Part shown: one piece after another, positions 1-64,000 of the stretch
How positions within the stretch are numbered: position 1 is the stretch's first letter
Layout: every line of letters begins with the position of its first letter
Assembly (NCBI GenBank): GCA_965113315.1
Contig: OZ220363.1
Strand: one strand, 5' to 3'
Origin: Podarcis vaucheri
Lineage: Eukaryota
DNA length: 64,000 nucleotides
Notes under the pieces: generated by a model
What the model was told of the DNA's origin: nothing
Databases searched by the model: none
The model's input: only the letters and a program-made list of their open reading frames with translations
Position numbers and translations under genes: made by a program

Positions 1-837
1 CAGCTATCGAAAGAACAAGAAGGTTAACGTTGCACATCTCTTTATACGGCTAAACAGAAATCACCCCAGGGAAAATTGTGCTAATCTGCCCTGGTAGGTC
101 CAAGGAGGCACTGAATTTAGCAAACATCTGAACAGTGGAGCCCCATTTGCCCTAAGAGAACAACCTCCACTGCATCAAAGTATCCTCCTCAACCAGCAGC
201 CTCCAGCACCACCTCCCACACTGTTCCAGAAGTTTCCCCCCAGCCCACCAGAATTGCATGAGGGTTGTGTTAGGAGCTGCAGGAGAGAAACAGGGATTTG
301 GCAAATGTCACTTCCAACCTTCTGCCAAATGGGAGAGCCTGCTCCTGCTGGTGGAAGCAAAGTCTAGTACCAACCCATAATACGTAAGCCTATGGGCCTT
401 TCTCTTAATCCCCATAAAAAGGTAAGCAATCTGAGTGGTACATAATGTGTAAATATGAGAAAATTCATTAATTCATTAATAAATTCATTCATTCTCCTAC
501 CATGAATCTATTGTTTCAACAAGTATTGGCTTATAGCAAATAACCATACTTATAAACACTGCTATGAAATGTGAGCTATGTTGAAAATAAATAATTATAT
601 TTTAAATAGTCTAAGGCTTAGCTTTTATAGTGATGCAAACAAAATCTAATATATATCATCTTACAGACTAATGAGCAAAAAATGAATTTGGAACTTTGCT
701 AGACACAGTTTATATAGAATGATTGGTCTCACCTGAAGTGTAGATTTGCGAGTAGGGATGCTGGAGTCAATGAGCTGAGTCATGTCCTATTCCATTGGCT
801 CCAGCATCCTGCGAGGTAGAGGATATTGTTTACTTAC

Positions 838-945
838 ATCGCTTACTCTGTCCTTGACCTTCCGTACGTGGAGTAACATGGGAGTATCATGGATTGTGGT
901 ATATCCCTTTGGCTTGGCCTTGTTATATTCCAGTTTGTAGAGGAT
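838..945 (-). CDS. NEB: Nebulin exon, 108 nt (~human exon 146)
   Basis: ag|ILYKLEYNKAKPKGYTTIHDTPMLLHVRKVKDRVSD|gtaagt. Confidence 0.95.
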
Positions 946-1043
946 CTGGCAGCAAGAAAGGGCCAAGTTAAGTACAAGCAGTCATTAGAAATAGCATTTT
1001 AATTTCTTTTTTAAAAAATACCCAAAGTGAACAGATATGTATA

Positions 1044-1269
1044 CAGTGGTACCTCGGGTTACATACGTTTCAGGTTACAGACTCTGCTAACCCAGAAATA
1101 ATACCTCAGGTTAAGAACTTTGCTTCAGGATGAGAACAGAAATCGTGCTCCTGTGGCGCGGCGGTAGCTGGAGGCCCCACAGGCTAAAGTGGTGCTTCAG
1201 GTTAAGAACAGTTTCAGGTTAAGAACGGACCTCCGGAATGAATTAAGTACTTAACCCGAGGTACCACTG
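1044..1269. mobile_element. Tc1/mariner-type MITE
   Basis: 18-bp TIRs cagtggtacctcgggtta / taacccgaggtaccactg, flanked by TA on both sides. Confidence 0.9.
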
Positions 1270-2186
1270 TACAACAATATGCATTGTTGTAGTTTACCTT
1301 AGACTGCCTGAAGGAACTGGAGAAGGCCTGCTCCATCCTCTTTCCCATTCACTCCCATGGGTTTTCCACTGATGTGCTGAACAGGACTGGATTGGAGGAT
1401 ATATCTCCCCAGTCAGAACCTTACCCACCCAGTGCACTGTCCCAGCCTCCAAGCTGGTCCTGCTTGTGGATTTCACAACTGATTGGTGAGGATGCTGGAC
1501 TGTGATGGGCCTTTTGACCAGATCCGGCGGGCTTCTTCTTACGTTCTTCTATCCTTAACCCACCCTCCATGTGCATGAGGAAGCACACAGTTCCTCCCCA
1601 TCTCCTAGTGAGCTGTCTCCTACCTGTAAACGTGGGGACGGGATGTCCAAATGTTGCCCAGGTACACACAGTCTTGCCCAGGTGAAAAACTGCATGCTTG
1701 ATTACTGCACTAAAGTAGGAAATCAGCTAGGCAGTTTTCACCTTCATGATCTGAGCACTCTCTACACAGGCAGCATTGGGATGTTCTGCTTTGGCAGGTG
1801 GAAGTGGTAGAGGGAGGGATGATGTGCTAAGCGTTTAGGATCATAATCATGGCTATCAGGCTTGGACTGCAACCCTTCCAACCATTGGCACTTATCTTAT
1901 CTGGACCTGCTTTTTACTCAAAAGTCTGCATGAGCGCATCCTTCTGGTAAGCTTTCCACTTTCCTAACGTATGCTTTGAAGTGCAGGAAGAGCAATGGAG
2001 AAAGCATGGTACATTGTTTCTTACACTAAGTATGTAACCTCTCACATGTGGGTGTGCTATTTGTGCCCAGCCAGTGGCTTCCTATCTACAATGGAGAGAA
2101 GGCAGATTGTGGGTGGAAACACGGGTCGGGTGGTGTAGGAGGATGCTGGCTAGTATGAGGAAGACGCCAGGCTCAATCCCTCCATA

Positions 2187-2540
2187 GGTAAAGGTAAAGG
2201 GACCCCTGACCATTATGCCCAGTTGTGGCTGACTCTGGGGTTGCGGCGCTCATCTTGCTTTATTGGCCAAGGGAACCGGCGTACAGCTTCCAGGTCATGT
2301 GGCCAGCATGACTAAGCCGCTTCTGGCGAACCAGAGCTGCACACGGAAACGCCGTTTACCTTCCCAGCAGAGCAGTACCTATTTATCTACTTGCACTTGG
2401 ACGTGCTTTCAAACTGCTAGGTTGGCAGGAGCAGGGACCGAGCAATGGGAGCTCACCCCGTCACGGGGATTCGAACCGCTGACCTTCTGATCGACAAGCC
2501 CTAGGCTCTGTGGTTTAACCCACAGCGCCACCCGCGTCCC
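2187..2540 (-). mobile_element. Sauria SINE, full length
   Basis: tRNA-like head with B box (ggttcgaatccc on minus strand), (ACCTTT)n tail, approximate TSD ccataggtaa. Confidence 0.88.
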
Positions 2541-3130
2541 TCTCCCCCCCATAGGTAATTGACCAATCTTTGGGTTAGTCACTGTTTCTCAGCCTAACCT
2601 ACCTTATAGGGTTCTTGGGGTAAATTAGACAAAGCCAATTTCACCACTCTGTGCAACTTGGAAGAAGAGTTGGATGGGTGTGGAACTGTCCCATCTACCC
2701 CCAGCCACACAATGCATCCGTCTTCCATAACACGGTGCATCCCAGATGTTGTCAGACTGCAACTCCCATTGACCTCGGCCAGCATGGCCAATAGTGAGAG
2801 ATGATGGGAGTTGCAGTCCAGCAGCTTCTGGAGGGCAGCAGGCTGGGGGAGACTGCACTAAGCAGTTGGTGGTTGCTGAAGTTCCCAAACTCACTCATTT
2901 GCCTGAGCATTTTTAGGCAGGAAGTCCTTGTTGCTGTTTCCCTCAGCTTCGCAGTTCCCAACACCAGTCCTGACCCCAAACGGGCAAGCTGTGTTTCTCT
3001 TACTGTCCTCTTCCTCTCCCATCCCGTCAGTCTGAAGAAAAACCCTGGCTATCCCCATCGTTGTCACACAAAGATTAGTCCATGCTGTTCCTCCCCCCCC
3101 CCCATTGGTCATGACAATTTCCACACTTAC

Positions 3131-3235
3131 ATCACTGATTTGCTTGTTGACTTTCGTCGTCCTCAGGTGTTCCGGAGTATCCACGATCGAGGTAAACTTG
3201 TCCTTCTGCTTTTCATACAGCTGTTTGTATTTGTA
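3131..3235 (-). CDS. NEB: Nebulin exon, 105 nt (~exon 145)
   Basis: YKYKQLYEKQKDKFTSIVDTPEHLRTTKVNKQISD, AG/GT flanks. Confidence 0.95.
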
Positions 3236-3843
3236 CTGTGGATATTTTTTTTAAAAAAAAAGCAGCAGTGAATGGTGGGAAATGACAGCAAATCAACAAC
3301 AACACCCCACCACAAATGCACATTTTAAGAAGAGAAGAAGAGTCCTAGCCTTAGCCTGCCTGTTCCAGCAGCTGTCATAGAAGTCAACCGAAACTGTGTA
3401 CGTGGGGGGAGCCAAGCCCACACGATGGAAATGCCGGAGTTAAGCTTGCTTTTGGTTACGCTGACTTCTAAACAGGTCAAGTGTGGGGCAGTGGCTGGAG
3501 GACTAGATTTGGACATGGGAGCTTGTATCTAAACACCCTTCAGCTATGTGCTTCCAGGGTTGGCCTTTGGCAAGTCATCATCTTTAACTTATCCCACAGA
3601 CTTGATGCGAGGATAAAAATGGGATAATCCTTTGCATCATCCTTCCCTGGGCCGGAAGCAAACACAACCAATAAAGGAACTAAACTAGCAGGGTTTGCCG
3701 CTAGTGGATAAAACCCCAAACTCTACGATCGCACTAAGAAATCAAAGGAGCCACTTGGCCGAATAAGAAGAGTGGGTGAGTAAGCATTTAAAAAATGGGT
3801 TTAAGAAGGGTCCCCCCCCCAGTCAAGCCCACAAAGTCTACTG

Positions 3844-4163
3844 CAGGGGTAGGAAAACTAAGGCCCGGGGGCCAGATCCAGCCCAATCACCTTCTAAATC
3901 CGGCCCATGGATGGTCCAGGAATCAGCGTGTTTTTACATGAGTAGAATGTGTCCTTTTATTTAAATGCATCTCTGGGTTATTTGTGGTGCCTGCCTGGTG
4001 TTTTTACATGAGTAGAATGTGTGCTTTTATTTCAAATGCATCTCTGGTTTATTTGTGGGGCATAGGAATTCGTTCATTATTTTTTCCAAAGTATACTCCA
4101 GCCCCCCACATGGTCTGAGGGGCAGTGGACCAGCCCATGGCTAAAAAAGGTTGCTGACCCCTG
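3844..4163. mobile_element. hAT-type MITE
   Basis: cagggg...cccctg ends, perfect 8-bp TSD gtctactg; same family inverted at 52887-53214. Confidence 0.88.
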
Positions 4164-5136
4164 GTCTACTGAGATGAATGAGGTTCTACCAGTTTATGAC
4201 TGGACGGCAGCCCTGTAGCAACTCTGGTATCAAAGTTTACTAAGTTGATTTGTACCTTTGGCTAGTCTCTTCCCACAACAGTAAGATAGCTTTGGTTAAC
4301 CATGCACCCAATCAACATTTAAATTGTAGCATGGGGGGTGGGGAGGCTTTGCAATGTAAAAGTGTTACTGGTGATTATGCTTATGACTTAAAATATATGA
4401 AGTAATGCAATGAAATGTATTCATGGGAGAATGGAGAAGTGAGCATTTCTCTGCAGAACATTCTGTGCAGCTGAAAATCTTGGTCTAGCTTATAGAAAAA
4501 TTGGGAAGCCTTAGCAGTTGTCTAAAAATGATGCAAAAACCCCGCTTTTTAAGATGTTGCTTCATTTTCACTGCATGCAGATACAGAGCATGCAAGACAA
4601 CACATAGCATGCGTAAAAGAGGGGGAAGAAATGCATGGACAAGGAATCTCAACACATACAAAATAATGGCAAGAATGCTCAAAGCAGGGCTTGGTGATCA
4701 GTACCACAAGTAGGAAGACATTTGTATAGGTTGGATACAGAGAACCCAGTCTGTAATATAGTTAATCCAGTGTATTTTGCTTGAAGGCGGCTGGCACTCC
4801 AAACCTAACCATATCTCCATGCAAATAAATTTCACTGATTTCAGTGCAAGTTACTTTTAAGTGAATGTGCTTAAGAACACAGCCTGGCACCCTGATCTTT
4901 CCTTTTGCTTGGAAGATCAAGAGGGTTCTCTGGCTGCAGATCAAGAGGGTTCTCCTGCCCAACAGAATTTTACCATTTTATGTCCAAATACTTGCATCTT
5001 AATTTGATTGTGAATCCCAACCTCTGGAGTTTGAATACTGGTATTGGAGCACCTGGTATTGGAGCTTTTCATGAATCCACATGGTAACTTACGTCCAATT
5101 TTGTAAGAAGAAGCCTACAATCCTATGCACACTTAC

Positions 5137-5241
5137 CTGGCTCTCCTGAATTGTGTTGTACAATGCTGTCAGCATATCTGGTCGCAGAATTTCATTACAT
5201 CCATGTTGCAGGAACAACTTGGCACTAGCCTTATATTTTTT
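5137..5241 (-). CDS. NEB: Nebulin mutually exclusive exon, orthologue of human exon 144, 105 nt
   Basis: KKYKASAKLFLQHGCNEILRPDMLTALYNTIQESQ, cag/gtaagt flanks; missed by the ORF track. Confidence 0.93.
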
Positions 5242-5618
5242 CTGTGCATGCAAACAGCAACGAAGCACAAAAAAAGACTTATGAAGACAAAGAACTACAA
5301 AAAAGCTCTAGATCCCAGAACAATGAGATTTAGGCCTTTGGGATACTTGTGTATTCTCAGAACTGCACCAGTGCACAGCATTCACCATGGGCAGCAGAAT
5401 CAACAGACACAGAGCTGAATTTAAAAAATGGAAAAACGAATGTATTACGGTGCTATCATTATGCAATAATTTGGTTTCCACGCCATTTTCCTTGTAGCAC
5501 ATTTTTGCCTTTGAGCTAAATGGCGCAGAGTTCATTCATTTCTAGCTTATCTTTGCAACTCGACTGACATTTGGTGGAGTGATTTTGACAGTACATTGGT
5601 GCATAGTTTATGAGATCA

Positions 5619-5730
5619 CAAAGTATGAATAGGCTCACTCAAAAAGCTGCTGTGCTGTTTTGGGTGGCAAAGTACAGATAGGCTCACTCAAAAAGCTGTT
5701 GTGCTGTTTTGAGTGGCAAAGTATAGATAG
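5619..5730. repeat. 49-bp tandem duplication (~2.3 copies), each unit containing a hairpin
   Basis: caaagta..ataggctcactcaaaaagctg.tgtgctgttttg.gtgg units start at 5619, 5668, 5717. Confidence 0.9.
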
Positions 5731-5871
5731 TTCCAGATACAAACAGAGGGGAAACCTTTGTCAATATCATAGGCAAAACCTATGACATCTTTGACTGCAG
5801 GCATTTCAGGCAGGTAAAGAAGTCATCCAGGAGTGACAATAGCCAGATTCTGGCCAGCTCTGTCACAGTAC

Positions 5872-5976
5872 CTGACTGCTTAGTTCGCCTCCCAATTTGG
5901 CCAGCAAGGTTCTAGGGTCATCCACCACAAGGGAATACTTATCCTTCTTCTTCTCATAATCAGATTTGTACAATTT
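5872..5976 (-). CDS. NEB: Nebulin mutually exclusive exon, orthologue of human exon 143, 105 nt
   Basis: KLYKSDYEKKKDKYSLVVDDPRTLLAKLGGELSSQ, cag/gtactg flanks. Confidence 0.92.
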
Positions 5977-6505
5977 CTGTTCACATCGAACAGTAGCAAA
6001 GTGAAAAAGTGGAGGCACAAAGATACATTGAGATCAATGCAAAAACCCTTCAGCTACCCATTAAACAAATCCACCCACTTAAAGAGTAACACCATAAAAA
6101 AGAGAACGGATATAGGCAATGGAAAATACAGACCTATAATAGCTTTTACCGAGCAATAGTGTGCAAGTATTACTAAAACGTAAAACTTGCTGGTGGATCT
6201 TACTCCTAAGTAATCACGTAAAGGGTTGCAGCCTTAAATGTACAACACTAAAAGCCCTGCACTGCCACCCTCCATTTAGTTATAGTTATAGTTCTAACTC
6301 TATGCATTTATCACTTGCATAAATTTAGTATAAAATATATGCACATGCTATACTATAGTTCTGCATATAGTCTAGATTGGGACCTAGCTACTATTTATCA
6401 TTCTTTATGTCTAAAGTCAATGGATAGAACAAACACCATTAGATGTACTGTTGGATAAGTGTTAAATGGTTCTTGTTCTTGTATTTGTATTTAAAAAAAC
6501 AATAA

Positions 6506-6506
6506 A

Positions 6507-6553
<47 letters not shown>

Positions 6554-6577
6554 GAAGGAAGAAAGAAAGAAAGAAAG
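6506..6577 (+). repeat. (GAAA)n microsatellite
   Basis: Direct reading. Confidence 0.95.
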
Positions 6578-6603
6578 AGTACTATGTGTAAAGACCACAA
6601 TCT

Positions 6604-6797
6604 AGGTAAAAGGTTAGGGTTAGGTAAAGGACCCCTGGACAGTTAAGTCCAGCAAAGGTGACTATGGGGTTGTGGCGCTCATCTCACTTTCAGGCTGAGA
6701 GAGCCAGCACTTTTCCACAGACAGCTTTCTGGGTCGTGTGGCCAGCATGACTAAACCACTTCTGGCACAACGGGACACCGTGATGGAAACCAGAGGC
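6604..6797 (-). mobile_element. Sauria SINE, truncated (3' half)
   Basis: Aligns to the tail half of 2187-2540. Confidence 0.8.
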
Positions 6798-6910
6798 TTT
6801 ACTCAGAAATATATCCCATTTAATGGAATTTGCAGTCCTAAATTCTCTTTCTTATTTTGTCTAACAAATTTAAATAGAATTGCAATGCAGAAGCCTATAG
6901 TTCTACTTAC

Positions 6911-7015
6911 CTCATTCACCAGCTGAGTAGCATACTTAAAATGCCTATTAATTGGACTGTCAGCAACATACTTGAACTTGGACTTTATCTTCTCAAATGA
7001 CTCCTTGTATTTACA
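6911..7015 (-). CDS. NEB: Nebulin exon, 105 nt (~exon 142)
   Basis: CKYKESFEKIKSKFKYVADSPINRHFKYATQLVNE. Confidence 0.95.
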
Positions 7016-7817
7016 CTAGAGGGACATAAAAGACATTTTTTTCTAAAAACAACAACAACCAACTAATCACTATATGGATGTGGTAAAAACACAAAAAGCA
7101 TACATTAAAAAAATCAATCAGGTGTAAAGGTGTGAAAGAAACATTGCAGTTACTTCATGTAATTATCATGTCAGTAAGTGTGATATTTACTGATTTGCTG
7201 CTGTAACTGCATCTGTTTATCTGACAGCGCCAGTCTGTATGGCGCTGCAAAACTGGAATATGATACAGTCTTCCAAAAACCTGCTAAAGCTCATTATGTT
7301 GATAATTACATAAACAGTGCAATCCTATGCAGATTTGCTCAGAACTAATATTCAGTGGAGATCACTCCTAGGTAAGAGAGCATAGGACTGCAGCAGAGAA
7401 CAGTTCAGACTTAGTAGAGGATAGACTCAATTACCAGGGAAATGACACCATCCCTTATTTATAAAAGGATACGCTGATGTGTAAATAGCACCTCCCAAAA
7501 TAGATGGCACAGTGGGTTTTTCACAGTGCTTTTTTTTGTTTTGTTTTTAAAACGAGGTGCCAGCAATCATATCTTGTTATGCATACACTTTGTTTAAAGT
7601 AATGTGTGATCTTGCACTGTTGCCCTTTGCTTCAGTGGAGCCTCAGTAGATATTCACAGATAGCTGGGCACTTTATATGTTATCATACCAATGATCTTTC
7701 ACCTTTGCAGTTATTGGGCAGTTCAGTCAAGCTGTGCATGCTTAGGTTGGCTGTGGAGAGTTAAAACCAATGACAAATCTTGTTTGTTCTGAGCAGAGAA
7801 CTGCTTTATAAACATGG

Positions 7818-8175
7818 TCAACAAAAGAGGTTTAAAGACTGTCTCAAGGCAAATCTAAAAAAAAGTAGTATAAACACTGACAACTGGGAAACACTGGCCT
7901 GCGAGCGCTCCAGTTGGAGAACAGCCTTTACCAAAGGTGTCGTGGGCTTTGAAGACACTTGAACTCAGGATGCAAGGGAGAAACGTGCTAAGAGGAAGGC
8001 ACGCTTGGCAAATCCACACTGTGATCAACTCCTGCCCAGGAACCAATGTCCCCACTGTGGAAGGACGTGTGGGTCCAGAATTGGCCTCCACAGTCACTTA
8101 CGGACTCATTGTTAAAACCGTGTTCATGGAAGACAATCTTACATGGCTATGAGTGATCGCCAAAGAAAGAAGAAG
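7818..8175 (+). mobile_element. 5'-truncated RTE-clade LINE (3' end)
   Basis: Degenerate ORF2 C-terminus QQKRFKDCLKANLKK...WETLACERSSWR and CPHCGRTCGSRIGLHSHLRTH zinc finger, (GAA)n tail, TSD aaacatgg. Confidence 0.85.
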
Positions 8176-8343
8176 AAACATGGCCTCAAACTTCTTGTCT
8201 GTATTTGCGTGCATCCATCCCTACATGCAGTGCCTCACCTCAAATAAATATAAAATTGAGTGTATGTGTGCAGAGCAAGTTGGGGAATAGACAGAGAGAA
8301 ATCACCCTCTTTAAGCTACCAGGCAATATAGAACCACACATAC

Positions 8344-8448
8344 CGGACTGTACAGAGTCTTATTCTTTTCTGCAAGAAGAAGATCAGGAGTATCCCATGC
8401 ATAACAGCCAATGCCTCTGAGCCACGTTAAATCTTCCTTATATTTAAA
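8344..8448 (-). CDS. NEB: Nebulin exon, 105 nt (~exon 141), WLRGIG motif
   Basis: FKYKEDLTWLRGIGCYAWDTPDLLLAEKNKTLYSP. Confidence 0.95.
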
Positions 8449-9529
8449 CTGTAAAAGCAAAATAACAAGAGCAAGGTTTACCACAACATGAGACAATTAC
8501 AGGAGAGCACAAAAAATTGTTATTTATATCTCAAAGCCAGCAGAAAAATCTCAGGCATGGGATCATGTGGATACTTGGGATCGTAATGATCTAAGTATAC
8601 AAACTTGGAGGTAAGAACAATGGCTGTCACTAGAATAAAGTTCAAGGTAAATATGCTTAAGGGTTGAGTTGACAAAATGACAACTTCAATCCACATAGTC
8701 CTATTAGGCTCAATCTGACTTTTTGCTGCTCTGATGGAACAAGATGAAATCGCAAGTATGTGCTGTTTCTAATTGATTGCAAATGTGGGCATTTCTGTCA
8801 ATAGCAATAGATTTGACTGAATTAACTTCCCTACAAATTAAATTGGGGGAGGTGGTGATAGTACACATGGGCCATGTTTATTGTTGTTTTAACCCTTATG
8901 GCCATAGGTATCAATGGGTATTCTCAGCTAGATAAATGTAAGGCTAGATCAGTTTTTAAATATTTGCATTTTGCAGAGCAATGGCCTTGTAAAGCTGTAA
9001 CAACAACATAAAGACTCCCCCCCCCCAAAAAAAAAAACCACTACGAAAGATCATGGGGTTTTTATGCTTGCTTGCTTGCTTGTTTGTTTCTGCAGCAGCT
9101 GCTCACACCTCCCATTGAAAAAGAAAAGCTACCTCTAAGAGTTAGTGGCTGAATATGGACAAGGGAGGCAGCAGAACTTCTCTTTGTGCAAGTGAAATAT
9201 GCCTTCTGCTTGAGCAAAGGGGCTCTTTAGATTCCCACCCAATCCCCCTTTCAACATATCTGCTGTTAAACAAGGAAAACTGAATTGCTGTTAGCTGCTC
9301 CTCATTATGTGGCTTAGATATTCTTGATAGAAGTGAAGTTTAAATTCAGAATTCAGTTTAACAATCCAGGAGAGCCTGTCTCCAAAAGGCAGGAAACTAT
9401 TAATTATTTTTTTCATTTTAAATCATTTTTTCAATGCATTTTGCTCCCCTCAAGTAACACATTGCAGCCTATTGTTTTGGAAGGCTGTCAGCATGCAATA
9501 CCCAAGTGTCGAAGTTGATCCACACTCAC

Positions 9530-9634
9530 ATCACTGACTGCATCGGTGACAGCACGGTGGTGGAAATGGTCTGGTCGATCTGGGATAGACCTCCAGATTC
9601 CTAATTGACTCATGTAGTTTTCTTTGTATTTCAC
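9530..9634 (-). CDS. NEB: Nebulin exon, 105 nt (~exon 140)
   Basis: VKYKENYMSQLGIWRSIPDRPDHFHHRAVTDAVSD. Confidence 0.95.
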
Positions 9635-10370
9635 CTACAAAAAAAGCATTTAATTTTTAAAATAAGCAACACACTAATTGCCAAATATTACAGGGTTGAC
9701 ATCAGTGACGGTGCAATCCTATACATGCGTACTCAGAGAAGCAACTCCTATTGTGTTATTTATCTGTTAAACTTCTATCCTGCCCTTCTCCTGAAGGAGC
9801 TTCAAGGAGGCAATGGGACTTGCTTTCTAACATTGAGTGGAACTTGCTTCCCAGTAAGTGGATTTAGAATGTCCAGGCACAGCTACGCTACTTTATAGAG
9901 ACAACAGAGCTTAACGCATGTAGGAATTTCTGGCCAGTCCATGTAACACATGGGGAAACAGTCAGAAGAGGTGGAAGTATGACAGAAGCTCAGGTGGAGA
10001 ATGGGGCCAGAGAACAAAGTATAAGGGAAACAAAAGCTATAAAACATAAAAGAGGCAGGGTGGGCCAGAATTAGCTGAGGCTTTGTGTTAGGAGGACCAG
10101 GTGTCAAGTAGACTATAAGGCCTGATAGGACAGGGGTTGGACCTGAGGTCACCCCTGCTTTCTCTCTGAAAGGAATCACATCCACCAGAGGCATGACCAG
10201 GGGTACTTACATTATATAGGAAAAGGGGAGGTAAAGGAGTCTGACGTAGTGGGGAGAGAGAATAACCAGTGCCCCATAATATATATAAATAAGGTACATC
10301 TATTGTATTTTACAGTTATCAAAAGCAGCATATTTACTCAGGAATATGCATATATATCCAATATACTTAC

Positions 10371-10475
10371 TTTGCTGATATCATCAGTGACCTTGCGGTG
10401 ATACACAATATCCAAGGCATCTTTCACTGTGTGGTATTTACCCTTGGCTTTCTCAAATGTTTCTTTGTAGCGCAG
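10371..10475 (-). CDS. NEB: Nebulin exon, 105 nt (~exon 139)
   Basis: LRYKETFEKAKGKYHTVKDALDIVYHRKVTDDISK. Confidence 0.95.
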
Positions 10476-11586
10476 CTGATAAAAAACAAAACAAAACAAA
10501 AAAGTATGAAGGCATCAGTTTTAAAATGTAGCAAACCTTATTTTCACATTTTCCTCAGAGGTTGTAATAGACAGATAGAAAAAGCAGACCATCAAGTCCG
10601 CTTTATGCATATTATAAACAGCCAAGCAATCCTAGCTTACTCCATGGTGCTCCTTGTAAATGTACATCCTACTCCCCATTTAAGTATAGCTTTCATTTAT
10701 TTAACTTTCTATTATAACCCGAGTTTTGCATATTCTCCTGTCTATTTCAAGACAAGAGTCCAGATCAAGAAACCATATTATCTAACTCCCCCCTCCTCAA
10801 TTTCTTCATTCTTCTTCTGCTGCCAACACAATTATACTCAAAAGTATCCATGTGGACAGAAAGGGTTGCATCCAGCTGAAACATGGTCAGAGCAGACCCA
10901 CTGGAACATGACTAAAGTCCATTGGTTTTAGTGAGTCTACTCTGAGTATGTTTTAGCTGGATAAAACCCAAGAAGCCAGATTCAACTAGCCTAGTGCAAG
11001 GACTCCCACCAGTTCAATGGGGCGTTCCCCCTCCCCTTGCATGCCCCCCACCTTTCCTAAATCTGCCTTGGAGCATCGAGAGAACCCACAGCCTAGTGCC
11101 CAGAAGGAGGAGAGGAGAGACTGATCAAATTAGTATGATGTTGATCTTTACCCCAACAAACTTGTGTCAAAACAGATTTATATAATTTTTTATGCATTAT
11201 TTGTATTATGTTAGTATGTAAGATTTCACAGGCAATGAGAAATAGACTCCATATGAATGTCAGACCAAAGAAACTTGATCTTATGTGCAGTTGGCTCACT
11301 CCTCTGTGCCACTGCTTCTCAGGAAGAACTCCGTCACAATTGTTATAGAACTATGAATAGTTGTCTAATGGCTGCTGACTCTTTTGATCCCTTTCCATAT
11401 TAAAAAAAATACACCATGAATATATAAGCCATACAGAGCTAGAGAATAATCCAAATAAGTAAATGATCTGGAAGAATTCTCACTGGTTTCAGGTTCAGTT
11501 CACAGACCTTGCCTGAACATTACTCTACATTCATATCTAGACCACATAAAAAACCCCAAACCATTCCATTTTCATCGGATACTTAC

Positions 11587-11691
11587 ATCACTGGCATTCA
11601 AGTAGGCCTTCTTAGCTCTAATCAGGATTGGTGTGTCAGCGACAGTTACATACTTATGCTTCAGTTTCTCATATTGGGATTTGTATTTATT
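11587..11691 (-). CDS. NEB: Nebulin exon, 105 nt (~exon 138)
   Basis: NKYKSQYEKLKHKYVTVADTPILIRAKKAYLNASD. Confidence 0.95.
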
Positions 11692-12087
11692 CTAAATTAA
11701 GCAGGGGGAAATGGAAGAAAAAAATAAGTACACCAAGGTGCTCACGCGATACAGCATTAACCGCATGCAAGTGGGCACTTAAAAAGACACTCGGATGTAT
11801 GAGTTAACTAAAATAAATTTATTCATCATGCCAACGATTTGTTTTTCCTTCCAATAAAGTCAGCTAGAGGCCTGCAGCTGGTATATTCACTGGCAAATTG
11901 CAAAGCATACCACCCTAATTTGCAGACAATCTATCTGCCATTTCCATGTGTGCCCTTCCCGCCTCTGTGATGCTTGCCTAAATCAGCCTTCTCCAATAAG
12001 GTACCATCCAGCTGTTTGGGGCTACAGCTCTCATCAGCCCCAGACAGCATTGCCAGCAGTCAAGGATGATGGGAACTGTAATCCAAT

Positions 12088-12410
12088 CAGGGGCAGAGGA
12101 AGGGGGGTGCAGTGGGGGCAGTCCACCCTGGGTGTCACCACTGAGGGGGGTGACAAAATGCCCGGCAGCACCCACCGCGGGGCCTGCAGTGTGCCCAAGC
12201 CACGTGTCTCTCCTGGGAGTGACGTGGTGGTTCTGCGCTGCCCCAAATGGTCTGCCCATTGTCTCCCCCACAGCTGCAGGGCAGCTGAGTGGGATGAGGC
12301 AGGCAGACTCCTCAGAGGCCCCATGGAGCATCCTGCCCCAGCTGGCCCCGCCCCTGGGTGCAGAGCACACATGCTGCCCCAAAGCGCCCAAGCGGCTTGC
12401 TCCGCCGCTG
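12088..12410. mobile_element. GC-rich hAT-type MITE nested in an older palindromic MITE
   Basis: 8-bp TSD aatccaat, imperfect TIRs caggggcagag / ctccgccgctg. Confidence 0.8.
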
Positions 12411-12705
12411 AATCCAATTACATTTGCCAGATGACCTCTCACTTAAACGCCACCCCCAGAAATGAACAGTACAGAAGAAACCGATACCTAAACAGGGAAA
12501 AAGTAAACGAATAAAAACAAAGCTAGGTTGTGGCTTAACACGTATGAACAGCAGATTTAATAAAGATTCTGTAAAACAGTTTTGATACACTGCATTGAAT
12601 GTGTTTGCCACACTCATTGTCTAGTCTAGACTTTAACGGTCTGGAGTGTGCAGTCTGTTTGCCATAGTAATAAAAAGAAGAGGAGGAAAGGTGCTCAAAT
12701 CTTAC

Positions 12706-12810
12706 CTCACTGACCAAGTCCTTCACATGCTTAGCAAGTTTCAAGGCCGGTGTCTGATCCCCAGCATGGTGATGGGGTCTTTCCTTGGTTGCAAGTTCGA
12801 CGTACAAGTA
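12706..12810 (-). CDS. NEB: Nebulin exon, 105 nt (~exon 137)
   Basis: YLYVELATKERPHHHAGDQTPALKLAKHVKDLVSE. Confidence 0.95.
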
Positions 12811-13556
12811 CTGGAGAAAGAGAAGAACCATAAATTGTCAAATTATGCTCCACACACACAAGAGGCCTTGGATATAAGCAATTCAGTCCTTCGCTCACTG
12901 CTTTTTGCAAACTGAATAAGTATATTCCTGATACAGTATATCCATTCTGACTGGCAGCACCTCTCTGAGGTCTCAAGAAGAAATCCTTTATTGCCCTGTT
13001 ATCTTTAGACCATTTAATGAACGATGCTGACGAGACCTTCTGCACACAAGGAATGTGCTCTATCACTGAGCCACAGCCCCTTCAACTTAATTTTTTCCCC
13101 CAATTAATTTTTATTGATTTTTAAATTTTAACATCCAATTAATTCAAATTTAACATAAATTTTAAAAGTTGGTTTTCCAGCCCTTCACCCTTGATGCTTC
13201 TTCACCCACGCTCCTTGCTGCATTGTATAACAGTATTTTTATCTCTTTCCCAATTAAGACAAATAACATTCCTGGAGGTGGCAGACACCCTGAATAATCT
13301 ACTAGTTAATGGGGACAATTACAAAGCACAGGAAACCATCTAGGCTATGACAAAGGACAGGAAATGATTTGTAATTGTATCCACACAGTTTCAAAGCACA
13401 TATTGATGGGAGGAGGAAGAGCTCTGAATATATCCATTTTGATGTGCTGAACAGATTCAACAGTGGTAGTTGGTGCTGCAGTCACATGGCATAAGCTCCA
13501 GTAGGAGATGATACAAAATCTGGCAAGTTCTTCATTCCTTATTAGAAATGAAGAAT

Positions 13557-13705
13557 GGCCCTCCAGCTGTTTTGGGACTACAAAACGGCCCTCCAGCTGT
13601 TTTGGGACTACAATTCCCATCATCCCTGACCACGGGTCCTGTTAACTAGGGATGATGGGAGTTGTAGTCCCAAAACAGCAGGAGGGCCACGTTTGGCCAC
13701 CACTG
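13557..13705. mobile_element. Palindromic hAT-like MITE with internal 30-bp duplication
   Basis: ggccctccagctgttttgggactacaa x2, inverted arm ttgtagtcccaaaacagcaggagggcc; related to 55736-55871. Confidence 0.75.
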
Positions 13706-14498
13706 CCTTATTACTTTGACAACATTAGAAGAAGATTGGAGAACTGTGCCAGAGTTATGTTTTGACGAGGTTTCGATAATATTACAGTTAGTGTTGGGGG
13801 AGAAATTCAGTTCAGTTAGTATTTTTAAGTGAAATTAACTAAATCTCGCTTCCTCAAACGGTACTCAAAGCCAAAGACAGCTATCCTTTGAAAGCAGCAC
13901 TTCGCTGAATTTTGCAATGGAGTTTTCCTACCAAATAGTGGGCTGGTTCACACCCAGCACTAAACTAAACCGTGGCTAAGCTCAACACACATAGGCATGC
14001 AGGTTCCCAGAGTGGAGATTGCAATTGCATCGCTCCTGTTCTGTTCCTGTGGCTGCCGTAAGCCAAGACATAGTTTGGCTCCGCATGCTATTTAAACCCA
14101 GGCTCAACGTTGCAAAAACATATGTGTCAAGAGAAATGTGCGCTAAGATACTGACATATTCATGCAAAGGCAAATTGAGGTGGAAATATGGAAAACTGGA
14201 CTTAAGCTTGGCAATATGAGAAACAGACAGAAACCAAAGCTGACAGATTCGTCCATCCCCCTCTAAGTGCAATGGAAGTTTATGAACATATTGATTACCT
14301 ATCAATATTTACTAATTTGGGTGGAAACATTTGTTAAGGATATGGTGCTATCACAAAGACAGCTTGTATAATGAATGGGCAAGTGCAGGTTGCTTTGTAT
14401 CAGACGCCCCAGAAAATATCTAGAAAGAGTTGTGCATTATTGAATGAGAATTCCACATGTACTATTCAGCTTTATTTCTGTTCAGTAATGGTTCTTAC

Positions 14499-14603
14499 CT
14501 TACTCTGTAGTTTTTGCCCTCTTTTGGCCCTGTTGAAATCTGGTGTATCAAGGATAGATGTGTACTTGGTCTTTTGCTCCTTGCCTGCGGCTCTGTACAC
14601 AAG
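14499..14603 (-). CDS. NEB: Nebulin exon, 105 nt (~exon 136)
   Basis: LVYRAAGKEQKTKYTSILDTPDFNRAKRGQKLQSK. Confidence 0.95.
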
Positions 14604-15216
14604 CTAGAAAGAGAAACAACAATGCACTTTCGTCTTCCATAGCCAACCTTTACAGCACAAGCATATTAGAAAACAAAGAGAGTTAATAAGCCGACAGTGA
14701 GCAGAAGGAAGTCTGATGCGGTTGACTGACAGACTCTGTCCTTGCTGCTAACTGAACTGGCATAAGCTTATCACACCCCATTGTCATTTTTACTGAAAGC
14801 AGATTGTTGAAATTGCTGGATCTAACATAGCCACATCCATTACTTTCTGTGGTTCAACTCTGAGTGAATCCGAGTTGAATATCACCCAATGTGATTAGAA
14901 GACTTGACCCTCCACAAGTGCTTTATGACAGCTATTTGAAACGTCTACAAATCGCTGCATACAAGATATTGTTTTGATAGCTTGGTGTTCTTGTGCGGGT
15001 TCCCCACAGGCATCTAGCTGGCCCCTGTGAGAACAGGATGCTGGACTTGATGAGGCCATTGGCCTGATCCAGCAAGTTCTTCTTATGTTCTTACATTATG
15101 AACTTGGAGCTCCCTTGACATCACTGCTGCTTCTCACTGCCCTATTCCCATCCCAGCAAGTGGCAGCGCTGCTAGTGGGTGCCTGAAGCGCCATACACAC
15201 ACCCTCCACCTCACAC

Positions 15217-15362
15217 AGCTCAGTCAGTAAAGCATGAGACTCTTACTCTCAGGGTTGTGGGTTCAAGCCTCATGTTGAGCAAAAGATTCCTGCATTGTAG
15301 GTGGACTAGATGGTCCTTGTGGTTCCTTCCAACATTGCAGTTCATAATCCTATTATTCTATA
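15217..15362 (+). mobile_element. tRNA-derived SINE with CR1-like tail
   Basis: agctcagtcagtaaagcatgagactctt...gggttcaagcc head; ggactagatg...ccttccaac...attctat tail. Confidence 0.7.
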
Positions 15363-15587
15363 TGCTGCTGCTGGCTGTAAAACTAGCTCAGCCAAAATAT
15401 TCTGCATAGCATGAACCTTAACCGTGGTCTCTTGCTAAAGAACAAAGAACTTCCATCGTGCTTCTCTTCATCTGCAAGTCTACTTTAGAGCAGCTGCCGC
15501 AGAAGCACACTTAAAACGATCCAAGCATCCCTTTAAATTCACTTTAAAATGTTTCAGTGCAGAAAGGTTAAAGAACATCAGTCTTAC

Positions 15588-15698
15588 ATCACTCAAATGG
15601 GTCTTCAGCTCCTGAACGGTCCTGTAGACGGGAGTGTCCAGAACCACACGATATTTATCTTGTGACTTCTTTGCAGCTTCAGTGTAGACGTAATTAGA
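15588..15698 (-). CDS. NEB: Nebulin exon, 111 nt (~exon 135)
   Basis: SNYVYTEAAKKSQDKYRVVLDTPVYRTVQELKTHLSD. Confidence 0.95.
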
Positions 15699-17073
15699 CT
15701 GAAAAAGAAATGTGCTTGTGTCAAAAGAGCACGCAGTCTCCATCAGACAAACAACAAAACTTTGAATCCTAACAAAGAAGATTAATGAAGTCACAGCCCC
15801 TTGCTATAACTCCACAAGAATCTCTGGAATGTACAGGTTAACAGTACAGTGTAAAACATCACTTTAGTTGCTTTGTAAGTGGGCCATAACAAAACATCTA
15901 TTCAAACACATTAGGGTGGCTTCTGTAGAAAACATTAGAGCCAAGTCACTAAGCATAGAGCAACAATATCTTAAAATCTGCACCCATACATACAGTAGCG
16001 AACCTTGGGGCCTCAAATTTCAGTGGGATGCCAAAATTCCACATGCCCCTACTTCTCACCTTCCATTCTACATAATAGCTGTGGCACCCCATGCAACCAT
16101 ACTGATAGCTCTCCCCTAAATTTGCCTCTGATACATCTGCTTCTCTATAGCTGTAAATGGGAGGAAGTGGGGGAGGTGTGCTATGGAAGAGATACTAATC
16201 AGCACACACATTTGAAACTGTAGCTCATGATTTGGCACACACACTGGTTCTGTTAGTCCAGTTGTACCAGCAGAAACCAACACAGGAATGTAGTTTGCAA
16301 GTGGCATGTAGTTTGCAGGTGTTGGATTCACTGATTGCACACACTTGCTACTTGCAAAGGACAATGCCCATGTTCAGACATCATGGCAAGCCTGCTTACT
16401 ATGCACAACCCAAATCAAGCCGCCTTTGCTCTTGCTCACTCCTCCTGGCTTGTGCTAGGAGATAACAAACCATAATTCCAGAGATCATTGTTTTGTTTTG
16501 TTCCAATAAAGCACAATCAGTAAGCCAAGAACAAGCCTTGGCTAGAGATCATGGTTTCTTGGGAACAAAACAAACCATAAACCCTGGTTTGGATGTAACA
16601 GGAAGCCAGGAATTGTGGAGCAAAGCACAGCAAAGTGGGACTGATTTTGCTCATGCACAGTGTTTATGTCTTACCGTGATGCGTGAACAGAGTCAGTGAT
16701 GGGGTGGCACTTTTAGCTACTAATGAACATTATGACAAAGGACTGCTGTGGGATAAAGTGACCCAACACATCTAACCAAGCATAGGGCCTCACTTCCAAA
16801 AATAATGTCCACAGCATATCTAATGACCACACATAAACCTTGGTATGGCGTTGCCTAGTCTGATCTCATGTCCAGCATAGTACAGTTCACAGTTTATAGT
16901 GGGAAAGAACCTCACTTTTAAATATAAAAAGGTATAACTTAAATCAAGTCAAACCAATCAAACAACCAACAAAAAGCAACACTTGAAAATGGCAGTGTTT
17001 CACCTCTTGATTATTTGTCAGCAAAAAATCAAGGAGTCGTCCAACAGAGATGGTCATGGAAAAAGAAACATAC

Positions 17074-17172
17074 CCAGAGCTTGCGCAAATGTCGAGCACG
17101 GACCATATCAGGGGTATCATAGAGGAAGCAGCCCAGGCCTCTCAGCCACTGCAGATCAGTTTTATATTTAAC
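17074..17172 (-). CDS. NEB: Nebulin exon, 99 nt (~exon 134), WLRGLG motif
   Basis: VKYKTDLQWLRGLGCFLYDTPDMVRARHLRKLW. Confidence 0.95.
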
Positions 17173-17330
17173 CTGCCAAACAATGATAAGGATATGTAAT
17201 ACCATATCTATTACATAAATAAACCATCATATTATGTGTTATAATCATAGTGTTTTGAATAATTATGCAATAACTAAATAGTTTTAAAAGATGGCAAAGA
17301 AAAGATGAAAAAGAATATAGAATGAGTGCA

Positions 17331-17339
17331 TGACACAAA

Positions 17340-17383
<44 letters not shown>
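17331..17383 (+). repeat. (AC)n(AG)n compound microsatellite
   Basis: Direct reading. Confidence 0.9.
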
Positions 17384-17437
17384 AACTAAGTAAGAGTAGG
17401 AATTGAGCCACTAAAGCTACTAAGTCCAAAAGCTTAC

Positions 17438-17542
17438 ATCGCTTGTAATCTCTCCAACGTAACGGTTATGTATTGTCTCCGGTGTATATGGCAAGGAAAT
17501 CATGTGCCCCTGCATCTTAAAGAAGTCAGTCTTGTAGATCAG
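17438..17542 (-). CDS. NEB: Nebulin exon, 105 nt (~exon 133)
   Basis: LIYKTDFFKMQGHMISLPYTPETIHNRYVGEITSD. Confidence 0.95.
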
Positions 17543-17659
17543 CTGAGATACAAAAACAAAGGGGGTGGGTGGAGAATTAGGGTGATTTTCCCCCCATCAC
17601 ATCAGACATTACTGGAATTTGTCTATTTATTTAATTTTAAATGTATAAGAGAGACATAC

Positions 17660-17764
17660 ATCACTGATGGATTCCTGGTTCGTTTTCACTTGGCGAATTT
17701 CAGGCGTGTCGGGCGTGGTATGAATCTTATCCTTGTTTTTGTGATATACTTCCCTATAGAGCCT
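17660..17764 (-). CDS. NEB: Nebulin exon, 105 nt (~exon 132)
   Basis: RLYREVYHKNKDKIHTTPDTPEIRQVKTNQESISD. Confidence 0.95.
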
Positions 17765-18761
17765 CTGTAACAAAAGAGAAGGAGTTATTGCACATGGTGC
17801 TGAAACCAATAAAACAAAAGACACCCTGATCAAGAATTCCATGGCCTGCCTACCACTGCTGGGAATCCTGCAGGCAGTACTTCTGCTCACCCGCACATTC
17901 AGTTGGCAGAACATGCTGCTCTGCACCATCAGAGTGAGGCTGGCATTACTCCATGAATGGAGGCCAGCAGAGCTGAGTAGAGGGATATCTCAGCCCAATC
18001 CAGTCCCCCAGTGCAAAAGAGGTTTGAACTGCAACAGCAATTTCTTGGGAGTAAGCCCCATTGAACTCAGTAGGACTTACTTCTGAGTAGGCATGTGATT
18101 GTGCTGCAAAGTCTACCTTCGACAGCGAACATTTGTTTTCTTTCTTGCAAAACAACTTTCTATTTCTTTTGTTGATTCAAGTAAGTATGCTCCTTTAATT
18201 TGCACTCTGGAGCAAATTGGTTAAATTTTTGCCTGGTTATGGGATCTTCTCTGTTCACATTGCTTGGCCAGTTTGGCCAGGCTCTAAAATTTCAATGAGA
18301 GTGACTAGAATTGCACATTGGACACTGACCACCTGTAACAAGGAAATATACTGACCTCAGTAGGGAGAATACAACTACCATAAGTCTGTATCTCTTTCCA
18401 CCCAGGCCCAGGTAGTGAATCAGGAAAGTTGGAGCAGCATTGCCCATGAAGAAGGAACCAAAGAGTGCTTCACACTTGATCTCATGGGATCAGTGTAAGT
18501 GTGCCCCTTTCATTACATACCCCAATAACAAACATTTATAATAAGGGGAGAGTCATCTTTCAAGCTATATTTACATTTAAGCCATTAACTATAAAAAACT
18601 TACATGCTTATGAAGACATTTTACAGAACATGGGGTCCTGAGTGTCTGACAAAAATCATACCACGGTTTTATAATGAGTTGCATAAGATTCCAACAGTGA
18701 TCTTATTTATTTATTTTTGCATCATCAAGTACCATAAATACTTAAATACTATTCACATTAC

Positions 18762-18869
18762 CTCATTGAGAATTTTGTTGACTTTCCTTATGTTTACAAA
18801 TGGAACAGCTTTGGGTCCAAAATTGTAACCTTTATCCTTGATGTGTTCATAGACTTCCTTGTATTTCAG
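18762..18869 (-). CDS. NEB: Nebulin exon, 108 nt (~exon 131)
   Basis: LKYKEVYEHIKDKGYNFGPKAVPFVNIRKVNKILNE. Confidence 0.95.
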
Positions 18870-19169
18870 CTGAAATCATACCAAAAAAATTCAGAAAGAT
18901 GTGTATTTTAGACACAATAGTTGTTTATAATAGAACCTAAAAATGAAGTCATACCATTTAGCAGAACATGAATATATACTTACATCCATGCTAACTTTTA
19001 AGGTATCTAGGATTGTAGTTAAGCCCTCCTGCCCCTTTCCCGATACCTCCCCATTCCCTTTCCTTGCCTTATTAACCACAATTTTTGTAACTGGTCACGT
19101 ATCTATTTATTCATGCAACTATATTTATTTGGAACAGTAGTATGAGTTAAAAAATAATCCACCACTCAC

Positions 19170-19277
19170 ATAACTGCCAAGGTATTGGGCATGTTTAGCA
19201 TGCTTGAAACCAGGGGTATCTGGTGGGAGTTTGTATCCAGTGGGAAGTGCATGCCAGCCAGCTTTTCGGTAGAGACC
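19170..19277 (-). CDS. NEB: Nebulin exon, 108 nt (~exon 130)
   Basis: GLYRKAGWHALPTGYKLPPDTPGFKHAKHAQYLGSY. Confidence 0.94.
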
Positions 19278-19615
19278 CTGCCAAAGAAAAGAAAAGAAAA
19301 GAAAATTCATGACAATTTTAAATACTGATTTTGCAATGAAGTGCAACACTATGAATACATTCCCTCACAATTAGGTATTGAGCATTCATTCTCATTTGCT
19401 TGGGGGTGGTTATATGATATTGTGTCAAGCGGTGGCTATCCCATACTTCCTGTTGCTTTCCTTTCCACAAAAAAGTCTAGGGTGGTTGTTGTTGTTTTAA
19501 TGGATTTGTTGCACAAGAACACCAATAATTGCTCAACTTGAATTTTCAAGTATGCACTTGAACCCCACCCACAAAGCAGTAAAAATCTGGGGGTAGCTCC
19601 AACCCCAGCACTTAC

Positions 19616-19723
19616 TTCATTCTGTATCCTGTAAGCATGAGTTGCCCGCTCCAAATCCACCGTCTTATCTGTTGGAGTGTATTTCCCTTTGACATTGTGC
19701 ACATAGTCATGGCGGTAAACGGC
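19616..19723 (-). CDS. NEB: Nebulin exon, 108 nt (~exon 129)
   Basis: AVYRHDYVHNVKGKYTPTDKTVDLERATHAYRIQNE. Confidence 0.95.
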
Positions 19724-20330
19724 CTAAGGAACATAGAAAATGTAAAACTGGTGCTGAGTGATACAGTAAAAGCTTATGTGCTGAATATGAGCTGGGCATA
19801 CATCTGGAGAAGGCAAAGTATCAGTAGTAACAGTAACAATAATTTGTACCCTGCCCCTCTGACTGGGTTGCCCCAGCCACTCTGGGCAGCTTCCAGCATA
19901 TATAAGACCATAATAAAACATTACACATTAAACACTTGAATGCTGGGGTAGAGGAAAGGCACCATCCAACCACAGGGGTATTGTGGGGATTAAAGGAGGA
20001 AAAGTGAGAGCCAAGTACACCACTTTGAGTTCCTCAGAGAAAAAGGTGAGCCACCAATGCAATAAATAACTAAATAATAAAACCACGAGTAAAATAGGAA
20101 CCCGCGTACAACTGTAAACTGGATCTGGTGATTAAGGTGGGGGGGTGGCTATGAATGCTGACTGAATCTCTGAACAGGATACATAGCCTACTAACTAATT
20201 GGCTGATTTGATGTGCATTACTAAGGCACTGCTACTGTTGTTAATGAGAGCGTAATTGAAATGGGGGTGGGGGTGGGGAGGAACAAATATTACGATGAAG
20301 CTGCGGTGAACAGAAATGGAGATCCTTTAC

Positions 20331-20435
20331 CTCACTCAGATTCATGGCGCTCTGGACATTCTGAACATAGAGAGGTGTGTCGGTGACCACGGTGTAGTTG
20401 CTTTCCATTTTCTTGGCCTTTGACTTGTATTTCAA
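20331..20435 (-). CDS. NEB: Nebulin exon, 105 nt (~exon 128)
   Basis: LKYKSKAKKMESNYTVVTDTPLYVQNVQSAMNLSE. Confidence 0.95.
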
Positions 20436-21229
20436 CTACGAGAAAGAGAGAGAAAGCACCTGAACCTTCCCTTTCTCATTCCCACCACTGACTTTGTCAA
20501 ATGTCCCACCCATTCAGCAGCTTTTCTTAAGGCACTCCAACCAACCACTCCTCAAATATGCCAGCTATACCTGGCAGCTGCCCTGAAATAAGAAGCCTCT
20601 CCTCCAACTTCCCAAGAAGCTGAAGTAAAACTCCAAGAAGAAGAAGAAGCAGCAATAATGACAACAAAAACAATAATATGGCTGCCATGTTGTTTCAGTC
20701 TTGCCTTATCATCATAATCATCATCATCAAACCTTTTATTGGCATCACATACAAACAGCCAAAACAAATCAATACAGAATTACCACTTCCCCAGTGGCAC
20801 AAAACATTATCAGCTGACTATTGTATCCTGTATTCAGTTAATTAGCTTTTTGTTTTTAATATCAAAGGAAGTTGAAAGGTGGAGAAAGGAGATGTGTGTA
20901 TTCATATCTCACCTGAATTCAGGGGAGATAATTAAGTTTATTGTTAAAGCAGTGGTGCTTCTGCTTTTATAGTAGGGAAACCACAGCAAAAAAATTAAAA
21001 ACAAAAACAAATAGCAGATTGTTGTATTATGTATGTTTTACTGAGTGGCAAAAGCGTGCAAGGCTGACTGACAAAAGTGCAGTCCAATATAAAATACATG
21101 AAGCAGACAGCAGACAGCTTTCAATTCAACCTACTAACCATGCCCCCAAAATTGCTGTAAGAGGAGTTTGAAGGAGGGCTAGACAGGAAGCTTCAGAACA
21201 AGCAATTTGCTATCATAAGTTGTACTCAC

Positions 21230-21334
21230 GTCATTACGAAGGTCATAGGCATGTTTGGCATGGAGAATTTCAGGGGTGTCCCAGACAAAGCAACCTATGC
21301 CTTTGAGCCAGTTGAGGTCATCTTTGTACACAAT
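21230..21334 (-). CDS. NEB: Nebulin exon, 105 nt (~exon 127), WLKGIG motif
   Basis: IVYKDDLNWLKGIGCFVWDTPEILHAKHAYDLRND. Confidence 0.95.
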
Positions 21335-21837
21335 CTAAGATATTGGATTAAAAATAGAGAAGAGTGAGAATTTCATAGCAAAACATAGCAAACATTCATA
21401 CACAAATTAAGTAATTTAATCGTGATCGAAACTTTGCTACATAATGGAAACCAGCTTAGAGTGTTAGCATTAGTTTCCATTGGCTGCCATTATGTTATTC
21501 AATTTTCTCAGTACTTCTTTCTTCAGCAACCTGCGGTTTCCTCAAATTCCTGCTTTTCAGCCAGTTCCTATTTAGTCCTAGTAATACGACTTGTATTATG
21601 GTCAGGTTGATTCAAATGTCTGTCTGTCTGCACACAGACAGCAGGCGCATGAAAAACTGAAAACGCTTGCTGCAAAAACTTCCAGATTGAAACCCTGAAA
21701 AAGTTCTCTGTTCATTAAAAGCCCAATTAATTGTCCCTTTGAAGGCAAGCATGTCCTGCATCCACCAAAAAGGGGGGAGGGGACTGACGCCGGTTGAGAG
21801 GCAATGAACACAGCCTGTAAGCTTATAGATGTAGTTT

Positions 21838-22195
21838 AAAGGTAAAGGTACCCCTGCCCGTACGGGCCAGTCTTGCCAGACTCTAGGGTTGTGCGCCCAT
21901 CTCACTCAAGAGGCCGTGGGCCAGCGCTGTCCGAAGACACTTCCGGGTCACGTGGCCAGCGTGACATCGCTGCTCTGGCGAACCAGAGCCGCACACGGAA
22001 ACGCCGTTTACCTTCCCGCTGGTAAGCGGTCCCTATTTATCTACTTGCACCCGGGGGTGCTTTCGAACTGCTAGGTTGGCAGGCGCTGGGACCGAACGAC
22101 GGGAGCGCACCCCGCCGCAGGGATTCGAACCGCCGACCTTTCGATTGGCAAGCCCTAGGCGCTGAGGCTTTTACCCACAGCGTCACCTGCGTCCC
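21838..22195 (-). mobile_element. Sauria SINE, young CpG-rich copy of a different subfamily
   Basis: Full length, perfect 11-bp TSD agatgtagttt. Confidence 0.9.
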
Positions 22196-22293
22196 AGATG
22201 TAGTTTGTCACACCATTAATGCTCCTTTTCCTGTCATGTGCAAATATAAAATAGTTTATTCAAAGGCAGACCTGGTATCATTTGCAGACTTAC

Positions 22294-22491
22294 ATCACTC
22301 AGCTGGTCGTTGACTTTCCGAGCAAGAGCATTGGCATGAAGATCTGGGATGTTGGCCCATTCATGGAGACGGATGCGATAATCGATTTCACTGACTTTCT
22401 TCTGAGTGCTCTTAGCTGACACTATGTCCACCATGTCTGGTGCAATATGGATTTTGGCCTTGTTCTTTTCATAGCCTTCTCTATATAAGCG
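22294..22491 (-). CDS. NEB: Nebulin exon, 198 nt (~exon 126)
   Basis: RLYREGYEKNKAKIHIAPDMVDIVSAKSTQKKVSEIDYRIRLHEWANIPDLHANALARKVNDQLSD. Confidence 0.95.
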
Positions 22492-22508
22492 CTAGGGTAA
22501 AATAGAAT

Positions 22509-22544
<36 letters not shown>
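22509..22544 (+). repeat. (TAC)n microsatellite just upstream of the acceptor of exon 22294-22491
   Basis: Direct reading; reads (GTA)n, with repeated AG dinucleotides, on the transcribed strand. Confidence 0.9.
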
Positions 22545-23413
22545 AATTATTATTTCTTCTTACCCACCCTTTATCCTAAGGTCCCACAGCAGGTTACAAC
22601 AAATTATATATTAAAAACAGTCTAAAACAAATACAATACCAGGAGTTAGCTAACAACTAACAAACAATTCATGAAGTCATATCTGAGTAGGTCAGAATAT
22701 TAGCTTCCAGTATTTTTTTTATAATAATAATAATGGGAAGCTTCTAATAATGGGGGGGGGATATAAATAAGATATTAAACCACGTGAAGGGTGACAATCT
22801 GGCACAAGCATGACATCATGGGAAACTACAACTCTAAGGGGGAAAACAGCAGAGTGGAGTGCCTGCTTGACCCGTTTGGTCTTTAGTGATCTACATGCAC
22901 TTGTGTGAATGAAGGTGACCTATATCAACATATTGTTATAGCTCCTGGGTAAATCACCCTTTGTTAAGCTGATTATCTGATACCTGCAATGATCAGTTGA
23001 CATTCCCTGAATGGGTACAGCTAATGAATTGAAATTACTTTTTCCAACCCATCACCAAGTAGAGGGGCAGAAAACTATGATGTTGCAGTTTGAGCTGTTA
23101 AGAGAGACAGAGAGTTGGAAGTTCTTCTGCTGAACTACACCTGAGCAAGAAGCAGCCTGCAGGAGGCTACAGAAATCTGAGCAGTTGTTGTCTTTGTGAA
23201 TCTGATGCATGACTCGTGGTTGTGCTGACCACTATGACAGTCTCTTGCTTCCAATAAGTTCTCCTCTGGGCACCATAAGACCCCAGCGTGCTCTCTTCCA
23301 ATGAACACTAAATCCTGTAGCATAGCCTTTCAGTATCTAAAACCAGTTGTCTGATTAAAAAAGTGTAAGACGGCACTTTTCTTATCAGATGTTATATCAA
23401 AAATAAACCTTAC

Positions 23414-23527
23414 ATCAATATTCAGCTTGCCAACCCTTAGGCATCTGGCAGTGTTGGGATCATCCTGAACCCCTCTGGGTAGAGTGTAAAGGGCTTTAAA
23501 CCGATCATACTCCTCTCGATACTTTAC
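23414..23527 (-). CDS. NEB: Nebulin exon, 114 nt (~exon 125)
   Basis: VKYREEYDRFKALYTLPRGVQDDPNTARCLRVGKLNID. Confidence 0.95.
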
Positions 23528-23620
23528 CTATGTGGAAAAAGAAAATGGAAATCCAAGTTACTTAGATTGATACATCATTCGTACGACATCTTTAGGAATG
23601 TGTTGCTTGGGTACACTTAC

Positions 23621-23728
23621 AATACTGGCATTGTGCTTCAGTTCTTTGGCACGGACAAATGGCACAGCATCGGGAGGCAATGTGAAACCAGTGGCCTTCA
23701 CTTTATCCCAGGCGTCCTTGTACAGGTT
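23621..23728 (-). CDS. NEB: Nebulin exon, 108 nt (~exon 124)
   Basis: NLYKDAWDKVKATGFTLPPDAVPFVRAKELKHNASI. Confidence 0.95.
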
Positions 23729-24790
23729 CTGTAGAGGCAAGAATCAAAGCACAGCGGTCTATATATGCTACTATGCACTAAGGCCTTGTCTACACTGGAG
23801 CACCTGCCTGTCTCCCCATTAATGTAGGTGTGTCTACAGGACGTCCTCCCCATCAAAGGGTTCTCCTGTCCTCTTCTTTAAATGTGGGGCCTTCTGCTCC
23901 TGGGAAACGTTGAAATTCAAGGATTAAAAATCCCACATTTAAAGGGGGGGGCGGATCTGGGGAAATGTTGGGATGCAGAAGATGTCATGTAGATGCCCTT
24001 ACTGTTAATGGGGACAGGAAGGTGCAAATCCATATTTTGCTCTGGTGTAGACAAGCCCAAATTTTTTGAGCTGCTTTAGAGTCATCTTCTATGAGGCCCC
24101 AAAGCAGTAAGAACCATGAGTAAGAACCAAATATTAAGACACCTTTTCTGCCTTTTAAAGCAGAAAGGCCTAGAGCTACACGTTCTTTCACATAGTCAGG
24201 GAAGGAAACAATTGCTTCAATCCACACAAACAAAATGGATACTAAAAATCATGGCCTTCCACGCCCCAACTTAGAAAAGGCAACCCAAAAGGAAAGAAAT
24301 TTCAACACTAAACATCAAGCTCAGGCTTGATCTGTCATCCTTCAGGATGGGGAAATTCCATAATTTTTGGAGCAGGGCTGAAAAACTTCAGTTTCTCCTA
24401 AGTGTATTGTGATTAGCCACAGGTGGCAATTTCAAGAGGCATGCCAGATTGTACGGATGTAAACCCAGGTATGCTAGCCCCAAGTCATGCTGTGTTCCAA
24501 CATCAGGTGGAAACATACCCCTTTTGCTGGGTCCTCAGACAGCAGTAGCAATATGGTGTTAATCAGAGACCTGTATACTGTGAATTTTAATTGAAATAGT
24601 TCTAATCTGTGTACAGCACTCTGCATTGTTGCTACCTACTTTGGGTTAAGCCACCCTGACACCATGTGAAGGAAAGAAATAAATATTGGCTAGCATCCCC
24701 AGGTACTTATAGCTAAAAGAATTCCAAGATAAACCACCACCCAAAAACAGCCCATCTCATTAGCCCCTGAAAATAAAGTTTAACACTCAC

Positions 24791-24895
24791 ACTACTGAAA
24801 AGGTGCTTGAGGTTCTGAATCCTATCATGATCAACTGTTTCCAAAACTGTGGTATATTGGTCCTTCATTTTATGGTATTGTTCTTTGTATTTCAC
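24791..24895 (-). CDS. NEB: Nebulin exon, 105 nt (~exon 123)
   Basis: VKYKEQYHKMKDQYTTVLETVDHDRIQNLKHLFSS. Confidence 0.95.
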
Positions 24896-24981
24896 CTATA
24901 ATCAAAGGCAGATTCAGTCATTACTGTAGTTCCCTTTACAATTCAAGGGAAGGGAAGAGAATGAACCAGAGAATGACTTAC

Positions 24982-25086
24982 GTCGCTAGCATTGATACCA
25001 CTCTCGATAGCAGTCACATAAACCGGAGTGTCCATAACCACACCGTAGTTCTGTAAATTGTCTTTTCCTGCTTTTGTGTAGAGCAA
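24982..25086 (-). CDS. NEB: Nebulin exon, 105 nt (~exon 122)
   Basis: LLYTKAGKDNLQNYGVVMDTPVYVTAIESGINASD. Confidence 0.95.
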
Positions 25087-25673
25087 CTGTGAAACCAAGG
25101 CAAAAAGAAGGCATTAGGACAGAGAACAGCTACACTGGATTTTTAAGCAACTCTAAGCACACTGTGTAGCAATGGGATTCCTTCTTTGGCTTCTTTGAGG
25201 TCCCCTTGGCAGGTATGGGGAATAAATCGCCTTAATGTGCTACTAATCAGATGTGGTTTTTTAAAATGTTAGCTAGTGCACTTAGCACTTTCAAGGAAGC
25301 TAACGGCTGTTTTAAGTACAGTGGCTTGCTTTATTCTCTGGAAGGAAAGATGGCCGCTGTCATATTTTAATGAATTTATGCCTACATTTATCCACAAGTG
25401 GGAAATTCCAACAGTTCTAAGGACTTGTCTGATACTGAGTCAGGATGTAGTTCAGTACTGTCTATGACTCTGATTGAAAAGAGCTCTCTGAGGCCTGAGG
25501 CAGGCATCTTTCCTAATCCAGCTTCCCAATATTCTTTAGCACATCTATGAATGGGAAATGGTGCAAACCCCGAACTGATCAAATAAAGAAACCTTATAGA
25601 GAGACATGGTTCCCAGTTCCAGCACCACCACCACCACCACTATCCCTGTATTAGGCGAGATCCATTTGCTTAC

Positions 25674-25778
25674 TTGACTCTGAAGATCATAAGACTTCTT
25701 AGCATGCAGGATTTGAGGTGTGTCCCACACATAGCATCCAATTCCCTTCAGCCATGTTAAGTCATCCTTGTACACAAC
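25674..25778 (-). CDS. NEB: Nebulin exon, 105 nt (~exon 121), WLKGIG motif
   Basis: VVYKDDLTWLKGIGCYVWDTPQILHAKKSYDLQSQ. Confidence 0.95.
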
Positions 25779-26808
25779 CTGCAAATGACAGTAGTGGGGG
25801 GGGGACACACACACAAATGCAATGAACACATTATGCATTGTTTCAAACATCTCCAGTCATACTAATGCTTTGGTCCAGTGCAGAAAAGTGAGGAGTGGAA
25901 GTGATATAAGGGATTTACGTGTATTCTGGGGCTGCCTGCATGGGTTCCAGATGACTACTACCATTCCCACTTTGAGAATTCTCTTAGAATAACAGTTAGT
26001 ATTTCTATAGAGTTCTTCAGGCATGTTACATACATCATCTAAGGCTGCTGTCCAAACCTGCCGCTGCAGAGCAACCACTGCAGCTGCAACCAAGACATTC
26101 ACGGTGGTGGCAGAAGGTGGAGCAAGCAGATCAGGACTCATTCCTGTACCAGCTTCAGGCTGCCATAGCAACTGGACCTGGAACATGCCTGATGTGAGAG
26201 CAACTCAGGATCCAGAAAATCCTGGGCCAGTTCAGCTCCTCTCTACCTTTGCAACTCTTCATCTCATGGCTGTTTGGCAGGTTAGTGGAGGGGGGGGCCA
26301 TGTGCTGGTGAAGAATCCAGCACCACCACCCCCGGCCAAAGCCTGGACTACAGCCTTGTTCCCCAAAGCATAAAATCATAAGAAGAGCCTGATTAGATTG
26401 CATCAAGGTTGACTATCCTATATCCCACTAGGTGTTTCTGTTGTCTCTAAGCAGGGCATGGAGACAACAGCCCTTCTCCTGAGGGTTTCCCTTCCTCCAC
26501 TTAACAATTGGAATTTTAGTGCCACACCGCCTCTGTAAATTGAGATGGTATTTGGCCATAATGGCTATTAGAACTTGTTGGACCTATCCTTCACCAAATT
26601 TTCCATTGGGCTGGGATAGGAGGAGTGATTTGCCCAATGCTTTCCTATGACTTTATGGATCCGGCAAGATTTGGGTTGGATGTTTCTTCTTCACAAACCA
26701 CACTGCCCCAATTTGTAAAGCAAAAGGGCAAGCTACTCACACCACCACCTTTTCCTGCTTCTCTATAGCAAATTAAATGGTTCTCAATTTGATCGGGAAA
26801 ATACATAC

Positions 26809-27006
26809 GTCGCTTAGAATTTCCTGGGCTCTTTTAGCCATAATAACATCGTGCTCCTCAGGTGAACAGTTCCACTGATGGAGGTAAGTTCGGTATTCGA
26901 GGTCACTAAGGATGTACTGGCATTTCTTAGCCAACACGTGGTTTATCATGTCGCTCGGGATATGAATGTGTGCCTTGGTGTCCTCATAATTCTTCCTGTA
27001 GGCCAG
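26809..27006 (-). CDS. NEB: Nebulin exon, 198 nt (~exon 120)
   Basis: LAYRKNYEDTKAHIHIPSDMINHVLAKKCQYILSDLEYRTYLHQWNCSPEEHDVIMAKRAQEILSD. Confidence 0.95.
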
Positions 27007-27108
27007 CTAGAAATCAGGAGATTAAGATGGAAAATGTAAGTTTGTTTTTTTCACATTATTCAGACTCAAGGAAGAGCCCCACCCAACAACAACAACAACA
27101 CTACTTAC

Positions 27109-27222
27109 CGCACTCCTTATCTTTTGGAAAGCAAGAGAATGGACAACACTTGGGAAATCATTTATTTGTGTCCCAGCCAGATAATGGCCCTTCTGCTTCT
27201 CATACACTTCTTTATATTTGAG
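27109..27222 (-). CDS. NEB: Nebulin exon, 114 nt (~exon 119)
   Basis: [38 protein letters not shown]. Confidence 0.95.
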
Positions 27223-27319
27223 CTGTGAAGTGCAAACATGGGACACGTTAGATAAGACACATAGCAGCCCCACAAGCAAACAGTGGCAAAGTAGTTAACG
27301 AGGGAAAGGTCACACTTAC

Positions 27320-27427
27320 CTCGCTGTTAATGTAATCGGCATGTTTGGCACCGACAATAGGGATGTAGTCTGGAGGCAGAGTGTACCCAATGGCCTTGGT
27401 GGATTCCCATGAATCCTTGTACAGGTT
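27320..27427 (-). CDS. NEB: Nebulin exon, 108 nt (~exon 118)
   Basis: NLYKDSWESTKAIGYTLPPDYIPIVGAKHADYINSE. Confidence 0.95.
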
Positions 27428-28145
27428 CTAGACGGCAAAAGGTGCACATGGGATATAAATGAGCAGGATGTTTTCCAACAGATGTAATCATTGAAGAGCA
27501 AAAACAAATCAAGTAAACCACTATGCATTCTCTACAGCACAATCTAGGACTCTTTCAATTTTTTCATAGCACAACACTATGTAAATACTTCCCTGAATTA
27601 AATTTCATTACCTTCACAGGGTTGTCTACTATATGACTACTATATGTCTAACTATATATGGCAGCAGCCCTCAAGGGTCTCAATGAGATGTTCTTTCCAG
27701 CTATACCTGGAGCAGAACCAAAGATGTTCTGCACTATGTCCTAGTGCTGTACCACTAAGATATGGCACCTTCCCAATGGGTGAAGCTAGTAGATGGGGAC
27801 TTGTCTAAGCTAGGGACCTAAAGTTACCTAACTGTAGCACCTATTTTCATACAATATCCTCAATGTGCTGTTCACCCAGAAGCCTGAAACTTTATCACTG
27901 AAAAGAAACACTTCCTAATTTTGTGAAATAGTTGTACAGTAGGCTACATTCCAGTTGTGCAGAAGTCAGGGCTTTCTACACATGCACAAGCAAAAGGATT
28001 GTTGCAATTAAGCAATCAAGGAGAAGGTGGAGAAGGATCACAGGCCTGGAAGGGATCACAAGTGGCCTGAGGTTCCCTACCCCTGTAGTAACACAAAGAG
28101 ACATTGAATTTTCATTATTAGATGCAAGAACAGCAATAAACTTAC

Positions 28146-28250
28146 ATCACTGTACAGTTTAGCCATATCTCTAGAATGACTCAGGGCTGGAGTGTCATCA
28201 GAACCAATGTAGTGACCTCTTTCAAGGTTAAAGGTTTCTTTGTATTTCAG
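28146..28250 (-). CDS. NEB: Nebulin exon, 105 nt (~exon 117)
   Basis: LKYKETFNLERGHYIGSDDTPALSHSRDMAKLYSD. Confidence 0.95.
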
Positions 28251-28905
28251 CTAGAGAGAGAAAAAAATTAAATAGAGTGTTAACCCATCATTCCATGTGC
28301 TACCACACACACACTAGCCTGACATATTCAGTATGCTGTGCTTCTTAAGGGATGAATGTCTTAATCAGCTTCTTGATGCATGAGGTGAACATACTAAATG
28401 CTTCATGCTGGGGTGTTTTCTTTTATCCTTCAAATTCACTAAGTTATGAAGATCATTCTGAGCTCCTTTGGGGGGTCTCGTTGTTTACCTATGTTTGTTA
28501 TTACGTCTGAATGATATAGGAAATTCAATGTCATACCATCATTTTGACAGAATTATTCTATTTATTTATTCTAATATCTTTCTCCCAAGACAGCTCACGT
28601 TAAAACAAATTACACAACACATATTCTGTTTAAACATTTCATTCTTCATGAATTGTGAGGCAACTCTTCCATACGCCACCTTAAGGGATATCCCACAAAA
28701 AATTATTTACACAAAAATACTGTCATTTCCTTTCGCAGGACTACTTTGGCATGTGGCCGTTTTTAAAATATTGTTGTATGTTCCTGAACATTTGAGCTAC
28801 ACAAATACCTTCATAGTTCTAGCTGTGGTGATCAAGAGATATGACACTTTTATAATATATGAAAGTATGTATTTACTCAGAAATTCTGATTTAAAGGATA
28901 CTTAC

Positions 28906-29010
28906 ATCACTCTGATTGATTGCGTTTGCCTTTGCCAGAACAATAGCTGGAGGGTCTTCCACAGGTGTGAAATTGGCAAAATTATTAATAGCCTCTTTTG
29001 TGTAGAGTCT
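28906..29010 (-). CDS. NEB: Nebulin exon, 105 nt (~exon 116)
   Basis: [35 protein letters not shown]. Confidence 0.95.
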
Positions 29011-29099
29011 CTGTAGGCAGACATGATTAGATTATCATAAATAACAGTAATAGGAAATGAATAGGATGCTGCCACAAATGCATGAAAATTGCATCTTAC

Positions 29100-29204
29100 C
29101 TTATCAATCAAGCTCTGAGCGTTCTTCACTTTCCGATGCTCCACTGAATCTAAGGGAATCCAGCCACAGCCGCGGATCCATTCCAGATCAGATTTATAAA
29201 TATT
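29100..29204 (-). CDS. NEB: Nebulin exon, 105 nt (~exon 115), WIRGCGW motif
   Basis: NIYKSDLEWIRGCGWIPLDSVEHRKVKNAQSLIDK. Confidence 0.95.
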
Positions 29205-29356
29205 CTGTACATATTAAAAAAGTTGAAGAATATTATTCACACCTATGCAGACCAAAAGACAAGCTGAGCCTTGATTTCCCTTCCCAGGCAATTGCTCTTG
29301 GGTATACCAATATCAAACTCTTAAATTGGTGCGATCTGACTGCATAAATCACTTAC

Positions 29357-29668
29357 ATCGCTTTGAAGGTCATATGCTTTCTTTGCCTGGATGCAGTCAT
29401 TCTGATCAGGGTGGCAAGTCCATTCATGAAGGTAATGGCGATACGGAATTTCACTGACAACATGCTGGCAGTCTCTGGCTGCAATGACGGACAGTATATC
29501 TGGAGGTATATGAATTTTGGACTTGGTTTTGTTATACGCCTGTTTATACAATCTGTCGTTCTGGATCTTGCCGGCATGTTCAAACCACACCAGTTTTGGA
29601 TCCTCTCTCATATTATTGACACCGACGTAGTGACCTCTTTGGTGGACATAGTCTGCCTTGTATTTCAG
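29357..29668 (-). CDS. NEB: Nebulin exon, 312 nt (~exon 114)
   Basis: LKYKADYVHQRGHYVGVNNMREDPKLVWFEHAGKIQND...[11 protein letters not shown]. Confidence 0.95.
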
Positions 29669-29924
29669 CTGAAAGGGGAAAACACAGGTTCTTTAAATAT
29701 CCACACTGGATCTTTCCTAATCCTAATTCTCTGGGTTATCCTTACTGAGGTAAATGATTTCATGAAAGCATATCTGCTTTGTTTACTTGGTGGTCTTCCA
29801 TCTCTGGGAATAGCATGCAAGAGTTTTCTTTAAAAGAAAATGAACCACCGAAACGAAAGATATGAAGGATGGGCTCTTTGATAGTGCAGAAATCTGTGTG
29901 ATTTTAAAGCTAAAGAGTGTTTAC

Positions 29925-30032
29925 CTCGCTTTGGACATCACTTGAATGCTTGGCATGGCGGATAGGCACACTGTCGTGAGGCAAAAGATAACCAGTAGCT
30001 TTCTCTCTTTCCCAATTCTCCTTGTACAGATG
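29925..30032 (-). CDS. NEB: Nebulin exon, 108 nt (~exon 113)
   Basis: HLYKENWEREKATGYLLPHDSVPIRHAKHSSDVQSE. Confidence 0.95.
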
Positions 30033-30123
30033 CTGTAAAACAGAGAAATAAAGGGTTAGCACCTGTCGGAAGCATAAGGACTGTCACTGCTGTCCATTAA
30101 AACAAAACATGGAAAGTACATAC

Positions 30124-30225
30124 ATGATTAAGAATCCTGGCTGCTTCTTTAGCTGCATCTAATTGTGGCGTGTCTGTCAGCGTATAGTTTGTCTTGATGT
30201 TATTCCATTCCTGGTGGTACTTAAT
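30124..30225 (-). CDS. NEB: Nebulin exon, 102 nt (~exon 112)
   Basis: IKYHQEWNNIKTNYTLTDTPQLDAAKEAARILNH. Confidence 0.93.
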
Positions 30226-30422
30226 CTGAAAAAGTAAAACATACATAATAAAAGTCTTTTAGATTTACGAGTTATATATGTATAACTAGACTCACACAAT
30301 AAAACTTGGTGAATTTTTAAAGCCCCAGTTTTCCACAGATATATGGTTTAGTTTTTGTGGATGAAGAAAATCTGTCTGACGTGTGTACATTGAACTGAAT
30401 CAAAATAAGAGGTAATACTTAC

Positions 30423-30521
30423 ATCACTTAGTATTTCCCCGCCTTGTTTGGCTGTGATATAATCAACCCTGTCAGCCACTGGTGTAAATGGTTGTTTGTC
30501 AACTTTTGTGCGATACAGTCT
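30423..30521 (-). CDS. NEB: Nebulin exon, 99 nt (~exon 111)
   Basis: RLYRTKVDKQPFTPVADRVDYITAKQGGEILSD. Confidence 0.95.
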
Positions 30522-30900
30522 CTGTGCAGAAATAAAAGAAAAGCAATGAGGCCATACAATTGATCGCACCAGCAATAAGTGAAAAGAAAGAGAGTTGAGG
30601 GGGAAATATTCAAAGACAGGGACTGTTTCCTTGTTAATGCTTGTCTTGCTTTCTGTCCTCTCCAGACCACACTCAGTAACAGAACTACCACTGCTGTGTT
30701 AGGATCTCTCATATGACAATGAGGCACTAACTTTCCAAAAAGGTTTTTTCCCCAAGTATAAAATACCCAGACCTTAATATCAAGGCTAGATATTGCCTCT
30801 CCAAGCCCAAAGTGCTGGGTGAATGAGCCAAAACTTAAGGGGGGAAACTCGACCCTGTTTCCCCCGCAAACAAAATTACTTTTGGAACCACAAAGTAACA

Positions 30901-31245
30901 ATAATAAAATAATAATAAATAATAATAAATAATTATTTATATCCCGCCCCCCCAGCCGAAGTCGGGCTCAGAGCAGCTAACAACAGTAAAATGATACATT
31001 CTAAAATCATTTCATTATAAAATCAGTTCAAATCAGATTAATGGCAACCATTGGGCTCTGTGAGGATTGCCAAAGGAGGGGGTCAGGCTGGTGGAACAGC
31101 TTCATCTTGCAGGCCCTGCGGAAAGATGTCAAGTCCCGCAGGGCCCTAGTCTCTTGTGACAGAGCGTTCCACCATCTGAAAAAGCCCTGGCTCTAGTTGA
31201 GGCCAGCCTAACCTCTCTGTGGCCCGGGACCTCCAAGATGTTTTT
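30901..31245 (-). mobile_element. LINE 3' end fragment (L2-like)
   Basis: (AAT)n tail plus tttatatcccgccc...gggctcagagcagct motif typical of squamate L2 ends; family assignment tentative. Confidence 0.55.
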
Positions 31246-31751
31246 GTGGGGGGAGGCAGGGGAAGATAATCCTGCCTCAGGAAATAGCTATGTAAAGGAT
31301 AAGGTATAGTAACAAACAAGAAATGTCAGGGGCAGGATTAGTGTTAATAAGCATCATTCTTTCCCAAATATGGGGACACAAGGTGGGGACATTAATGCCA
31401 GAAAGTGGAGCCTCCTTGTTGAAGAAATTATCATGGTTCTAGACTGCAATCCTATGTACATTTACATGAGAGTAAGTTTTATTGATCTCAGTGGGAATTA
31501 TTTCCGGATATATACTTATAAGATTGCGCAGATAACAGGTCTTTTGTATACTTGACAATATTTTGACATGAATTTGCTTTGACTTGCTTTCTATTTTGCT
31601 AGATGCCTTGTTTTGTTATACTGACATGCATTTTGCTATTTTGTGCTAGTTGTGTTGCTTTCTGCTTTACTTTTAGCCACTTTGGGCTTCCTTTGGGAAC
31701 ATAAAAAATATAAACATAAATGAAATGCAAACAAAAGAAGGCCAATTTAAG

Positions 31752-31889
31752 AAGGTGGTGGACTCTCCTTCCTTGGAAGTTTTAAAGCAAAGGATGGATG
31801 GCCATCTGTCATGGAAGCTTTAGCTGAGATCCCTGCAGGGGGTTCGATTAGATGACCCTTGAGTCCATTCCAACTCTAGGATTCTATGA
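31752..31889 (+). mobile_element. CR1 LINE 3' end
   Basis: ggactctccttccttggaagttttaaagc...ttccaactctaggattctatga. Confidence 0.75.
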
Positions 31890-31928
31890 AAATCTCTGCG
31901 ATTGATACTTTTAACTAGTTGTTATTAC

Positions 31929-32033
31929 CTCACTTAAAATGTCCTGAGCGTGTTTGACGTGATTGACAGAGACAGAGTCATTTGGCATCCAGCCAATTCC
32001 ACGCAGCCATTCCAAGTCGGATTTATAAACAGC
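31929..32033 (-). CDS. NEB: Nebulin exon, 105 nt (~exon 110), WLRGIGW motif
   Basis: [35 protein letters not shown]. Confidence 0.95.
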
Positions 32034-32679
32034 CTGCAGAGTCAGGGGAAAACAAGAACAGTTATTTGCAGCACTTTTTTCCCTGCATGGAGTGTTTCAT
32101 ACCAAACTTGATTGCTTTTAACTGAAAGGGAAAAGAGGGCTTGTTTTCCAGTGGCCTACAAAAAGAATGGGATAATAGAAAACTGAAAGGAGGAACTATT
32201 CAGGCACAGAATATACCAGGAACAAATATTTCACTCCCCACTTTGATTATGCTGTGCCTACCACCATCTTGCCTTCTGCAAGGTGGTGCTATATCCTATG
32301 TTTGTTCGACATATTCAAATCAGGTAATACAATCATGAAAAGAATGAGAGCTCAAATCTATACATAATGGAAAGCAATTATGTGCAATTATATGCATGTG
32401 CATAATTGAGGCCTCAATGTCCTGTGTGCTTTCTTAAAGACATCTGATGATTGTCCAAACATTACTGAATTTCTATATTAAAAAATCACATATAGTATGG
32501 ATCTTACCTGTTCACACAAGTATTCTAAATATTTATTATTTTTTATGAAAAGGAATGTAATAATTGTGGAAACAAAATATCAAACACTTATCATTGTAGA
32601 GGCAAATGAGAGACGAAAGAGAGCGATAGACAAGAAGCTATCAAGAAAGAGGATTTTCAACAACAACCAAAGCACTCAC

Positions 32680-32991
32680 GTCACTCTGTAATTCATACGC
32701 TTTCCTGGCTTGGATGACATCATTCTGGTCAGGGAGACACGTCCATTCATGCAGGTAGCGGCGGTAATCAATGTCACTAACAAGCTTCTGACAGTTCTTG
32801 GCCAGCAAGACGGACAGCATGTCAACAGGGCTGTGGATCTTCGTCTTCAATTGATTATATACTTTCTTGTACTCCCGCTCACTTTGCATTTTAGCGACGT
32901 GCATAGCCAGTACCATCTTGGGATCGTCGTTAACGTCTCGGCATCCCACATGGTGTCCAAGTTGCTTACGGTAGCCTTCCTTGTATTTGTA
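32680..32991 (-). CDS. NEB: Nebulin super-repeat exon, 312 nt
   Basis: [34 protein letters not shown]...[11 protein letters not shown]. Confidence 0.95.
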
Positions 32992-33491
32992 CTAATAGGA
33001 TTTGAAAAAATACATATACAATTAGAATCTTCATCTTCGTTATCTCAGCGTGTAGAAAGATTGATAACATTGGCAAGAGTTTTCCATTTAACTCTGTTCC
33101 TAAGATGCTAAACAAAGGCTGCATTCATGCTCACATTTATATCACCTATCCTTTACCTGACCTTTTTTTGACCAACGGCAGAGCTTAATATTTCATCAGG
33201 ATAGTTGACAATTTATTTGGAGCACGTGAATAGCCTTCGCCAAGATGGCACCCTTCACATGTTTCGGACAACAACTTCTATCAGTCATGTTGGATGAGGC
33301 TGATGGATGTTTTAGTTCAAAACATCTGGAGGGCACTAGGTTAGTGAAAGCTGGCCCATAATGTCCTTATATCTTGCCTTGAAAATAGAACTTTAATATA
33401 TTTTCTGTTTCCTGCATTTTAATTTCATTAGATACAAAAGTCTAGAGACAATGGATTACCAAACACTATCAAATTCTATTTGCATACTTAC

Positions 33492-33596
33492 ATCACTGGC
33501 AATTTCTCTTGAGGCTTTGGCTGTTTTGATTGGGACTGCATCTGCTCTCAGGTCAATATATTTCTTCATGTCATCCCAAGATTCCCTATAAAGTTT
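33492..33596 (-). CDS. NEB: Nebulin super-repeat exon, 105 nt
   Basis: [35 protein letters not shown]. Confidence 0.95.
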
Positions 33597-33995
33597 CTAC
33601 AATAAAAAAACCAACAACATTATATTGTCATTATCCTCTTTCAGCACTTACATATATATGAAAGCTCACTGTCAATCAGCTTTTACTTTTTCCTAATCAC
33701 TCCTGTTTTTGCAGGTAAGAGTTACAGATTATCTCCATATAAAACTAGGTAAGGAAAAGTATTTAAACTGCATGTAAGTAATTATGGATAACAAGTGCTA
33801 ACACATCTGTTTTGTGGCATCTCCACAAGCACAATAGATTGCCAGTTTGCACCTATACAGGTACAATAACCCACAGAGAATTTACATGGGTCCTTGCTGC
33901 ATAATGAACTTGTAACATCCAAAGCCCCCTTCAGCTGAGTAACTGAAGAAGGTTGTAGAGTTGTATCATAAGAAGAATGGTAGTGATTTACTTAC

Positions 33996-34100
33996 ATGGC
34001 TCACATTGATAGCATTAGCCCTGGAAAGCACAATTTCTGGTGTGTCTGGCATCAAATGGATCATAACTTTATCTTTATCCCAAGCTTCTCTGTACTTTGC
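33996..34100 (-). CDS. NEB: Nebulin super-repeat exon, 105 nt
   Basis: [35 protein letters not shown]. Confidence 0.95.
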
Positions 34101-34291
34101 CTGAAAAAAACATCGAAATTATCTTGTAATTCCTTTTGCACCAGTGCTCATATTCCTACATAATTTCTCTTTAACTGTAGGAACATGAATAACTTTTCTT
34201 TTAATACAAATAGATGCTTCATGCTACAAACTGATAGGGAGGTTGGTAGCATACTTAAAATAATGTCACATTGCTGAAAGGAGATACATAC

Positions 34292-34495
34292 AAGACTCAG
34301 TTGCTCAGCGTTAGTTTTGGCAAGGACAACTTCAGGCGTGTCAACGATGTTGGTAAATTTCAAACGATCCCGAGGAGTGCGATAAACGTTGTCACTCAGA
34401 ATTTCCTGTGCATATTTCACCTTCTTCACTTCTGGAGACTCATGTGGGATCCATCCAACCCCCCGGAGCCATTCCAGATCTGATTTATACACAGC
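34292..34495 (-). CDS. NEB: Nebulin super-repeat exon, 204 nt, WLRGVGW
   Basis: AVYKSDLEWLRGVGWIPHESPEV...LAKTNAEQLSL. Confidence 0.95.
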
Positions 34496-35148
34496 CTATG
34501 AGAGAAAATTTCAGAGAGGGAGAGCAAGATATTTCAGTTCAATCCAAGGAAATACTCTATGTGGTAAATAGAATGAATGCAACTTCAGAAAGTCAGGACA
34601 AACTTGTCTCAGTTACTTCATCAGGATCTAAGCAGTACTATCTCTCTGGACTAGGCCACAATGTTTCTTTGACCTCCAGTCATATTTCACACCAGCATTT
34701 ATAGCTTCGATCAGCACTATGCTGGCTGGGGAGTTGTGGACCAAAACATCTGGAGAGTTCCAGACTTGTGTAGATTGGGCTAGATAGAGTGGGCAGAAAG
34801 ATCATCCAATCCATACATATGATGGATTCGGTTATGGATTCATTAGCTATTTTTAGATATGCCAAGTCTATCACATCACTCTTGTCTGCATGATGTGTTG
34901 GACATTCTGAATTAAAAATCTTTCAGTTCTTCCTCCCAAGGTACTCATGATGAAATCAAGTGAAGATTAAATTACGTGAAAATGTGACAAGGCCAGTTTT
35001 CATTAACACAACAAAGTAAAAATTAAGAAAAGGAAATCTTCCACAACTATCTATCACGATGTCTCTTTTGCCTTCTGTCCTAGCAGTAATGTGTGTTTGC
35101 AAAGGACAGATATACTTACATCGCTTTGCAAAGGACAGATATACTTAC

Positions 35149-35460
35149 ATCGCTCTGTAGTTCGTAGGCCTTCCTTGCCTGGATCACATCATTCTGGTCG
35201 GGCAGACAAGACCACTGGTGCAGATGTTGACGATAGTCCACCTCACTTACTAAAGACTGGCATTGCTTGGCTGCTTGGACAGACAGCATGTCCACCGGTA
35301 TAGTAATATTGGCTTTGGATTTGTTGTAAGCTTGCTTATACAACCGGTCATTCTGCATCTTCAATACTTTGGCAGCAAATGAAAGTTTAGGGTCCTCCTT
35401 CACTGAAGGGCATCCAATGTAGTGGCCTTTCTGTTTCTCATGAGCTTCTTTGTACTTATA
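35149..35460 (-). CDS. NEB: Nebulin super-repeat exon, 312 nt (donor site duplicated)
   Basis: [34 protein letters not shown]...[11 protein letters not shown]. Confidence 0.94.
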
Positions 35461-36587
35461 CTGAGCAGGAAAGAGAATTGGAAGTTACAGTTATTTGAAC
35501 AATTTCCAGGAGATAAGTTAGAAATTCTTGATGCTTCAGTTTTTAAGGGATTTAGCTATGGAATAGTGAGAGGGTAAATAAAACATAGTAAGGATCCCTA
35601 ATTCTGTCTTTATGAAATATTTACCTGGATTTGTTATTAGGGATGAGACGGAAATGCGGGTCATTTTGCATTTAAAGTCACACTTCCATAATTCACACTT
35701 TATGAATACTGTATACAGACATGTATACGTATTAGGAAAAATTCACATGAAAATCCTAATGAATTTTTATTAGAACTACAAAAAAACCCAAAAAACAAGT
35801 CAATGTGGAAATGTGGAGAATTGATAGTTTTGCCACCCCAATTGTATACATCCTAAGCCTAAGTAAAAAGATCTATTTTTTCAAATAACTGAATAATATA
35901 TATGTGGTTGCAAATTTTACAAAGTCACAATGTCTTTTGAAAAGCACAGCCCACTTTGTGTAATAGTGAAAAGCTACTGATGAAATTTGGCTATCCAGAG
36001 TTCAGAAACGGCAATCATATGCATTTTTACTTGGAACAAAGCCCAGTTGGGCATGGTGGAATTTACCTATCGGCGTAAAAATGCATAGGATGGTGTGCTC
36101 AGGGTGCTAAACTTGATTTGGAAACTATGCAAGATTATTTTATTATTATCTTATTAATTTATATACCACCCTATACCCAGAGGTCTCTGACTTTCCACAA
36201 CTTAAGAGAAAACTTTAAAGTGGTTGTAAAGAAAGGGGAGGGGGGGAGAAACACTTGGGTGTTTTTAACAACAGGAAGCAACAAATTTAATTATTGTAAA
36301 GTCTTTACAGTGCCAAGTATCTCCAAATTTATCACAGTTAGCTCTTTGGCATTTAAAATAATGGACTATATTAAACTTTCTGATTGTTTGAAAGAAGACA
36401 CTTTCATAAATTGTAAAAGAATGGAAAGAATGATGTCATGGACATGCAGTAGAGGAACTTGTATAAGGCTGGATAAATACGGTTTTGAGGCTGAATTATC
36501 AATTGTTCATATACTTTGACATGTGCACTCATCATATGAAAAGATATAGCCATTTGAGAAGTAAATGTTAAATAAAAGAGATTGTAC

Positions 36588-36695
36588 CTCACTGGCAATT
36601 TCTCTGGAGGCTTTGGCATGCTTGACTGAAATAGCATCACCTCTTATGTCGTATCCTTTTGCTTTGGCCTCGTCCCAGGCTCCAGTGTAATGTTT
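36588..36695 (-). CDS. NEB: Nebulin super-repeat exon, 108 nt
   Basis: [36 protein letters not shown]. Confidence 0.95.
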
Positions 36696-37344
36696 CTGCA
36701 ATCAGAATAAAATTCACAGTTTTCAATGTAATAAAATACATGATGAAAACCAACTATAGACATTCCTCAATCAACACTGCGATCCAATGCAAGTTTACTT
36801 AGAAGTAAATCTGTGCTCAATGGGCCTTACTCCGAAGTAAATATGGAATGCATAGGACTGCAGCCAAAAGAGTAAAAATATGAATATACAAACACTGCAT
36901 AAATATAGCTTATACAGATATATTTGTTTGCATGCATGCATACGTCTTATATAACTGACGCCGACAATTTATTTGGGGCCTAGATAAGAAACAGAATGAT
37001 TGTGGGGAAGTACAATTTAGTAATAATAAAGCTTGATAGGCAGAAGATATTGAAGAGAGACTGACATTATCCAAATCACAAAATCATCAAAGCGTGTAAC
37101 AATGAAACACTCTGACAACGTTGGGATTGGGAACAAGTCGGTCTCTTTTTAATATCTTCTGTCCATGAAGTTCAGTTAATTCTCTTTATTACGTCTGAAT
37201 AAAAACTCACAAGTAAGAGCCAAATGCCTTCTTGTTTTTAAGAACAGTTAATGATGGGAAGTTGCATTTGACACGGCTGAATAGGTACAGATGCATCACT
37301 ACACACATTCCACTCATGGGTATATAGTTGGTTAATTCTCTTAC

Positions 37345-37449
37345 ATTGCTGATATTCAGAGCATTAATCTTGGACTGCAGCATCCCAGGGGTGTCTGAAG
37401 GAAGATGGAACTGAGTCTTCTCTTTATCCCAGGCTTCACGATACAGATT
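37345..37449 (-). CDS. NEB: Nebulin super-repeat exon, 105 nt
   Basis: [35 protein letters not shown]. Confidence 0.95.
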
Positions 37450-37593
37450 CTAAGAAGGAAGTGAAGGCATAAATGATTGCACTGCATTACAAAAACCTCT
37501 TATTTTTCAAAGGTATGCAACTATAACTCACGCGTTCCCAATACCAATTTGTCAACATAATGAATACAATAACTGGGTAATTCCCAAGCTTAC

Positions 37594-37797
37594 CTCACTG
37601 ACTTGTTGGGCATTGATCTTAGCCAGGACAACGGGTGGTGGGTCAGCAATACTTGTAAATTTCAGTGCATCTGGACGTTGCTTATACAATCTGTCATTCA
37701 GGATATCTTGGGCATGCTTCACTTTGAGCACTTCCACAGAGCCCTCTGGCATCCAGCCAATACCACGCAGCCATTCTAGGTCTTGTTTGTAGGCGTT
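37594..37797 (-). CDS. NEB: Nebulin super-repeat exon, 204 nt, WLRGIGW
   Basis: [23 protein letters not shown]...[11 protein letters not shown]. Confidence 0.95.
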
Positions 37798-38565
37798 CTG
37801 CAAAGGAAACAATTGGGCTATTAACATTATGGCTGAAAATGTTTCTTCTAATTTATTAAGAAGGCTGTTGCTGTGGCTCGACCCGTCATAATACAGAACT
37901 GCTCAGCTTCCATGGCTGGCCAATCACAAGAAGTGCATACCACTAATGTGGGTATTAATAAACAGCCCTCTTTTTATCCCCTTTCAAGCTGTATATGGCA
38001 GAACAACAACAGTACTGGCCATGCGTAATACAGATTCTAGTAAATAACTCCAGCTCAGGCAATCCAGTCAAGGAAAAATAGGCTGCTTAATGCAGCTTAA
38101 ATTAATTCTTTTCACACCTAAAATTCTCTGGAATAGAAAGTAAAAGACCAATGGAAATGGACACCTCTAGAAGTGTTTAGTTCTATGCAGCTGCCACAAA
38201 TTCAGGTTTTGGTGCCTTACTTCTTCAGATCATGGTAGAGTCAATTAGCCTTGTATGCATGGATACATGTGTTGAATTGAGGTCTCAATGCCCCCTTGTG
38301 TTCTTTCTTAAAGAAGCATGATGATTGTCCAAACAATACCAAATTTATATGTTAAAAAATTCACATGTACTATGATATGTGACATGTGTTCACAGAAGTA
38401 AAACATTTATTACTTTTTAATGAAAAAATATGTAAAAATTGTGGAGACAAAATATAATTGTAGAGCCAACAGTAATAATCCACCAAATGTCATGACAGAG
38501 GAAAGAGAGTGATAGACAAGAAGCCATCATAAAAGAGATATTGCAACAATAACAAAATCACTCAC

Positions 38566-38877
38566 ATCGCTCTGTAATTCATAGGCTTTCCTGGCTTGGA
38601 TGACATCATTCTGGTCAGGCAGGCAGGTCCATTCATGCAAGTAGTGGCGGTAATCAATGTCACTAACAAGCTTCTGACAGTTCTTGGCCAGCAAGACGGA
38701 CAGCATGTCAACAGGACTGTGGATCTTCGTCTTCAATTGATGATATACTTTCTTGTACTCACGGTCACTCTGCATTTTAGCTACGTGCATAGCCAGTACC
38801 ATCTTGGGATCGTCGTTAATGTCTCGGCATCCCACATGGTGTCCAAGCTGCTTACGGTAGCCTTCCTTGTATTTGTA
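38566..38877 (-). CDS. NEB: Nebulin super-repeat exon, 312 nt
   Basis: [25 protein letters not shown]...[11 protein letters not shown]. Confidence 0.95.
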
Positions 38878-39430
38878 CTGATGGGATTTGAAAAAATACA
38901 TATACAATTAGAATCTTCACCAAAGGTATCTCAGATTCAGAGCTTTTTTTCAGCTGCAACTCACTTCTGGCACTTCTGAGGTGGGTGCCATTGTATTGGT
39001 AATGTAAATATTCAGCACATGCATAGATCTTTGAATTTCACACATGCTTCATCTGACATTTTTTTGACCAACAAGATGAAAGCTTTGGTCCTGAGAGATT
39101 AATATTCTACTTCAGAAACCTTCATCAGGATGCTGGACATTTTACTTGGAGCATATTTAAAGCAAACAGCAGCCTTCGCCAAGATGGCACCCTTCACATG
39201 TTTTGGACAACAACGTCCATCAGTCATGCTGGATGAGGCTAATGGATGTTTTAGTTCAAAACATCTGGAGGGCACTATGTTAGTGAAAGCTGGCCCATAA
39301 TGTCTTTATATCTTGCCTTGAAAATAGAACTTTAATATATTTTCTGTTTCCTGCATTTTAATTCCATTAGATACAAAAGTCCAGAGACAATGGATTTCCA
39401 AACACTATAAAATTCTATTTGCATACTTAC

Positions 39431-39535
39431 ATCACTGGCAATTTCTCTTGAGGCTCTGGCTGTTTTGATTGGGACTGCATCTGCTCTCAGGTCAATATTT
39501 TTCTTCATGTCATCCCATGATTCCCTATAAAGTTT
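39431..39535 (-). CDS. NEB: Nebulin super-repeat exon, 105 nt
   Basis: KLYRESWDDMKKNIDLRADAVPIKTARASREIASD. Confidence 0.95.
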
Positions 39536-39817
39536 CTACAATAAAAAACCAACAACATTATATTGTCATTATCCTCTTTCAGCACTTATATATTTATGAA
39601 AGCTCACTGTCCATCAGCTTTTACTTTTTTCTAATCACTCCCGTTTTTTGCAGGTAAGAGATGCCTTAAACATTACAGATTATCTACATATAAAACTATG
39701 TAAGGAAAAGTATTTAAAGTGCATGTAAGTAATTATGGATAACAAGTGCTAACACATCTGTTTTGTGGAATCTCCACAAACACAATAGATTGCCAGTTTG
39801 CATACAAACAGCTAAAT

Positions 39818-39998
39818 AAATTCCTTCCAGTAGCACCTTAGAGACCAACTAAGTTTGTCATTGGTATGAGCTTTTGTGTGCATGCACACGAAAGCTCATA
39901 CCAATGTCAAACTTAGTTGGTCTCTAAGGTGCTACTGGAAGGAATTTTTTAATTTTGTTTCGACTATGGCAGACCAACACAGTTACCTACCTATAACT
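39818..39998. mobile_element. Penelope-like element remnant forming a 130-bp palindrome
   Basis: Arms 39818-39882 and 39883-39947 with 2 mismatches; tail gactatggcagaccaacac; 12-bp direct repeat agctaaataaat at the edges. Confidence 0.75.
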
Positions 39999-40149
39999 AG
40001 CTAAATAAATGCAGGTGCAATACCCCACCTAGAATTTACATGGGTCCTTGCTGCATAATGAACTTATAACATCCAAAGCCCCCTTCATCTGAGTAACTGA
40101 AGAAGGTTGTAGAGTTGCATCGTAAGAAGAATGATAGCGATTTACTTAC

Positions 40150-40254
40150 ATTGCTCACATTGATAGCATTAGCCCTGGAAAGCATGATTTCTGGTGTGTC
40201 TGGCATCACATGGATCGTAGTTTTATCTTTATCCCACGCTTCTCTGTATTTCGC
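40150..40254 (-). CDS. NEB: Nebulin super-repeat exon, 105 nt
   Basis: [35 protein letters not shown]. Confidence 0.95.
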
Positions 40255-40335
40255 CTACAAAAATACAGAATTATCTGTTAATTCCTTCCGCAGAATAATT
40301 AAAATAATGTCACATTGCTGAAAGGAGTTACATAC

Positions 40336-40539
40336 AAGACTCAGTTGCTCAGCGTTGGTTTTGGCAAGGACAACTTCAGGCGTGTCAACGATGTGGGTAA
40401 ATTTCAAACGATCCCGAGGAGTGCGATAAACGTTGTCACTCAGAATTTCCTGCGCATATTTCACCTTCTTCACTTCTGGAGATTCATTGGGGATCCATCC
40501 AACCCCCCGGAGCCATTCCAGATCTGATTTATACACAGC
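40336..40539 (-). CDS. NEB: Nebulin super-repeat exon, 204 nt, WLRGVGW
   Basis: AVYKSDLEWLRGVGWIPNESPEV...LAKTNAEQLSL. Confidence 0.95.
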
Positions 40540-41190
40540 CTGTGAGAGAAAATGTCAGAAAGGAAGAGCAAGATATTTCAGTTCAATTCAAAAGAAATAC
40601 TCTATGTGATAAATACTGTAGAATGAATGGAACTTCAGAAAGTCAGGACAAACTTGTCTCAATTACAGCATCAGGATCTAAGCAGTACTATCTCTCTGGA
40701 CTAGGCCACAATGTTTCTTTGACATCCAGTTGTATTTCACACCAGCATTTATAACTTCAATCAGCACAATGCTGGCTGGGGAGTTGGGGGCCAAAACATC
40801 TGGAGAGTTCCAGTCTTGTGTAGATTGGGCTAGATAGAGTGGGCAGAAAGATCATCCAATCCATACATATGATGACAGCACTCCAATCGGTTATGAATTC
40901 ATTAGCTATTTTTAGATATGCCAAGTCTATCACATCACTCTTGTCTGTGTTGGACATTCTGAATTAACAATATTTCAGTTCTTCCTCCCAAGGTACTCAT
41001 GATGAAATCAAGTGAAAATGTGACAAGGCCAGATTTAATTAATAAAGCAACTACAAATGTTATCCGGGAAACAAAGTAAAAATTAAGAAAAGGAAATCTT
41101 CCACCACTATCTACCATGATGTCTCTTTTGCCTTCTGTCCCTGCAGTGCTGTGCTGTTTGTTTGGCTTTGCAGAGGACAGATATACTTAC

Positions 41191-41502
41191 ATCGCTCTGT
41201 AGTTCGTAGGCTTTCCTTGCCTGGATCACATCATTCTGGTCGGGCAGACAAGACCACTGGTGCAGATGTTGACGATAGTCCACCTCACTTACTAAAGACT
41301 GGCATAGCTTGGCTGCTTGGACAGACAGCATGTCCACTGGTATAGTAATATTGGCTTTGGATTTGTTGTAAGCTTGCTTATACAACCGGTCATTCTGCAT
41401 CTTCAATACTTTGGCAGCAAATGAAAGTTTAGGGTCCTCCTTCACTGAAGGGCATCCAACGTAGTGGCCTTTCTGTTTCTCATGAGCTTCTTTGTACTTG
41501 TA
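41191..41502 (-). CDS. NEB: Nebulin super-repeat exon, 312 nt
   Basis: YKYKEAHEKQKGHYVGCPSVKEDPK...[11 protein letters not shown]. Confidence 0.95.
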
Positions 41503-42377
41503 CTGAGCAGAAAAGAGAATTGGAAGCTTAAGTAATCTGACCAATTCCAAGGAGAAATGTTAATAGAAGTTCTTGGTATTTCAATTTTGAAGGGATTCGA
41601 CTATGGAATATTCAGGGGGTAGATAAAGCATAGTAAGGCTTCCTAATTCTGTCTTTGTATTATAAAATATTTACTTGGACTTGCTATTAAGGGATGAGAG
41701 GGAAATGCAGTTCAGTTTGCAGTTAAAGTCACACTTCCGTAGTTCACCCTTTTTGAAATGAGAACCAAAAGAAACACAACTATGCTTTCAAATTCACATT
41801 CTCCAAATTTTGCAGTGCACATATGCGGCCGAGTAGTGCATGCAGAAATGGATATACTTGTGTAAAGTATGCATATGAAAACATGCATTAGTGAAAATCA
41901 TACAAAATTTCATTAGGGAAAATGGCTTCACAAAAATATGTATATTAGGCAAAATTGCACACAAAAATTATATTAGGAGAATTTCTCGCTAAGATGCTGA
42001 TGAATTTTCATGAAAGCTTTTTTAAAAAATACAGGCCAATGTGGAAATGTAATAATTTACTATAAATGGCTGTAAAATCGGATTTAATATGTCTGCTTGA
42101 AAATATGCCTGCCATTTTGGGATTTGGGGACCAGTTAAACTAAGATTGTGAAAAATAGCTCATCTTGGCTTAACTGGCAATAGCCAATGCTGGAAGAAAA
42201 GATCTCTACAGCTTGAGAACCAATGTAAGCAAATTTCAGGATGTATCTGTGCCAACAGTCTAAAAACTTAAAATGCTAATCTAAAATCAGTTTCCTAATA
42301 TTTACCAAAATATTAGCCACCTGTTTAGCCTTATAGGAAATAACATTACAGAAATAATATACAACAGTTGACAGTAC

Positions 42378-42485
42378 CTCACTGGCAATGTTTCTCGAAG
42401 CCTTGGCATGCTGAATTGCAATGGCATCCACTCTTAAGTCATAACCTTTTTTCTTGGCTTCTTCCCACCCTGCTTCATAATGTTT
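42378..42485 (-). CDS. NEB: Nebulin super-repeat exon, 108 nt
   Basis: [36 protein letters not shown]. Confidence 0.95.
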
Positions 42486-42993
42486 CTGTGAAGAAAATGA
42501 ATAATGCAGCATTCATGTCAGTGTATTTCAATTTTTTTTTAGTAAGGGTCCTGAATATTAACTCATGTGTTTAAGATCTTCAGGTTGTAATTCTAAGTGC
42601 AAGTAATGATAAATTTGAGCAAGCAATATGAAAAAAAAACAAAAAAATGTATTGACTTAATAATTTATGAAAACATTAATTGGCCTCATTATAAAATAGT
42701 AAGTCAGTGTGCCGAATAAAATCATTGTAGTAAAGCAATAACATGTTCCAAGCACAAATGCCACAACAGAGCCAGCACTAAAACATCATTGCTTAGGAAG
42801 GCCATTGTGAGTATGTGTGTTTAAAGCAACCAGAGGAACATCATCACTGTAGATGCCCATTGTATCTCTAGGGGAAGGTCATTCCATGGCACAGGACACA
42901 TTAAATATTACCATGTTGCCTTTTCTTCCATGTCAAGCTCCCACAATAGAATTGTATTGCTATGGTGTATACATATATTCAAACATATAATGT

Positions 42994-43348
42994 TGTAACG
43001 GTAAAGGGACCCCTGACCATTAGGTCCAGTCGTGACCGACTCTGGGGTTGCGGCGCTCATCTCGCTTTACTGGCCAAGGGAGCCGGCGTACAGCTTCCGG
43101 GTCATGTGGCCAGCATGACTAAGCCGCTTCTGGCAAACCAGAGCAGCGCACGGAAACGCCGTTTACCTTCCCGCCAGAGTGGTACCTATTTATCTACTTG
43201 CACTTTGAAGTGCTTTCAAACTGCTAGGTTGGCAGGAGTAGGGACTGAGCAACGGGAGCTCACTCCATCACGGGGATTCGAACCGCCAACCTTCCGATCG
43301 GCAAGTCCTAGGCTCTGTGGTTTAGACCACAGCACCACCCATGTCCCT
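42994..43348 (-). mobile_element. Sauria SINE, full length
   Basis: Aligns to 2187-2540; 12-bp TSD aacatataatgt. Confidence 0.9.
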
Positions 43349-43901
43349 AACATATAATGTATCATACTCAAATAAATGTTGAAAAATGTATGTTTTTATA
43401 CTGAGCCTAAAAATTAATGAGTTAAAACTGAGGAACAAAGGGATGAAATAAAATATAAAATTAAACCCTTTTAGTTACTGCTATCTAACTTCACACTAAG
43501 AAACATTGCAATGTTTTTCTAATATTCAGTATTATGGGAAAGATCAAAGATGATTCCAGTAGATGTGACAAAACTTCCTCTCCTTTGCCCCACCCAATCT
43601 GCTCCAGAAAACCCCCTAGATTGATATAAGCTATCAAAAATATCATATTTTCCATGTTAAAGACCTTCCTGCTCCCCACCTTCCATTTGTTTGCTCAAGT
43701 CTAGGGAATCATGAATTCAGTGGAAGGGCATTACTCATAGCTAATCAGAATTGGTTGCTACATAGAGAACTGAATGGGCATTTCATACATTCATCCTTTG
43801 GTATTCTCAATTCCAATCATAAAACAATTTTAACTGAAAGGCAATTCTCACCCAAACCCCTTATTTAAAGGTCAGAATTGTTTTGCAGATTTAATTCTTA
43901 C

Positions 43902-44006
43902 TTTGCTGACGTTCAGAGCATTCATTTTGGACAGAACCATCTCAGGAGTATCAGCTGGAAGAGTAAACTGTGTCTTTTCTTTATCCCAGAGTTCACGATA
44001 TAATGC
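43902..44006 (-). CDS. NEB: Nebulin super-repeat exon, 105 nt
   Basis: ALYRELWDKEKTQFTLPADTPEMVLSKMNALNVSK. Confidence 0.95.
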
Positions 44007-44909
44007 CTAATGAGGGGAAAAAATATAGTACTTCTTTCTGTTATAATATACAAAGTACATATTGAGAGTATACATACAAAACCCTCCATACAAGCTACTC
44101 GTGCAAGCGGCCTAGTTGGGTGTGCAGCATCGCATATGGATTTTTTATTGGGGATTTATTAAAGAACAGCAGCTACTCCATTGTTAGAAAAATTGCCATG
44201 TTTGGCATTTCTAATCACAGAAGCAATCTTTTGCGAAACCTGCCCCTGCATTTATGTTCCTCAACAATCAGAAAAAAATGCAGAAATATGTTCTAAATGC
44301 AGAGTTGCATCCAATAGTATCTTTGCAGTTGTAAGGAGGTACTTTTGTTTGATAAAGATGGGGCACACAATTTTCAGATATGCCCACCTACCCACTGCTC
44401 CTAGGCGTTGGGCGACCTTCTGGCATGGAAGGATTCAATAGGTAAGGGAGTGTGGCAAAATGAGATGTCACCTTATATGAATGGTATTACCTTTCACAAC
44501 TGGAAAGCTGCTACTGGATACAACCTATACTTTTTGCATTGCATTTATTTGAATAAATAAAGGTGTTTACTATGATAGCAGTCAGAATGGGACGGTTTTC
44601 AAGCATTAACTCAGTTTAAAGGCTCTCTAGCAAAGTGTACAGATCATGAAACAAACTGCAATCTCTGCACCCCAATTGCCCCAATGGAAAGCCTTCTTTG
44701 ACTTCATAGGGGTCTAAATGTGATCTTAAATGAGAGCATAGGCAGCCTCAAGTGATTGTTGAAAATCAAAGCTGCATGGGTTTTGTGCTTATTATTTTCA
44801 TATATCTCACTTGATTCCAGCATGCCGGAGTGAGCATCTAGAAGGACATTCTCCCCACACCCAAAACGCAGATACCCGAGGACCCAAAGGCAAATGCAAA
44901 GTTTCTTAC

Positions 44910-45113
44910 ATTGCTCTGAAGCAGAGCATTGGCCTTTGCCAAGACAATTTCTGGAGAATCAACAATAGCGGTGAATTTCACAGAGTCTGGTCGTTGACGG
45001 TACAGTCTGTCATTCAGGATCTCCTGGGCCTTCTTCACTTTTAAGACTTCCAAAGAACCTTCTGGAATCCAACCAATACCACGCAGCCATTCTAGGTCTT
45101 GCTTGTAGACGTT
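44910..45113 (-). CDS. NEB: Nebulin super-repeat exon, 204 nt, WLRGIGW
   Basis: [23 protein letters not shown]...[11 protein letters not shown]. Confidence 0.95.
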
Positions 45114-46113
45114 CTGCAAAGGAAACAATTGGGCTATTAACAATATGGTTGAAAATGTTTCCTCCAATTTAAGGTCTGCCAATTCGTACTATCATATGTT
45201 TGATCCATCCCATGCTAAATCTTGAAGACTAGGGGTGAAATTAATGAACTTAACCATGGTTATTAATTTCAGTGGGTCTACTTTGAGTAAAACTGAGGTG
45301 AATACTACACTTGCTCTAAACACAACCCTGGTACCAGGCCCAATAACTCTTACACTGCAGTCCTTAGCATGGTTACATAAAAGTCCCTACTGAGCAAAGT
45401 GTGGCTTGTTCCCTAATTATTGTATTTAGGACTGCTAATCCAAATTATTTGTAGCAGCACCAGCACAAATAAGTTTAGGCACTTTTACTTACCATATATT
45501 GGTTTACATTAGTTTTAGTTGTGTGTTTGTTTTTTTAAGTGTTTTTAATGCATTATAACATCGTGACTCCAGATGGCGCTGTAGAGTTTGGCCTTTCTGC
45601 AACGTGATTTCCCATTATGAGGTTTACAACGCGTTTTCCTGAAATGCTTTTATGATGTGTCTCAATCCAGCCCAGGGACATTGAAATTTGATCTTTATTG
45701 ATGCTCACTTTTTACAGCCTGCTTAACCAAGCAGAGTGTTTCTGTGCAGCCCTACAGTTTTGCATAAGAGCTTCGGGACTGAAACGCACCAGACTTTTAT
45801 TTCTTTATGAATAGCCTAAGCATATTTCATCCCACATTCAGAAATTTATGGAAACATAGGAAGCTGTCTTTATATCGGTTCCGACTATTGGTCCATCTAG
45901 CCTAGTCCCGCCTACTCTGATCAGAAGCCAGGGTCTCAGGCAACGAGAGAGATACCTGACCTTTTAAACTTGCTACTGATGTTCTAACTCTTTTCAACTC
46001 AATATGCCATAGACTGAACCTGAGAGACCTTCTGCTTGCAAAGAAGGTGTTTTGCCACTGAGCTGTGATCCCACCTCCATGTGCCCAGGTGCTTTATGTT
46101 TGCTTTTACGTAC

Positions 46114-46425
46114 ATCACTCTGTATGTCATACACTTTCTTAGCCTGAATGACGTCATTCTGGTCAGGCAGGCAGGTCCATTCATGCAGGTAGTGGCGGTA
46201 ATCAATGTCACTAACAAGCTTCTGACAATTCTTAGCCAACAGGACTGATAGCATGTCAACTGGACTATGGATCTTCGTCTTCAGTTGATTAAATACTTTC
46301 TTGTACTCCCGATCGCTCTGCATTTTAGCTACATGCATAGCCAACACCATCTTGGGATCATCTTGAAGGTTTCGGAACCCGATATAGTGCCCTTTCTGCT
46401 TCTCATATGCTTCTTTGTATTTAAA
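46114..46425 (-). CDS. NEB: Nebulin super-repeat exon, 312 nt (acceptor duplicated by TE insertion)
   Basis: [25 protein letters not shown]...[11 protein letters not shown]. Confidence 0.94.
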
Positions 46426-46437
46426 CTGCAAAAGAGA

Positions 46438-46784
46438 TGAAAGTTGAAACAATATTATGTTTAAATTAAGTAGTTAAGAATTTGACAAAAATATTTAAAG
46501 CCTAAGACATAATATTTGAAAATTACAAAATAAGAATTGAAATAAGGTAATAAATTGCTGCTTATAAGTTTATAACTGGGAACGCAGGAAAGGGAGATGT
46601 GAGGAAGTCCAAAAGTTATGGAAATATGATTTATGGATAGCTGTTTTTGTTGTATTTTTTCTATTCTATGTTTATCTTTTTGTTTTTCTCTGTTTTTCTT
46701 TGTTTGTTATATCTTGGTGATGGTTTATTATATGTTTGGTGATTTCTTGTTTAAAACTTGCAATAAATATCTTTTTTAAAAAAA
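46438..46784 (+). mobile_element. 5'-truncated retroelement 3' end (L1/Tx1-like UTR) inserted at a splice acceptor
   Basis: AT-rich, AATAAA then A-tail, 16-bp TSD taaactgcaaaagaga (46422-46437, 46785-46800). Confidence 0.8.
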
Positions 46785-47101
46785 TAAACTGCAAAAGAGA
46801 AAAGAAACACTTTTTAGAGCTATTATTATTTATTAATTAAAAGCATTGGGCATGCTTGCAGAGACTAATAAGAATGGCAATCCAAAACTTTTGTAGGGCA
46901 TCAGGCTGGGGAATATTGCTCTTGTGTACTACAAATGTTGAAGATATCAATATAGGGTCAGTCGAAAGGACCTGCATCGCCACCCTAGAAGACTGAACAC
47001 CTTTTCTTTGAATTAATTATTTCTATAATAGTCATTTTGAAAACAACAGGGTTGTTACTTGCATTTCTCCGCAGAAGTGTGTAATCAACACATCCACTTA
47101 C

Positions 47102-47209
47102 ATCACTAGCTATGTCCCTTGATGCCTTTGCAGATCTGATTGGAATTGCATCAGCTCTCAAGTCATATCCTTTCTGCTTCGCCTCTTCCCATCCCTCGAT
47201 ATAAAGTCT
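47102..47209 (-). CDS. NEB: Nebulin super-repeat exon, 108 nt
   Basis: [36 protein letters not shown]. Confidence 0.95.
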
Positions 47210-47336
47210 CTACAGAAGGAGTCATAAAAACAACAACCATGAATGAAAACTCACTCACATAGAATTTGTACAGAATCCCCAATTATTTAAGAAAACAGAT
47301 GCATTTTTAAAACCCATCCTTAAAAAATGCTCTTAC

Positions 47337-47441
47337 GTGGCTAATGTTGGCTGAGTTTGCCTTTGCCAGCATAATCTCTGGGGTATCTGGCATGACATGA
47401 ATGTTTGTTTTATCAACATTCCAGGCTTCAGTGTATAATCT
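47337..47441 (-). CDS. NEB: Nebulin super-repeat exon, 105 nt
   Basis: [35 protein letters not shown]. Confidence 0.95.
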
Positions 47442-47967
47442 CTGTGGGAGAGCAGAAGAAATAGTTAGCATTTTGTATTTTGAAAAGCATCAAAATAACA
47501 TGCACCCTTAGGAACTGATGCTATTGCTACTATATCCATAAACAAAAATTGTATTGTAGCATGCCCAACAATATAAATTTACCAAATAATACCAGGATTT
47601 TCTAACTAAAATAATTTTGTTAAATCATATTTCATTATATTAAATAATTTGTTGCCACACTTACTCCTATCCTTGTGATGCCCCAAGTTAGAATTGTTAT
47701 TGTATCTTCTGTGAGAACACCATCAACACTTATAAATAACTATCACATTGGTTAGCCAATTGGCTTAATCGAAAAATGGGCAAATAACTGTGGTTGCAAG
47801 GAAAAAAAGAGGGAAAGTGGCAACAAGAGCTGAGAAAGACAAAAGGGTATTGATGGCAGCGAAAAATACGAATGTTGAGGCAAATCTTTAAGCAAATCTT
47901 TAAGCAAATATTGGCATTAGAGAACACACACAGCGCAGTCCTAGAAATGCCTAATCACAAGACTCAC

Positions 47968-48171
47968 CTTGTTCATCGTCTCAGCGTTATGTTTTGCCAA
48001 CTCCATCTCCAAAGAATCTGTGACGCTGGTAAACTTGAACTTATCAGGTGGCTGTCGGTACTTCCTGTCACTTAGGATTTCTCCTGCTCTCTTTACTTTC
48101 TCAACTTCCAAAGAGCCAGAAGGAATCCAACCAACACCTTTCAGCCATTCCATATCTGATTTGTAAAGCAC
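47968..48171 (-). CDS. NEB: Nebulin super-repeat exon, 204 nt, WLKGVGW
   Basis: [23 protein letters not shown]...[11 protein letters not shown]. Confidence 0.95.
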
Positions 48172-48258
48172 CTGGAATATGAACACAGATTATCCTTGCA
48201 TTCAGAGAAACTATCAACTTCACACATAACTACTATTGCAGGGGAATATTTCTGGGTT

Positions 48259-48521
48259 CAGTGGTGGAGCTTCATGCTCCAGCAGCGGGGGGCAGAGAGC
48301 AGGCAGGGGCAGGGCTGGCGCACGTCCCAGGGACGTGGCGCGCCACCTGTAGGGGCATGGTGCGTGTCCTGGGGGCGTGGCGTGCGTCCTGGGGGCATGG
48401 TGTGCCACCTGTAGGGGTGTGGCACCCAGCACGGGCAGGGGGGCAGCCGCGATGGCACCCTGCTGGGATTGCGCTGCCGTGGGTGGTGTGCTCCCCCCAC
48501 ACGCCTCTTCCTCCGCCAGTG
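48259..48521. mobile_element. GC-rich hAT-type MITE with internal short repeats
   Basis: 8-bp TSD tctgggtt; imperfect TIRs cagtggtggag / ctccgccagtg. Confidence 0.82.
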
Positions 48522-49378
48522 TCTGGGTTATAAACATAGAGATGAAACATTAAATATGTGTATACTAAAGGACCAATACATCACAGTTACAACCACTATA
48601 ACTCCTGCTTTTGCAGCTACATATTCATTTAGCCCAAACTTGATGATCCTATGCAGTCTGATTCACACTCCCTTGTTCATTGCTTGGCCTCTTGTCACAT
48701 GTTTAATTACTTGGGAGCAAGCCCAATTGAACAAAGTGCTACTTCTGAGTAAATATCTATAGAACTGTGCCATTGATGTCTCATTCCCGACATTGCTTAG
48801 AATGCTAATGGAATCTGCCTCTACTGAATTTCACCTTGGATTTTGGTGTTTCACGTTATCGTAACGGAACTAAAAGTATCTGGTGATATATTTCCAAAAC
48901 GTTTGCAAGGTATCTTACAAATAATTATTTTTAAATTGTTCATTAAAAAAACTAGCTTATTTTTTCAGAATTGCACAATTTTGCTACTGCATTTAAAAAT
49001 ATACATGATATAAATATTGTATATGTTTCTAAAAACTGTTCTTTTAACTTAAAAAAAATTCCCAATTAAAAACATACCTTTTGTTTTATGTGTCATTGGG
49101 GTGGTTTGCTGGTTTTTGTTTTAGGTTTACTTTTAAAATTATGCACAAAAGCCTTTACTGACAATACAAAACCCGGAGTTTGTTCCAGGGTTCAAACGGA
49201 AGGCAACCCAAGGAATAGTGAACAATAACAGAGAGGAATGGATGGAATCCATTCATCTCCACTTATAACACATTGATTTCCAGGTATATATGAACTGTCT
49301 CCATAAAAAAGCATATCTGGATGATTTGGGGAAAGACACAAATTCACTGGCTGTGTTTATTCTGCATAGCTTACTCAC

Positions 49379-49690
49379 ATCACTCTGGAGATCATAGGCC
49401 TTTCTAGCTTGGATGACGTCATTCTGATCTGGAAGGCAGGTCCACTGGTGCAGATAATGACGGTAATCAATATCACTGACCAACTTCTGGCAATTCTTAG
49501 CGTGCAACACTTCCAGCATGTCCACAGGGCTAATATACTTAGTCTTCCATTTCTCAAAGTCCTTCTTATACTCCCTCTCACTCTGCATTTTGGCTACATT
49601 CATAGAATGCACAAGTTTCGGGTCATCTTGCACACTGCGTGCTCCAATATGGTGGCCAAGCTGCTTGCGATAGCCTTCTTTGTATTTGTA
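49379..49690 (-). CDS. NEB: Nebulin super-repeat exon, 312 nt
   Basis: [25 protein letters not shown]...[11 protein letters not shown]. Confidence 0.95.
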
Positions 49691-50927
49691 CTGAAATAGA
49701 TATACATGTGTAAACCATCTACCCATAAGATTATTCATCAGATACCTGCATTGGAAAATCCCACATTCTGAGAGGATTGTGACAGTATTTTTCTCATCTA
49801 GATAGCATCTTTTGTTCCTATGCTTGTCCCTTCATCTTCCTATTTCATCGTACATATTTTCTAATAATCTTTAAAGATTTTGTTCCTTTGGCAAGGTAAG
49901 CTTTTCTTCTTCTTCAATCCTTTATTATTCATGGATAGGAATGAAAAAGCTCTTTAGGTAGTTCCGATGTCTTGGGTAATGCTTAAGCACCTCCCGCCAT
50001 CTTTCCAGTTTCAAAACTACTTTGCTATGTGGCGATCAAGTGGGGGCTTTCATGAACCACGAGTCCATGGTCCCTTGGAGATGCAGAGCTTGTTCACAGT
50101 TCCTTGAATCTCAGCTCTAAATTAATCCCAATATATTTTCCCCCTGGATTTCATCTCTTTTTTTTTTCTTTTCTTTTTTAATCTATTATGCAGCTGCCTT
50201 CAAATATTTTTCCTTTCTTTTCCAGTAAGTTTTAAAGAAACATAGTAAACAAAGCAAACAAACAAGGAAATACATCTGGCTAAGTCCATTTCACCACACT
50301 GTGAAAATGTCCGGTGGGTTGATAACAGTTCCAAAATGGGGCAAAAAGCCCAAGTTTCTGCTTGCATTATTCTTTTCTTCCCATGAATGTTTACAGCAAG
50401 TGATCTTATTAATATTCCACACAGTAAACATTTCCTGCTAATAACAGCTGAGCTGTAGTTAATACATAATTAACTTCGACTTTGAGTTTTCTTTTAACTT
50501 GCCCTTTCACTAACCATGAAATAATTGTTTTAGGGTTTCATTGTAGCTTGTATCACATTAAAACCCTGTGAAACATTACTGTCTTCCTATATTGTGCCTA
50601 AGACTCTCCTCGTGCCACTCTGCTTTCTATTTACTACATCTCCTCAGGCACCTTTTTCAATACTCTGTTCTTAATGCTACTAAAGAACCCTGTTCTTTTG
50701 TCCCCATAATTCACATAATAATTTAGTCTCTTAGCAAATGAAACCAAAATCGTGGAAGGAAATGTAGCTTCTCTCTAATACTGCCTTTCATGGATGCCTA
50801 AAACATCCACCACAGTCACACATACTGTAGAATTGAGACCATAGTTTCAATTCTTTTTTTTATTTAGAGCAAGAAATGTTTTCCCCTTAAAAAAAAATGC
50901 TATACATAGAACATATTGGGTACACAC

Positions 50928-51035
50928 ATCACTGGCAATATTTCTGGAAGCCTTGGCAGCTTGAATTGGGATAGCATCCAAACGTAAGTCATAGCCATCC
51001 TTCTTTGCCTCCTCCATAGCAAGTCTGTATAATTT
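50928..51035 (-). CDS. NEB: Nebulin super-repeat exon, 108 nt
   Basis: [36 protein letters not shown]; donor gtgtgt. Confidence 0.94.
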
Positions 51036-51320
51036 CTGTAAGGAAGAATAACATGTTTACTTCATTGTTATCCATGCCTGCATCCTTCATGTCCACACAC
51101 ATATATAATTTTACATAACTGACTGAGGTGCAACAACTTGACTGTGCTGCACTTAAACCAAAACCTCCAGGGCAACTCTAGCCTACTGAGCCTCAACAAA
51201 CCCTAACCATCTGGTGACTATGGGGCCCACATCCCTTGCAACAACCATGGACGTTGGCTGAAATATTTGCAGTCTCCCTTGGTATGGAGGAACTCCTTTG
51301 TTTATCCAAATGGCACTCAC

Positions 51321-51425
51321 CTGACTATAGTTTAGCTTGTTGAATTTTGACAGCATGATTTCAGGTGTATCAGGCATCACGTGGATCGTAACCTTGTCTT
51401 TATCCCAAGCTTCCGTATACAAACG
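51321..51425 (-). CDS. NEB: Nebulin super-repeat exon, 105 nt
   Basis: [35 protein letters not shown]. Confidence 0.95.
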
Positions 51426-52135
51426 CTGTGGAAGAACATAAGCACAAGAGACAGTGGTTATAAGGACAATCGTTCAGTAATCCTAGGGCTTTTTTGTTTT
51501 TTTAAGTGAGGGCCTCCTATGAAAATTGCATTAAAATAGCCTGCAGAGGCAGAACTCCGCTACCTCGAACTGTGGTGCTGTAGGTAGAGTGTTGGACTAA
51601 GACTGGGTGGAGTTCAAATCTTCAATCAGCCGTGCAGCTGACTAGGTGATCTTAGACCACTAACGATCTCTCAGCTTATATCTACCTCACAGGTTCCATA
51701 TGAGAATAAATGTATTATTTGTTCATATTTAAGTCTACCTGATGCAAATGGCGCAATGTTCTTCCAATTCATGAACTTTGCAATAAAATAACTGACAAAA
51801 ATGTCTAAGATACATGAAGTGAAATGTTTTGCTTTCAGAGAAATGTACAGTGGTCACAACCATGTTACTTGTTGACTACCCACCTATATGCCAATACAGC
51901 TTTAAAAGAAATGTTAACTGTATGTCATATTTCAAATATGTAATGTAAACTCTGACCAAAGCTGGTTACTTTTAAATCCCCTTAAGTTAAAAGGCAAAAG
52001 TTAAACAAGGTACAAAAAGCTCCCCAACGTAAATCAGTGAAAATGGAAAAACGTTGGATCACTAGTGCCCTGTAATTAGACCCTACAACATTTGTACCAC
52101 AGTACTAGTTTCTCAACTGCCCGGCTCAGATTCAC

Positions 52136-52339
52136 CTTGTTCATTGTTTCTGCATTATGCTTGGCCAACTCCATTTCAAGAGAATCTGTCACACTGGTGA
52201 ATTTGAATTTGTCTGGTGGCTGACGATACTGCTTTTCACTTAGGATCTCTCCAGCCTTCTTGGCTTTTTCCACATCCAGTGAACCAATAGGGACCCAGCC
52301 AATGCCTTTCATCCACTCAAGGTCTGCTTTGTAGGCATT
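52136..52339 (-). CDS. NEB: Nebulin super-repeat exon, 204 nt, WMKGIGW
   Basis: [23 protein letters not shown]...[11 protein letters not shown]. Confidence 0.95.
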
Positions 52340-52886
52340 CTGTGAATAAGAAATTCAAAGAATCATTAATAAAAGCAAAAGCTATAGAGGACTCTTGCTT
52401 GGGGGAGGGGGTGCCGTCTGATTAGGATGACAGAAAGAGAGAGAAAAAATATGTAACACACACACATACACACACACCATAATGAGGTGCTGGTACTCAT
52501 GCTCGAATAAAAGTGCCACAAGTGTCAGGATAACATGGCTGCTATGGGCATGGGGAGGATGTTGGGATTTCAGTCTCACATCACTGATGTAACATGATAG
52601 TCATGTTGACATTCCTGTACTGTTGTGTACTGTTATGCCTGAGAACGGAAGTGAGCATCTGTAACTTCCGCTGATTGTTCTCTCTCTGCTCTCGCAACAG
52701 AGACGTGTGTGAGGCACTCAGCTCACACTAGCTATGCTTTGTTGTTTTAATTCGCTGTAAATAATACAAGAAATTCAGAGTGCTACATATCTGACAGTCT
52801 GCTTCCTGCTGATACTCTGGTGCAGCCCCAGGAGGGGTTTTTCTACCTTCTCCTCACAGGGGGTCTGCCGATAGGAAGGGGTCAGT

Positions 52887-53214
52887 CAGGGGTCAGCAAA
52901 CTTTTTCAGCAGGGGGCTGGTCCACTGTCCCTCAGACCTTGCGGGGGGGGGGGGTTGGACTATATTTTGGGGAAAAAATATGAACGAATTCCTATGCCCC
53001 ACAAACAACCCAGAGATGTAATTTAAATAAAAGCACACATTCTACTTATGTAAAAATACCAGGCAGGCCCCACAAATAACCGAGAGATCTATTTTAAACA
53101 AAAGGACACATTCTACTCATGTAAAAACACACTGATTCCTGGACCATCCACGGGCCGGATTTAGAAGGTGATTGGGCCGGATCCAGCCGCCAGGCCTTAG
53201 TTTGCCTACCCATG
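52887..53214. mobile_element. hAT-type MITE (reverse-orientation relative of 3844-4163)
   Basis: TSD gggtcagt/gtgtcagt (7/8 match); internal sequence is the reverse complement of 3844-4163. Confidence 0.85.
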
Positions 53215-53485
53215 GTGTCAGTCCTCTGTACCAGTGACCACTGCCACCATGTTTGCTTTTTGTTACTTCACATTGTGCAACTGCAACACTTGAAAGTTGT
53301 CTGGAATTAGAGGTGGGTTAGGAGAAAAGAGCCAAGATTGATGGAGCAGGCTGGGGGAAGGAAGGAATCAGTTCTACACTCCCTTGTATCCCACCATTTG
53401 ACACACACACACACACCCCTCCCCCCCCCCCCGATTTTATGCCTTATATTATGTTTAGTTGTGCCCAAACATAAATAGTACTCAC

Positions 53486-53797
53486 ATCACTCTGGAGATC
53501 ATAGGCCTTTCTAGCCTGGATGACGTCATTCTGATCTGGAAGGCAGGTCCACTGGTGCAGATAATGACGGTAATCGATATCACTGACCAACTTCTGGCAA
53601 TTCTTAGCGTGCAACACTTCCAGCATGTCCACAGGGCTAATATACTTAGTCTTCCATTTCTCAAAGTCCTTCTTATACTCCCTCTCACTCTGCATTTTGG
53701 CTACATTCATAGAATGCACAAGTTTCGGGTCATCTTGCACACTGCGTGCTCCAATATGGTGGCCAAGCTGCTTGCGATAGCCTTCTTTGTATTTGTA
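53486..53797 (-). CDS. NEB: Nebulin super-repeat exon, 312 nt
   Basis: Protein identical to exon 49379-49690. Confidence 0.95.
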
Positions 53798-54196
53798 CTG
53801 AAATAGATATACACGTGTAAACCGTCTACCCATAAGATTATTCATCAGATAGCTGCATTGGAAAATCCCACATTCTGAGAGGATTGTGACAGTATTTTCC
53901 CCATTTAGATAGCATCTTTCTTCCTTATCTTTTTGCCACTTCATTTTCCTAATTCCTCATACAGATTCTCTAATAATCTTTAAAGATTTGTTTCCTTTAG
54001 GAAGGTATTTTTTATTATTATTCATGAATCTATTAAAAATGGACCAGTCATTCTGTTTTGTGTTGTTTTCAGAAGGGGCAGCTTTAAAGAAAAACCACAG
54101 AAAAAAAGAAAACAAATGCGAGCATTAGCCAAATCTAAGTGTAAGCTTGAATGACAAGCCTGGCTTGGATGACAGGCCAAAGTTCCATGCAATTCC

Positions 54197-54555
54197 TGGC
54201 ACTGTGGTCTAAACCACTTAGTCTAGAGCTTGCCAATCAGAAGGTTGACAATTCAAATCCCCGCGACGGGGTGAGCTCCCGTTGCTCTGTCCCAGCTCCT
54301 GCCAACCTAGCAGTTCGAAAGCATGTCAAAGTGCAAGTAGATAAATAGGTACCGCTCCAGCGGGAAGGCAAACAGCGTTTCCGTGCGCTGCTCTGGTTTT
54401 TCCAGAAGTGGCTTAGTCATGCCAGCCATATGACTCGGAAAAACTGTCTGCGGACAAACATCAGCTGCCTCGATCAGTAAAGCGAGATGAGCACCACAAC
54501 CCCAGAGTCATTTGCGACTGGACTTAACGGTCAGCAGTCCTTTACCTTTACCTTT
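54197..54555 (+). mobile_element. Sauria SINE, older copy
   Basis: Reverse complement of 2187-2540 type; ends cctttacctttacctttt. Confidence 0.85.
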
Positions 54556-54985
54556 TAGCTGTCAATAGGTGACTGCTACATACTAGGAATCAAGTGTAAC
54601 GATTTTATTTTAAGGATTCAGGCATGCTTTGGATTCCACCATCACCAGTTTGGGCACTTGTGAAAACTTAACATATTCAATGAATATTCCTATTAATGAT
54701 GATTGACTATATCAATAACATGGGGGGGGGAGCTATTTAGTCATCTAAATCTATTCAAAGCATCACAAGATTAGCTGTATCAGCTGTGATAAATGAGGGA
54801 TTCACATATCACTGCCCTTTCAACAATTCAAACCAGAAAACAAAAACCCACCTATTCACTATCCACTGAGCGATAGAAAAATGATGGGTTTTTTTGAAAA
54901 AAAAAAGTAATAAGGGAAGTGGGTTAGGGAGATGCAATGCCTATTACATGACAGCATCTGACAACTCATGAACAGAACTACTTAC

Positions 54986-55093
54986 TTCACTTGCAATGTC
55001 TCTTGAAGCTTTAGCAGCCTTGATTGGAATTGCATCTACACGAAGATCATAACCCTTTCTCCTGGCCTCTTCCAATGAAAGTTTGTATAATTT
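54986..55093 (-). CDS. NEB: Nebulin super-repeat exon, 108 nt
   Basis: [36 protein letters not shown]. Confidence 0.95.
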
Positions 55094-55191
55094 CTAAAAG
55101 AATGGCAATGATTGGTTTAATGTTTAAAAACAGAGCACTTGTTATTATTCTAAATTGGTTTTCTACCAACGATTTTGAAGACATTACTTAC

Positions 55192-55296
55192 ATCACTATA
55201 GTTGATCTTGTTCTGCTGTGACAATATAATTTCAGGAGTATCTGGCATAATGTGAATGGTGGTTTTATCCTTGTTCCATGCATCTATATACTTGCG
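55192..55296 (-). CDS. NEB: Nebulin super-repeat exon, 105 nt
   Basis: [35 protein letters not shown]. Confidence 0.95.
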
Positions 55297-55735
55297 CTGA
55301 AAAAATAGTAAATAGTAAGGAAAAAAAGTAAATAAATTATTTGATAAAGGTAGCAGCTGCCAAAAATGGTAATTCTTTCATTCATTTGTTTGTTTCTAAA
55401 ATCTCTTAAGAAGCCCTTCACAATCATAAAACTGTTGAAGTTTCCAAATTGCCTCCAAGGGCAGCCCCACATAGAGAACATTGCCGTAATCCAATCTGGA
55501 AGTTACCAGAGCATGGAGTACTGTGGCCAAGTCTTCTCTGTAGTTGGGCCGTAGTTGGCATATCAGCTGTAGATGTAAATGAACTCCTAGGCACTGAGGC
55601 TACTTGGGCCTCCACTGACAGAGATGGGTCCAGAACATCACAATGCTTACACCTGCTCCTTCCAGAGGAACTTTGGATACATAAGACCCCCATCTTTTCC
55701 TGGTTCCACTTCAATTTACTGATCAGCATCTAGTC

Positions 55736-55871
55736 CAGGCATAGGCAAACTCATCCCTCCAGATGTTTTGCGACAACAACTCCCATCATCCCTAGCTAGC
55801 AAGACCAGTGGTCAGGGATGATGGGAATTGTAGTCTCAAAACATCTGGAGGGCCGAGTTTGCCTATGCCTG
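55736..55871. mobile_element. hAT-type MITE
   Basis: 17-bp perfect TIRs caggcataggcaaactc / gagtttgcctatgcctg; perfect 8-bp TSD atctagtc. Confidence 0.92.
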
Positions 55872-56375
55872 ATCTAGTCCATTACCATCTCCAAGCACCA
55901 GGCTAGCACTTCAGTTTCCTCTCGTGCTTCAGATGGAACAGAGAGCAATAGCTTGGTGCCCTCCACATATTATTGGTATTTCACTCCAAATCTCCTTTTG
56001 AGAGGGGTCCCAACTGTTTGCAGATATATATTAATTAACAAGACGGGGGAAATGCTCATGGTACTAAACAAAGCCCATCATATCCACGTTCTGGAAATGG
56101 CTCTGATTCAACCAGTATGAAAATGGTTGCTGAAAGAGTATGAAAATAAGAATGAATGGAATGTGCCTTCTTAGAACAAAAACGAAGCTCTTAATTAGTT
56201 AATTAGGGTCAGATAACAATCATAGAGATAAATAGTTATAATGATAAAATCACTAGGCAAATTCTCAAAGTGATCAGAGCCTGCATATCCCCAGTCACAG
56301 CATTGCTAAACCAGCAAGATTTCTTTATATATTTGTTCATATGAGTTTTAAGGAAGGGGCATGAATGAAACTCAC

Positions 56376-56579
56376 ATGGTCCATAACTTCAGAATTATGC
56401 TTTGCCAAAGCCATAGGCATAGAATCAATGGGACTTGTGAATTTGAATTTGTCAGGATGCTGTCTGTAGATGTAGTCACTCAAGATCTGAGAGGCTCTCT
56501 TGTTCTTCTCAGCTTCCAAGGAACCACTTGGAGTCCAGCCAATGCCCTTTAGCCATTCAAGATCTGCTTTATACATATT
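56376..56579 (-). CDS. NEB: Nebulin super-repeat exon, 204 nt, WLKGIGW
   Basis: [23 protein letters not shown]...LAKHNSEVMDH. Confidence 0.95.
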
Positions 56580-56787
56580 CTGTTTGAAAAGAAACAAGCA
56601 GGGAGGACAATAGATCCATGAAAACCTTCCATTGCAATTGAGGATTTTTGCCTTCATAAATTATAATCCACATCAACTAAAGAGACTATTGTTACACTGT
56701 CAATTTGTGTCAGCACAGATTAAACAAGCAATAACTTTTCAACTTTTTTTTTACTCTTTTAATATATAGTACGCATGCTATCTAAAC

Positions 56788-57090
56788 AGAATGCAGCTAT
56801 TAGGCTGATGAGTGGGGCAGCCCAATCGAACCACCTGCCATCAATCCTGAAGGCACTTCACTGGCTGCCGGTGAGCTGCTGGGCCCAATTCAAAGTGTTT
56901 GTATTAACATACAAAGCCCAAATGGCTTGAGACCCAAGTACCTAAAGGAGCGCTTCCCTGATTTCAACAATCTCAGGTCCTATAACTGGCAGGGGATTCC
57001 CTGCTGTTGCTGCCTTCGGTGGGTGCTAAACTGTTGGTGATGCCCGGTCTCAGGGCTTCCTTGGTAGTGGTTCCCCCTTTGTGGAGCAAA
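56788..57090 (+). mobile_element. L2 LINE ORF2 fragment
   Basis: Degenerate NAAIRLMSG...ILKALHWLPV...QFKVFVLTYKA; truncated at 59686 in block D. Confidence 0.7.
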
Positions 57091-57296
57091 CCTCAGCCAA
57101 AAGCCAAATGTACATCCCACAGAAAGGTGTTCTGGACCTCTGGAGCAGTAATCAATCTTTGTTTCGAGATCCCGTCGCAATTATAATTGCCTGATGTTTA
57201 GAGAATGGCTTTCTTCACACAGAAAATGGTGGTTCAAATCCGCTGGCCCTGGGATAATCTAATGTTTAAAACGCTTTTTCTTATAAAGATACTCAC

Positions 57297-57608
57297 ATCG
57301 CTCTGAAGTTCATATGTTTTCCTGGCATGCACAACATCATTCTGATCTGGCAGGCACGTCCACTGGTGCAAATAATGACGGTAATCGACATCACTGACCA
57401 GTTTCTGGCAATTCTTAGCGTGCAACACTTCCAGCATATCCACAGGGGTGGTATATTTGGTCTTCCATTTCTCAAAGTCTTTCTTATACTCCCTCTCACT
57501 CTGCATTTTGGCTACATTCATAGAATGCACAAGTTTTGGGTCGTCTTGCACACTGCGTGCTCCAATGTGGTGGCCAACTTGCTTGCGGTAGCCTTCTTTG
57601 TATTTGTA
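57297..57608 (-). CDS. NEB: Nebulin super-repeat exon, 312 nt (chimeric)
   Basis: [25 protein letters not shown]...[13 protein letters not shown]. Confidence 0.95.
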
Positions 57609-58159
57609 CTGGAGGGGAAAGAAATATATGTGCATATTATAAATCATCTACCCAGAAGACTGCTTGTTGTCAGGCAGTTTCTCAGTTTCTGTACTTATAC
57701 AGAATATGATTCATGAATCTATTAAAAAACGGACCTGTCATTCTGTGTTTTTTATTTTTTCAGAAAGGGACAGCTTTAAAGAAAAACAACATTTAAAAAA
57801 CATGAGAGCATGAACCAAACCTAGGTGTAGGCTTCCTGGTATATCTGGGTTGGAAGACAGGTAAAGATTCCTATACCCGCTAGCTTACAACATGTGGGTG
57901 CCACATACTGGGAACTTAGTGAAACTATTTTATTGGAAGGACTGAGGGTCATTTTGGATTCTGCCATCAACATCTGCAGGCACCTGCGAAACCTTAATGT
58001 ATTCAATGATTATTCCTATTTATGATAACTGACAATATCGGTAACACAGGGGGACTATTTAGCCTATTTGGGACTATTTACTATTAAGGGAAGTGGTTTG
58101 GGAAAATGCAATGCCTATTACATAACAGCATCTGACAACTCATGAACAGAACTACTTAC

Positions 58160-58267
58160 CTCGCTTGCAATATCTCTTGAAGCTTTAGCGGCCTTGATTG
58201 GAATTGCATCTACACGAAGATCATAACCCTTTCTCCTGGCCTCTTCCAACGAAAGTTTGTATAATTT
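58160..58267 (-). CDS. NEB: Nebulin super-repeat exon, 108 nt
   Basis: [36 protein letters not shown] (same protein as 54986-55093). Confidence 0.95.
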
Positions 58268-58368
58268 CTAAAAGAATGGCAAAGATTGATTATGTGTTTA
58301 AAAACAGGGCACTTGTATTTCTTCTAAACTGGTTCTCTACCAATTTTTTTATTTTTATTTTTACTTAC

Positions 58369-58473
58369 ATCGCTATAGTTGATCTTGTTCTGCTGCGACA
58401 GTATAATTTCAGGAGTATCTGGCATGATATGAATGGTGGTTTTATCCTTGTTCCATGCATCTATATACTTGCG
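58369..58473 (-). CDS. NEB: Nebulin super-repeat exon, 105 nt
   Basis: [35 protein letters not shown] (same protein as 55192-55296). Confidence 0.95.
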
Positions 58474-58596
58474 CTGAAAACAACAACCAGTAAATAAATT
58501 ATTTGACGAAGGCAGCAGCAACCAAGAATGGCAATTTGTTTCCTTCTAAGATTTATCAGAAGTCCTTCAACATAATGTCATAGTCATAAAACAGAT

Positions 58597-58730
58597 AAAA
58601 CAGTTGAAGTTTCCAATTTGTCCTCATGCCCACACAGAGCACATCACAATAATCCAGACTGGAAGTTACCAGAGCATGGAGTATTGGGGTCAGGTCTTCC
58701 ACCATCTCCAAGCACCAGTCAATCTCCTCT
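58597..58730 (-). mobile_element. L2 LINE ORF2 fragment (paralogue at ~55428-55520)
   Basis: LTPILHALVTSSLDYCDVL...WKLQL resembles the L2 HALVTSRLDYCN motif. Confidence 0.7.
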
Positions 58731-59204
58731 GATGCTTCGGATGGAACAGAAAGAGATTGATGGGTACATTCCACATATTAGTGGTATTTCACTTCAAATC
58801 TTCTGGTGACAGGTCTGAAGATTTCAGATAGATATTAAATAACATTGGGGGGGGGGGACGACACTCATGTTCTCAAACAATGCCCTCCCATAACTACTTT
58901 CTGGAAATGGCCCTGATCCAACATTTATGAAAACCAACATTTTGCTACAAAATGGTTGTTGAAAGAGTATGAAAATAAGAATGAATGGAATGTGCCTCCT
59001 TAGCACAAAAATGAAACTCTTAATTAGTTAATTAGGGTCAGATAACAATCATAGAGATAAATAGTTATAATGATAAAATCACTAGGCAAATTCTCAAAGT
59101 GATCAGAGCCTGCATATCCCCAGTCACAGCATTGCTAAACCAGCAAGATTTCTTTATATATTTGTTCATATGAGTTTTAAGGAAGGGGCATGAATGAAAC
59201 TCAC

Positions 59205-59408
59205 ATGGTCCATAACTTCAGAATTATGCTTTGCCAAAGCCATAGGCATAGAGTCAATGGGACTTGTGAATTTGAATTTGTCAGGATGCTGTCTGTAGAT
59301 GTAGTCACTTAAGATCTGGGAGGCTCTCTTATTCTTCTCAGCTTCCAAGGAACCACTTGGAGTCCAGCCAATGCCCTTTAGCCATTCAAGATCTGCTTTA
59401 TACATATT
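59205..59408 (-). CDS. NEB: Nebulin super-repeat exon, 204 nt, WLKGIGW
   Basis: Same protein as 56376-56579. Confidence 0.95.
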
Positions 59409-60000
59409 CTGTTTGAAAAGAAACAAGCAGGGAGGACAATAGTTCCATGAAAACCTTCCATTACAAATGAGCATTTTTGCCATCACAAATTATAATCCAC
59501 ATCAACTATAGAGACTGTTGTTACACTGTCAATTTATGTCAGCACAGATTAAACAAAAGAAACAAACTTTTTCAACTTTTTTTTTACTCTTTTAATATAT
59601 AGTATGCATGCTATCTAAATAGAATGCAGCCATTAGGCTGATGAGCAGGGCAGCCCAATCGAACCATCTGCCATCAATCCTGAAGGGGATGAGTTAGGAC
59701 CACTTTCTTGCTCACCATTAGGTGGGACCTAGGCTTTGGGCTATGACTTGGCATACCCCTTGGAACAGGCAGGTCCCTCAAGGTTGAAGTTAGCTTCCCA
59801 CTCTTCTGACTTATGAATAATATGTTCCCTCATTTGATCCATCACTCCAGTCTCACCTTTTTGTTCTAAGATCCAGGCACAATTATCACTATTTGCTGTT
59901 TAGAGACAGGCTTTTCCCCCATAAGGAATTGTGAATAAAATCCACCAACCCTGGGATAGTCTCATGCTTAAAAGCCTTTAAGAAAAAATAAGATACTTAC

Positions 60001-60312
60001 ATCACTCTGAAGTTCATATGTTTTCCTGGCATGCACAACATCATTCTGATCTGGCAGGCATGTCCATTGGTGCAGATAATGACGGTAATCGACATCGCTG
60101 ACCAGCTTCTGACAATTCTTTGCCAGTAAGACTCCAAGCATATCCACAGGGCTGGTATACCTGGTCTTCGATTTTTCGAAGTCTTTCTTATATTCTCTTT
60201 CGCTCTGCATCTTGGCTACATTCATAGAATGCACAAGTTTCGGGTCATCCTGTATGCTGCGTGCTCCAACATGGTGGCCAAGCTGCTTGCGATATCCAAC
60301 TTTGTACTTGTA
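60001..60312 (-). CDS. NEB: Nebulin super-repeat exon, 312 nt
   Basis: [25 protein letters not shown]...[13 protein letters not shown]. Confidence 0.95.
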
Positions 60313-61102
60313 CTGTGTGAAAAATAAAATTATTTTCACTAACTTCTCATTCTAATTACATTAAGAGGTGCTCGTGTATTTATAAAGGCCTTAGCAAATG
60401 ATCATCCCTCCAAAACTTGATTTCTCAGGACATCCTAACTTATATAATAAGGCGTTTCAGCTCAAATGGTTGGACATGACCAACAGTCATTTAAGAGTTT
60501 ATGGAATCAAAGCAATATAGTGTGATTGTACTACTGTAAAACATTAAGCAGAATTTAACCATCCTTCTGTGTTAAGATTTGCATGTCTGAACCAAAATGG
60601 CAATTCTACCTCGGAAGGTCCTGGGTACATCTGCAGGACCCAAAGTGGACTATTCCAGGGGAGTGTCGGGGACAGGCTTGGATGTGCAGGAACCTAAGCT
60701 GTCATTGTTATCCTGATACACACAAAAAAGGGCCTCTTAGCTACACCAGCCCTGGAGCTAGTAAAGTTAATAGCTTTCCATTATCTGCAACTGGGGGGCG
60801 GGAAGGTAACAAACAAAAGGATGAAAAAGCTGCCAACCCATCCCACTGAGCCAATAAGGCTATGGGTGTGGCAGATCTCCTCCCAGGTATATAAGATTAC
60901 CCCACCCATAAGCAAAATATTTATTAAACCATTAATACAAATAATTTAACATGGAGTTCCTTCTACCAATAGGCCTCCCTTTTTGCCAGCACAGCAGCAC
61001 TTCTGCCTCTTCCTGTTTCTCCTTCAGACTGCCTCAGAGCCAGAGGGAGCTTTGAATTGCTCCCTAATAGGACTTATTTTTTATTTATAAAGGGAATTTA
61101 TC

Positions 61103-61172
61103 ATATCTATATCTATATCTATATCTATATCTATATCTATATCTATATCTATATCTATATCTATATCTATCT
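61103..61172 (+). repeat. (ATATCT)n microsatellite
   Basis: Direct reading. Confidence 0.95.
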
Positions 61173-61581
61173 ATCTATATATATGAATGAGAACGCTGAT
61201 TCAAGATAGCATTCCAATTTATAAAAGAGAAATAAAAGAGAAGCTGAAACCAGGCTTTGATTTACACTCATTTTATATGTGTTCAAAACCTGACACTTTT
61301 CAAATCACAATTAATTCATTTCAGCTATTATAATGATTATACGAAGCACTGCATTTATTTTTGGGAAACTTCGAAACTATTCCCCCCCCCCTTAAGGTTT
61401 AGTTGATAAATATAAAAAAATAAATAAAAGAAAATCAGTGTGTGCGCTTATGTGTAACTAAATGTATATACATATTCACACACATCCCTTAGAAAGTTCA
61501 CAATGTTAACAATGTGCCAAATCAAAGATTTAATAAGCAGAATTGCCACTTTGCTGTTAACCAGCAGAATGAAATACTTAC

Positions 61582-61689
61582 TTCACTGGCAATATCTCGA
61601 GATGCTTTTGCAGCCTTGATTGGTATGGCATCGAGTGGAAGGTCATAGCCTTTCCTTATCAATTCTTCAAATCCTAGCTTGTAGAGTTT
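61582..61689 (-). CDS. NEB: Nebulin super-repeat exon, 108 nt
   Basis: [36 protein letters not shown]. Confidence 0.95.
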
Positions 61690-61788
61690 CTAATGAGAGA
61701 ACCATAAGAAAGTTAATCACTGTGGAAGCCCAGCAAGAAAACAGACAGCTCAAAAACACCCTCTTGTGCTATCCAGCATCAAACTTAC

Positions 61789-61893
61789 ATCGCTCGTGTT
61801 AATTAAGTTGGCTCTGGACAGGATAATTTCGGGAGTGTCAGGCATGATGTGGATCTGAGTCTTGTCCTTATCCCATGCTTCTCTATAAAGTTT
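61789..61893 (-). CDS. NEB: Nebulin super-repeat exon, 105 nt
   Basis: [35 protein letters not shown]. Confidence 0.95.
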
Positions 61894-62150
61894 CTAGAAA
61901 GAATGGAAAGAGAGTGAATCATCATCATCATCATCATGTGCCAGTAAGAATAAATATCAAATTCAGCACAGTACAAAAGTACATCAAGCCAATGTGAAAT
62001 GTTGGGCAGGCCATTGTCCATGTGGAAGGCGTTCCGTGCCACGTTGTGCAAAACCTTGTGAAAGAGACTGTGCAGCACCTTGTGCTAGCAGGTGCAGCGC
62101 AAGGTCTTGTGCTCCCATGCACCTTGATACATTGCTGAATACCTGGTGCA

Positions 62151-62331
62151 CATAGGAGCTAGGGCTGAGGTCCCTTCGTCCGTCCCCCCAATAAAATATT
62201 TGAGGGGGTTAGGGCCCCGAAAGATGATGGGCATTGTCATTCAAATGGTGTGTGCGCACTGTGCCATGTGATTATCAGGGGCTTACCTCCCCCCCCCAAA
62301 AAAAAATATTTTATCCAAATTGGCACCCCTG
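62151..62331. mobile_element. hAT-type MITE
   Basis: Perfect 8-bp TSD ctggtgca; catagg...cccctg ends. Confidence 0.75.
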
Positions 62332-62836
62332 CTGGTGCAAGAGACTGTAAAATGCCTTGTGGGGAGAATTGGAGGAGGAGGGTTGCTCAGTACTTAAACC
62401 AATGTAATTATATCCTCCTTCACAGGATTACAGGCTGGGGGGGGCATCATTTTCCTAAATAAATCCCTAGGCCCAGAAACTGAATTTCCCTTTTTATACC
62501 AAATTCATCAAACTGAAAACAAAAATAAAAATGCACTTATCAAATTTGCTACAGAATCCTATGCATGTTCACCTGAAGCAAATTCCAAGCAAGAAAGGAA
62601 TGCACTCTTTAACTAATTAAGGCTGCAGTCCTGAACATGCTCCCTAGAGAGCCCTGTTAAATACAGTGGGGGCTTGCCTCTGAGTAAACATGCATTGGAT
62701 GTGCTGTAAAGCAGTTAACTATGCTATAGGGCATGACTCATTCACCCACTCCTCCCCACTACCATTCATAACCATTATTCCCGCTGCTGACACCTGCTCC
62801 TCAAGAGCAGCACATCCTTGTGTTGAGAACACTTAC

Positions 62837-63040
62837 ATCGCTCCTATGCTTGGCATTTTCCTTTGCCAAAACCACCTCCATTGAATCAGGGATACTTGTG
62901 AATTTAACGGTGTCTGGAGGCTGGCGATATTTCTTTTCACTCAGAATCTCAGAAGCCTTCTTGTTCTTTTCCGATTCTAGAGATCCGTATGAGTTCCATC
63001 CAATGCCTTTCAGCCACTCAAGATCTGTTTTGTATGCATT
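62837..63040 (-). CDS. NEB: Nebulin super-repeat exon, 204 nt, WLKGIGW
   Basis: [23 protein letters not shown]...[11 protein letters not shown]. Confidence 0.95.
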
Positions 63041-63577
63041 CTAGCAAGGAAGAAAACATATATGAGATCCATTTGATATTGTAAATACCACTGAAGAGGA
63101 TTTTAACTTTTGGTCCTATTCCTATTCCTCCGTCATATGTTGATTATGGGTCCTTGCCTTAGGTATGTCTATCATTTGGCTTGATTGTTATTTAAATAAA
63201 GCATACAAAGTTTTGCAAAGTTTGAAGACCAAGTACCCGTAGTTTGGCCAAGAATATGGCCAAAAATGTACATAGTGAGAAGACTAGCGCAGGAGGGGAG
63301 ACAAGGGAAACATTGTTTTTAAGGCACCTTAAATCTCAGAAAAGAAGTTTGACAAAAACAAATTAAGAGATTAAGAAAAGATTGGGAACATACTCCAGAA
63401 ACAGCAAAAACGAGGATGAACAAGAGCAATAAGAAGTCAGTGAGAATGAAGGATGTAAGCAGGGACCTGCCAGCATTAGGGTAGGTAAGAGACAGAAGGA
63501 GACTTGAAATCTGCCTTCACAAACAAATATCATTTCTGATCCCCCATAGCAAGATATGGTTTATAAATACGACTTAC

Positions 63578-63889
63578 ATCGCTTTGTAATTCATATACTT
63601 TCTTAGCATGGATGACATCATTTTGGTCCGGGAGACATGTCCATTGGTGCAGAAAATGACGGTAATCGATATCGCTGACCAGTTTCTGACAATTCTTAGC
63701 GTGCAAGACCTCCAGCATATCCACAGGGCTGATATACTTGGTCTTCCATTTCTCAAAGTCTTTCTTGTATTCCCTCTCACTCTGTATCTTGGCTACATTC
63801 ATAGAATGCACAAGTTTTGGGTCGTCCTGTATGCTGCGTGCTCCAATGTGATGCCCCTGTTGCTTGCGGTAACCTTCTTTGTACTTGTA
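63578..63889 (-). CDS. NEB: Nebulin super-repeat exon, 312 nt
   Basis: [25 protein letters not shown]...[12 protein letters not shown]. Confidence 0.95.
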
Positions 63890-64000
63890 CTGAAATCACA
63901 AACAAAGTTTGTTGCAAAGACAAGAACGACAAAATCCGGAATCGTTAGCAGATCTATCCCAATGGAGGCGCCATGTCAGAACTGTTTGCAAATGTGTCCT

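Follow-up and report, generated by a model that had tools for sequence, protein, structure and literature searches.

How many super-repeats nebulin has sets thin-filament length with a slope of 38.3 nm, and super-repeat changes are integer-only (PMC7754682). In humans and apes the TRI region spans exons 82-89, 90-97 and 98-105 (PMC9109913; chimpanzee and gibbon in PMC7754682, Table S2), and its unit is a tandem X+Y block of 8 exons and ~10 kb; the copies closely resemble one another and their number is polymorphic. X, Y and Z denote here successive central super-repeats. As tabulated in the same survey (PMC7754682, Table S2), Z recurs at two-unit spacing in camel (Camelus ferus, SR17-24) and horse (SR18 and SR20). 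In camel the array is cleanly tandem, X(YZ)x4, and its proteins are near-identical; the text describes camel as having gained a TRI region copy. The SR18/SR20 spacing indicates that horse probably shares this register. Among sauropsids, a viper (Protobothrops, SR18-21) and birds have independently expanded Y in one-unit tandem arrays in which Z is single-copy; in viper SR17-23 and alligator SR12-16, compared by eye, X can be told from Y and Z occurs once. In turtles (Pelodiscus, Gopherus and Chrysemys), read from protein alone, an extra Y-like super-repeat before X resembles the unit two positions away. Non-avian reptiles account for only three of the 53 species surveyed, and lizards for none (PMC7754682, Table S1), and a search of titles, with most subscription journals outside its scope, found none on squamate nebulin repeats.

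We analysed a window of 64,000 nucleotides from the lizard Podarcis vaucheri (GCA_965113315.1, contig OZ220363.1), which carries squamate nebulin (NEB) on the minus strand. All seven exons scanned reached or exceeded the gathering score of Pfam Nebulin (PF00880), and exon by exon the gene is colinear with the nebulin of gecko (mostly 78-97%), birds and mammals. NRAP and nebulette were rejected as the gene identity, NRAP matching at only 36-43% against the exon-by-exon colinearity of NEB. A super-repeat at this locus consists of four phase-0 exons, A (312 nt), B (204 nt), C (105 nt) and D (108 or 105 nt), which together encode seven modules. Units f, g, h and i (Table 1) comprise 243, 242, 243 and 242 amino acids and contain one WLRG(I/V)GW apiece, which matches a period of seven modules in which every unit carries a single WLKGIGW-like motif. 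The one-codon-short D exon that had been noticed in both copies is indeed present in g and i with intact AG/GT ends, and this 35-codon form is ancestral, since its super-repeat is 242 amino acids long in turtles, birds, mammals and frog.

Table 1. Positions of exons, duplicated tracts and associated elements in the window.
Feature	Position	Strand	Remarks
Derived copy of five-exon tract (gA, gB, gC, gD, hA and introns)	38263..41757	-	self-alignment
Source tract, ancestral position (iA, iB, iC, iD, jA)	32392..35706	-	jB1 next, as in gecko, birds, mammals
Exon fA, 312 nt, three modules	46114..46425	-	5' 24 codons keep own identity
Exon fB, 204 nt, ancestral super-repeat X	44910..45113	-	gecko X 62/68, gecko Y 49/68; tree 99/99
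Exon fC, 105 nt, super-repeat X	43902..44006	-	gecko X 34/35, gecko Y 26/35
Exon fD, 108 nt, super-repeat X	42378..42485	-	gecko X 31/36, gecko Y 24/36
Exon gA, 312 nt, copy of iA	41191..41502	-	307/312 nt identical; Pfam PF00880
Exon gB, 204 nt, copy of iB	40336..40539	-	198/204 nt identical
Exon gC, 105 nt, copy of iC	40150..40254	-	95/105 nt identical
Exon gD, 105 nt, one codon short, copy of iD	39431..39535	-	102/105 nt identical; AG/GT ends
Exon hA, 312 nt, pairs with jA	38566..38877	-	296/312 nt identical; dS=0.209
Exon hB, 204 nt, ancestral super-repeat Y	37594..37797	-	gecko Y 61/68, gecko X 49/68; tree 100/99
Exon hC, 105 nt, super-repeat Y	37345..37449	-	gecko Y 30/35, gecko X 25/35
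Exon hD, 108 nt, super-repeat Y	36588..36695	-	gecko Y 32/36, gecko X 24/36
Exon iA	35149-35460	-	source tract
Exon iB	34292-34495	-	source tract
Exon iC	33996-34100	-	source tract
Exon iD, 105 nt	33492-33596	-	source tract; AG/GT ends
Exon jA	32680-32991	-	source tract
Exon jB1, first single-copy exon downstream of tract	31929..32033	-	94% to gecko
Upstream flank of tract, older stratum	41516..41757	-	38/213 mismatches, d=0.20
Tract core, younger (re-homogenised) stratum	39173..41515	-	~6% diverged
Downstream flank of tract, older stratum	38263..38565	-	40/219 mismatches, d=0.21
Acceptor-side conversion patch, pairs with 37798-37855	45114..45171	-	54/58 match, intron
MITE-like palindromic element, old, ~130 nt	39170..39310, partner 33232-33371	.	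common to both copies
Near-perfect palindrome, derived copy's C-D intron only	39815..39950	.	gap in other copy

Self-BLAST recovered three colinear HSPs, 32392-33869/38263-39819 (83%), 33855-34135/40009-40287 (90%) and 34248-35706/40292-41757 (88%), in agreement with the sequence-only reading, which had aligned 32400-35710 with 38275-41760 over five exons and their introns. The four inner introns and both flanks of the tract gave local scores of 73-831 against shuffled maxima of 24-31, and the breakpoints are placed where the self-alignment ends. A stretch of ~100 nt inside the tract (38935-39034) aligns to the other copy no better than shuffles, so that the tract could be two abutting pieces. 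Splice sites and frame are intact in the extra copy and dN is below dS; between g and i, dS is 0.078 and dN/dS is 0.28 (p=0.002). A duplicated donor lies at 35096-35154. The pairing of g with i rests on the DNA, since the joined protein tree contained no supported g+i pair (62/46 for i with gecko). As had also been noted, the other three exon pairs, those between f and h, are much more diverged (153/204, 79/105 and 81/108, or 75% identity), and their introns are largely unalignable, with scores of 19 and 22 for the two internal introns against shuffled maxima of 23 and 30.

The gecko protein reads e, f, h, i, j without g, and relative to this order the lizard has four more exons (726 nt), a whole-number super-repeat change in the central region. 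It therefore seems probable that this lineage gained exactly one seven-module super-repeat, in frame, changing X-Y-Z into X-Z'-Y-Z. Judging from published work, the extra section would add ~38.5 nm to the thin-filament ruler if all its exons are spliced in. A TRI-type expansion would show a head-to-tail, eight-exon, two-super-repeat unit made of X+Y (exons 82-89); here only five exons are duplicated, namely YA, ZB, ZC, ZD and ZA. The proposal of a two-super-repeat tandem unit has to be abandoned, as duplication of a single unit does not account for all eight exon pairs and the net gain is one super-repeat, although such a duplication, absent from the present sequence, may have been a historical intermediate.

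Starting from the order X(BCD)-XA-Y(BCD)-YA-Z(BCD)-ZA, the 3.5-kb tract YA-Z(BCD)-ZA would have been copied two super-repeats upstream, at the place of the single XA exon. The likeliest route, to which we give an even chance, has two steps. Unequal crossing-over near two A exons that lie two units apart and stay nearly identical in squamates would have generated a Y+Z tandem duplication, as in camel, and a later intronic deletion would have taken four consecutive exons (XA, YB, YC and YD) from the first copy. Such a loss might be tolerated because any four consecutive exons encode seven modules. The gecko XA and ZA exons are identical at 103/104 residues, where the same comparison gives 62-64/104 for three mammals and 71-76/104 for two turtles. 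With tblastn, no remnants of the putatively deleted exons were found in five introns (best E=0.09), a result that neither supports nor excludes the deletion step.

The same product could have arisen by single-step ectopic copying, in which the repair of a break near XA took YA-Z-ZA, two units downstream, as its template, through template switching or long-tract synthesis, and put five exons in place of one with no five-unit intermediate. Only one event is then needed where the two-step route needs two, and the contiguity of the tract, the equal older age of its two ends and the lack of exon remnants would all be accounted for. The XA/ZA pair offers homology at the downstream end; just past the upstream end there is a weak 85-nt match of 69% (41971-42050/35730-35814), but with a score of 69, below the highest of 300 shuffles (72), this is marginal, and homology past the downstream junction is at shuffle level. 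Y+Z tandem duplications are, however, documented in camel, and the turtles with a similar offset mosaic also read as duplicate-two-delete-one, so we regard single-step copying as a possible but less probable route than duplication followed by loss.

The divergence between the two copies falls into two strata. Intron mismatches number 71/1241 in the core and 78/432 in the flanks (Fisher p=5e-13), and estimates for the older stratum agree with one another (0.20 upstream, 0.21 downstream and 0.21 for hA/jA dS, against ~0.06 in the core). Since the flanks are ~18% and the 2.3-kb core ~6% diverged, the core appears to have been re-homogenised later, the extra unit being in part rewritten from its source. 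A second homogenised segment, the near-identical acceptor patch reported earlier, runs ~50 nt into exon B (44/48 matches at the exon start against 102/147 at exon nt 58-204), and residue 5 of both fB and hB shows an S-to-Q change when set against the two gecko exons. Bounded tracts that are closer than their flanks, together with shared derived changes, are the features of ectopic gene conversion, and we consider it very likely that a later conversion of ~2.3 kb re-homogenised the core and that a separate tract of ~110 nt homogenised the X/Y exon-B acceptors. The mosaic homogenisation first proposed from the sequence is upheld. Exon fA, beyond its first 24 codons, is homogenised with hA/jA through an older exchange: against hA, dN is 0.315 in codons 1-24 and 0.032 in codons 25-104, with a dS of 0.69. 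Ongoing unequal exchange between the tract copies is less likely, because they differ by 6-18% in introns.

These ages also bear on whether only four exons (YA, ZB, ZC and ZD) were inserted upstream of the original XA, the likeness of hA to jA arising from independent, long-running squamate conversion. XA is already almost the same as ZA in gecko and, by eye, in viper, and the unalignable stretch of ~100 nt lies between the four-exon part and hA. Nevertheless, hA/jA dS and the downstream intron (both 0.21) match the upstream flank (0.20), favouring one event, and a four-exon insertion seems unlikely to us.

If this lineage had duplicated an intact unit of eight exons in tandem, and three of the pairs had then diverged by escaping homogenisation, this would explain why eight exon pairs fit in register at an offset of ~6 kb and why a converted acceptor patch links fB and hB; such a history is highly improbable on other grounds. 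Units f and h group with gecko X and Y, respectively, in 3/3 per-exon trees and in the joined tree (100/99 for both). Where gecko X and Y differ (41 sites), 23 sort as f=X and h=Y and 0 the reverse, and the AU test rejected a lizard-only f+h clade (p=4e-6) while keeping g+i (p=0.38). Moreover, f/h dS is 0.86 with unalignable introns, far from the g/i value and from the 0.20 of the oldest part of the tract. Since each pairs 1:1 with a separate gecko exon and the lizard-only clade is rejected, the diverged f/h exons are ancient paralogues outside this duplication. The 1:1 outgroup orthology named beforehand as capable of overturning the duplication was thus found with gecko for these three pairs; it was unsupported with mammal exons, because X and Y of mammals group together in a separate clade (94/85 in the joined tree), making their correspondence to lizard f and h only positional. 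Gecko was the one squamate outgroup computed on, from a partial gene model with the source label UNVERIFIED_CONTAM. The joined, A-exon and per-exon trees contained 55, 45 and 37 rows and omitted super-repeats from broken models (length outside 236-244 amino acids), more upstream units and two redundant mammals. Among the matches listed, protein searches for other lacertid-type lizard nebulin gave one squamate, the gecko model; in one search these were the best 120 of 1006 scored and came almost entirely from mammals, and a HMMER representative search gave no stretch above 74% identity, its two longest matches being 43-71% to window exons. A haplotype-duplication or other assembly artefact has a negligible chance, given copies 6% and 18% apart in introns, 11 amino acid differences over four exons, copy-specific indels including the palindromic insertion, three single-copy exons between the copies and a window with no N.

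The gain of one Z unit in X-Z'-Y-Z shares with the human and ape TRI the gene, the central hotspot, the addition of whole super-repeats and the inclusion of the YA exon (89/97/105-type, numbering from the 8-exon unit). It differs in adding one super-repeat, non-adjacent to its source, that includes Z (106-109-type) and has introns diverged by 6-18%. The earlier proposal is right in three respects: the gain occurred independently of the human expansion, it sits at the central hotspot common to both, and it takes in a super-repeat of which human has a single copy (exon-106-109-like, given earlier as 106-108). The different register suggested at the same time is real but not unique, since it already occurs in the published camel and probably in horse. 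Unlike the tabulated camel array, the lizard locus is without the first Y. The viper and bird gains, at the same spot as in the lizard, are of Y with Z left single, and the turtle mosaic is comparable to that of the lizard, but its extra unit is Y-like and precedes X.

Registers accordingly differ between lineages, the human TRI one (X+Y, in apes) standing beside Y+Z (camel), Y by itself (birds, viper) and Z out of order in this lizard. The central hotspot can gain a unit in shuffled order, as this locus shows, and a squamate expansion is added in which the DNA still keeps its history as two junctions, two ages and conversion tracts. Nebulin is known to change length in this manner, and what is new is the arrangement; the effect, a small one, stays within the accepted model, and the finding is useful to specialists in repeat-protein evolution and for correct cross-species numbering. 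More tentatively, in squamates the A exons flanking Y+Z (equivalents of human exons 85 and 109) may be locked in concerted evolution that seeds super-repeat reordering. If so, a distinct Z-A exon would have been overwritten in squamates and kept in turtles, birds, crocodilians and mammals, and standing A-exon homology would not only stack units but reorder them (X-Z-Y-Z here, a similar mosaic in turtles). The seven-module count would then be under selective constraint and the order of central units free, and super-repeat counting or positional alignment would mask repeated gain, loss and overwriting.

Two palindromic elements lie within the tract. The old element said to be shared by both copies is indeed common to them (95% identical) and is weakly self-complementary (72% to its own reverse complement); it may be a MITE, a name that comes from its palindromy. 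The palindrome confined to the derived copy has 68-nt arms that are 96% complementary (-113 kcal/mol, z=-19.5).

About 80 nebulin exons were found on the minus strand of the window, with AG/GT ends and phase-0 junctions, and all seven of the exons scanned matched Pfam Nebulin. The exons matched a gecko protein mostly at 78–97% and bird or mammal proteins less well, which points to a squamate source. Each central super-repeat comprises four exons, A (312 nt), B (204 nt), C (105 nt) and D (108 nt; 105 nt in one type), and the units were lettered a to k in transcription order.

Features of the nebulin region and their coordinates in the window
Feature	Coordinates	Strand
Unit f	A 46425–46114 to D 42485–42378	minus
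Unit g	41502–39431	minus
Unit h	38877–36588	minus
Unit i	35460–33492	minus
Exon jA	32991–32680	minus
Duplicated tracts, g+hA / i+jA	38263–41757 / 32392–35706	
Low-divergence core	41515–39173	
Match beyond upstream junction	41971–42050 / 35730–35814	
Shared palindromic element	39170–39310 / 33232–33371	
68-bp-arm palindrome	39815–39950	
29-nt donor duplication	35096–35154	
Internal GTAAGT, gA / iA	41293 / 35251	
Super-repeats b / c	59408–58160 / 56579–54986	
dA / eA tracts	53486–54024 / 49379–49916	
~355-nt repeats	2186–2541; 21837–22195; 42995–43348; 54197–54553	

Self-BLAST of the window paired g+hA with i+jA. The five exon pairs are highly similar (gA/iA 307/312, gB/iB 198/204, gC/iC 95/105, gD/iD 102/105, hA/jA 296/312), all introns between them align far better than shuffles, and both copies contain the same palindromic element, so that the alignment of two five-exon blocks and the shared MITE-like element described in the sequence-only reading were borne out. 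The three diverged exon pairs of that reading were also recovered: identity is 75% for each of fB/hB, fC/hC and fD/hD, and their two internal introns score at shuffle level. Its near-identical acceptor patch, between fB and hB, matches at 54/58 positions. The patch continues over roughly the first 50 nt of the exon (44/48 matches), where residue 5 is Q in both fB and hB and S in both gecko exons; it is probably a short conversion tract between ancient paralogues.

An eight-exon, two-super-repeat tandem, as had been proposed, would make f and h recent copies. Instead, each pairs with separate exons in the gecko. The partial gecko nebulin model P0076 (source label UNVERIFIED_CONTAM) has the order e, f, h, i, j and lacks g. 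Unit f matches the gecko X exons (fB 62/68, fC 34/35, fD 31/36) and h the Y exons (hB 61/68, hC 30/35, hD 32/36), and among 41 sites that differ between gecko X and Y, 23 show the f=X, h=Y pattern and none the reverse. In a joined B+C+D tree (55 rows), f grouped with gecko X and h with gecko Y (100/99 each), and both groups adjoined turtle units (90/92 and 81/84, respectively); all three single-exon trees agreed. Forcing f and h together cost 77 log-likelihood units (p-AU 4e-6), whereas grouping g with i was not rejected (p 0.38), and synonymous distance is 0.86 for f/h versus 0.078 for g/i. By eye, the viper SR17/18 and alligator SR13/14 entries in Table S2 of PMC7754682 have distinct X and Y and a single Z. 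Since these lines agree, the ancestral order was in all probability X-Y-Z, and the arrangement here is X-Z'-Y-Z, with one extra unit, g, of 726 coding nt (f, g, h and i encode 243, 242, 243 and 242 aa). The feature as it stands is therefore not a TRI-type tandem eight-exon duplication. Mammal X and Y cluster together in the joined tree (94/85), and hence the equivalence of f and h to human exons 82–88 is positional only.

Divergence between the copies falls into two strata. Over gap-free alignment columns, the upstream and downstream flanks of the tract show 38/213 (d 0.20) and 40/219 (d 0.21) mismatches and hA/jA a dS of 0.21, versus 71/1241 (about 0.06) in the core introns (Fisher p=5e-13); the upstream switch lies at the gA acceptor. 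We infer that the flanks date the duplication and that the core, about 2.3 kb, reflects later conversion. Together with the fB/hB patch, this upholds the mosaic homogenisation suggested earlier. The copies also carry private changes, namely a palindrome with 68-bp arms in g and a 29-nt donor duplication in i, and their B–C introns differ by about 110 nt. Because the copies differ in this way and single-copy exons interleave with them, allelic duplication is ruled out, and with it a haplotype-duplication artefact. The g/i dN/dS of 0.28 (12/162 synonymous versus 12/564 non-synonymous sites, p=0.002) is consistent with use of both copies. The near-perfect palindrome lies only in the C–D intron of the derived copy, has a predicted pre-mRNA fold of −113 kcal/mol and has no second copy across the window. 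The donor duplication takes in the splice donor of iA and places another GTAAGT 29 nt further downstream, which would shift the frame if used. Within the exon, gA and iA each also have an in-frame GTAAGT following codon 70, a possible cryptic donor.

The A exons flanking Y+Z are nearly identical within species, at 103/104 in the gecko, 100/104 here and, by eye in Table S2 of PMC7754682, one difference in the viper. Between gecko and this species they match at only 85–89/104, and the pair matches at 62–64/104 in mammals and 71–76/104 in turtles. On these three species, the counts point to squamate-wide homogenisation of the pair, which is new; targeted searches, judged by titles and abstract starts, found no literature on squamate nebulin repeats.

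Also apparently new is the gain of a single unit out of order with a readable two-stage history. For the gain we prefer, at about even odds, a tandem duplication of Y+Z followed by a four-exon deletion. Y+Z would have been duplicated by an unequal crossover close to the two homogenised A exons, and an intronic deletion from the first copy would have removed XA, YB, YC and YD. Such a deletion preserves frame and period because any four consecutive exons make up seven modules, and super-repeat changes across 53 species are reported as integer-only (PMC7754682). The camel X(YZ)x4 in Table S2 of that paper is an analogue of the first step, and turtles offer a comparable offset mosaic. A tblastn search of five introns for remnants of the putatively deleted exons found none (best E=0.09), and about 100 nt within the tract do not align between copies. 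A single template switch, placing a five-exon tract in lieu of XA, would give the same end product and is a less probable second choice. A four-exon insertion with independent conversion of the A exon is improbable. Beyond the upstream junction, a marginal AT-rich match (85 nt, 69%) may represent a continuation of the tract or, alternatively, an old junctional repeat.

The feature is real and appears to behave like other nebulin super-repeat expansions, which according to PMC7754682 give 21 to 31 super-repeats through independent central duplications and add 38.3 nm of thin-filament length per super-repeat. Human TRI comprises exons 82–89, 90–97 and 98–105 (PMC9109913). In the chimpanzee and gibbon rows of Table S2 (PMC7754682), X+Y is repeated and Z is single, so that by counting Z should correspond to exons 106–109. 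The Z-A exon start motif occurs at 40 places in that table; among the 38 examined, in 34 species, it appears once in 32 species, four times in camel and twice in horse. The register thus differs from that of human TRI, as had been suggested, but is not unique, being already visible in the published camel row and probably in the horse row. The text of PMC7754682 describes the camel as a gain of the TRI region, whereas its SR17–24 in Table S2 show expansion of Y+Z, not the human X+Y that this implies. The horse Z-type units are SR18/SR20, and in dromedary Z is single. Two turtle proteins (P0156, residues 3853–4581; P0259, residues 3857–4585) have an extra Y-like unit ahead of X, whose B exon begins as in X, apparently a second out-of-order gain.

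Elsewhere in the locus, dA and eA are identical at 310/312 positions, and the introns upstream of them mismatch at 12% over about 227 nt, while the B, C and D exons of d and e are 62–75% identical; this is probably a separate conversion tract. Four copies of a repeat of about 355 nt (76–90% identity), presumably SINE-like and resembling lacertid elements, are interspersed in the window, none inside the duplicated tract. The proteins encoded by exons B, C and D do not differ between super-repeats b and c (dS 0.18, dN 0), and the introns of these two units can be aligned (6–23% mismatches); they are likely to represent a second duplication. The unit type at gecko P0076 residue 2137, seen by eye also at viper SR13 in Table S2 of PMC7754682, is absent from the matching window position, and c may have taken its place without changing the number of units.

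What the first reader, a model, noticed from the sequence alone, without database searches (positions are those of the whole stretch)
46422..46812. Retro-insertion landed in a splice acceptor; its TSD duplicates the acceptor
Seen: a 347-bp A-tailed insert flanked by a 16-bp TSD (taaactgcaaaagaga). On the transcribed strand this reads tctcttttgcag|TTTA, i.e. the 3' splice site plus the first exon bases. The original long pyrimidine tract (gtgtttcttttctcttttgcag) now precedes the decoy copy at 46788, 363 nt upstream. The real exon must use insert-derived sequence (gtttcaactttca) and presumably an insert-derived branch point. Splicing to the decoy is in frame but hits TAA at 46672-46674. Inference: either TE sequence was exapted as a splice signal in an essential muscle gene, or a poison-acceptor/NMD isoform exists.
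Basis: partly seen in the sequence, partly recalled or inferred. Interest (0 to 1): 0.7.

Follow-up and report, generated by a model that had tools for sequence, protein, structure and literature searches.

The report
Retroposon duplicates a nebulin splice acceptor
A 347-base insert, likely the tail of a jumping gene, sits at the splice signal in front of an exon of a reptile's muscle gene nebulin and that signal is now present twice; the copy next to the exon is probably still the one used, and the same layout is already known from merle dogs.

Summary
A 347-bp insert (46438-46784, + strand; AATAAA, A7 tail, 24% GC, T-rich 3' half) lies between two exact 16-bp repeats that carry the 3' splice site of a 312-nt nebulin exon on the minus strand. 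The anatomy fits the 3' UTR of a lizard L1 inserted antisense; the family could not be tested.

The upstream (decoy) acceptor is the top-scoring of 4159 unassigned AGs in the window and outscores the exon-adjacent copy. Both alternatives read in frame into early stops.

Most likely the exon-adjacent copy wins by exon definition, using an insert-derived branch point. The sequence after the decoy is less exon-like than all 65 real exon starts, no good donor follows it, and it would make a 675-nt exon. No read-level data were obtained, so junction use, fixation and the empty allele are untested, and a rare damaging allele or a leaky poison isoform stay open. 'Exaptation' is not shown.

The layout matches the canine Merle SINE in PMEL and resembles NF1 acceptor insertions: a new member of a known kind.

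The parts
47102..47209 (-). Upstream nebulin exon (108 nt), donor GAT|GTAAGT after 47102
46785..46800 (-). Target-site duplication, upstream copy: decoy acceptor (AG at 46790-46789, would start an exon at 46788), joined to the original 15-nt pyrimidine run
46438..46784 (+). 347-bp insert, antisense to the gene; likely 5'-truncated L1-type 3' UTR (24% GC)
   Evidence: compared
46762..46784 (+). AATAAA (46762-46767) and short A7 tail (46778-46784)
46641..46760 (+). T-rich segment (63% T) with short imperfect tandem repeats; A-rich on the gene strand, predicted to pair loosely with the decoy
46672..46674 (-). In-frame TAA reached if the decoy is used (558 nt before the exon end)
46576..46603 (-). 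Third, insert-borne acceptor-like site: CTCAC branch motif at -25, 12-nt pyrimidine run, CAG; exon would start at 46575, 150 nt upstream of the true start, in frame, stop at codon 2 (46572-46570)
46465..46477 (-). Candidate insert-derived branch points for the exon-adjacent acceptor (A at 46474, -49; A at 46466, -41), predicted only
46422..46437 (-). Target-site duplication, exon-adjacent copy: acceptor AG at 46427-46426 plus first 4 exon bases
46114..46425 (-). Nebulin exon, 312 nt, 104 aa, one of 11 paralogous 312-nt exons in the window; donor GAT|GTACGT

Best explanation
A 347-bp insert, likely a 5'-truncated L1-type retroposon placed by target-primed reverse transcription, lies antisense at the 3' splice site of a 312-nt nebulin exon, its 15-16-bp flanking repeat carries the acceptor twice, and the exon-adjacent copy is probably the one used in most transcripts. 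Steps: (shown) two identical acceptor cores 363 nt apart, both alternative acceptors leading to early stops; (inferred) nick at GTTT/AA just inside the exon and priming on the A tail; (inferred) with both flanking introns above 250 nt the exon is defined across its own 312 nt, so the AG next to the exon is chosen and borrows a branch point from the insert; (inferred) the orphaned original acceptor is mostly ignored because intron-like U-rich sequence follows it, no usable donor lies downstream and it would give a 675-nt exon. Rare mis-spliced products would be removed by nonsense-mediated decay. This is tolerance, not demonstrated exaptation.
For: Anatomy. Lizard clade-1 L1 3' UTRs are 345 +/- 118 bp, 22.5-40.2% GC, carry T-rich or C-rich repeats and end in AATAAA + poly-A (PMC5381506); the insert is 347 bp, 24% GC, T-rich and ends the same way. 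The exon-adjacent acceptor scores at the 85th percentile of 65 real acceptors of this gene (66th with the shorter model), has YTNAY at -49 and -41 and a 74-nt AG-free zone. Joining 47102 to 46425 gives ...IASD|FKYK, the nebulin repeat motif in register. The 50 and 100 nt after the decoy and after the third site are less exon-like than 65 of 65 real exon starts, while 39 and 38 of 65 score at or below the true start. The best donor inside the insert scores 0.28, against a minimum of 1.31 for real donors. Exon-centric proximity and a limit near 500 nt for exon definition: PMC9225289. Short-tail Merle alleles are reported to splice normally (PMC6091007).
Against: No junction or genomic reads were obtained. 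The decoy is the stronger site (97th percentile; first of 4159 unassigned AGs), keeps the original upstream intron sequence and closes a 313-nt intron, near the 250-nt threshold. In PMC9225289 the preference for the upstream 3' site is only 'significantly reduced' under exon definition, not said to be reversed. All 4 Alu insertions at NF1 acceptors and the FAM161A SINE caused exon skipping, though these were found through disease. No second copy of the insert was found, and 23 of 66 acceptors carry an endonuclease-like hexamer with at most 1 mismatch, so the nick motif discriminates little. The splice models are home-made from 65 exons of this one gene.
Confidence: 0.55

Rival explanations
1. 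Young, rare damaging allele: the insertion is polymorphic, shifts splicing to the decoy or causes skipping of the 312-nt exon, and persists only as a recessive loss-of-function allele in the sequenced animal.
For: Repeats are 16/16 identical, consistent with recency. The decoy outscores the true site. LINE insertions in Anolis are mostly low-frequency singletons under negative selection (PMC5389967 abstract). Small NEB variants are recessive in people (PMC12402328 passages). NF1 and FAM161A precedents skip the exon.
Against: The tail is only A7, whereas de novo NF1 insertions had 60-120-bp tails; this hints at some age, though native lizard tail length was not checked. The exon-adjacent acceptor remains a good site.
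Confidence: 0.2
2. Leaky, Merle-like allele or poison isoform: the insert is fixed or common, and a real fraction of transcripts uses the decoy (46788) or the insert-borne site (46575), gains an early stop and is degraded, lowering nebulin output.
For: Both sites score within the range of real acceptors (97th and 34th-42nd percentile) and both lead to stops more than 450 nt before the next junction. In Merle, an acceptor inside the element is used.
Against: Intron-like sequence follows both sites; there is no donor to close a small exon. Nothing suggests regulation or conservation.
Confidence: 0.18
3. The insert is not an L1 tail but another A-tailed passenger (a retroposed mRNA 3' end or 3' transduction), or the structure is an assembly error.
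For: No ORF2 remnant in any frame and no second copy in the window or in metagenome contigs; no repeat library could be searched.
Against: Length, GC, T-rich segment and AATAAA-A tail fit published lizard L1 3' UTRs. A mis-assembly would hardly yield a clean A-tailed unit with an exact flanking repeat. A retroposed mRNA end would still be an L1-machinery insertion with the same splicing consequences.
Confidence: 0.07

Closest known systems
Canine Merle SINEC_Cf insertion in PMEL (PMC6091007, PMC7349775)
   Same: Antisense retroposon at an intron-exon boundary, 15-bp target-site duplication containing the original acceptor, a cryptic acceptor inside the element, and reported normal splicing when the oligo(dT) is short.
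   Different: Here the element is L1-3'UTR-like rather than a tRNA SINE, the tail is only about 7 nt, both alternative products carry early stops rather than an in-frame 52-aa insertion, the gene is a sarcomere gene, and splicing has not been measured.
L1-endonuclease-dependent Alu insertions at NF1 3' splice sites (PMC3219598) and the FAM161A SINE of dogs (PMC3976383)
   Same: Retroposons entering the AG or pyrimidine tract of acceptors, with 11-17-bp duplications at the NF1 intron 14 acceptor.
   Different: Those are disease alleles with exon skipping; here a complete acceptor core stays attached to the exon and branch-point motifs come with the insert.
Lizard (Anolis) clade-1 L1 3' UTRs (PMC5381506)
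   Same: Length, low GC, T-rich repeat, AATAAA + A tail.
   Different: No sequence comparison was possible; that paper describes L1 duplications as typically under 10 bp, while this one is 15-16 bp (the NF1 cases show 10-17 bp).
Duplicated splice-site competition (Reed and Maniatis as cited in PMC9225289; F7 intron 7 minisatellite, PMC1557585)
   Same: Identical splice-site cores compete in cis; in F7 only the exon-adjacent donor copy is used.
   Different: Those concern engineered duplications or a donor minisatellite; the classical in vitro rule favours the upstream acceptor, which here is the decoy.
Introner-type intron gain with a TSD-derived AG (PMC11282704)
   Same: A target-site duplication supplies an acceptor AG so that the element is spliced out.
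   Different: No new intron is made here; the element enlarges an existing intron (313 to 676 nt), has no terminal inverted repeats and is A-tailed.

Membership tests
L1-type TPRT insertion | Short flanking target-site duplication | tested here: met
   16/16 exact; 2 of 2000 shuffles
L1-type TPRT insertion | 3' AATAAA followed by an A tail abutting the duplication | tested here: met
   AATAAA 46762, A7 46778-46784
L1-type TPRT insertion | Nick at a TTTT/AA-like site | tested here: inconclusive
   GTTT/AA, one mismatch, but 23 of 66 acceptors have such a hexamer; consensus as given in PMC13295347
L1-type TPRT insertion | Empty site in other individuals or species | not tested
   No read-level result was obtained; no genome held
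Lizard L1 family (3' UTR) | Sequence similarity to an L1 consensus or dispersed genomic copies | not testable with these tools
   No repeat library or host genome; none in the window or in metagenome contigs
Lizard L1 family (3' UTR) | Low-GC 3' UTR of about 200-570 bp with T- or C-rich repeats | tested here: met
   347 bp, 24% GC, 63% T over 46641-46760
Lizard L1 family (3' UTR) | ORF2 remnant at the 5' end | tested here: inconclusive
   No open frame in six-frame translation; not expected if truncation lies within the UTR
Bov-B / Sauria SINE (RTE clade) | 3' end in (CAA)n or (ACCTTT)n | tested here: not met
   Insert ends in AATAAA-A7; tails from PMC13295347
Merle-type acceptor insertion | Antisense element at the boundary with the acceptor in the duplication | tested here: met
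Merle-type acceptor insertion | Cryptic acceptor inside the element is used in transcripts | not tested
   Site predicted at 46575; no RNA evidence
Poison (NMD-coupled) splice isoform | Early stop more than 50-55 nt before a downstream junction (rule recalled) | tested here: met
   558 and 456 nt
Poison (NMD-coupled) splice isoform | Isoform is produced, regulated or conserved | not tested
   No junction data
Exapted TE splice signal | Fixed, used as branch point and conserved | not tested
   Only motif prediction
Nebulin | Nebulin repeats PF00880 in phase-0 exons | tested here: met
   27 of 27 and 24 of 24 hits carry PF00880; 66 modelled exons, all multiples of 3 without stops

The most novel reading that the evidence does not exclude
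The insertion is fixed in a lizard lineage and rescues itself: the antisense L1 3' UTR hands the exon-adjacent acceptor a new branch point while its U tail and A-rich repeat bury the stronger original acceptor, so a transposon fragment has become an obligatory splice signal of nebulin, and the locus is a natural in vivo test of duplicated-acceptor choice.
Probability: 0.2. Interest if true: 0.5.

Novelty: new member of a known kind. Interest (0 to 1): 0.3.

Why it matters
If fixed and cleanly spliced, it is a natural case in which the weaker of two duplicated acceptors wins in a gene whose loss causes muscle disease in people, a neat test of exon definition and of a branch point borrowed from a transposon. 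If polymorphic, it is a candidate recessive muscle allele in a wild reptile. Either way the kind of event is known from dogs and people, so the gain is one more instructive example rather than a new mechanism.

Tried and rejected
Own-genome search: no genome held. Laying reads gave no result, so junction use, zygosity and the empty allele remain open.

Run search: 24 runs listed, 20 hold the stretch or part of it, no RNA holder listed. Word shares cannot settle presence of the insert: 26.5% of words overlap it (sampling sd 3.6 points), so the 0.76 of run X2 is within noise of an empty allele. The 0.84 of X1 may be the source sample, and insert words can come from other copies.

A specific helix masking the decoy was considered. 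Whole-insert shuffles looked striking (2 of 200 and 0 of 200 as closed; z -1.9 with 8 of 200 shuffles on a region chosen after the fact). But shuffling only the A-rich segment in place masks as well (102 of 150; duplex 80 of 500), partners change with the span allowed, 7 of 64 real acceptors are as closed, and the computed pre-insertion state was already fairly closed (0.30 versus 0.23). In the first sliding-window test 8 to 36 of 64 real acceptors were less open than the decoy. The effect is compositional and weak; rejected as an evolved structure.

A small cryptic exon within the insert: no adequate donor. Recursive splicing: the decoy is AG|TT, not AG|GT (sequence).

Protein searches found no named lizard nebulin and no protein showing the insert read through (only proteins up to 2000 aa; 6 of the 48 distinct hits were read by eye). 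No exact match of a 22-mer of the insert in metagenome contigs. No Rfam match. No earlier findings.

Three of 69 candidate exon starts were dropped from the training set because the acceptor was not clearly resolved.

Full report
Context. The window holds part of a nebulin gene on the minus strand. Six-frame and tblastn scans gave 69 candidate exons, of which 66 were modelled; all are multiples of three without stops, and 11 are 312 nt long. All hits of two protein searches carry Pfam PF00880, and the named ones are mostly labelled nebulin. A repeat with four copies in the window ends, on the minus strand, in ACCTTT units, the tail reported for Sauria SINEs (PMC13295347 passages), so the host is probably a squamate; a lacertid is a recalled guess. 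No genome is held for the window.

Observation. An exact 16-bp direct repeat lies at 46422-46437 and 46785-46800. Outside one tandem array it is the only exact 16-mer repeat within 1 kb in the window, and 2 of 2000 shuffles of the region contain one. Between the copies are 347 bp: 24% GC, A-rich at the 5' end, a short purine run, a 120-bp segment with 63% T, AATAAA and A7. It is the only such A-tailed, repeat-flanked unit in the window. On the gene strand the repeat is the last 12 intron bases plus the first 4 bases of the 312-nt exon 46425-46114. The intron is 676 nt, or 313 nt without the insert and one copy. The decoy is in frame and stops at 46674-46672.

What the insert is. Lizard clade-1 L1 3' UTRs measure 345 +/- 118 bp (194-570), have 22.5-40.2% GC, carry T- or C-rich repeats and end in AATAAA and poly-A (PMC5381506, passages and section 7). 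The insert fits all of these. It has no open frame, as expected for a copy truncated within the UTR, and it lacks the RTE-type tails. A nick at GTTT/AA, three bases into the exon, would give a 15-bp duplication; this motif is weak evidence, as 23 of 66 acceptors carry a similar hexamer. This exon starts with TTT, where 9 of the 10 paralogous 312-nt exons start with a Tyr codon; that may have improved the target (speculation). No second copy was found in the window or in metagenome contigs, and no repeat library was available, so 'L1 3' UTR' is a resemblance, not a tested membership.

Three acceptors. With a weight matrix trained on the other 65 acceptors, the decoy scores at the 97th percentile, the exon-adjacent copy at the 85th (66th with the -20..+3 model), and a third site inside the insert, exon start 46575, at the 42nd (34th). 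The decoy is the best of 4159 AGs not assigned to modelled exons. The third site has CTCAC at -25 and a 12-nt pyrimidine run and hits a stop at codon 2. The exon-adjacent copy has an 8-nt pyrimidine run (15 at the decoy), YTNAY motifs at -49 and -41 inside the insert, and 74 nt free of AG. Only this junction gives the in-register repeat ...IASD|FKYK. Both alternative stops lie more than 450 nt before the next junction, so such products would be NMD targets (rule recalled).

Why the weaker copy probably wins. A Markov model trained without any 312-nt exon rates the 50 and 100 nt after the decoy and after the third site below all 65 real exon starts, and the true start as typical. No donor in the insert reaches the weakest real donor, so the decoy would need a 675-nt exon. 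Both flanking introns exceed 250 nt (313 to the decoy, 1000 downstream; coordinates), where exon definition favours the sites closest across the exon and exons above about 500 nt are poorly included (PMC9225289, passages and section 9). Against this, that paper finds a general preference for upstream 3' sites that is only reduced under exon definition, and 313 nt is near the threshold. Folding predicts the decoy to be somewhat more paired than the true site (0.23 versus 0.56 unpaired), but controls show this is compositional and within the range of working acceptors (7 of 64 as closed). All of this is prediction; no RNA or genomic reads were obtained.

Comparison. The dog Merle allele has the same layout: an antisense SINE at the intron 10-exon 11 boundary of PMEL, a 15-bp duplication containing the acceptor, a cryptic acceptor in the element, and normal splicing proposed for short tails (PMC6091007 passages; PMC7349775 passages and section 6). 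Four Alu insertions at NF1 acceptors and a FAM161A SINE caused exon skipping (passages). LINE insertions in Anolis are mostly rare and selected against (abstract only), and small NEB variants are recessive in people (passages), which keeps the rare-allele reading alive. Introners use TSD-derived AGs but create new introns (passages). Searches for this lizard nebulin case (listings) showed no report; the library lacks most subscription journals, and I did not read supplements.

Verdict. Real feature, correctly described; a retroposon insertion with high probability (about 0.9), an L1 tail likely (about 0.75). Most likely tolerated through use of the exon-adjacent acceptor (0.55); rare damaging allele 0.2; leaky or poison isoform 0.18; other origin 0.07. 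New member of a known kind; interest 0.3.

Noticed in passing
window 35096-35154 (minus strand, donor after 35149): A perfect 29-bp tandem duplication doubles the donor of another 312-nt nebulin exon (GAT|GTAAGT at 35149 and again 29 nt into the intron, out of frame). The paralogous exon ending at 41191 has a single copy, so the gene holds a second duplicated splice site with an internal single-copy reference. These two were the only duplicated boundaries among 132 tested.
   Followed up: partly
window 32392-33869 / 38263-39819, 34248-35706 / 40292-41757, 55884-56853 / 58701-59686, 49372-49916 / 53479-54024: Intron-containing segmental duplications of nebulin super-repeat blocks at 83-94% identity, reminiscent of the human NEB triplicate region.
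   Followed up: no
window 2186-2541, 21837-22195, 42995-43348, 54197-54553: Four copies of a ~350-bp SINE-like repeat, 75-90% alike; the one at 2186 ends in ACCTTT units on the minus strand, as Sauria SINEs do.
   Followed up: partly
window 13587-13688, 37032-37170, 39815-39950, 55730-55877: Short palindromic elements (MITE-like) in introns; 13586-13686 and 55755-55855 are 90% alike.
   Followed up: no
window 3844-4163 and 52887-53214: Two 87% alike copies of a ~320-bp repeat in opposite orientation, each with an internal 64-71-bp tandem unit.
   Followed up: no
window 62512 (minus strand): Second-strongest unassigned acceptor-like AG of the window, not followed by a nebulin-like frame; a possible cryptic or unmodelled exon.
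   Followed up: no

Follow-up and report, generated by a model that had tools for sequence, protein, structure and literature searches.

How does a protein that measures length gain or lose exactly one of its own divisions? The question is raised by nebulin, a giant muscle ruler protein, the number of whose super-repeats sets thin-filament length in fast muscle, as stated in the text of PMC7673738. The window analyzed here is a stretch of 64,000 nt from the lizard Podarcis vaucheri (GenBank GCA_965113315.1, contig OZ220363.1), of which positions 53486-60312 are part of a lizard-type nebulin gene on the minus strand. We find in its midst a 312-nt exon, M, that is Y-like at one end and X-like at the other, and that marks the seam of a tandemly repeated super-repeat. 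At a probability of about 0.7 we read it as the likely product of out-of-register homologous recombination between 312-nt exons that were themselves likely kept alike by conversion, with the gain offset by the absence of another unit, B′.

The units are well defined. Between 53486 and 60312 there are eight exons, each with an open frame, AG/GT boundaries and the length claimed for it in an earlier note on this DNA. One super-repeat comprises exons of 312 + 204 + 105 + 108 = 729 nt, encoding 243 amino acids with one WLKGIGW-type motif, and is collinear with named nebulins. Nebulin repeats (PF00880, SDxxYK) are present; two of the four exons clear the Pfam cut-off, one falls just below it (19.7 against 20.1) and one is without a match. 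The units match the orthologous units of gecko at 86-91%. A search of 48000-64000 against Rfam gave 0 matches. The features are collected in Table 1.

Table 1. Exons, introns and other features of the nebulin region, in window coordinates.
Feature	Position	Strand	Remarks
Exon X	60001..60312	-	312 nt, 104 aa; the 3′ end of M derives from it
Unit D, 204-nt exon, WLKGIGW module	59205..59408	-	Pfam PF00880, 26.1 bits
Unit D, 105-nt exon	58369..58473	-	
Unit D, 108-nt exon	58160..58267	-	
Intron upstream of M	57705..57861	-	Homologous to 54016-54176 upstream of Y; blastn 77%
Exon M, hybrid, 312 nt	57297..57608	-	Y-like 5′, X-like 3′; PF00880, 66.9 bits
Duplication seam interval	57351..57408	-	Three equally parsimonious positions
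Intron downstream of M	57158..57296	-	Homologous to 59860-60000 downstream of X
Unit C, 204-nt exon	56376..56579	-	4 silent differences from D
Unit C, 105-nt exon	55192..55296	-	5 silent differences from D
Unit C, 108-nt exon	54986..55093	-	5 silent differences from D
Interspersed repeat	54197..54553	-	In the C copy, not in the D copy (alignment gap); away from the seam
Exon Y, 312 nt	53486..53797	-	The 5′ part of M derives from it; followed directly by unit B, without B′
Y tract common to W and the W upstream intron	53480..54030	-	Identity 71-87% distally, rising to 94-98% next to the acceptor; 310/312 exon nt
Unit B	50928..52339	-	Exons 52136-52339, 51321-51425, 50928-51035
Exon W and ~245 nt of upstream intron	49373..49935	-	Exon 49379-49690; likely conversion partner of Y

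The mosaic nature of exon M is evident from the 48 informative sites, those that distinguish X from Y and at which M agrees with one or the other. In the 5′ part (exon nt 6-246) 28/35 sites are Y-type, while in the 3′ part (nt 258-303) 13/13 are X-type, bearing out the chimera that the earlier note had proposed. The max-chi value for M, 25.0, was equalled in 0 of 20,000 permutations. Twenty-four triplets were drawn from exons Z, X, M, Y and W; the six with p<0.01 each contain both M and X, and the remaining 18 give p≥0.15. Over exon nt 251-312 there are just two differences between M and X. The flanks are exchanged in the same sense. Upstream of M (110-400 nt) the resemblance is to Y (z = 45, against 2.2 for X), and downstream it is to X (z = 24, against 0.4 for Y; 200 shuffles each); the intron motifs by which this had been recognized are found near 54020 and 57710, and near 57248 and 59950. 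The peptides EKWKTKY and MLEVLHAK, put forward as marks of Y, occur in exons Z and W also, and so are not Y-specific.

The position of the switch is a three-way tie at seven conflicts, between 57408-57401, 57393-57389 and 57363-57351; a model without a switch has 20 or 28. The location suggested earlier, near 57390-57410, covers the first two of these and excludes the third, and sites polarized with exon Z favor the two later positions. Across exon nt 221-245 X and Y are the same. In general the final 13 residues of the long exon follow position (85% between orthologues, 76% between paralogues), so that an X-type tail alone is no proof of a crossover; it is the flanks that place the seam, confining it to the exon or to the final ~20 nt of intron before it. 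This removes a junction within the intron far from the exon, and equally a junction at an interspersed repeat, since the seam lies inside the exon and the repeats detected by self-BLAST lie elsewhere. The record has been blurred by later patchy exchange, as seen in the 7/35 sites of the 5′ part that are X-type and in the M-only sites, 7/11 of which match exon Z. These exons have thus traded sequence at other times as well, the Y/W pair (below) being another case.

Head-to-tail copies, a hybrid junction and exchanged flanks are all present, as in a tandem duplication of one super-repeat, in frame and with M at the seam. The encoded proteins of the small exons of C and D are identical, as had been observed from the sequence, with 4/204, 5/105 and 5/108 nucleotides different. 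The introns have diverged by 15%, but unevenly, with 70/753 differences around the 204-nt exon and 18-25% in the other four blocks. At third positions there are 11/82 differences between M and Y in the 5′ part, 2/22 between M and X in the 3′ part, and 13/139 between the C and D exons; the three divergences are consistent with a single age (Fisher p = 0.38, M-Y versus C/D). The intron divergence and the insertion specific to one copy lead us to reject a false duplication made in assembly. This insertion is an interspersed repeat, a putative Sauria SINE, with further copies at 2186-2530, 21837-22195 and 42995-43348. Fourteen sequencing runs, DNA or unlabelled and under seven organism labels, contain a fraction of 0.44-0.91 of the words in 54900-60400. 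Values around half could arise from a genome with one D or from low coverage, so that these figures do not bear on copy number; no RNA run was listed as containing the words.

Has the ruler become longer? The unit order is D,B′,B in gecko and Erythrolamprus, D,B′,B,B in Ahaetulla and Pseudonaja and, read by eye, in a viper, and D,D,B in the window. These are comparisons of proteins predicted by automatic gene models; the models of Varanus skip the interval and add no unit count. All five other squamates, gecko and four snakes, have a single D, none already holding both C and D, and thus the duplication of D is lineage-specific. In all five B′ follows D, and it is absent from the window, where unit B is 89% like gecko B and 81% like gecko B′. 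From X to W there are three units, the same as in gecko and Erythrolamprus. Homologue searches returned no closer relative, the best of 412 proteins being that of gecko (89% for M, 90% for the 204-nt exon of D), and exact look-up of the peptides of these two exons found nothing.

The earlier note had a single unequal crossover add a super-repeat and lengthen the ruler, which would make the loss of B′ a later and unrelated event. The hybrid exon and its flanks fit one crossover, and in fast muscle each super-repeat corresponds to ~38.5 nm in the account given in PMC7754682. Yet the interval shows no net gain over gecko or Erythrolamprus, and the one-unit excess over both that does exist, between exons Z and Q, stems from a different duplication at 38263-41757; net lengthening here is thus not borne out, and we consider this version of events improbable. 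The ends of that second duplication are intronic, and so gains do not all end in a 312-nt exon.

The same order of units could be produced without any crossover that changes length. If sisters mispaired by one unit, one long conversion or double crossover could replace B′ by a copy of D, making M and Y hybrid at once; a single event then predicts both X-D-M-D-Y-B and an unchanged count of three. It would require a tract of ~3-4 kb across non-homologous introns. Moreover the 5′ part of M should be of the native P type, whereas it carries a residue of the Q′/W type next to an acceptor intron that is weakly W-like, so that an extra, earlier conversion is needed. We regard this as unlikely, if a little less so than the lengthening just discussed.

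What, then, might make the long exon a place for recombination? Exons Y and W differ at 2/312 nucleotides, though the adjoining exons are ancient paralogues. At third positions this is 2/104, compared with 34/68, 20/35 and 19/36 in the small exons of C versus B, and the identity falls off stepwise into the intron. Old paralogues thus share a local tract of near-identity that includes silent sites. The pattern extends to other amniotes. We compared 69 rows from 14 species at one protein per species (12 of 120 listed, plus those of gecko and of the window, with neither birds nor amphibians among them), omitting M, C and internal array copies. The nearest neighbor of the small exons was the same position in 69/69 rows; that of the 104-aa exon was in the same species in 34, at the same position in 26 and elsewhere in 5, with 4 ties. 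Residues 53-78 of the long exon are 88-89% alike among paralogues and 75-76% among orthologues. For the whole exon the values are 85.4% and 81.7%, a partial effect at the protein level (34/69 rows), and the small exons show the opposite trend (66-71% among paralogues, 78-84% among orthologues). An earlier set of 37 rows, from which the small D exons of Empidonax were omitted because of an incomplete model, grouped the long exon by species in 29, although the tree is weakly resolved, with good support on 5/32 inner branches. In the D arrays of turtles (3-4 copies) the body of the long exon resembles, by eye, that of the downstream exon, with an X-type tail.

Selection on the protein, or errors of assembly and polishing, might also make long exons alike within a species, and it is true that the comparisons between species are of proteins from automatic models and that the window is assembly sequence alone. 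Neither explains well the near-identity of silent sites in Y and W and its stepwise decay into the intron. Independent assemblies give the same pattern, with long exons 99-100% alike in eagle and Empidonax and a similar likeness in snakes, and a mis-join would not generate the C/D intron divergence, the repeat insertion and the private substitutions of M. We consider such explanations very improbable. Repeated gene conversion has likely homogenized the long exon, and likely provides in this way the homology through which whole repeats are gained and lost.

A plausible course of events can be drawn on this basis. Conversion would homogenize the central part of the long exon, the reason probably being that old units share no other long homology, and mispairing there would shift the register by exactly 729 coding nucleotides, so that the products remain in frame and in seven-module phase. 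More likely, B′ was lost before D was gained, each by an unequal crossover. The evidence for this order is a single residue and a weak match in an intron: M contains ARSVQ, as do gecko Q′ and W, where gecko X and P have ARSIQ, and the acceptor-side intron of M is weakly W-like (z = 6.7). The effect of this interval on filament length would be nil, provided every exon is spliced in.

Hybrid sequence at the point of crossover is known from Lepore-type genes that arose by unequal crossing over, and spider silk repeats undergo intragenic concerted evolution. Nebulin resembles both, in its hybrid exon and in paralogues that are closer within than between species, but here homogenization is limited to the central part of a single class of exons, the other three exons keeping their positional identity across amniotes. 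Our literature search found no earlier description of exon-limited homogenization in nebulin. Super-repeat duplication is itself already known; tandem duplications in vertebrate nebulin were reportedly noted by Bjorklund et al. in 2010. They are described by Gohlke et al. (PMC7754682) as whole seven-module, 243-aa steps, arising in independent, lineage-specific events at the center of the protein, as here. In the passages concerned super-repeats are counted and junctions are not placed, and the main text of that paper contains neither ‘lizard’ nor ‘conversion’. The window differs in having its seam inside a protein-coding exon, in a gain that is cancelled by a loss, and in the homogenization of one class of exon. 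The triplicate region of human NEB also changes by whole super-repeats through non-allelic homologous recombination, according to the text of PMC9109913, but there the block is two super-repeats (eight exons) and the proposed homology is intronic Alu/LINE. In the window it is one super-repeat, and by self-BLAST the seam is free of interspersed repeats.

Our analysis indicates that counting duplications alone can mislead, since the hidden loss of B′ cancels the gain of D, and that conversion distorts any tree or orthology assignment that is based on the long exon. Whole-repeat steps have been attributed to selection against partial repeats, in the discussion given in PMC7754682; an exon able to preserve its homology by itself would offer a further, mutational reason, and would predict where junctions lie. 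More tentatively, and at rather less than even odds, the 312-nt exon may be a self-maintaining recombination substrate across amniotes, its middle kept alike by conversion while crossovers add or remove exactly one super-repeat, with a loss and then a compensating gain restoring the length of the ruler in this lizard. If so, there would be a mutational cause both for the integer steps of nebulin and for its central hotspot, where D has been amplified separately in this lizard, in turtles and in birds.

The minus strand of the window carries the central and 3′ part of a nebulin gene, and its closest retrieved protein is that of a gecko (89–90%), followed by those of snakes (79–86%), which points to a squamate, probably a lizard. 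Every long (312-nt) exon from Z to W is followed by exons of 204, 105 and 108 nt, making a unit of 729 nt or 243 amino acids. The window also contains a 350-nt interspersed repeat, which may be Sauria SINE-like.

Long exons (312 nt, in transcription order) and repeats of the window
Feature	Position	Strand	Basis
Exon Z	63578	minus	
Exon X	60001	minus	
Exon M	57297	minus	
Exon Y	53486	minus	
Exon W	49379	minus	
Exon V	46114	minus	
Exon U	41191	minus	
Exon T	38566	minus	
Exon S	35149	minus	
Exon R	32680	minus	
Exon Q	29357	minus	
350-nt repeat, four copies	54197-54553, 2186-2530, 21837-22195, 42995-43348		self-comparison
Further repeat pair	3844-4163 / 52887-53214		
Further repeat pair	13586-13695 / 55755-55861		

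Exon M, lying between units D and C (those following X and M, respectively), is a hybrid in which the reading frame is preserved. Its 48 informative sites comprise an initial 35, of which 28 are Y-type, and a final 13, all X-type (maximum chi 25.0, equalled in none of 20 000 permutations). Six of 24 triplet tests were significant, each including both M and X. The flanks are exchanged as the earlier note had described, the upstream intron being Y-like (z = 45 against Y, 2.2 against X) and the downstream intron X-like (z = 24 against X, 0.4 against Y). Units C and D do encode the same protein, their 14 differences in 417 nt all being silent. The seam maps to three tied positions within 57408–57351; two fall in the range 57390–57410 originally proposed, and the third lies outside it. 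At third positions M differs from Y at 11/82 in its 5′ part and from X at 2/22 in its 3′ part, which fits the distance between the C and D exons (13/139). Thus M is about the same age as the duplication. One copy of the interspersed repeat (54197–54553) is found in C and is absent from D.

How general is this arrangement among squamates? Between X and W the units run D, B′, B in Gekko kuhli and Erythrolamprus, D, B′, B, B in Ahaetulla and Pseudonaja, and also D, B′, B, B in a viper, as read by eye from Table S2 of PMC7754682. The window has D, D, B. All five of these species have a single D, and thus the duplication is specific to the lineage of the window. The net lengthening envisaged by the earlier note is not borne out, since B′ is gone and the interval still holds three units. 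The B of the window matches gecko B at 89% and B′ at 81%, and the best match to the gecko B′ 105-nt exon over its whole minus strand is 74%. The gain of D appears to have been cancelled by the loss of B′. From Z to Q there are 10 units in the window compared with nine in gecko and Erythrolamprus, because of a separate duplication. This segment (38263–41757, with intronic ends) matches 32392–35706 and comprises a long exon, a unit and a long exon, U-u-T copying S-u-R with 5/312 and 16/312 differences in the long exons; unit t separates copy from source.

Two unequal crossovers fit best, B′ being lost first and D gained after. This order is weakly favored because the 5′ part of M carries a residue of the type in W and the gecko long exon Q′, together with a weakly W-like acceptor intron. 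A single long conversion in which D replaced B′ would yield the same unit order and is a less likely alternative. The record of crossover is not clean. Seven X-type sites lie inside the 5′ part of M, and at 7 of the 11 sites where M is unlike both X and Y it matches exon Z, five of these within exon nucleotides 21–72 (window 57300–57588); further exchange, M–Z or X–Y, would account for the matches. Divergence of the C and D introns (15.0% over 1598 aligned columns) is uneven, 9% near the 204-nt exon and 18–25% in the other four blocks, suggesting that C and D later exchanged sequence by conversion around the 204-nt exon. The 9% stretch around the 204-nt exons spans 55884–56853 and 58701–59686. 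The 312-nt exon would be the longest homology remaining between old units, and mispairing there would displace the register by a complete super-repeat, leaving the products in frame and in phase. Conversion would renew this homology.

Long exons Y and W differ at only 2/312 nucleotides (310 identical; tracts 53480–54030 and 49373–49935), against about half of third positions in the small exons of neighboring old units. The identity extends ∼230 nt into the acceptor-side intron, stepping down from 98% to ∼70%, as expected of nested conversion tracts of differing ages. The tract begins at a common 12-nt motif near 54025/49930, where the M–Y intron match stops. In a first species set, 29/37 long-exon rows had their nearest neighbor in the same species, and 25/34 small-exon rows had theirs at the same position. 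In a wider set (14 species, 69 rows) the long exon grouped by species in 34, by position in 26 and otherwise in five, with four ties; the small exons grouped by position in 69/69. The species signal lies in residues 27–78, and the last 13 residues follow position. The long-exon tree is poorly resolved, with the ten squamate rows united (94/91), and the small-exon tree groups by unit. Concerted evolution seems limited to the 312-nt exon, and is partial and seen at the protein level across species. In gecko, two non-adjacent long exons (residues 3005–3108 and 3487–3590) differ at a single residue, suggesting conversion across two units there likewise.

The D unit may be a recurrent hotspot, multiplied in turtles and birds. 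Turtles have three to four D copies, with at least five in a partial Gopherus model; the golden eagle has four and Empidonax three. By eye, internal long exons of Emydura and Gopherus resemble the downstream exon over their body and end in an X-type tail, and so look like hybrids. A common origin of the turtle copies and the duplication in the window is unlikely because of the 15% C/D intron divergence.

In PMC7754682, whole-super-repeat duplications of nebulin are independent, with 21–31 repeats in 53 species, a central expansion and ∼38.5 nm for each repeat; PMC7673738 treats nebulin as a ruler in fast muscle. For the human triplicate region, recombination at intronic Alu/LINE elements is proposed in PMC9109913. 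Our literature search, with most subscription journals outside its scope, found nothing on conversion among nebulin exons nor on lizard nebulin. If junctions have been mapped before, it is most likely by Bjorklund et al. in 2010, whose work may anticipate part of the present findings. M holds a real, well-preserved seam, probably of recombination, within a known process. The interest beyond the seam itself lies in homogenization that would be limited to the 312-nt exon, and in a gain apparently offset by a loss.
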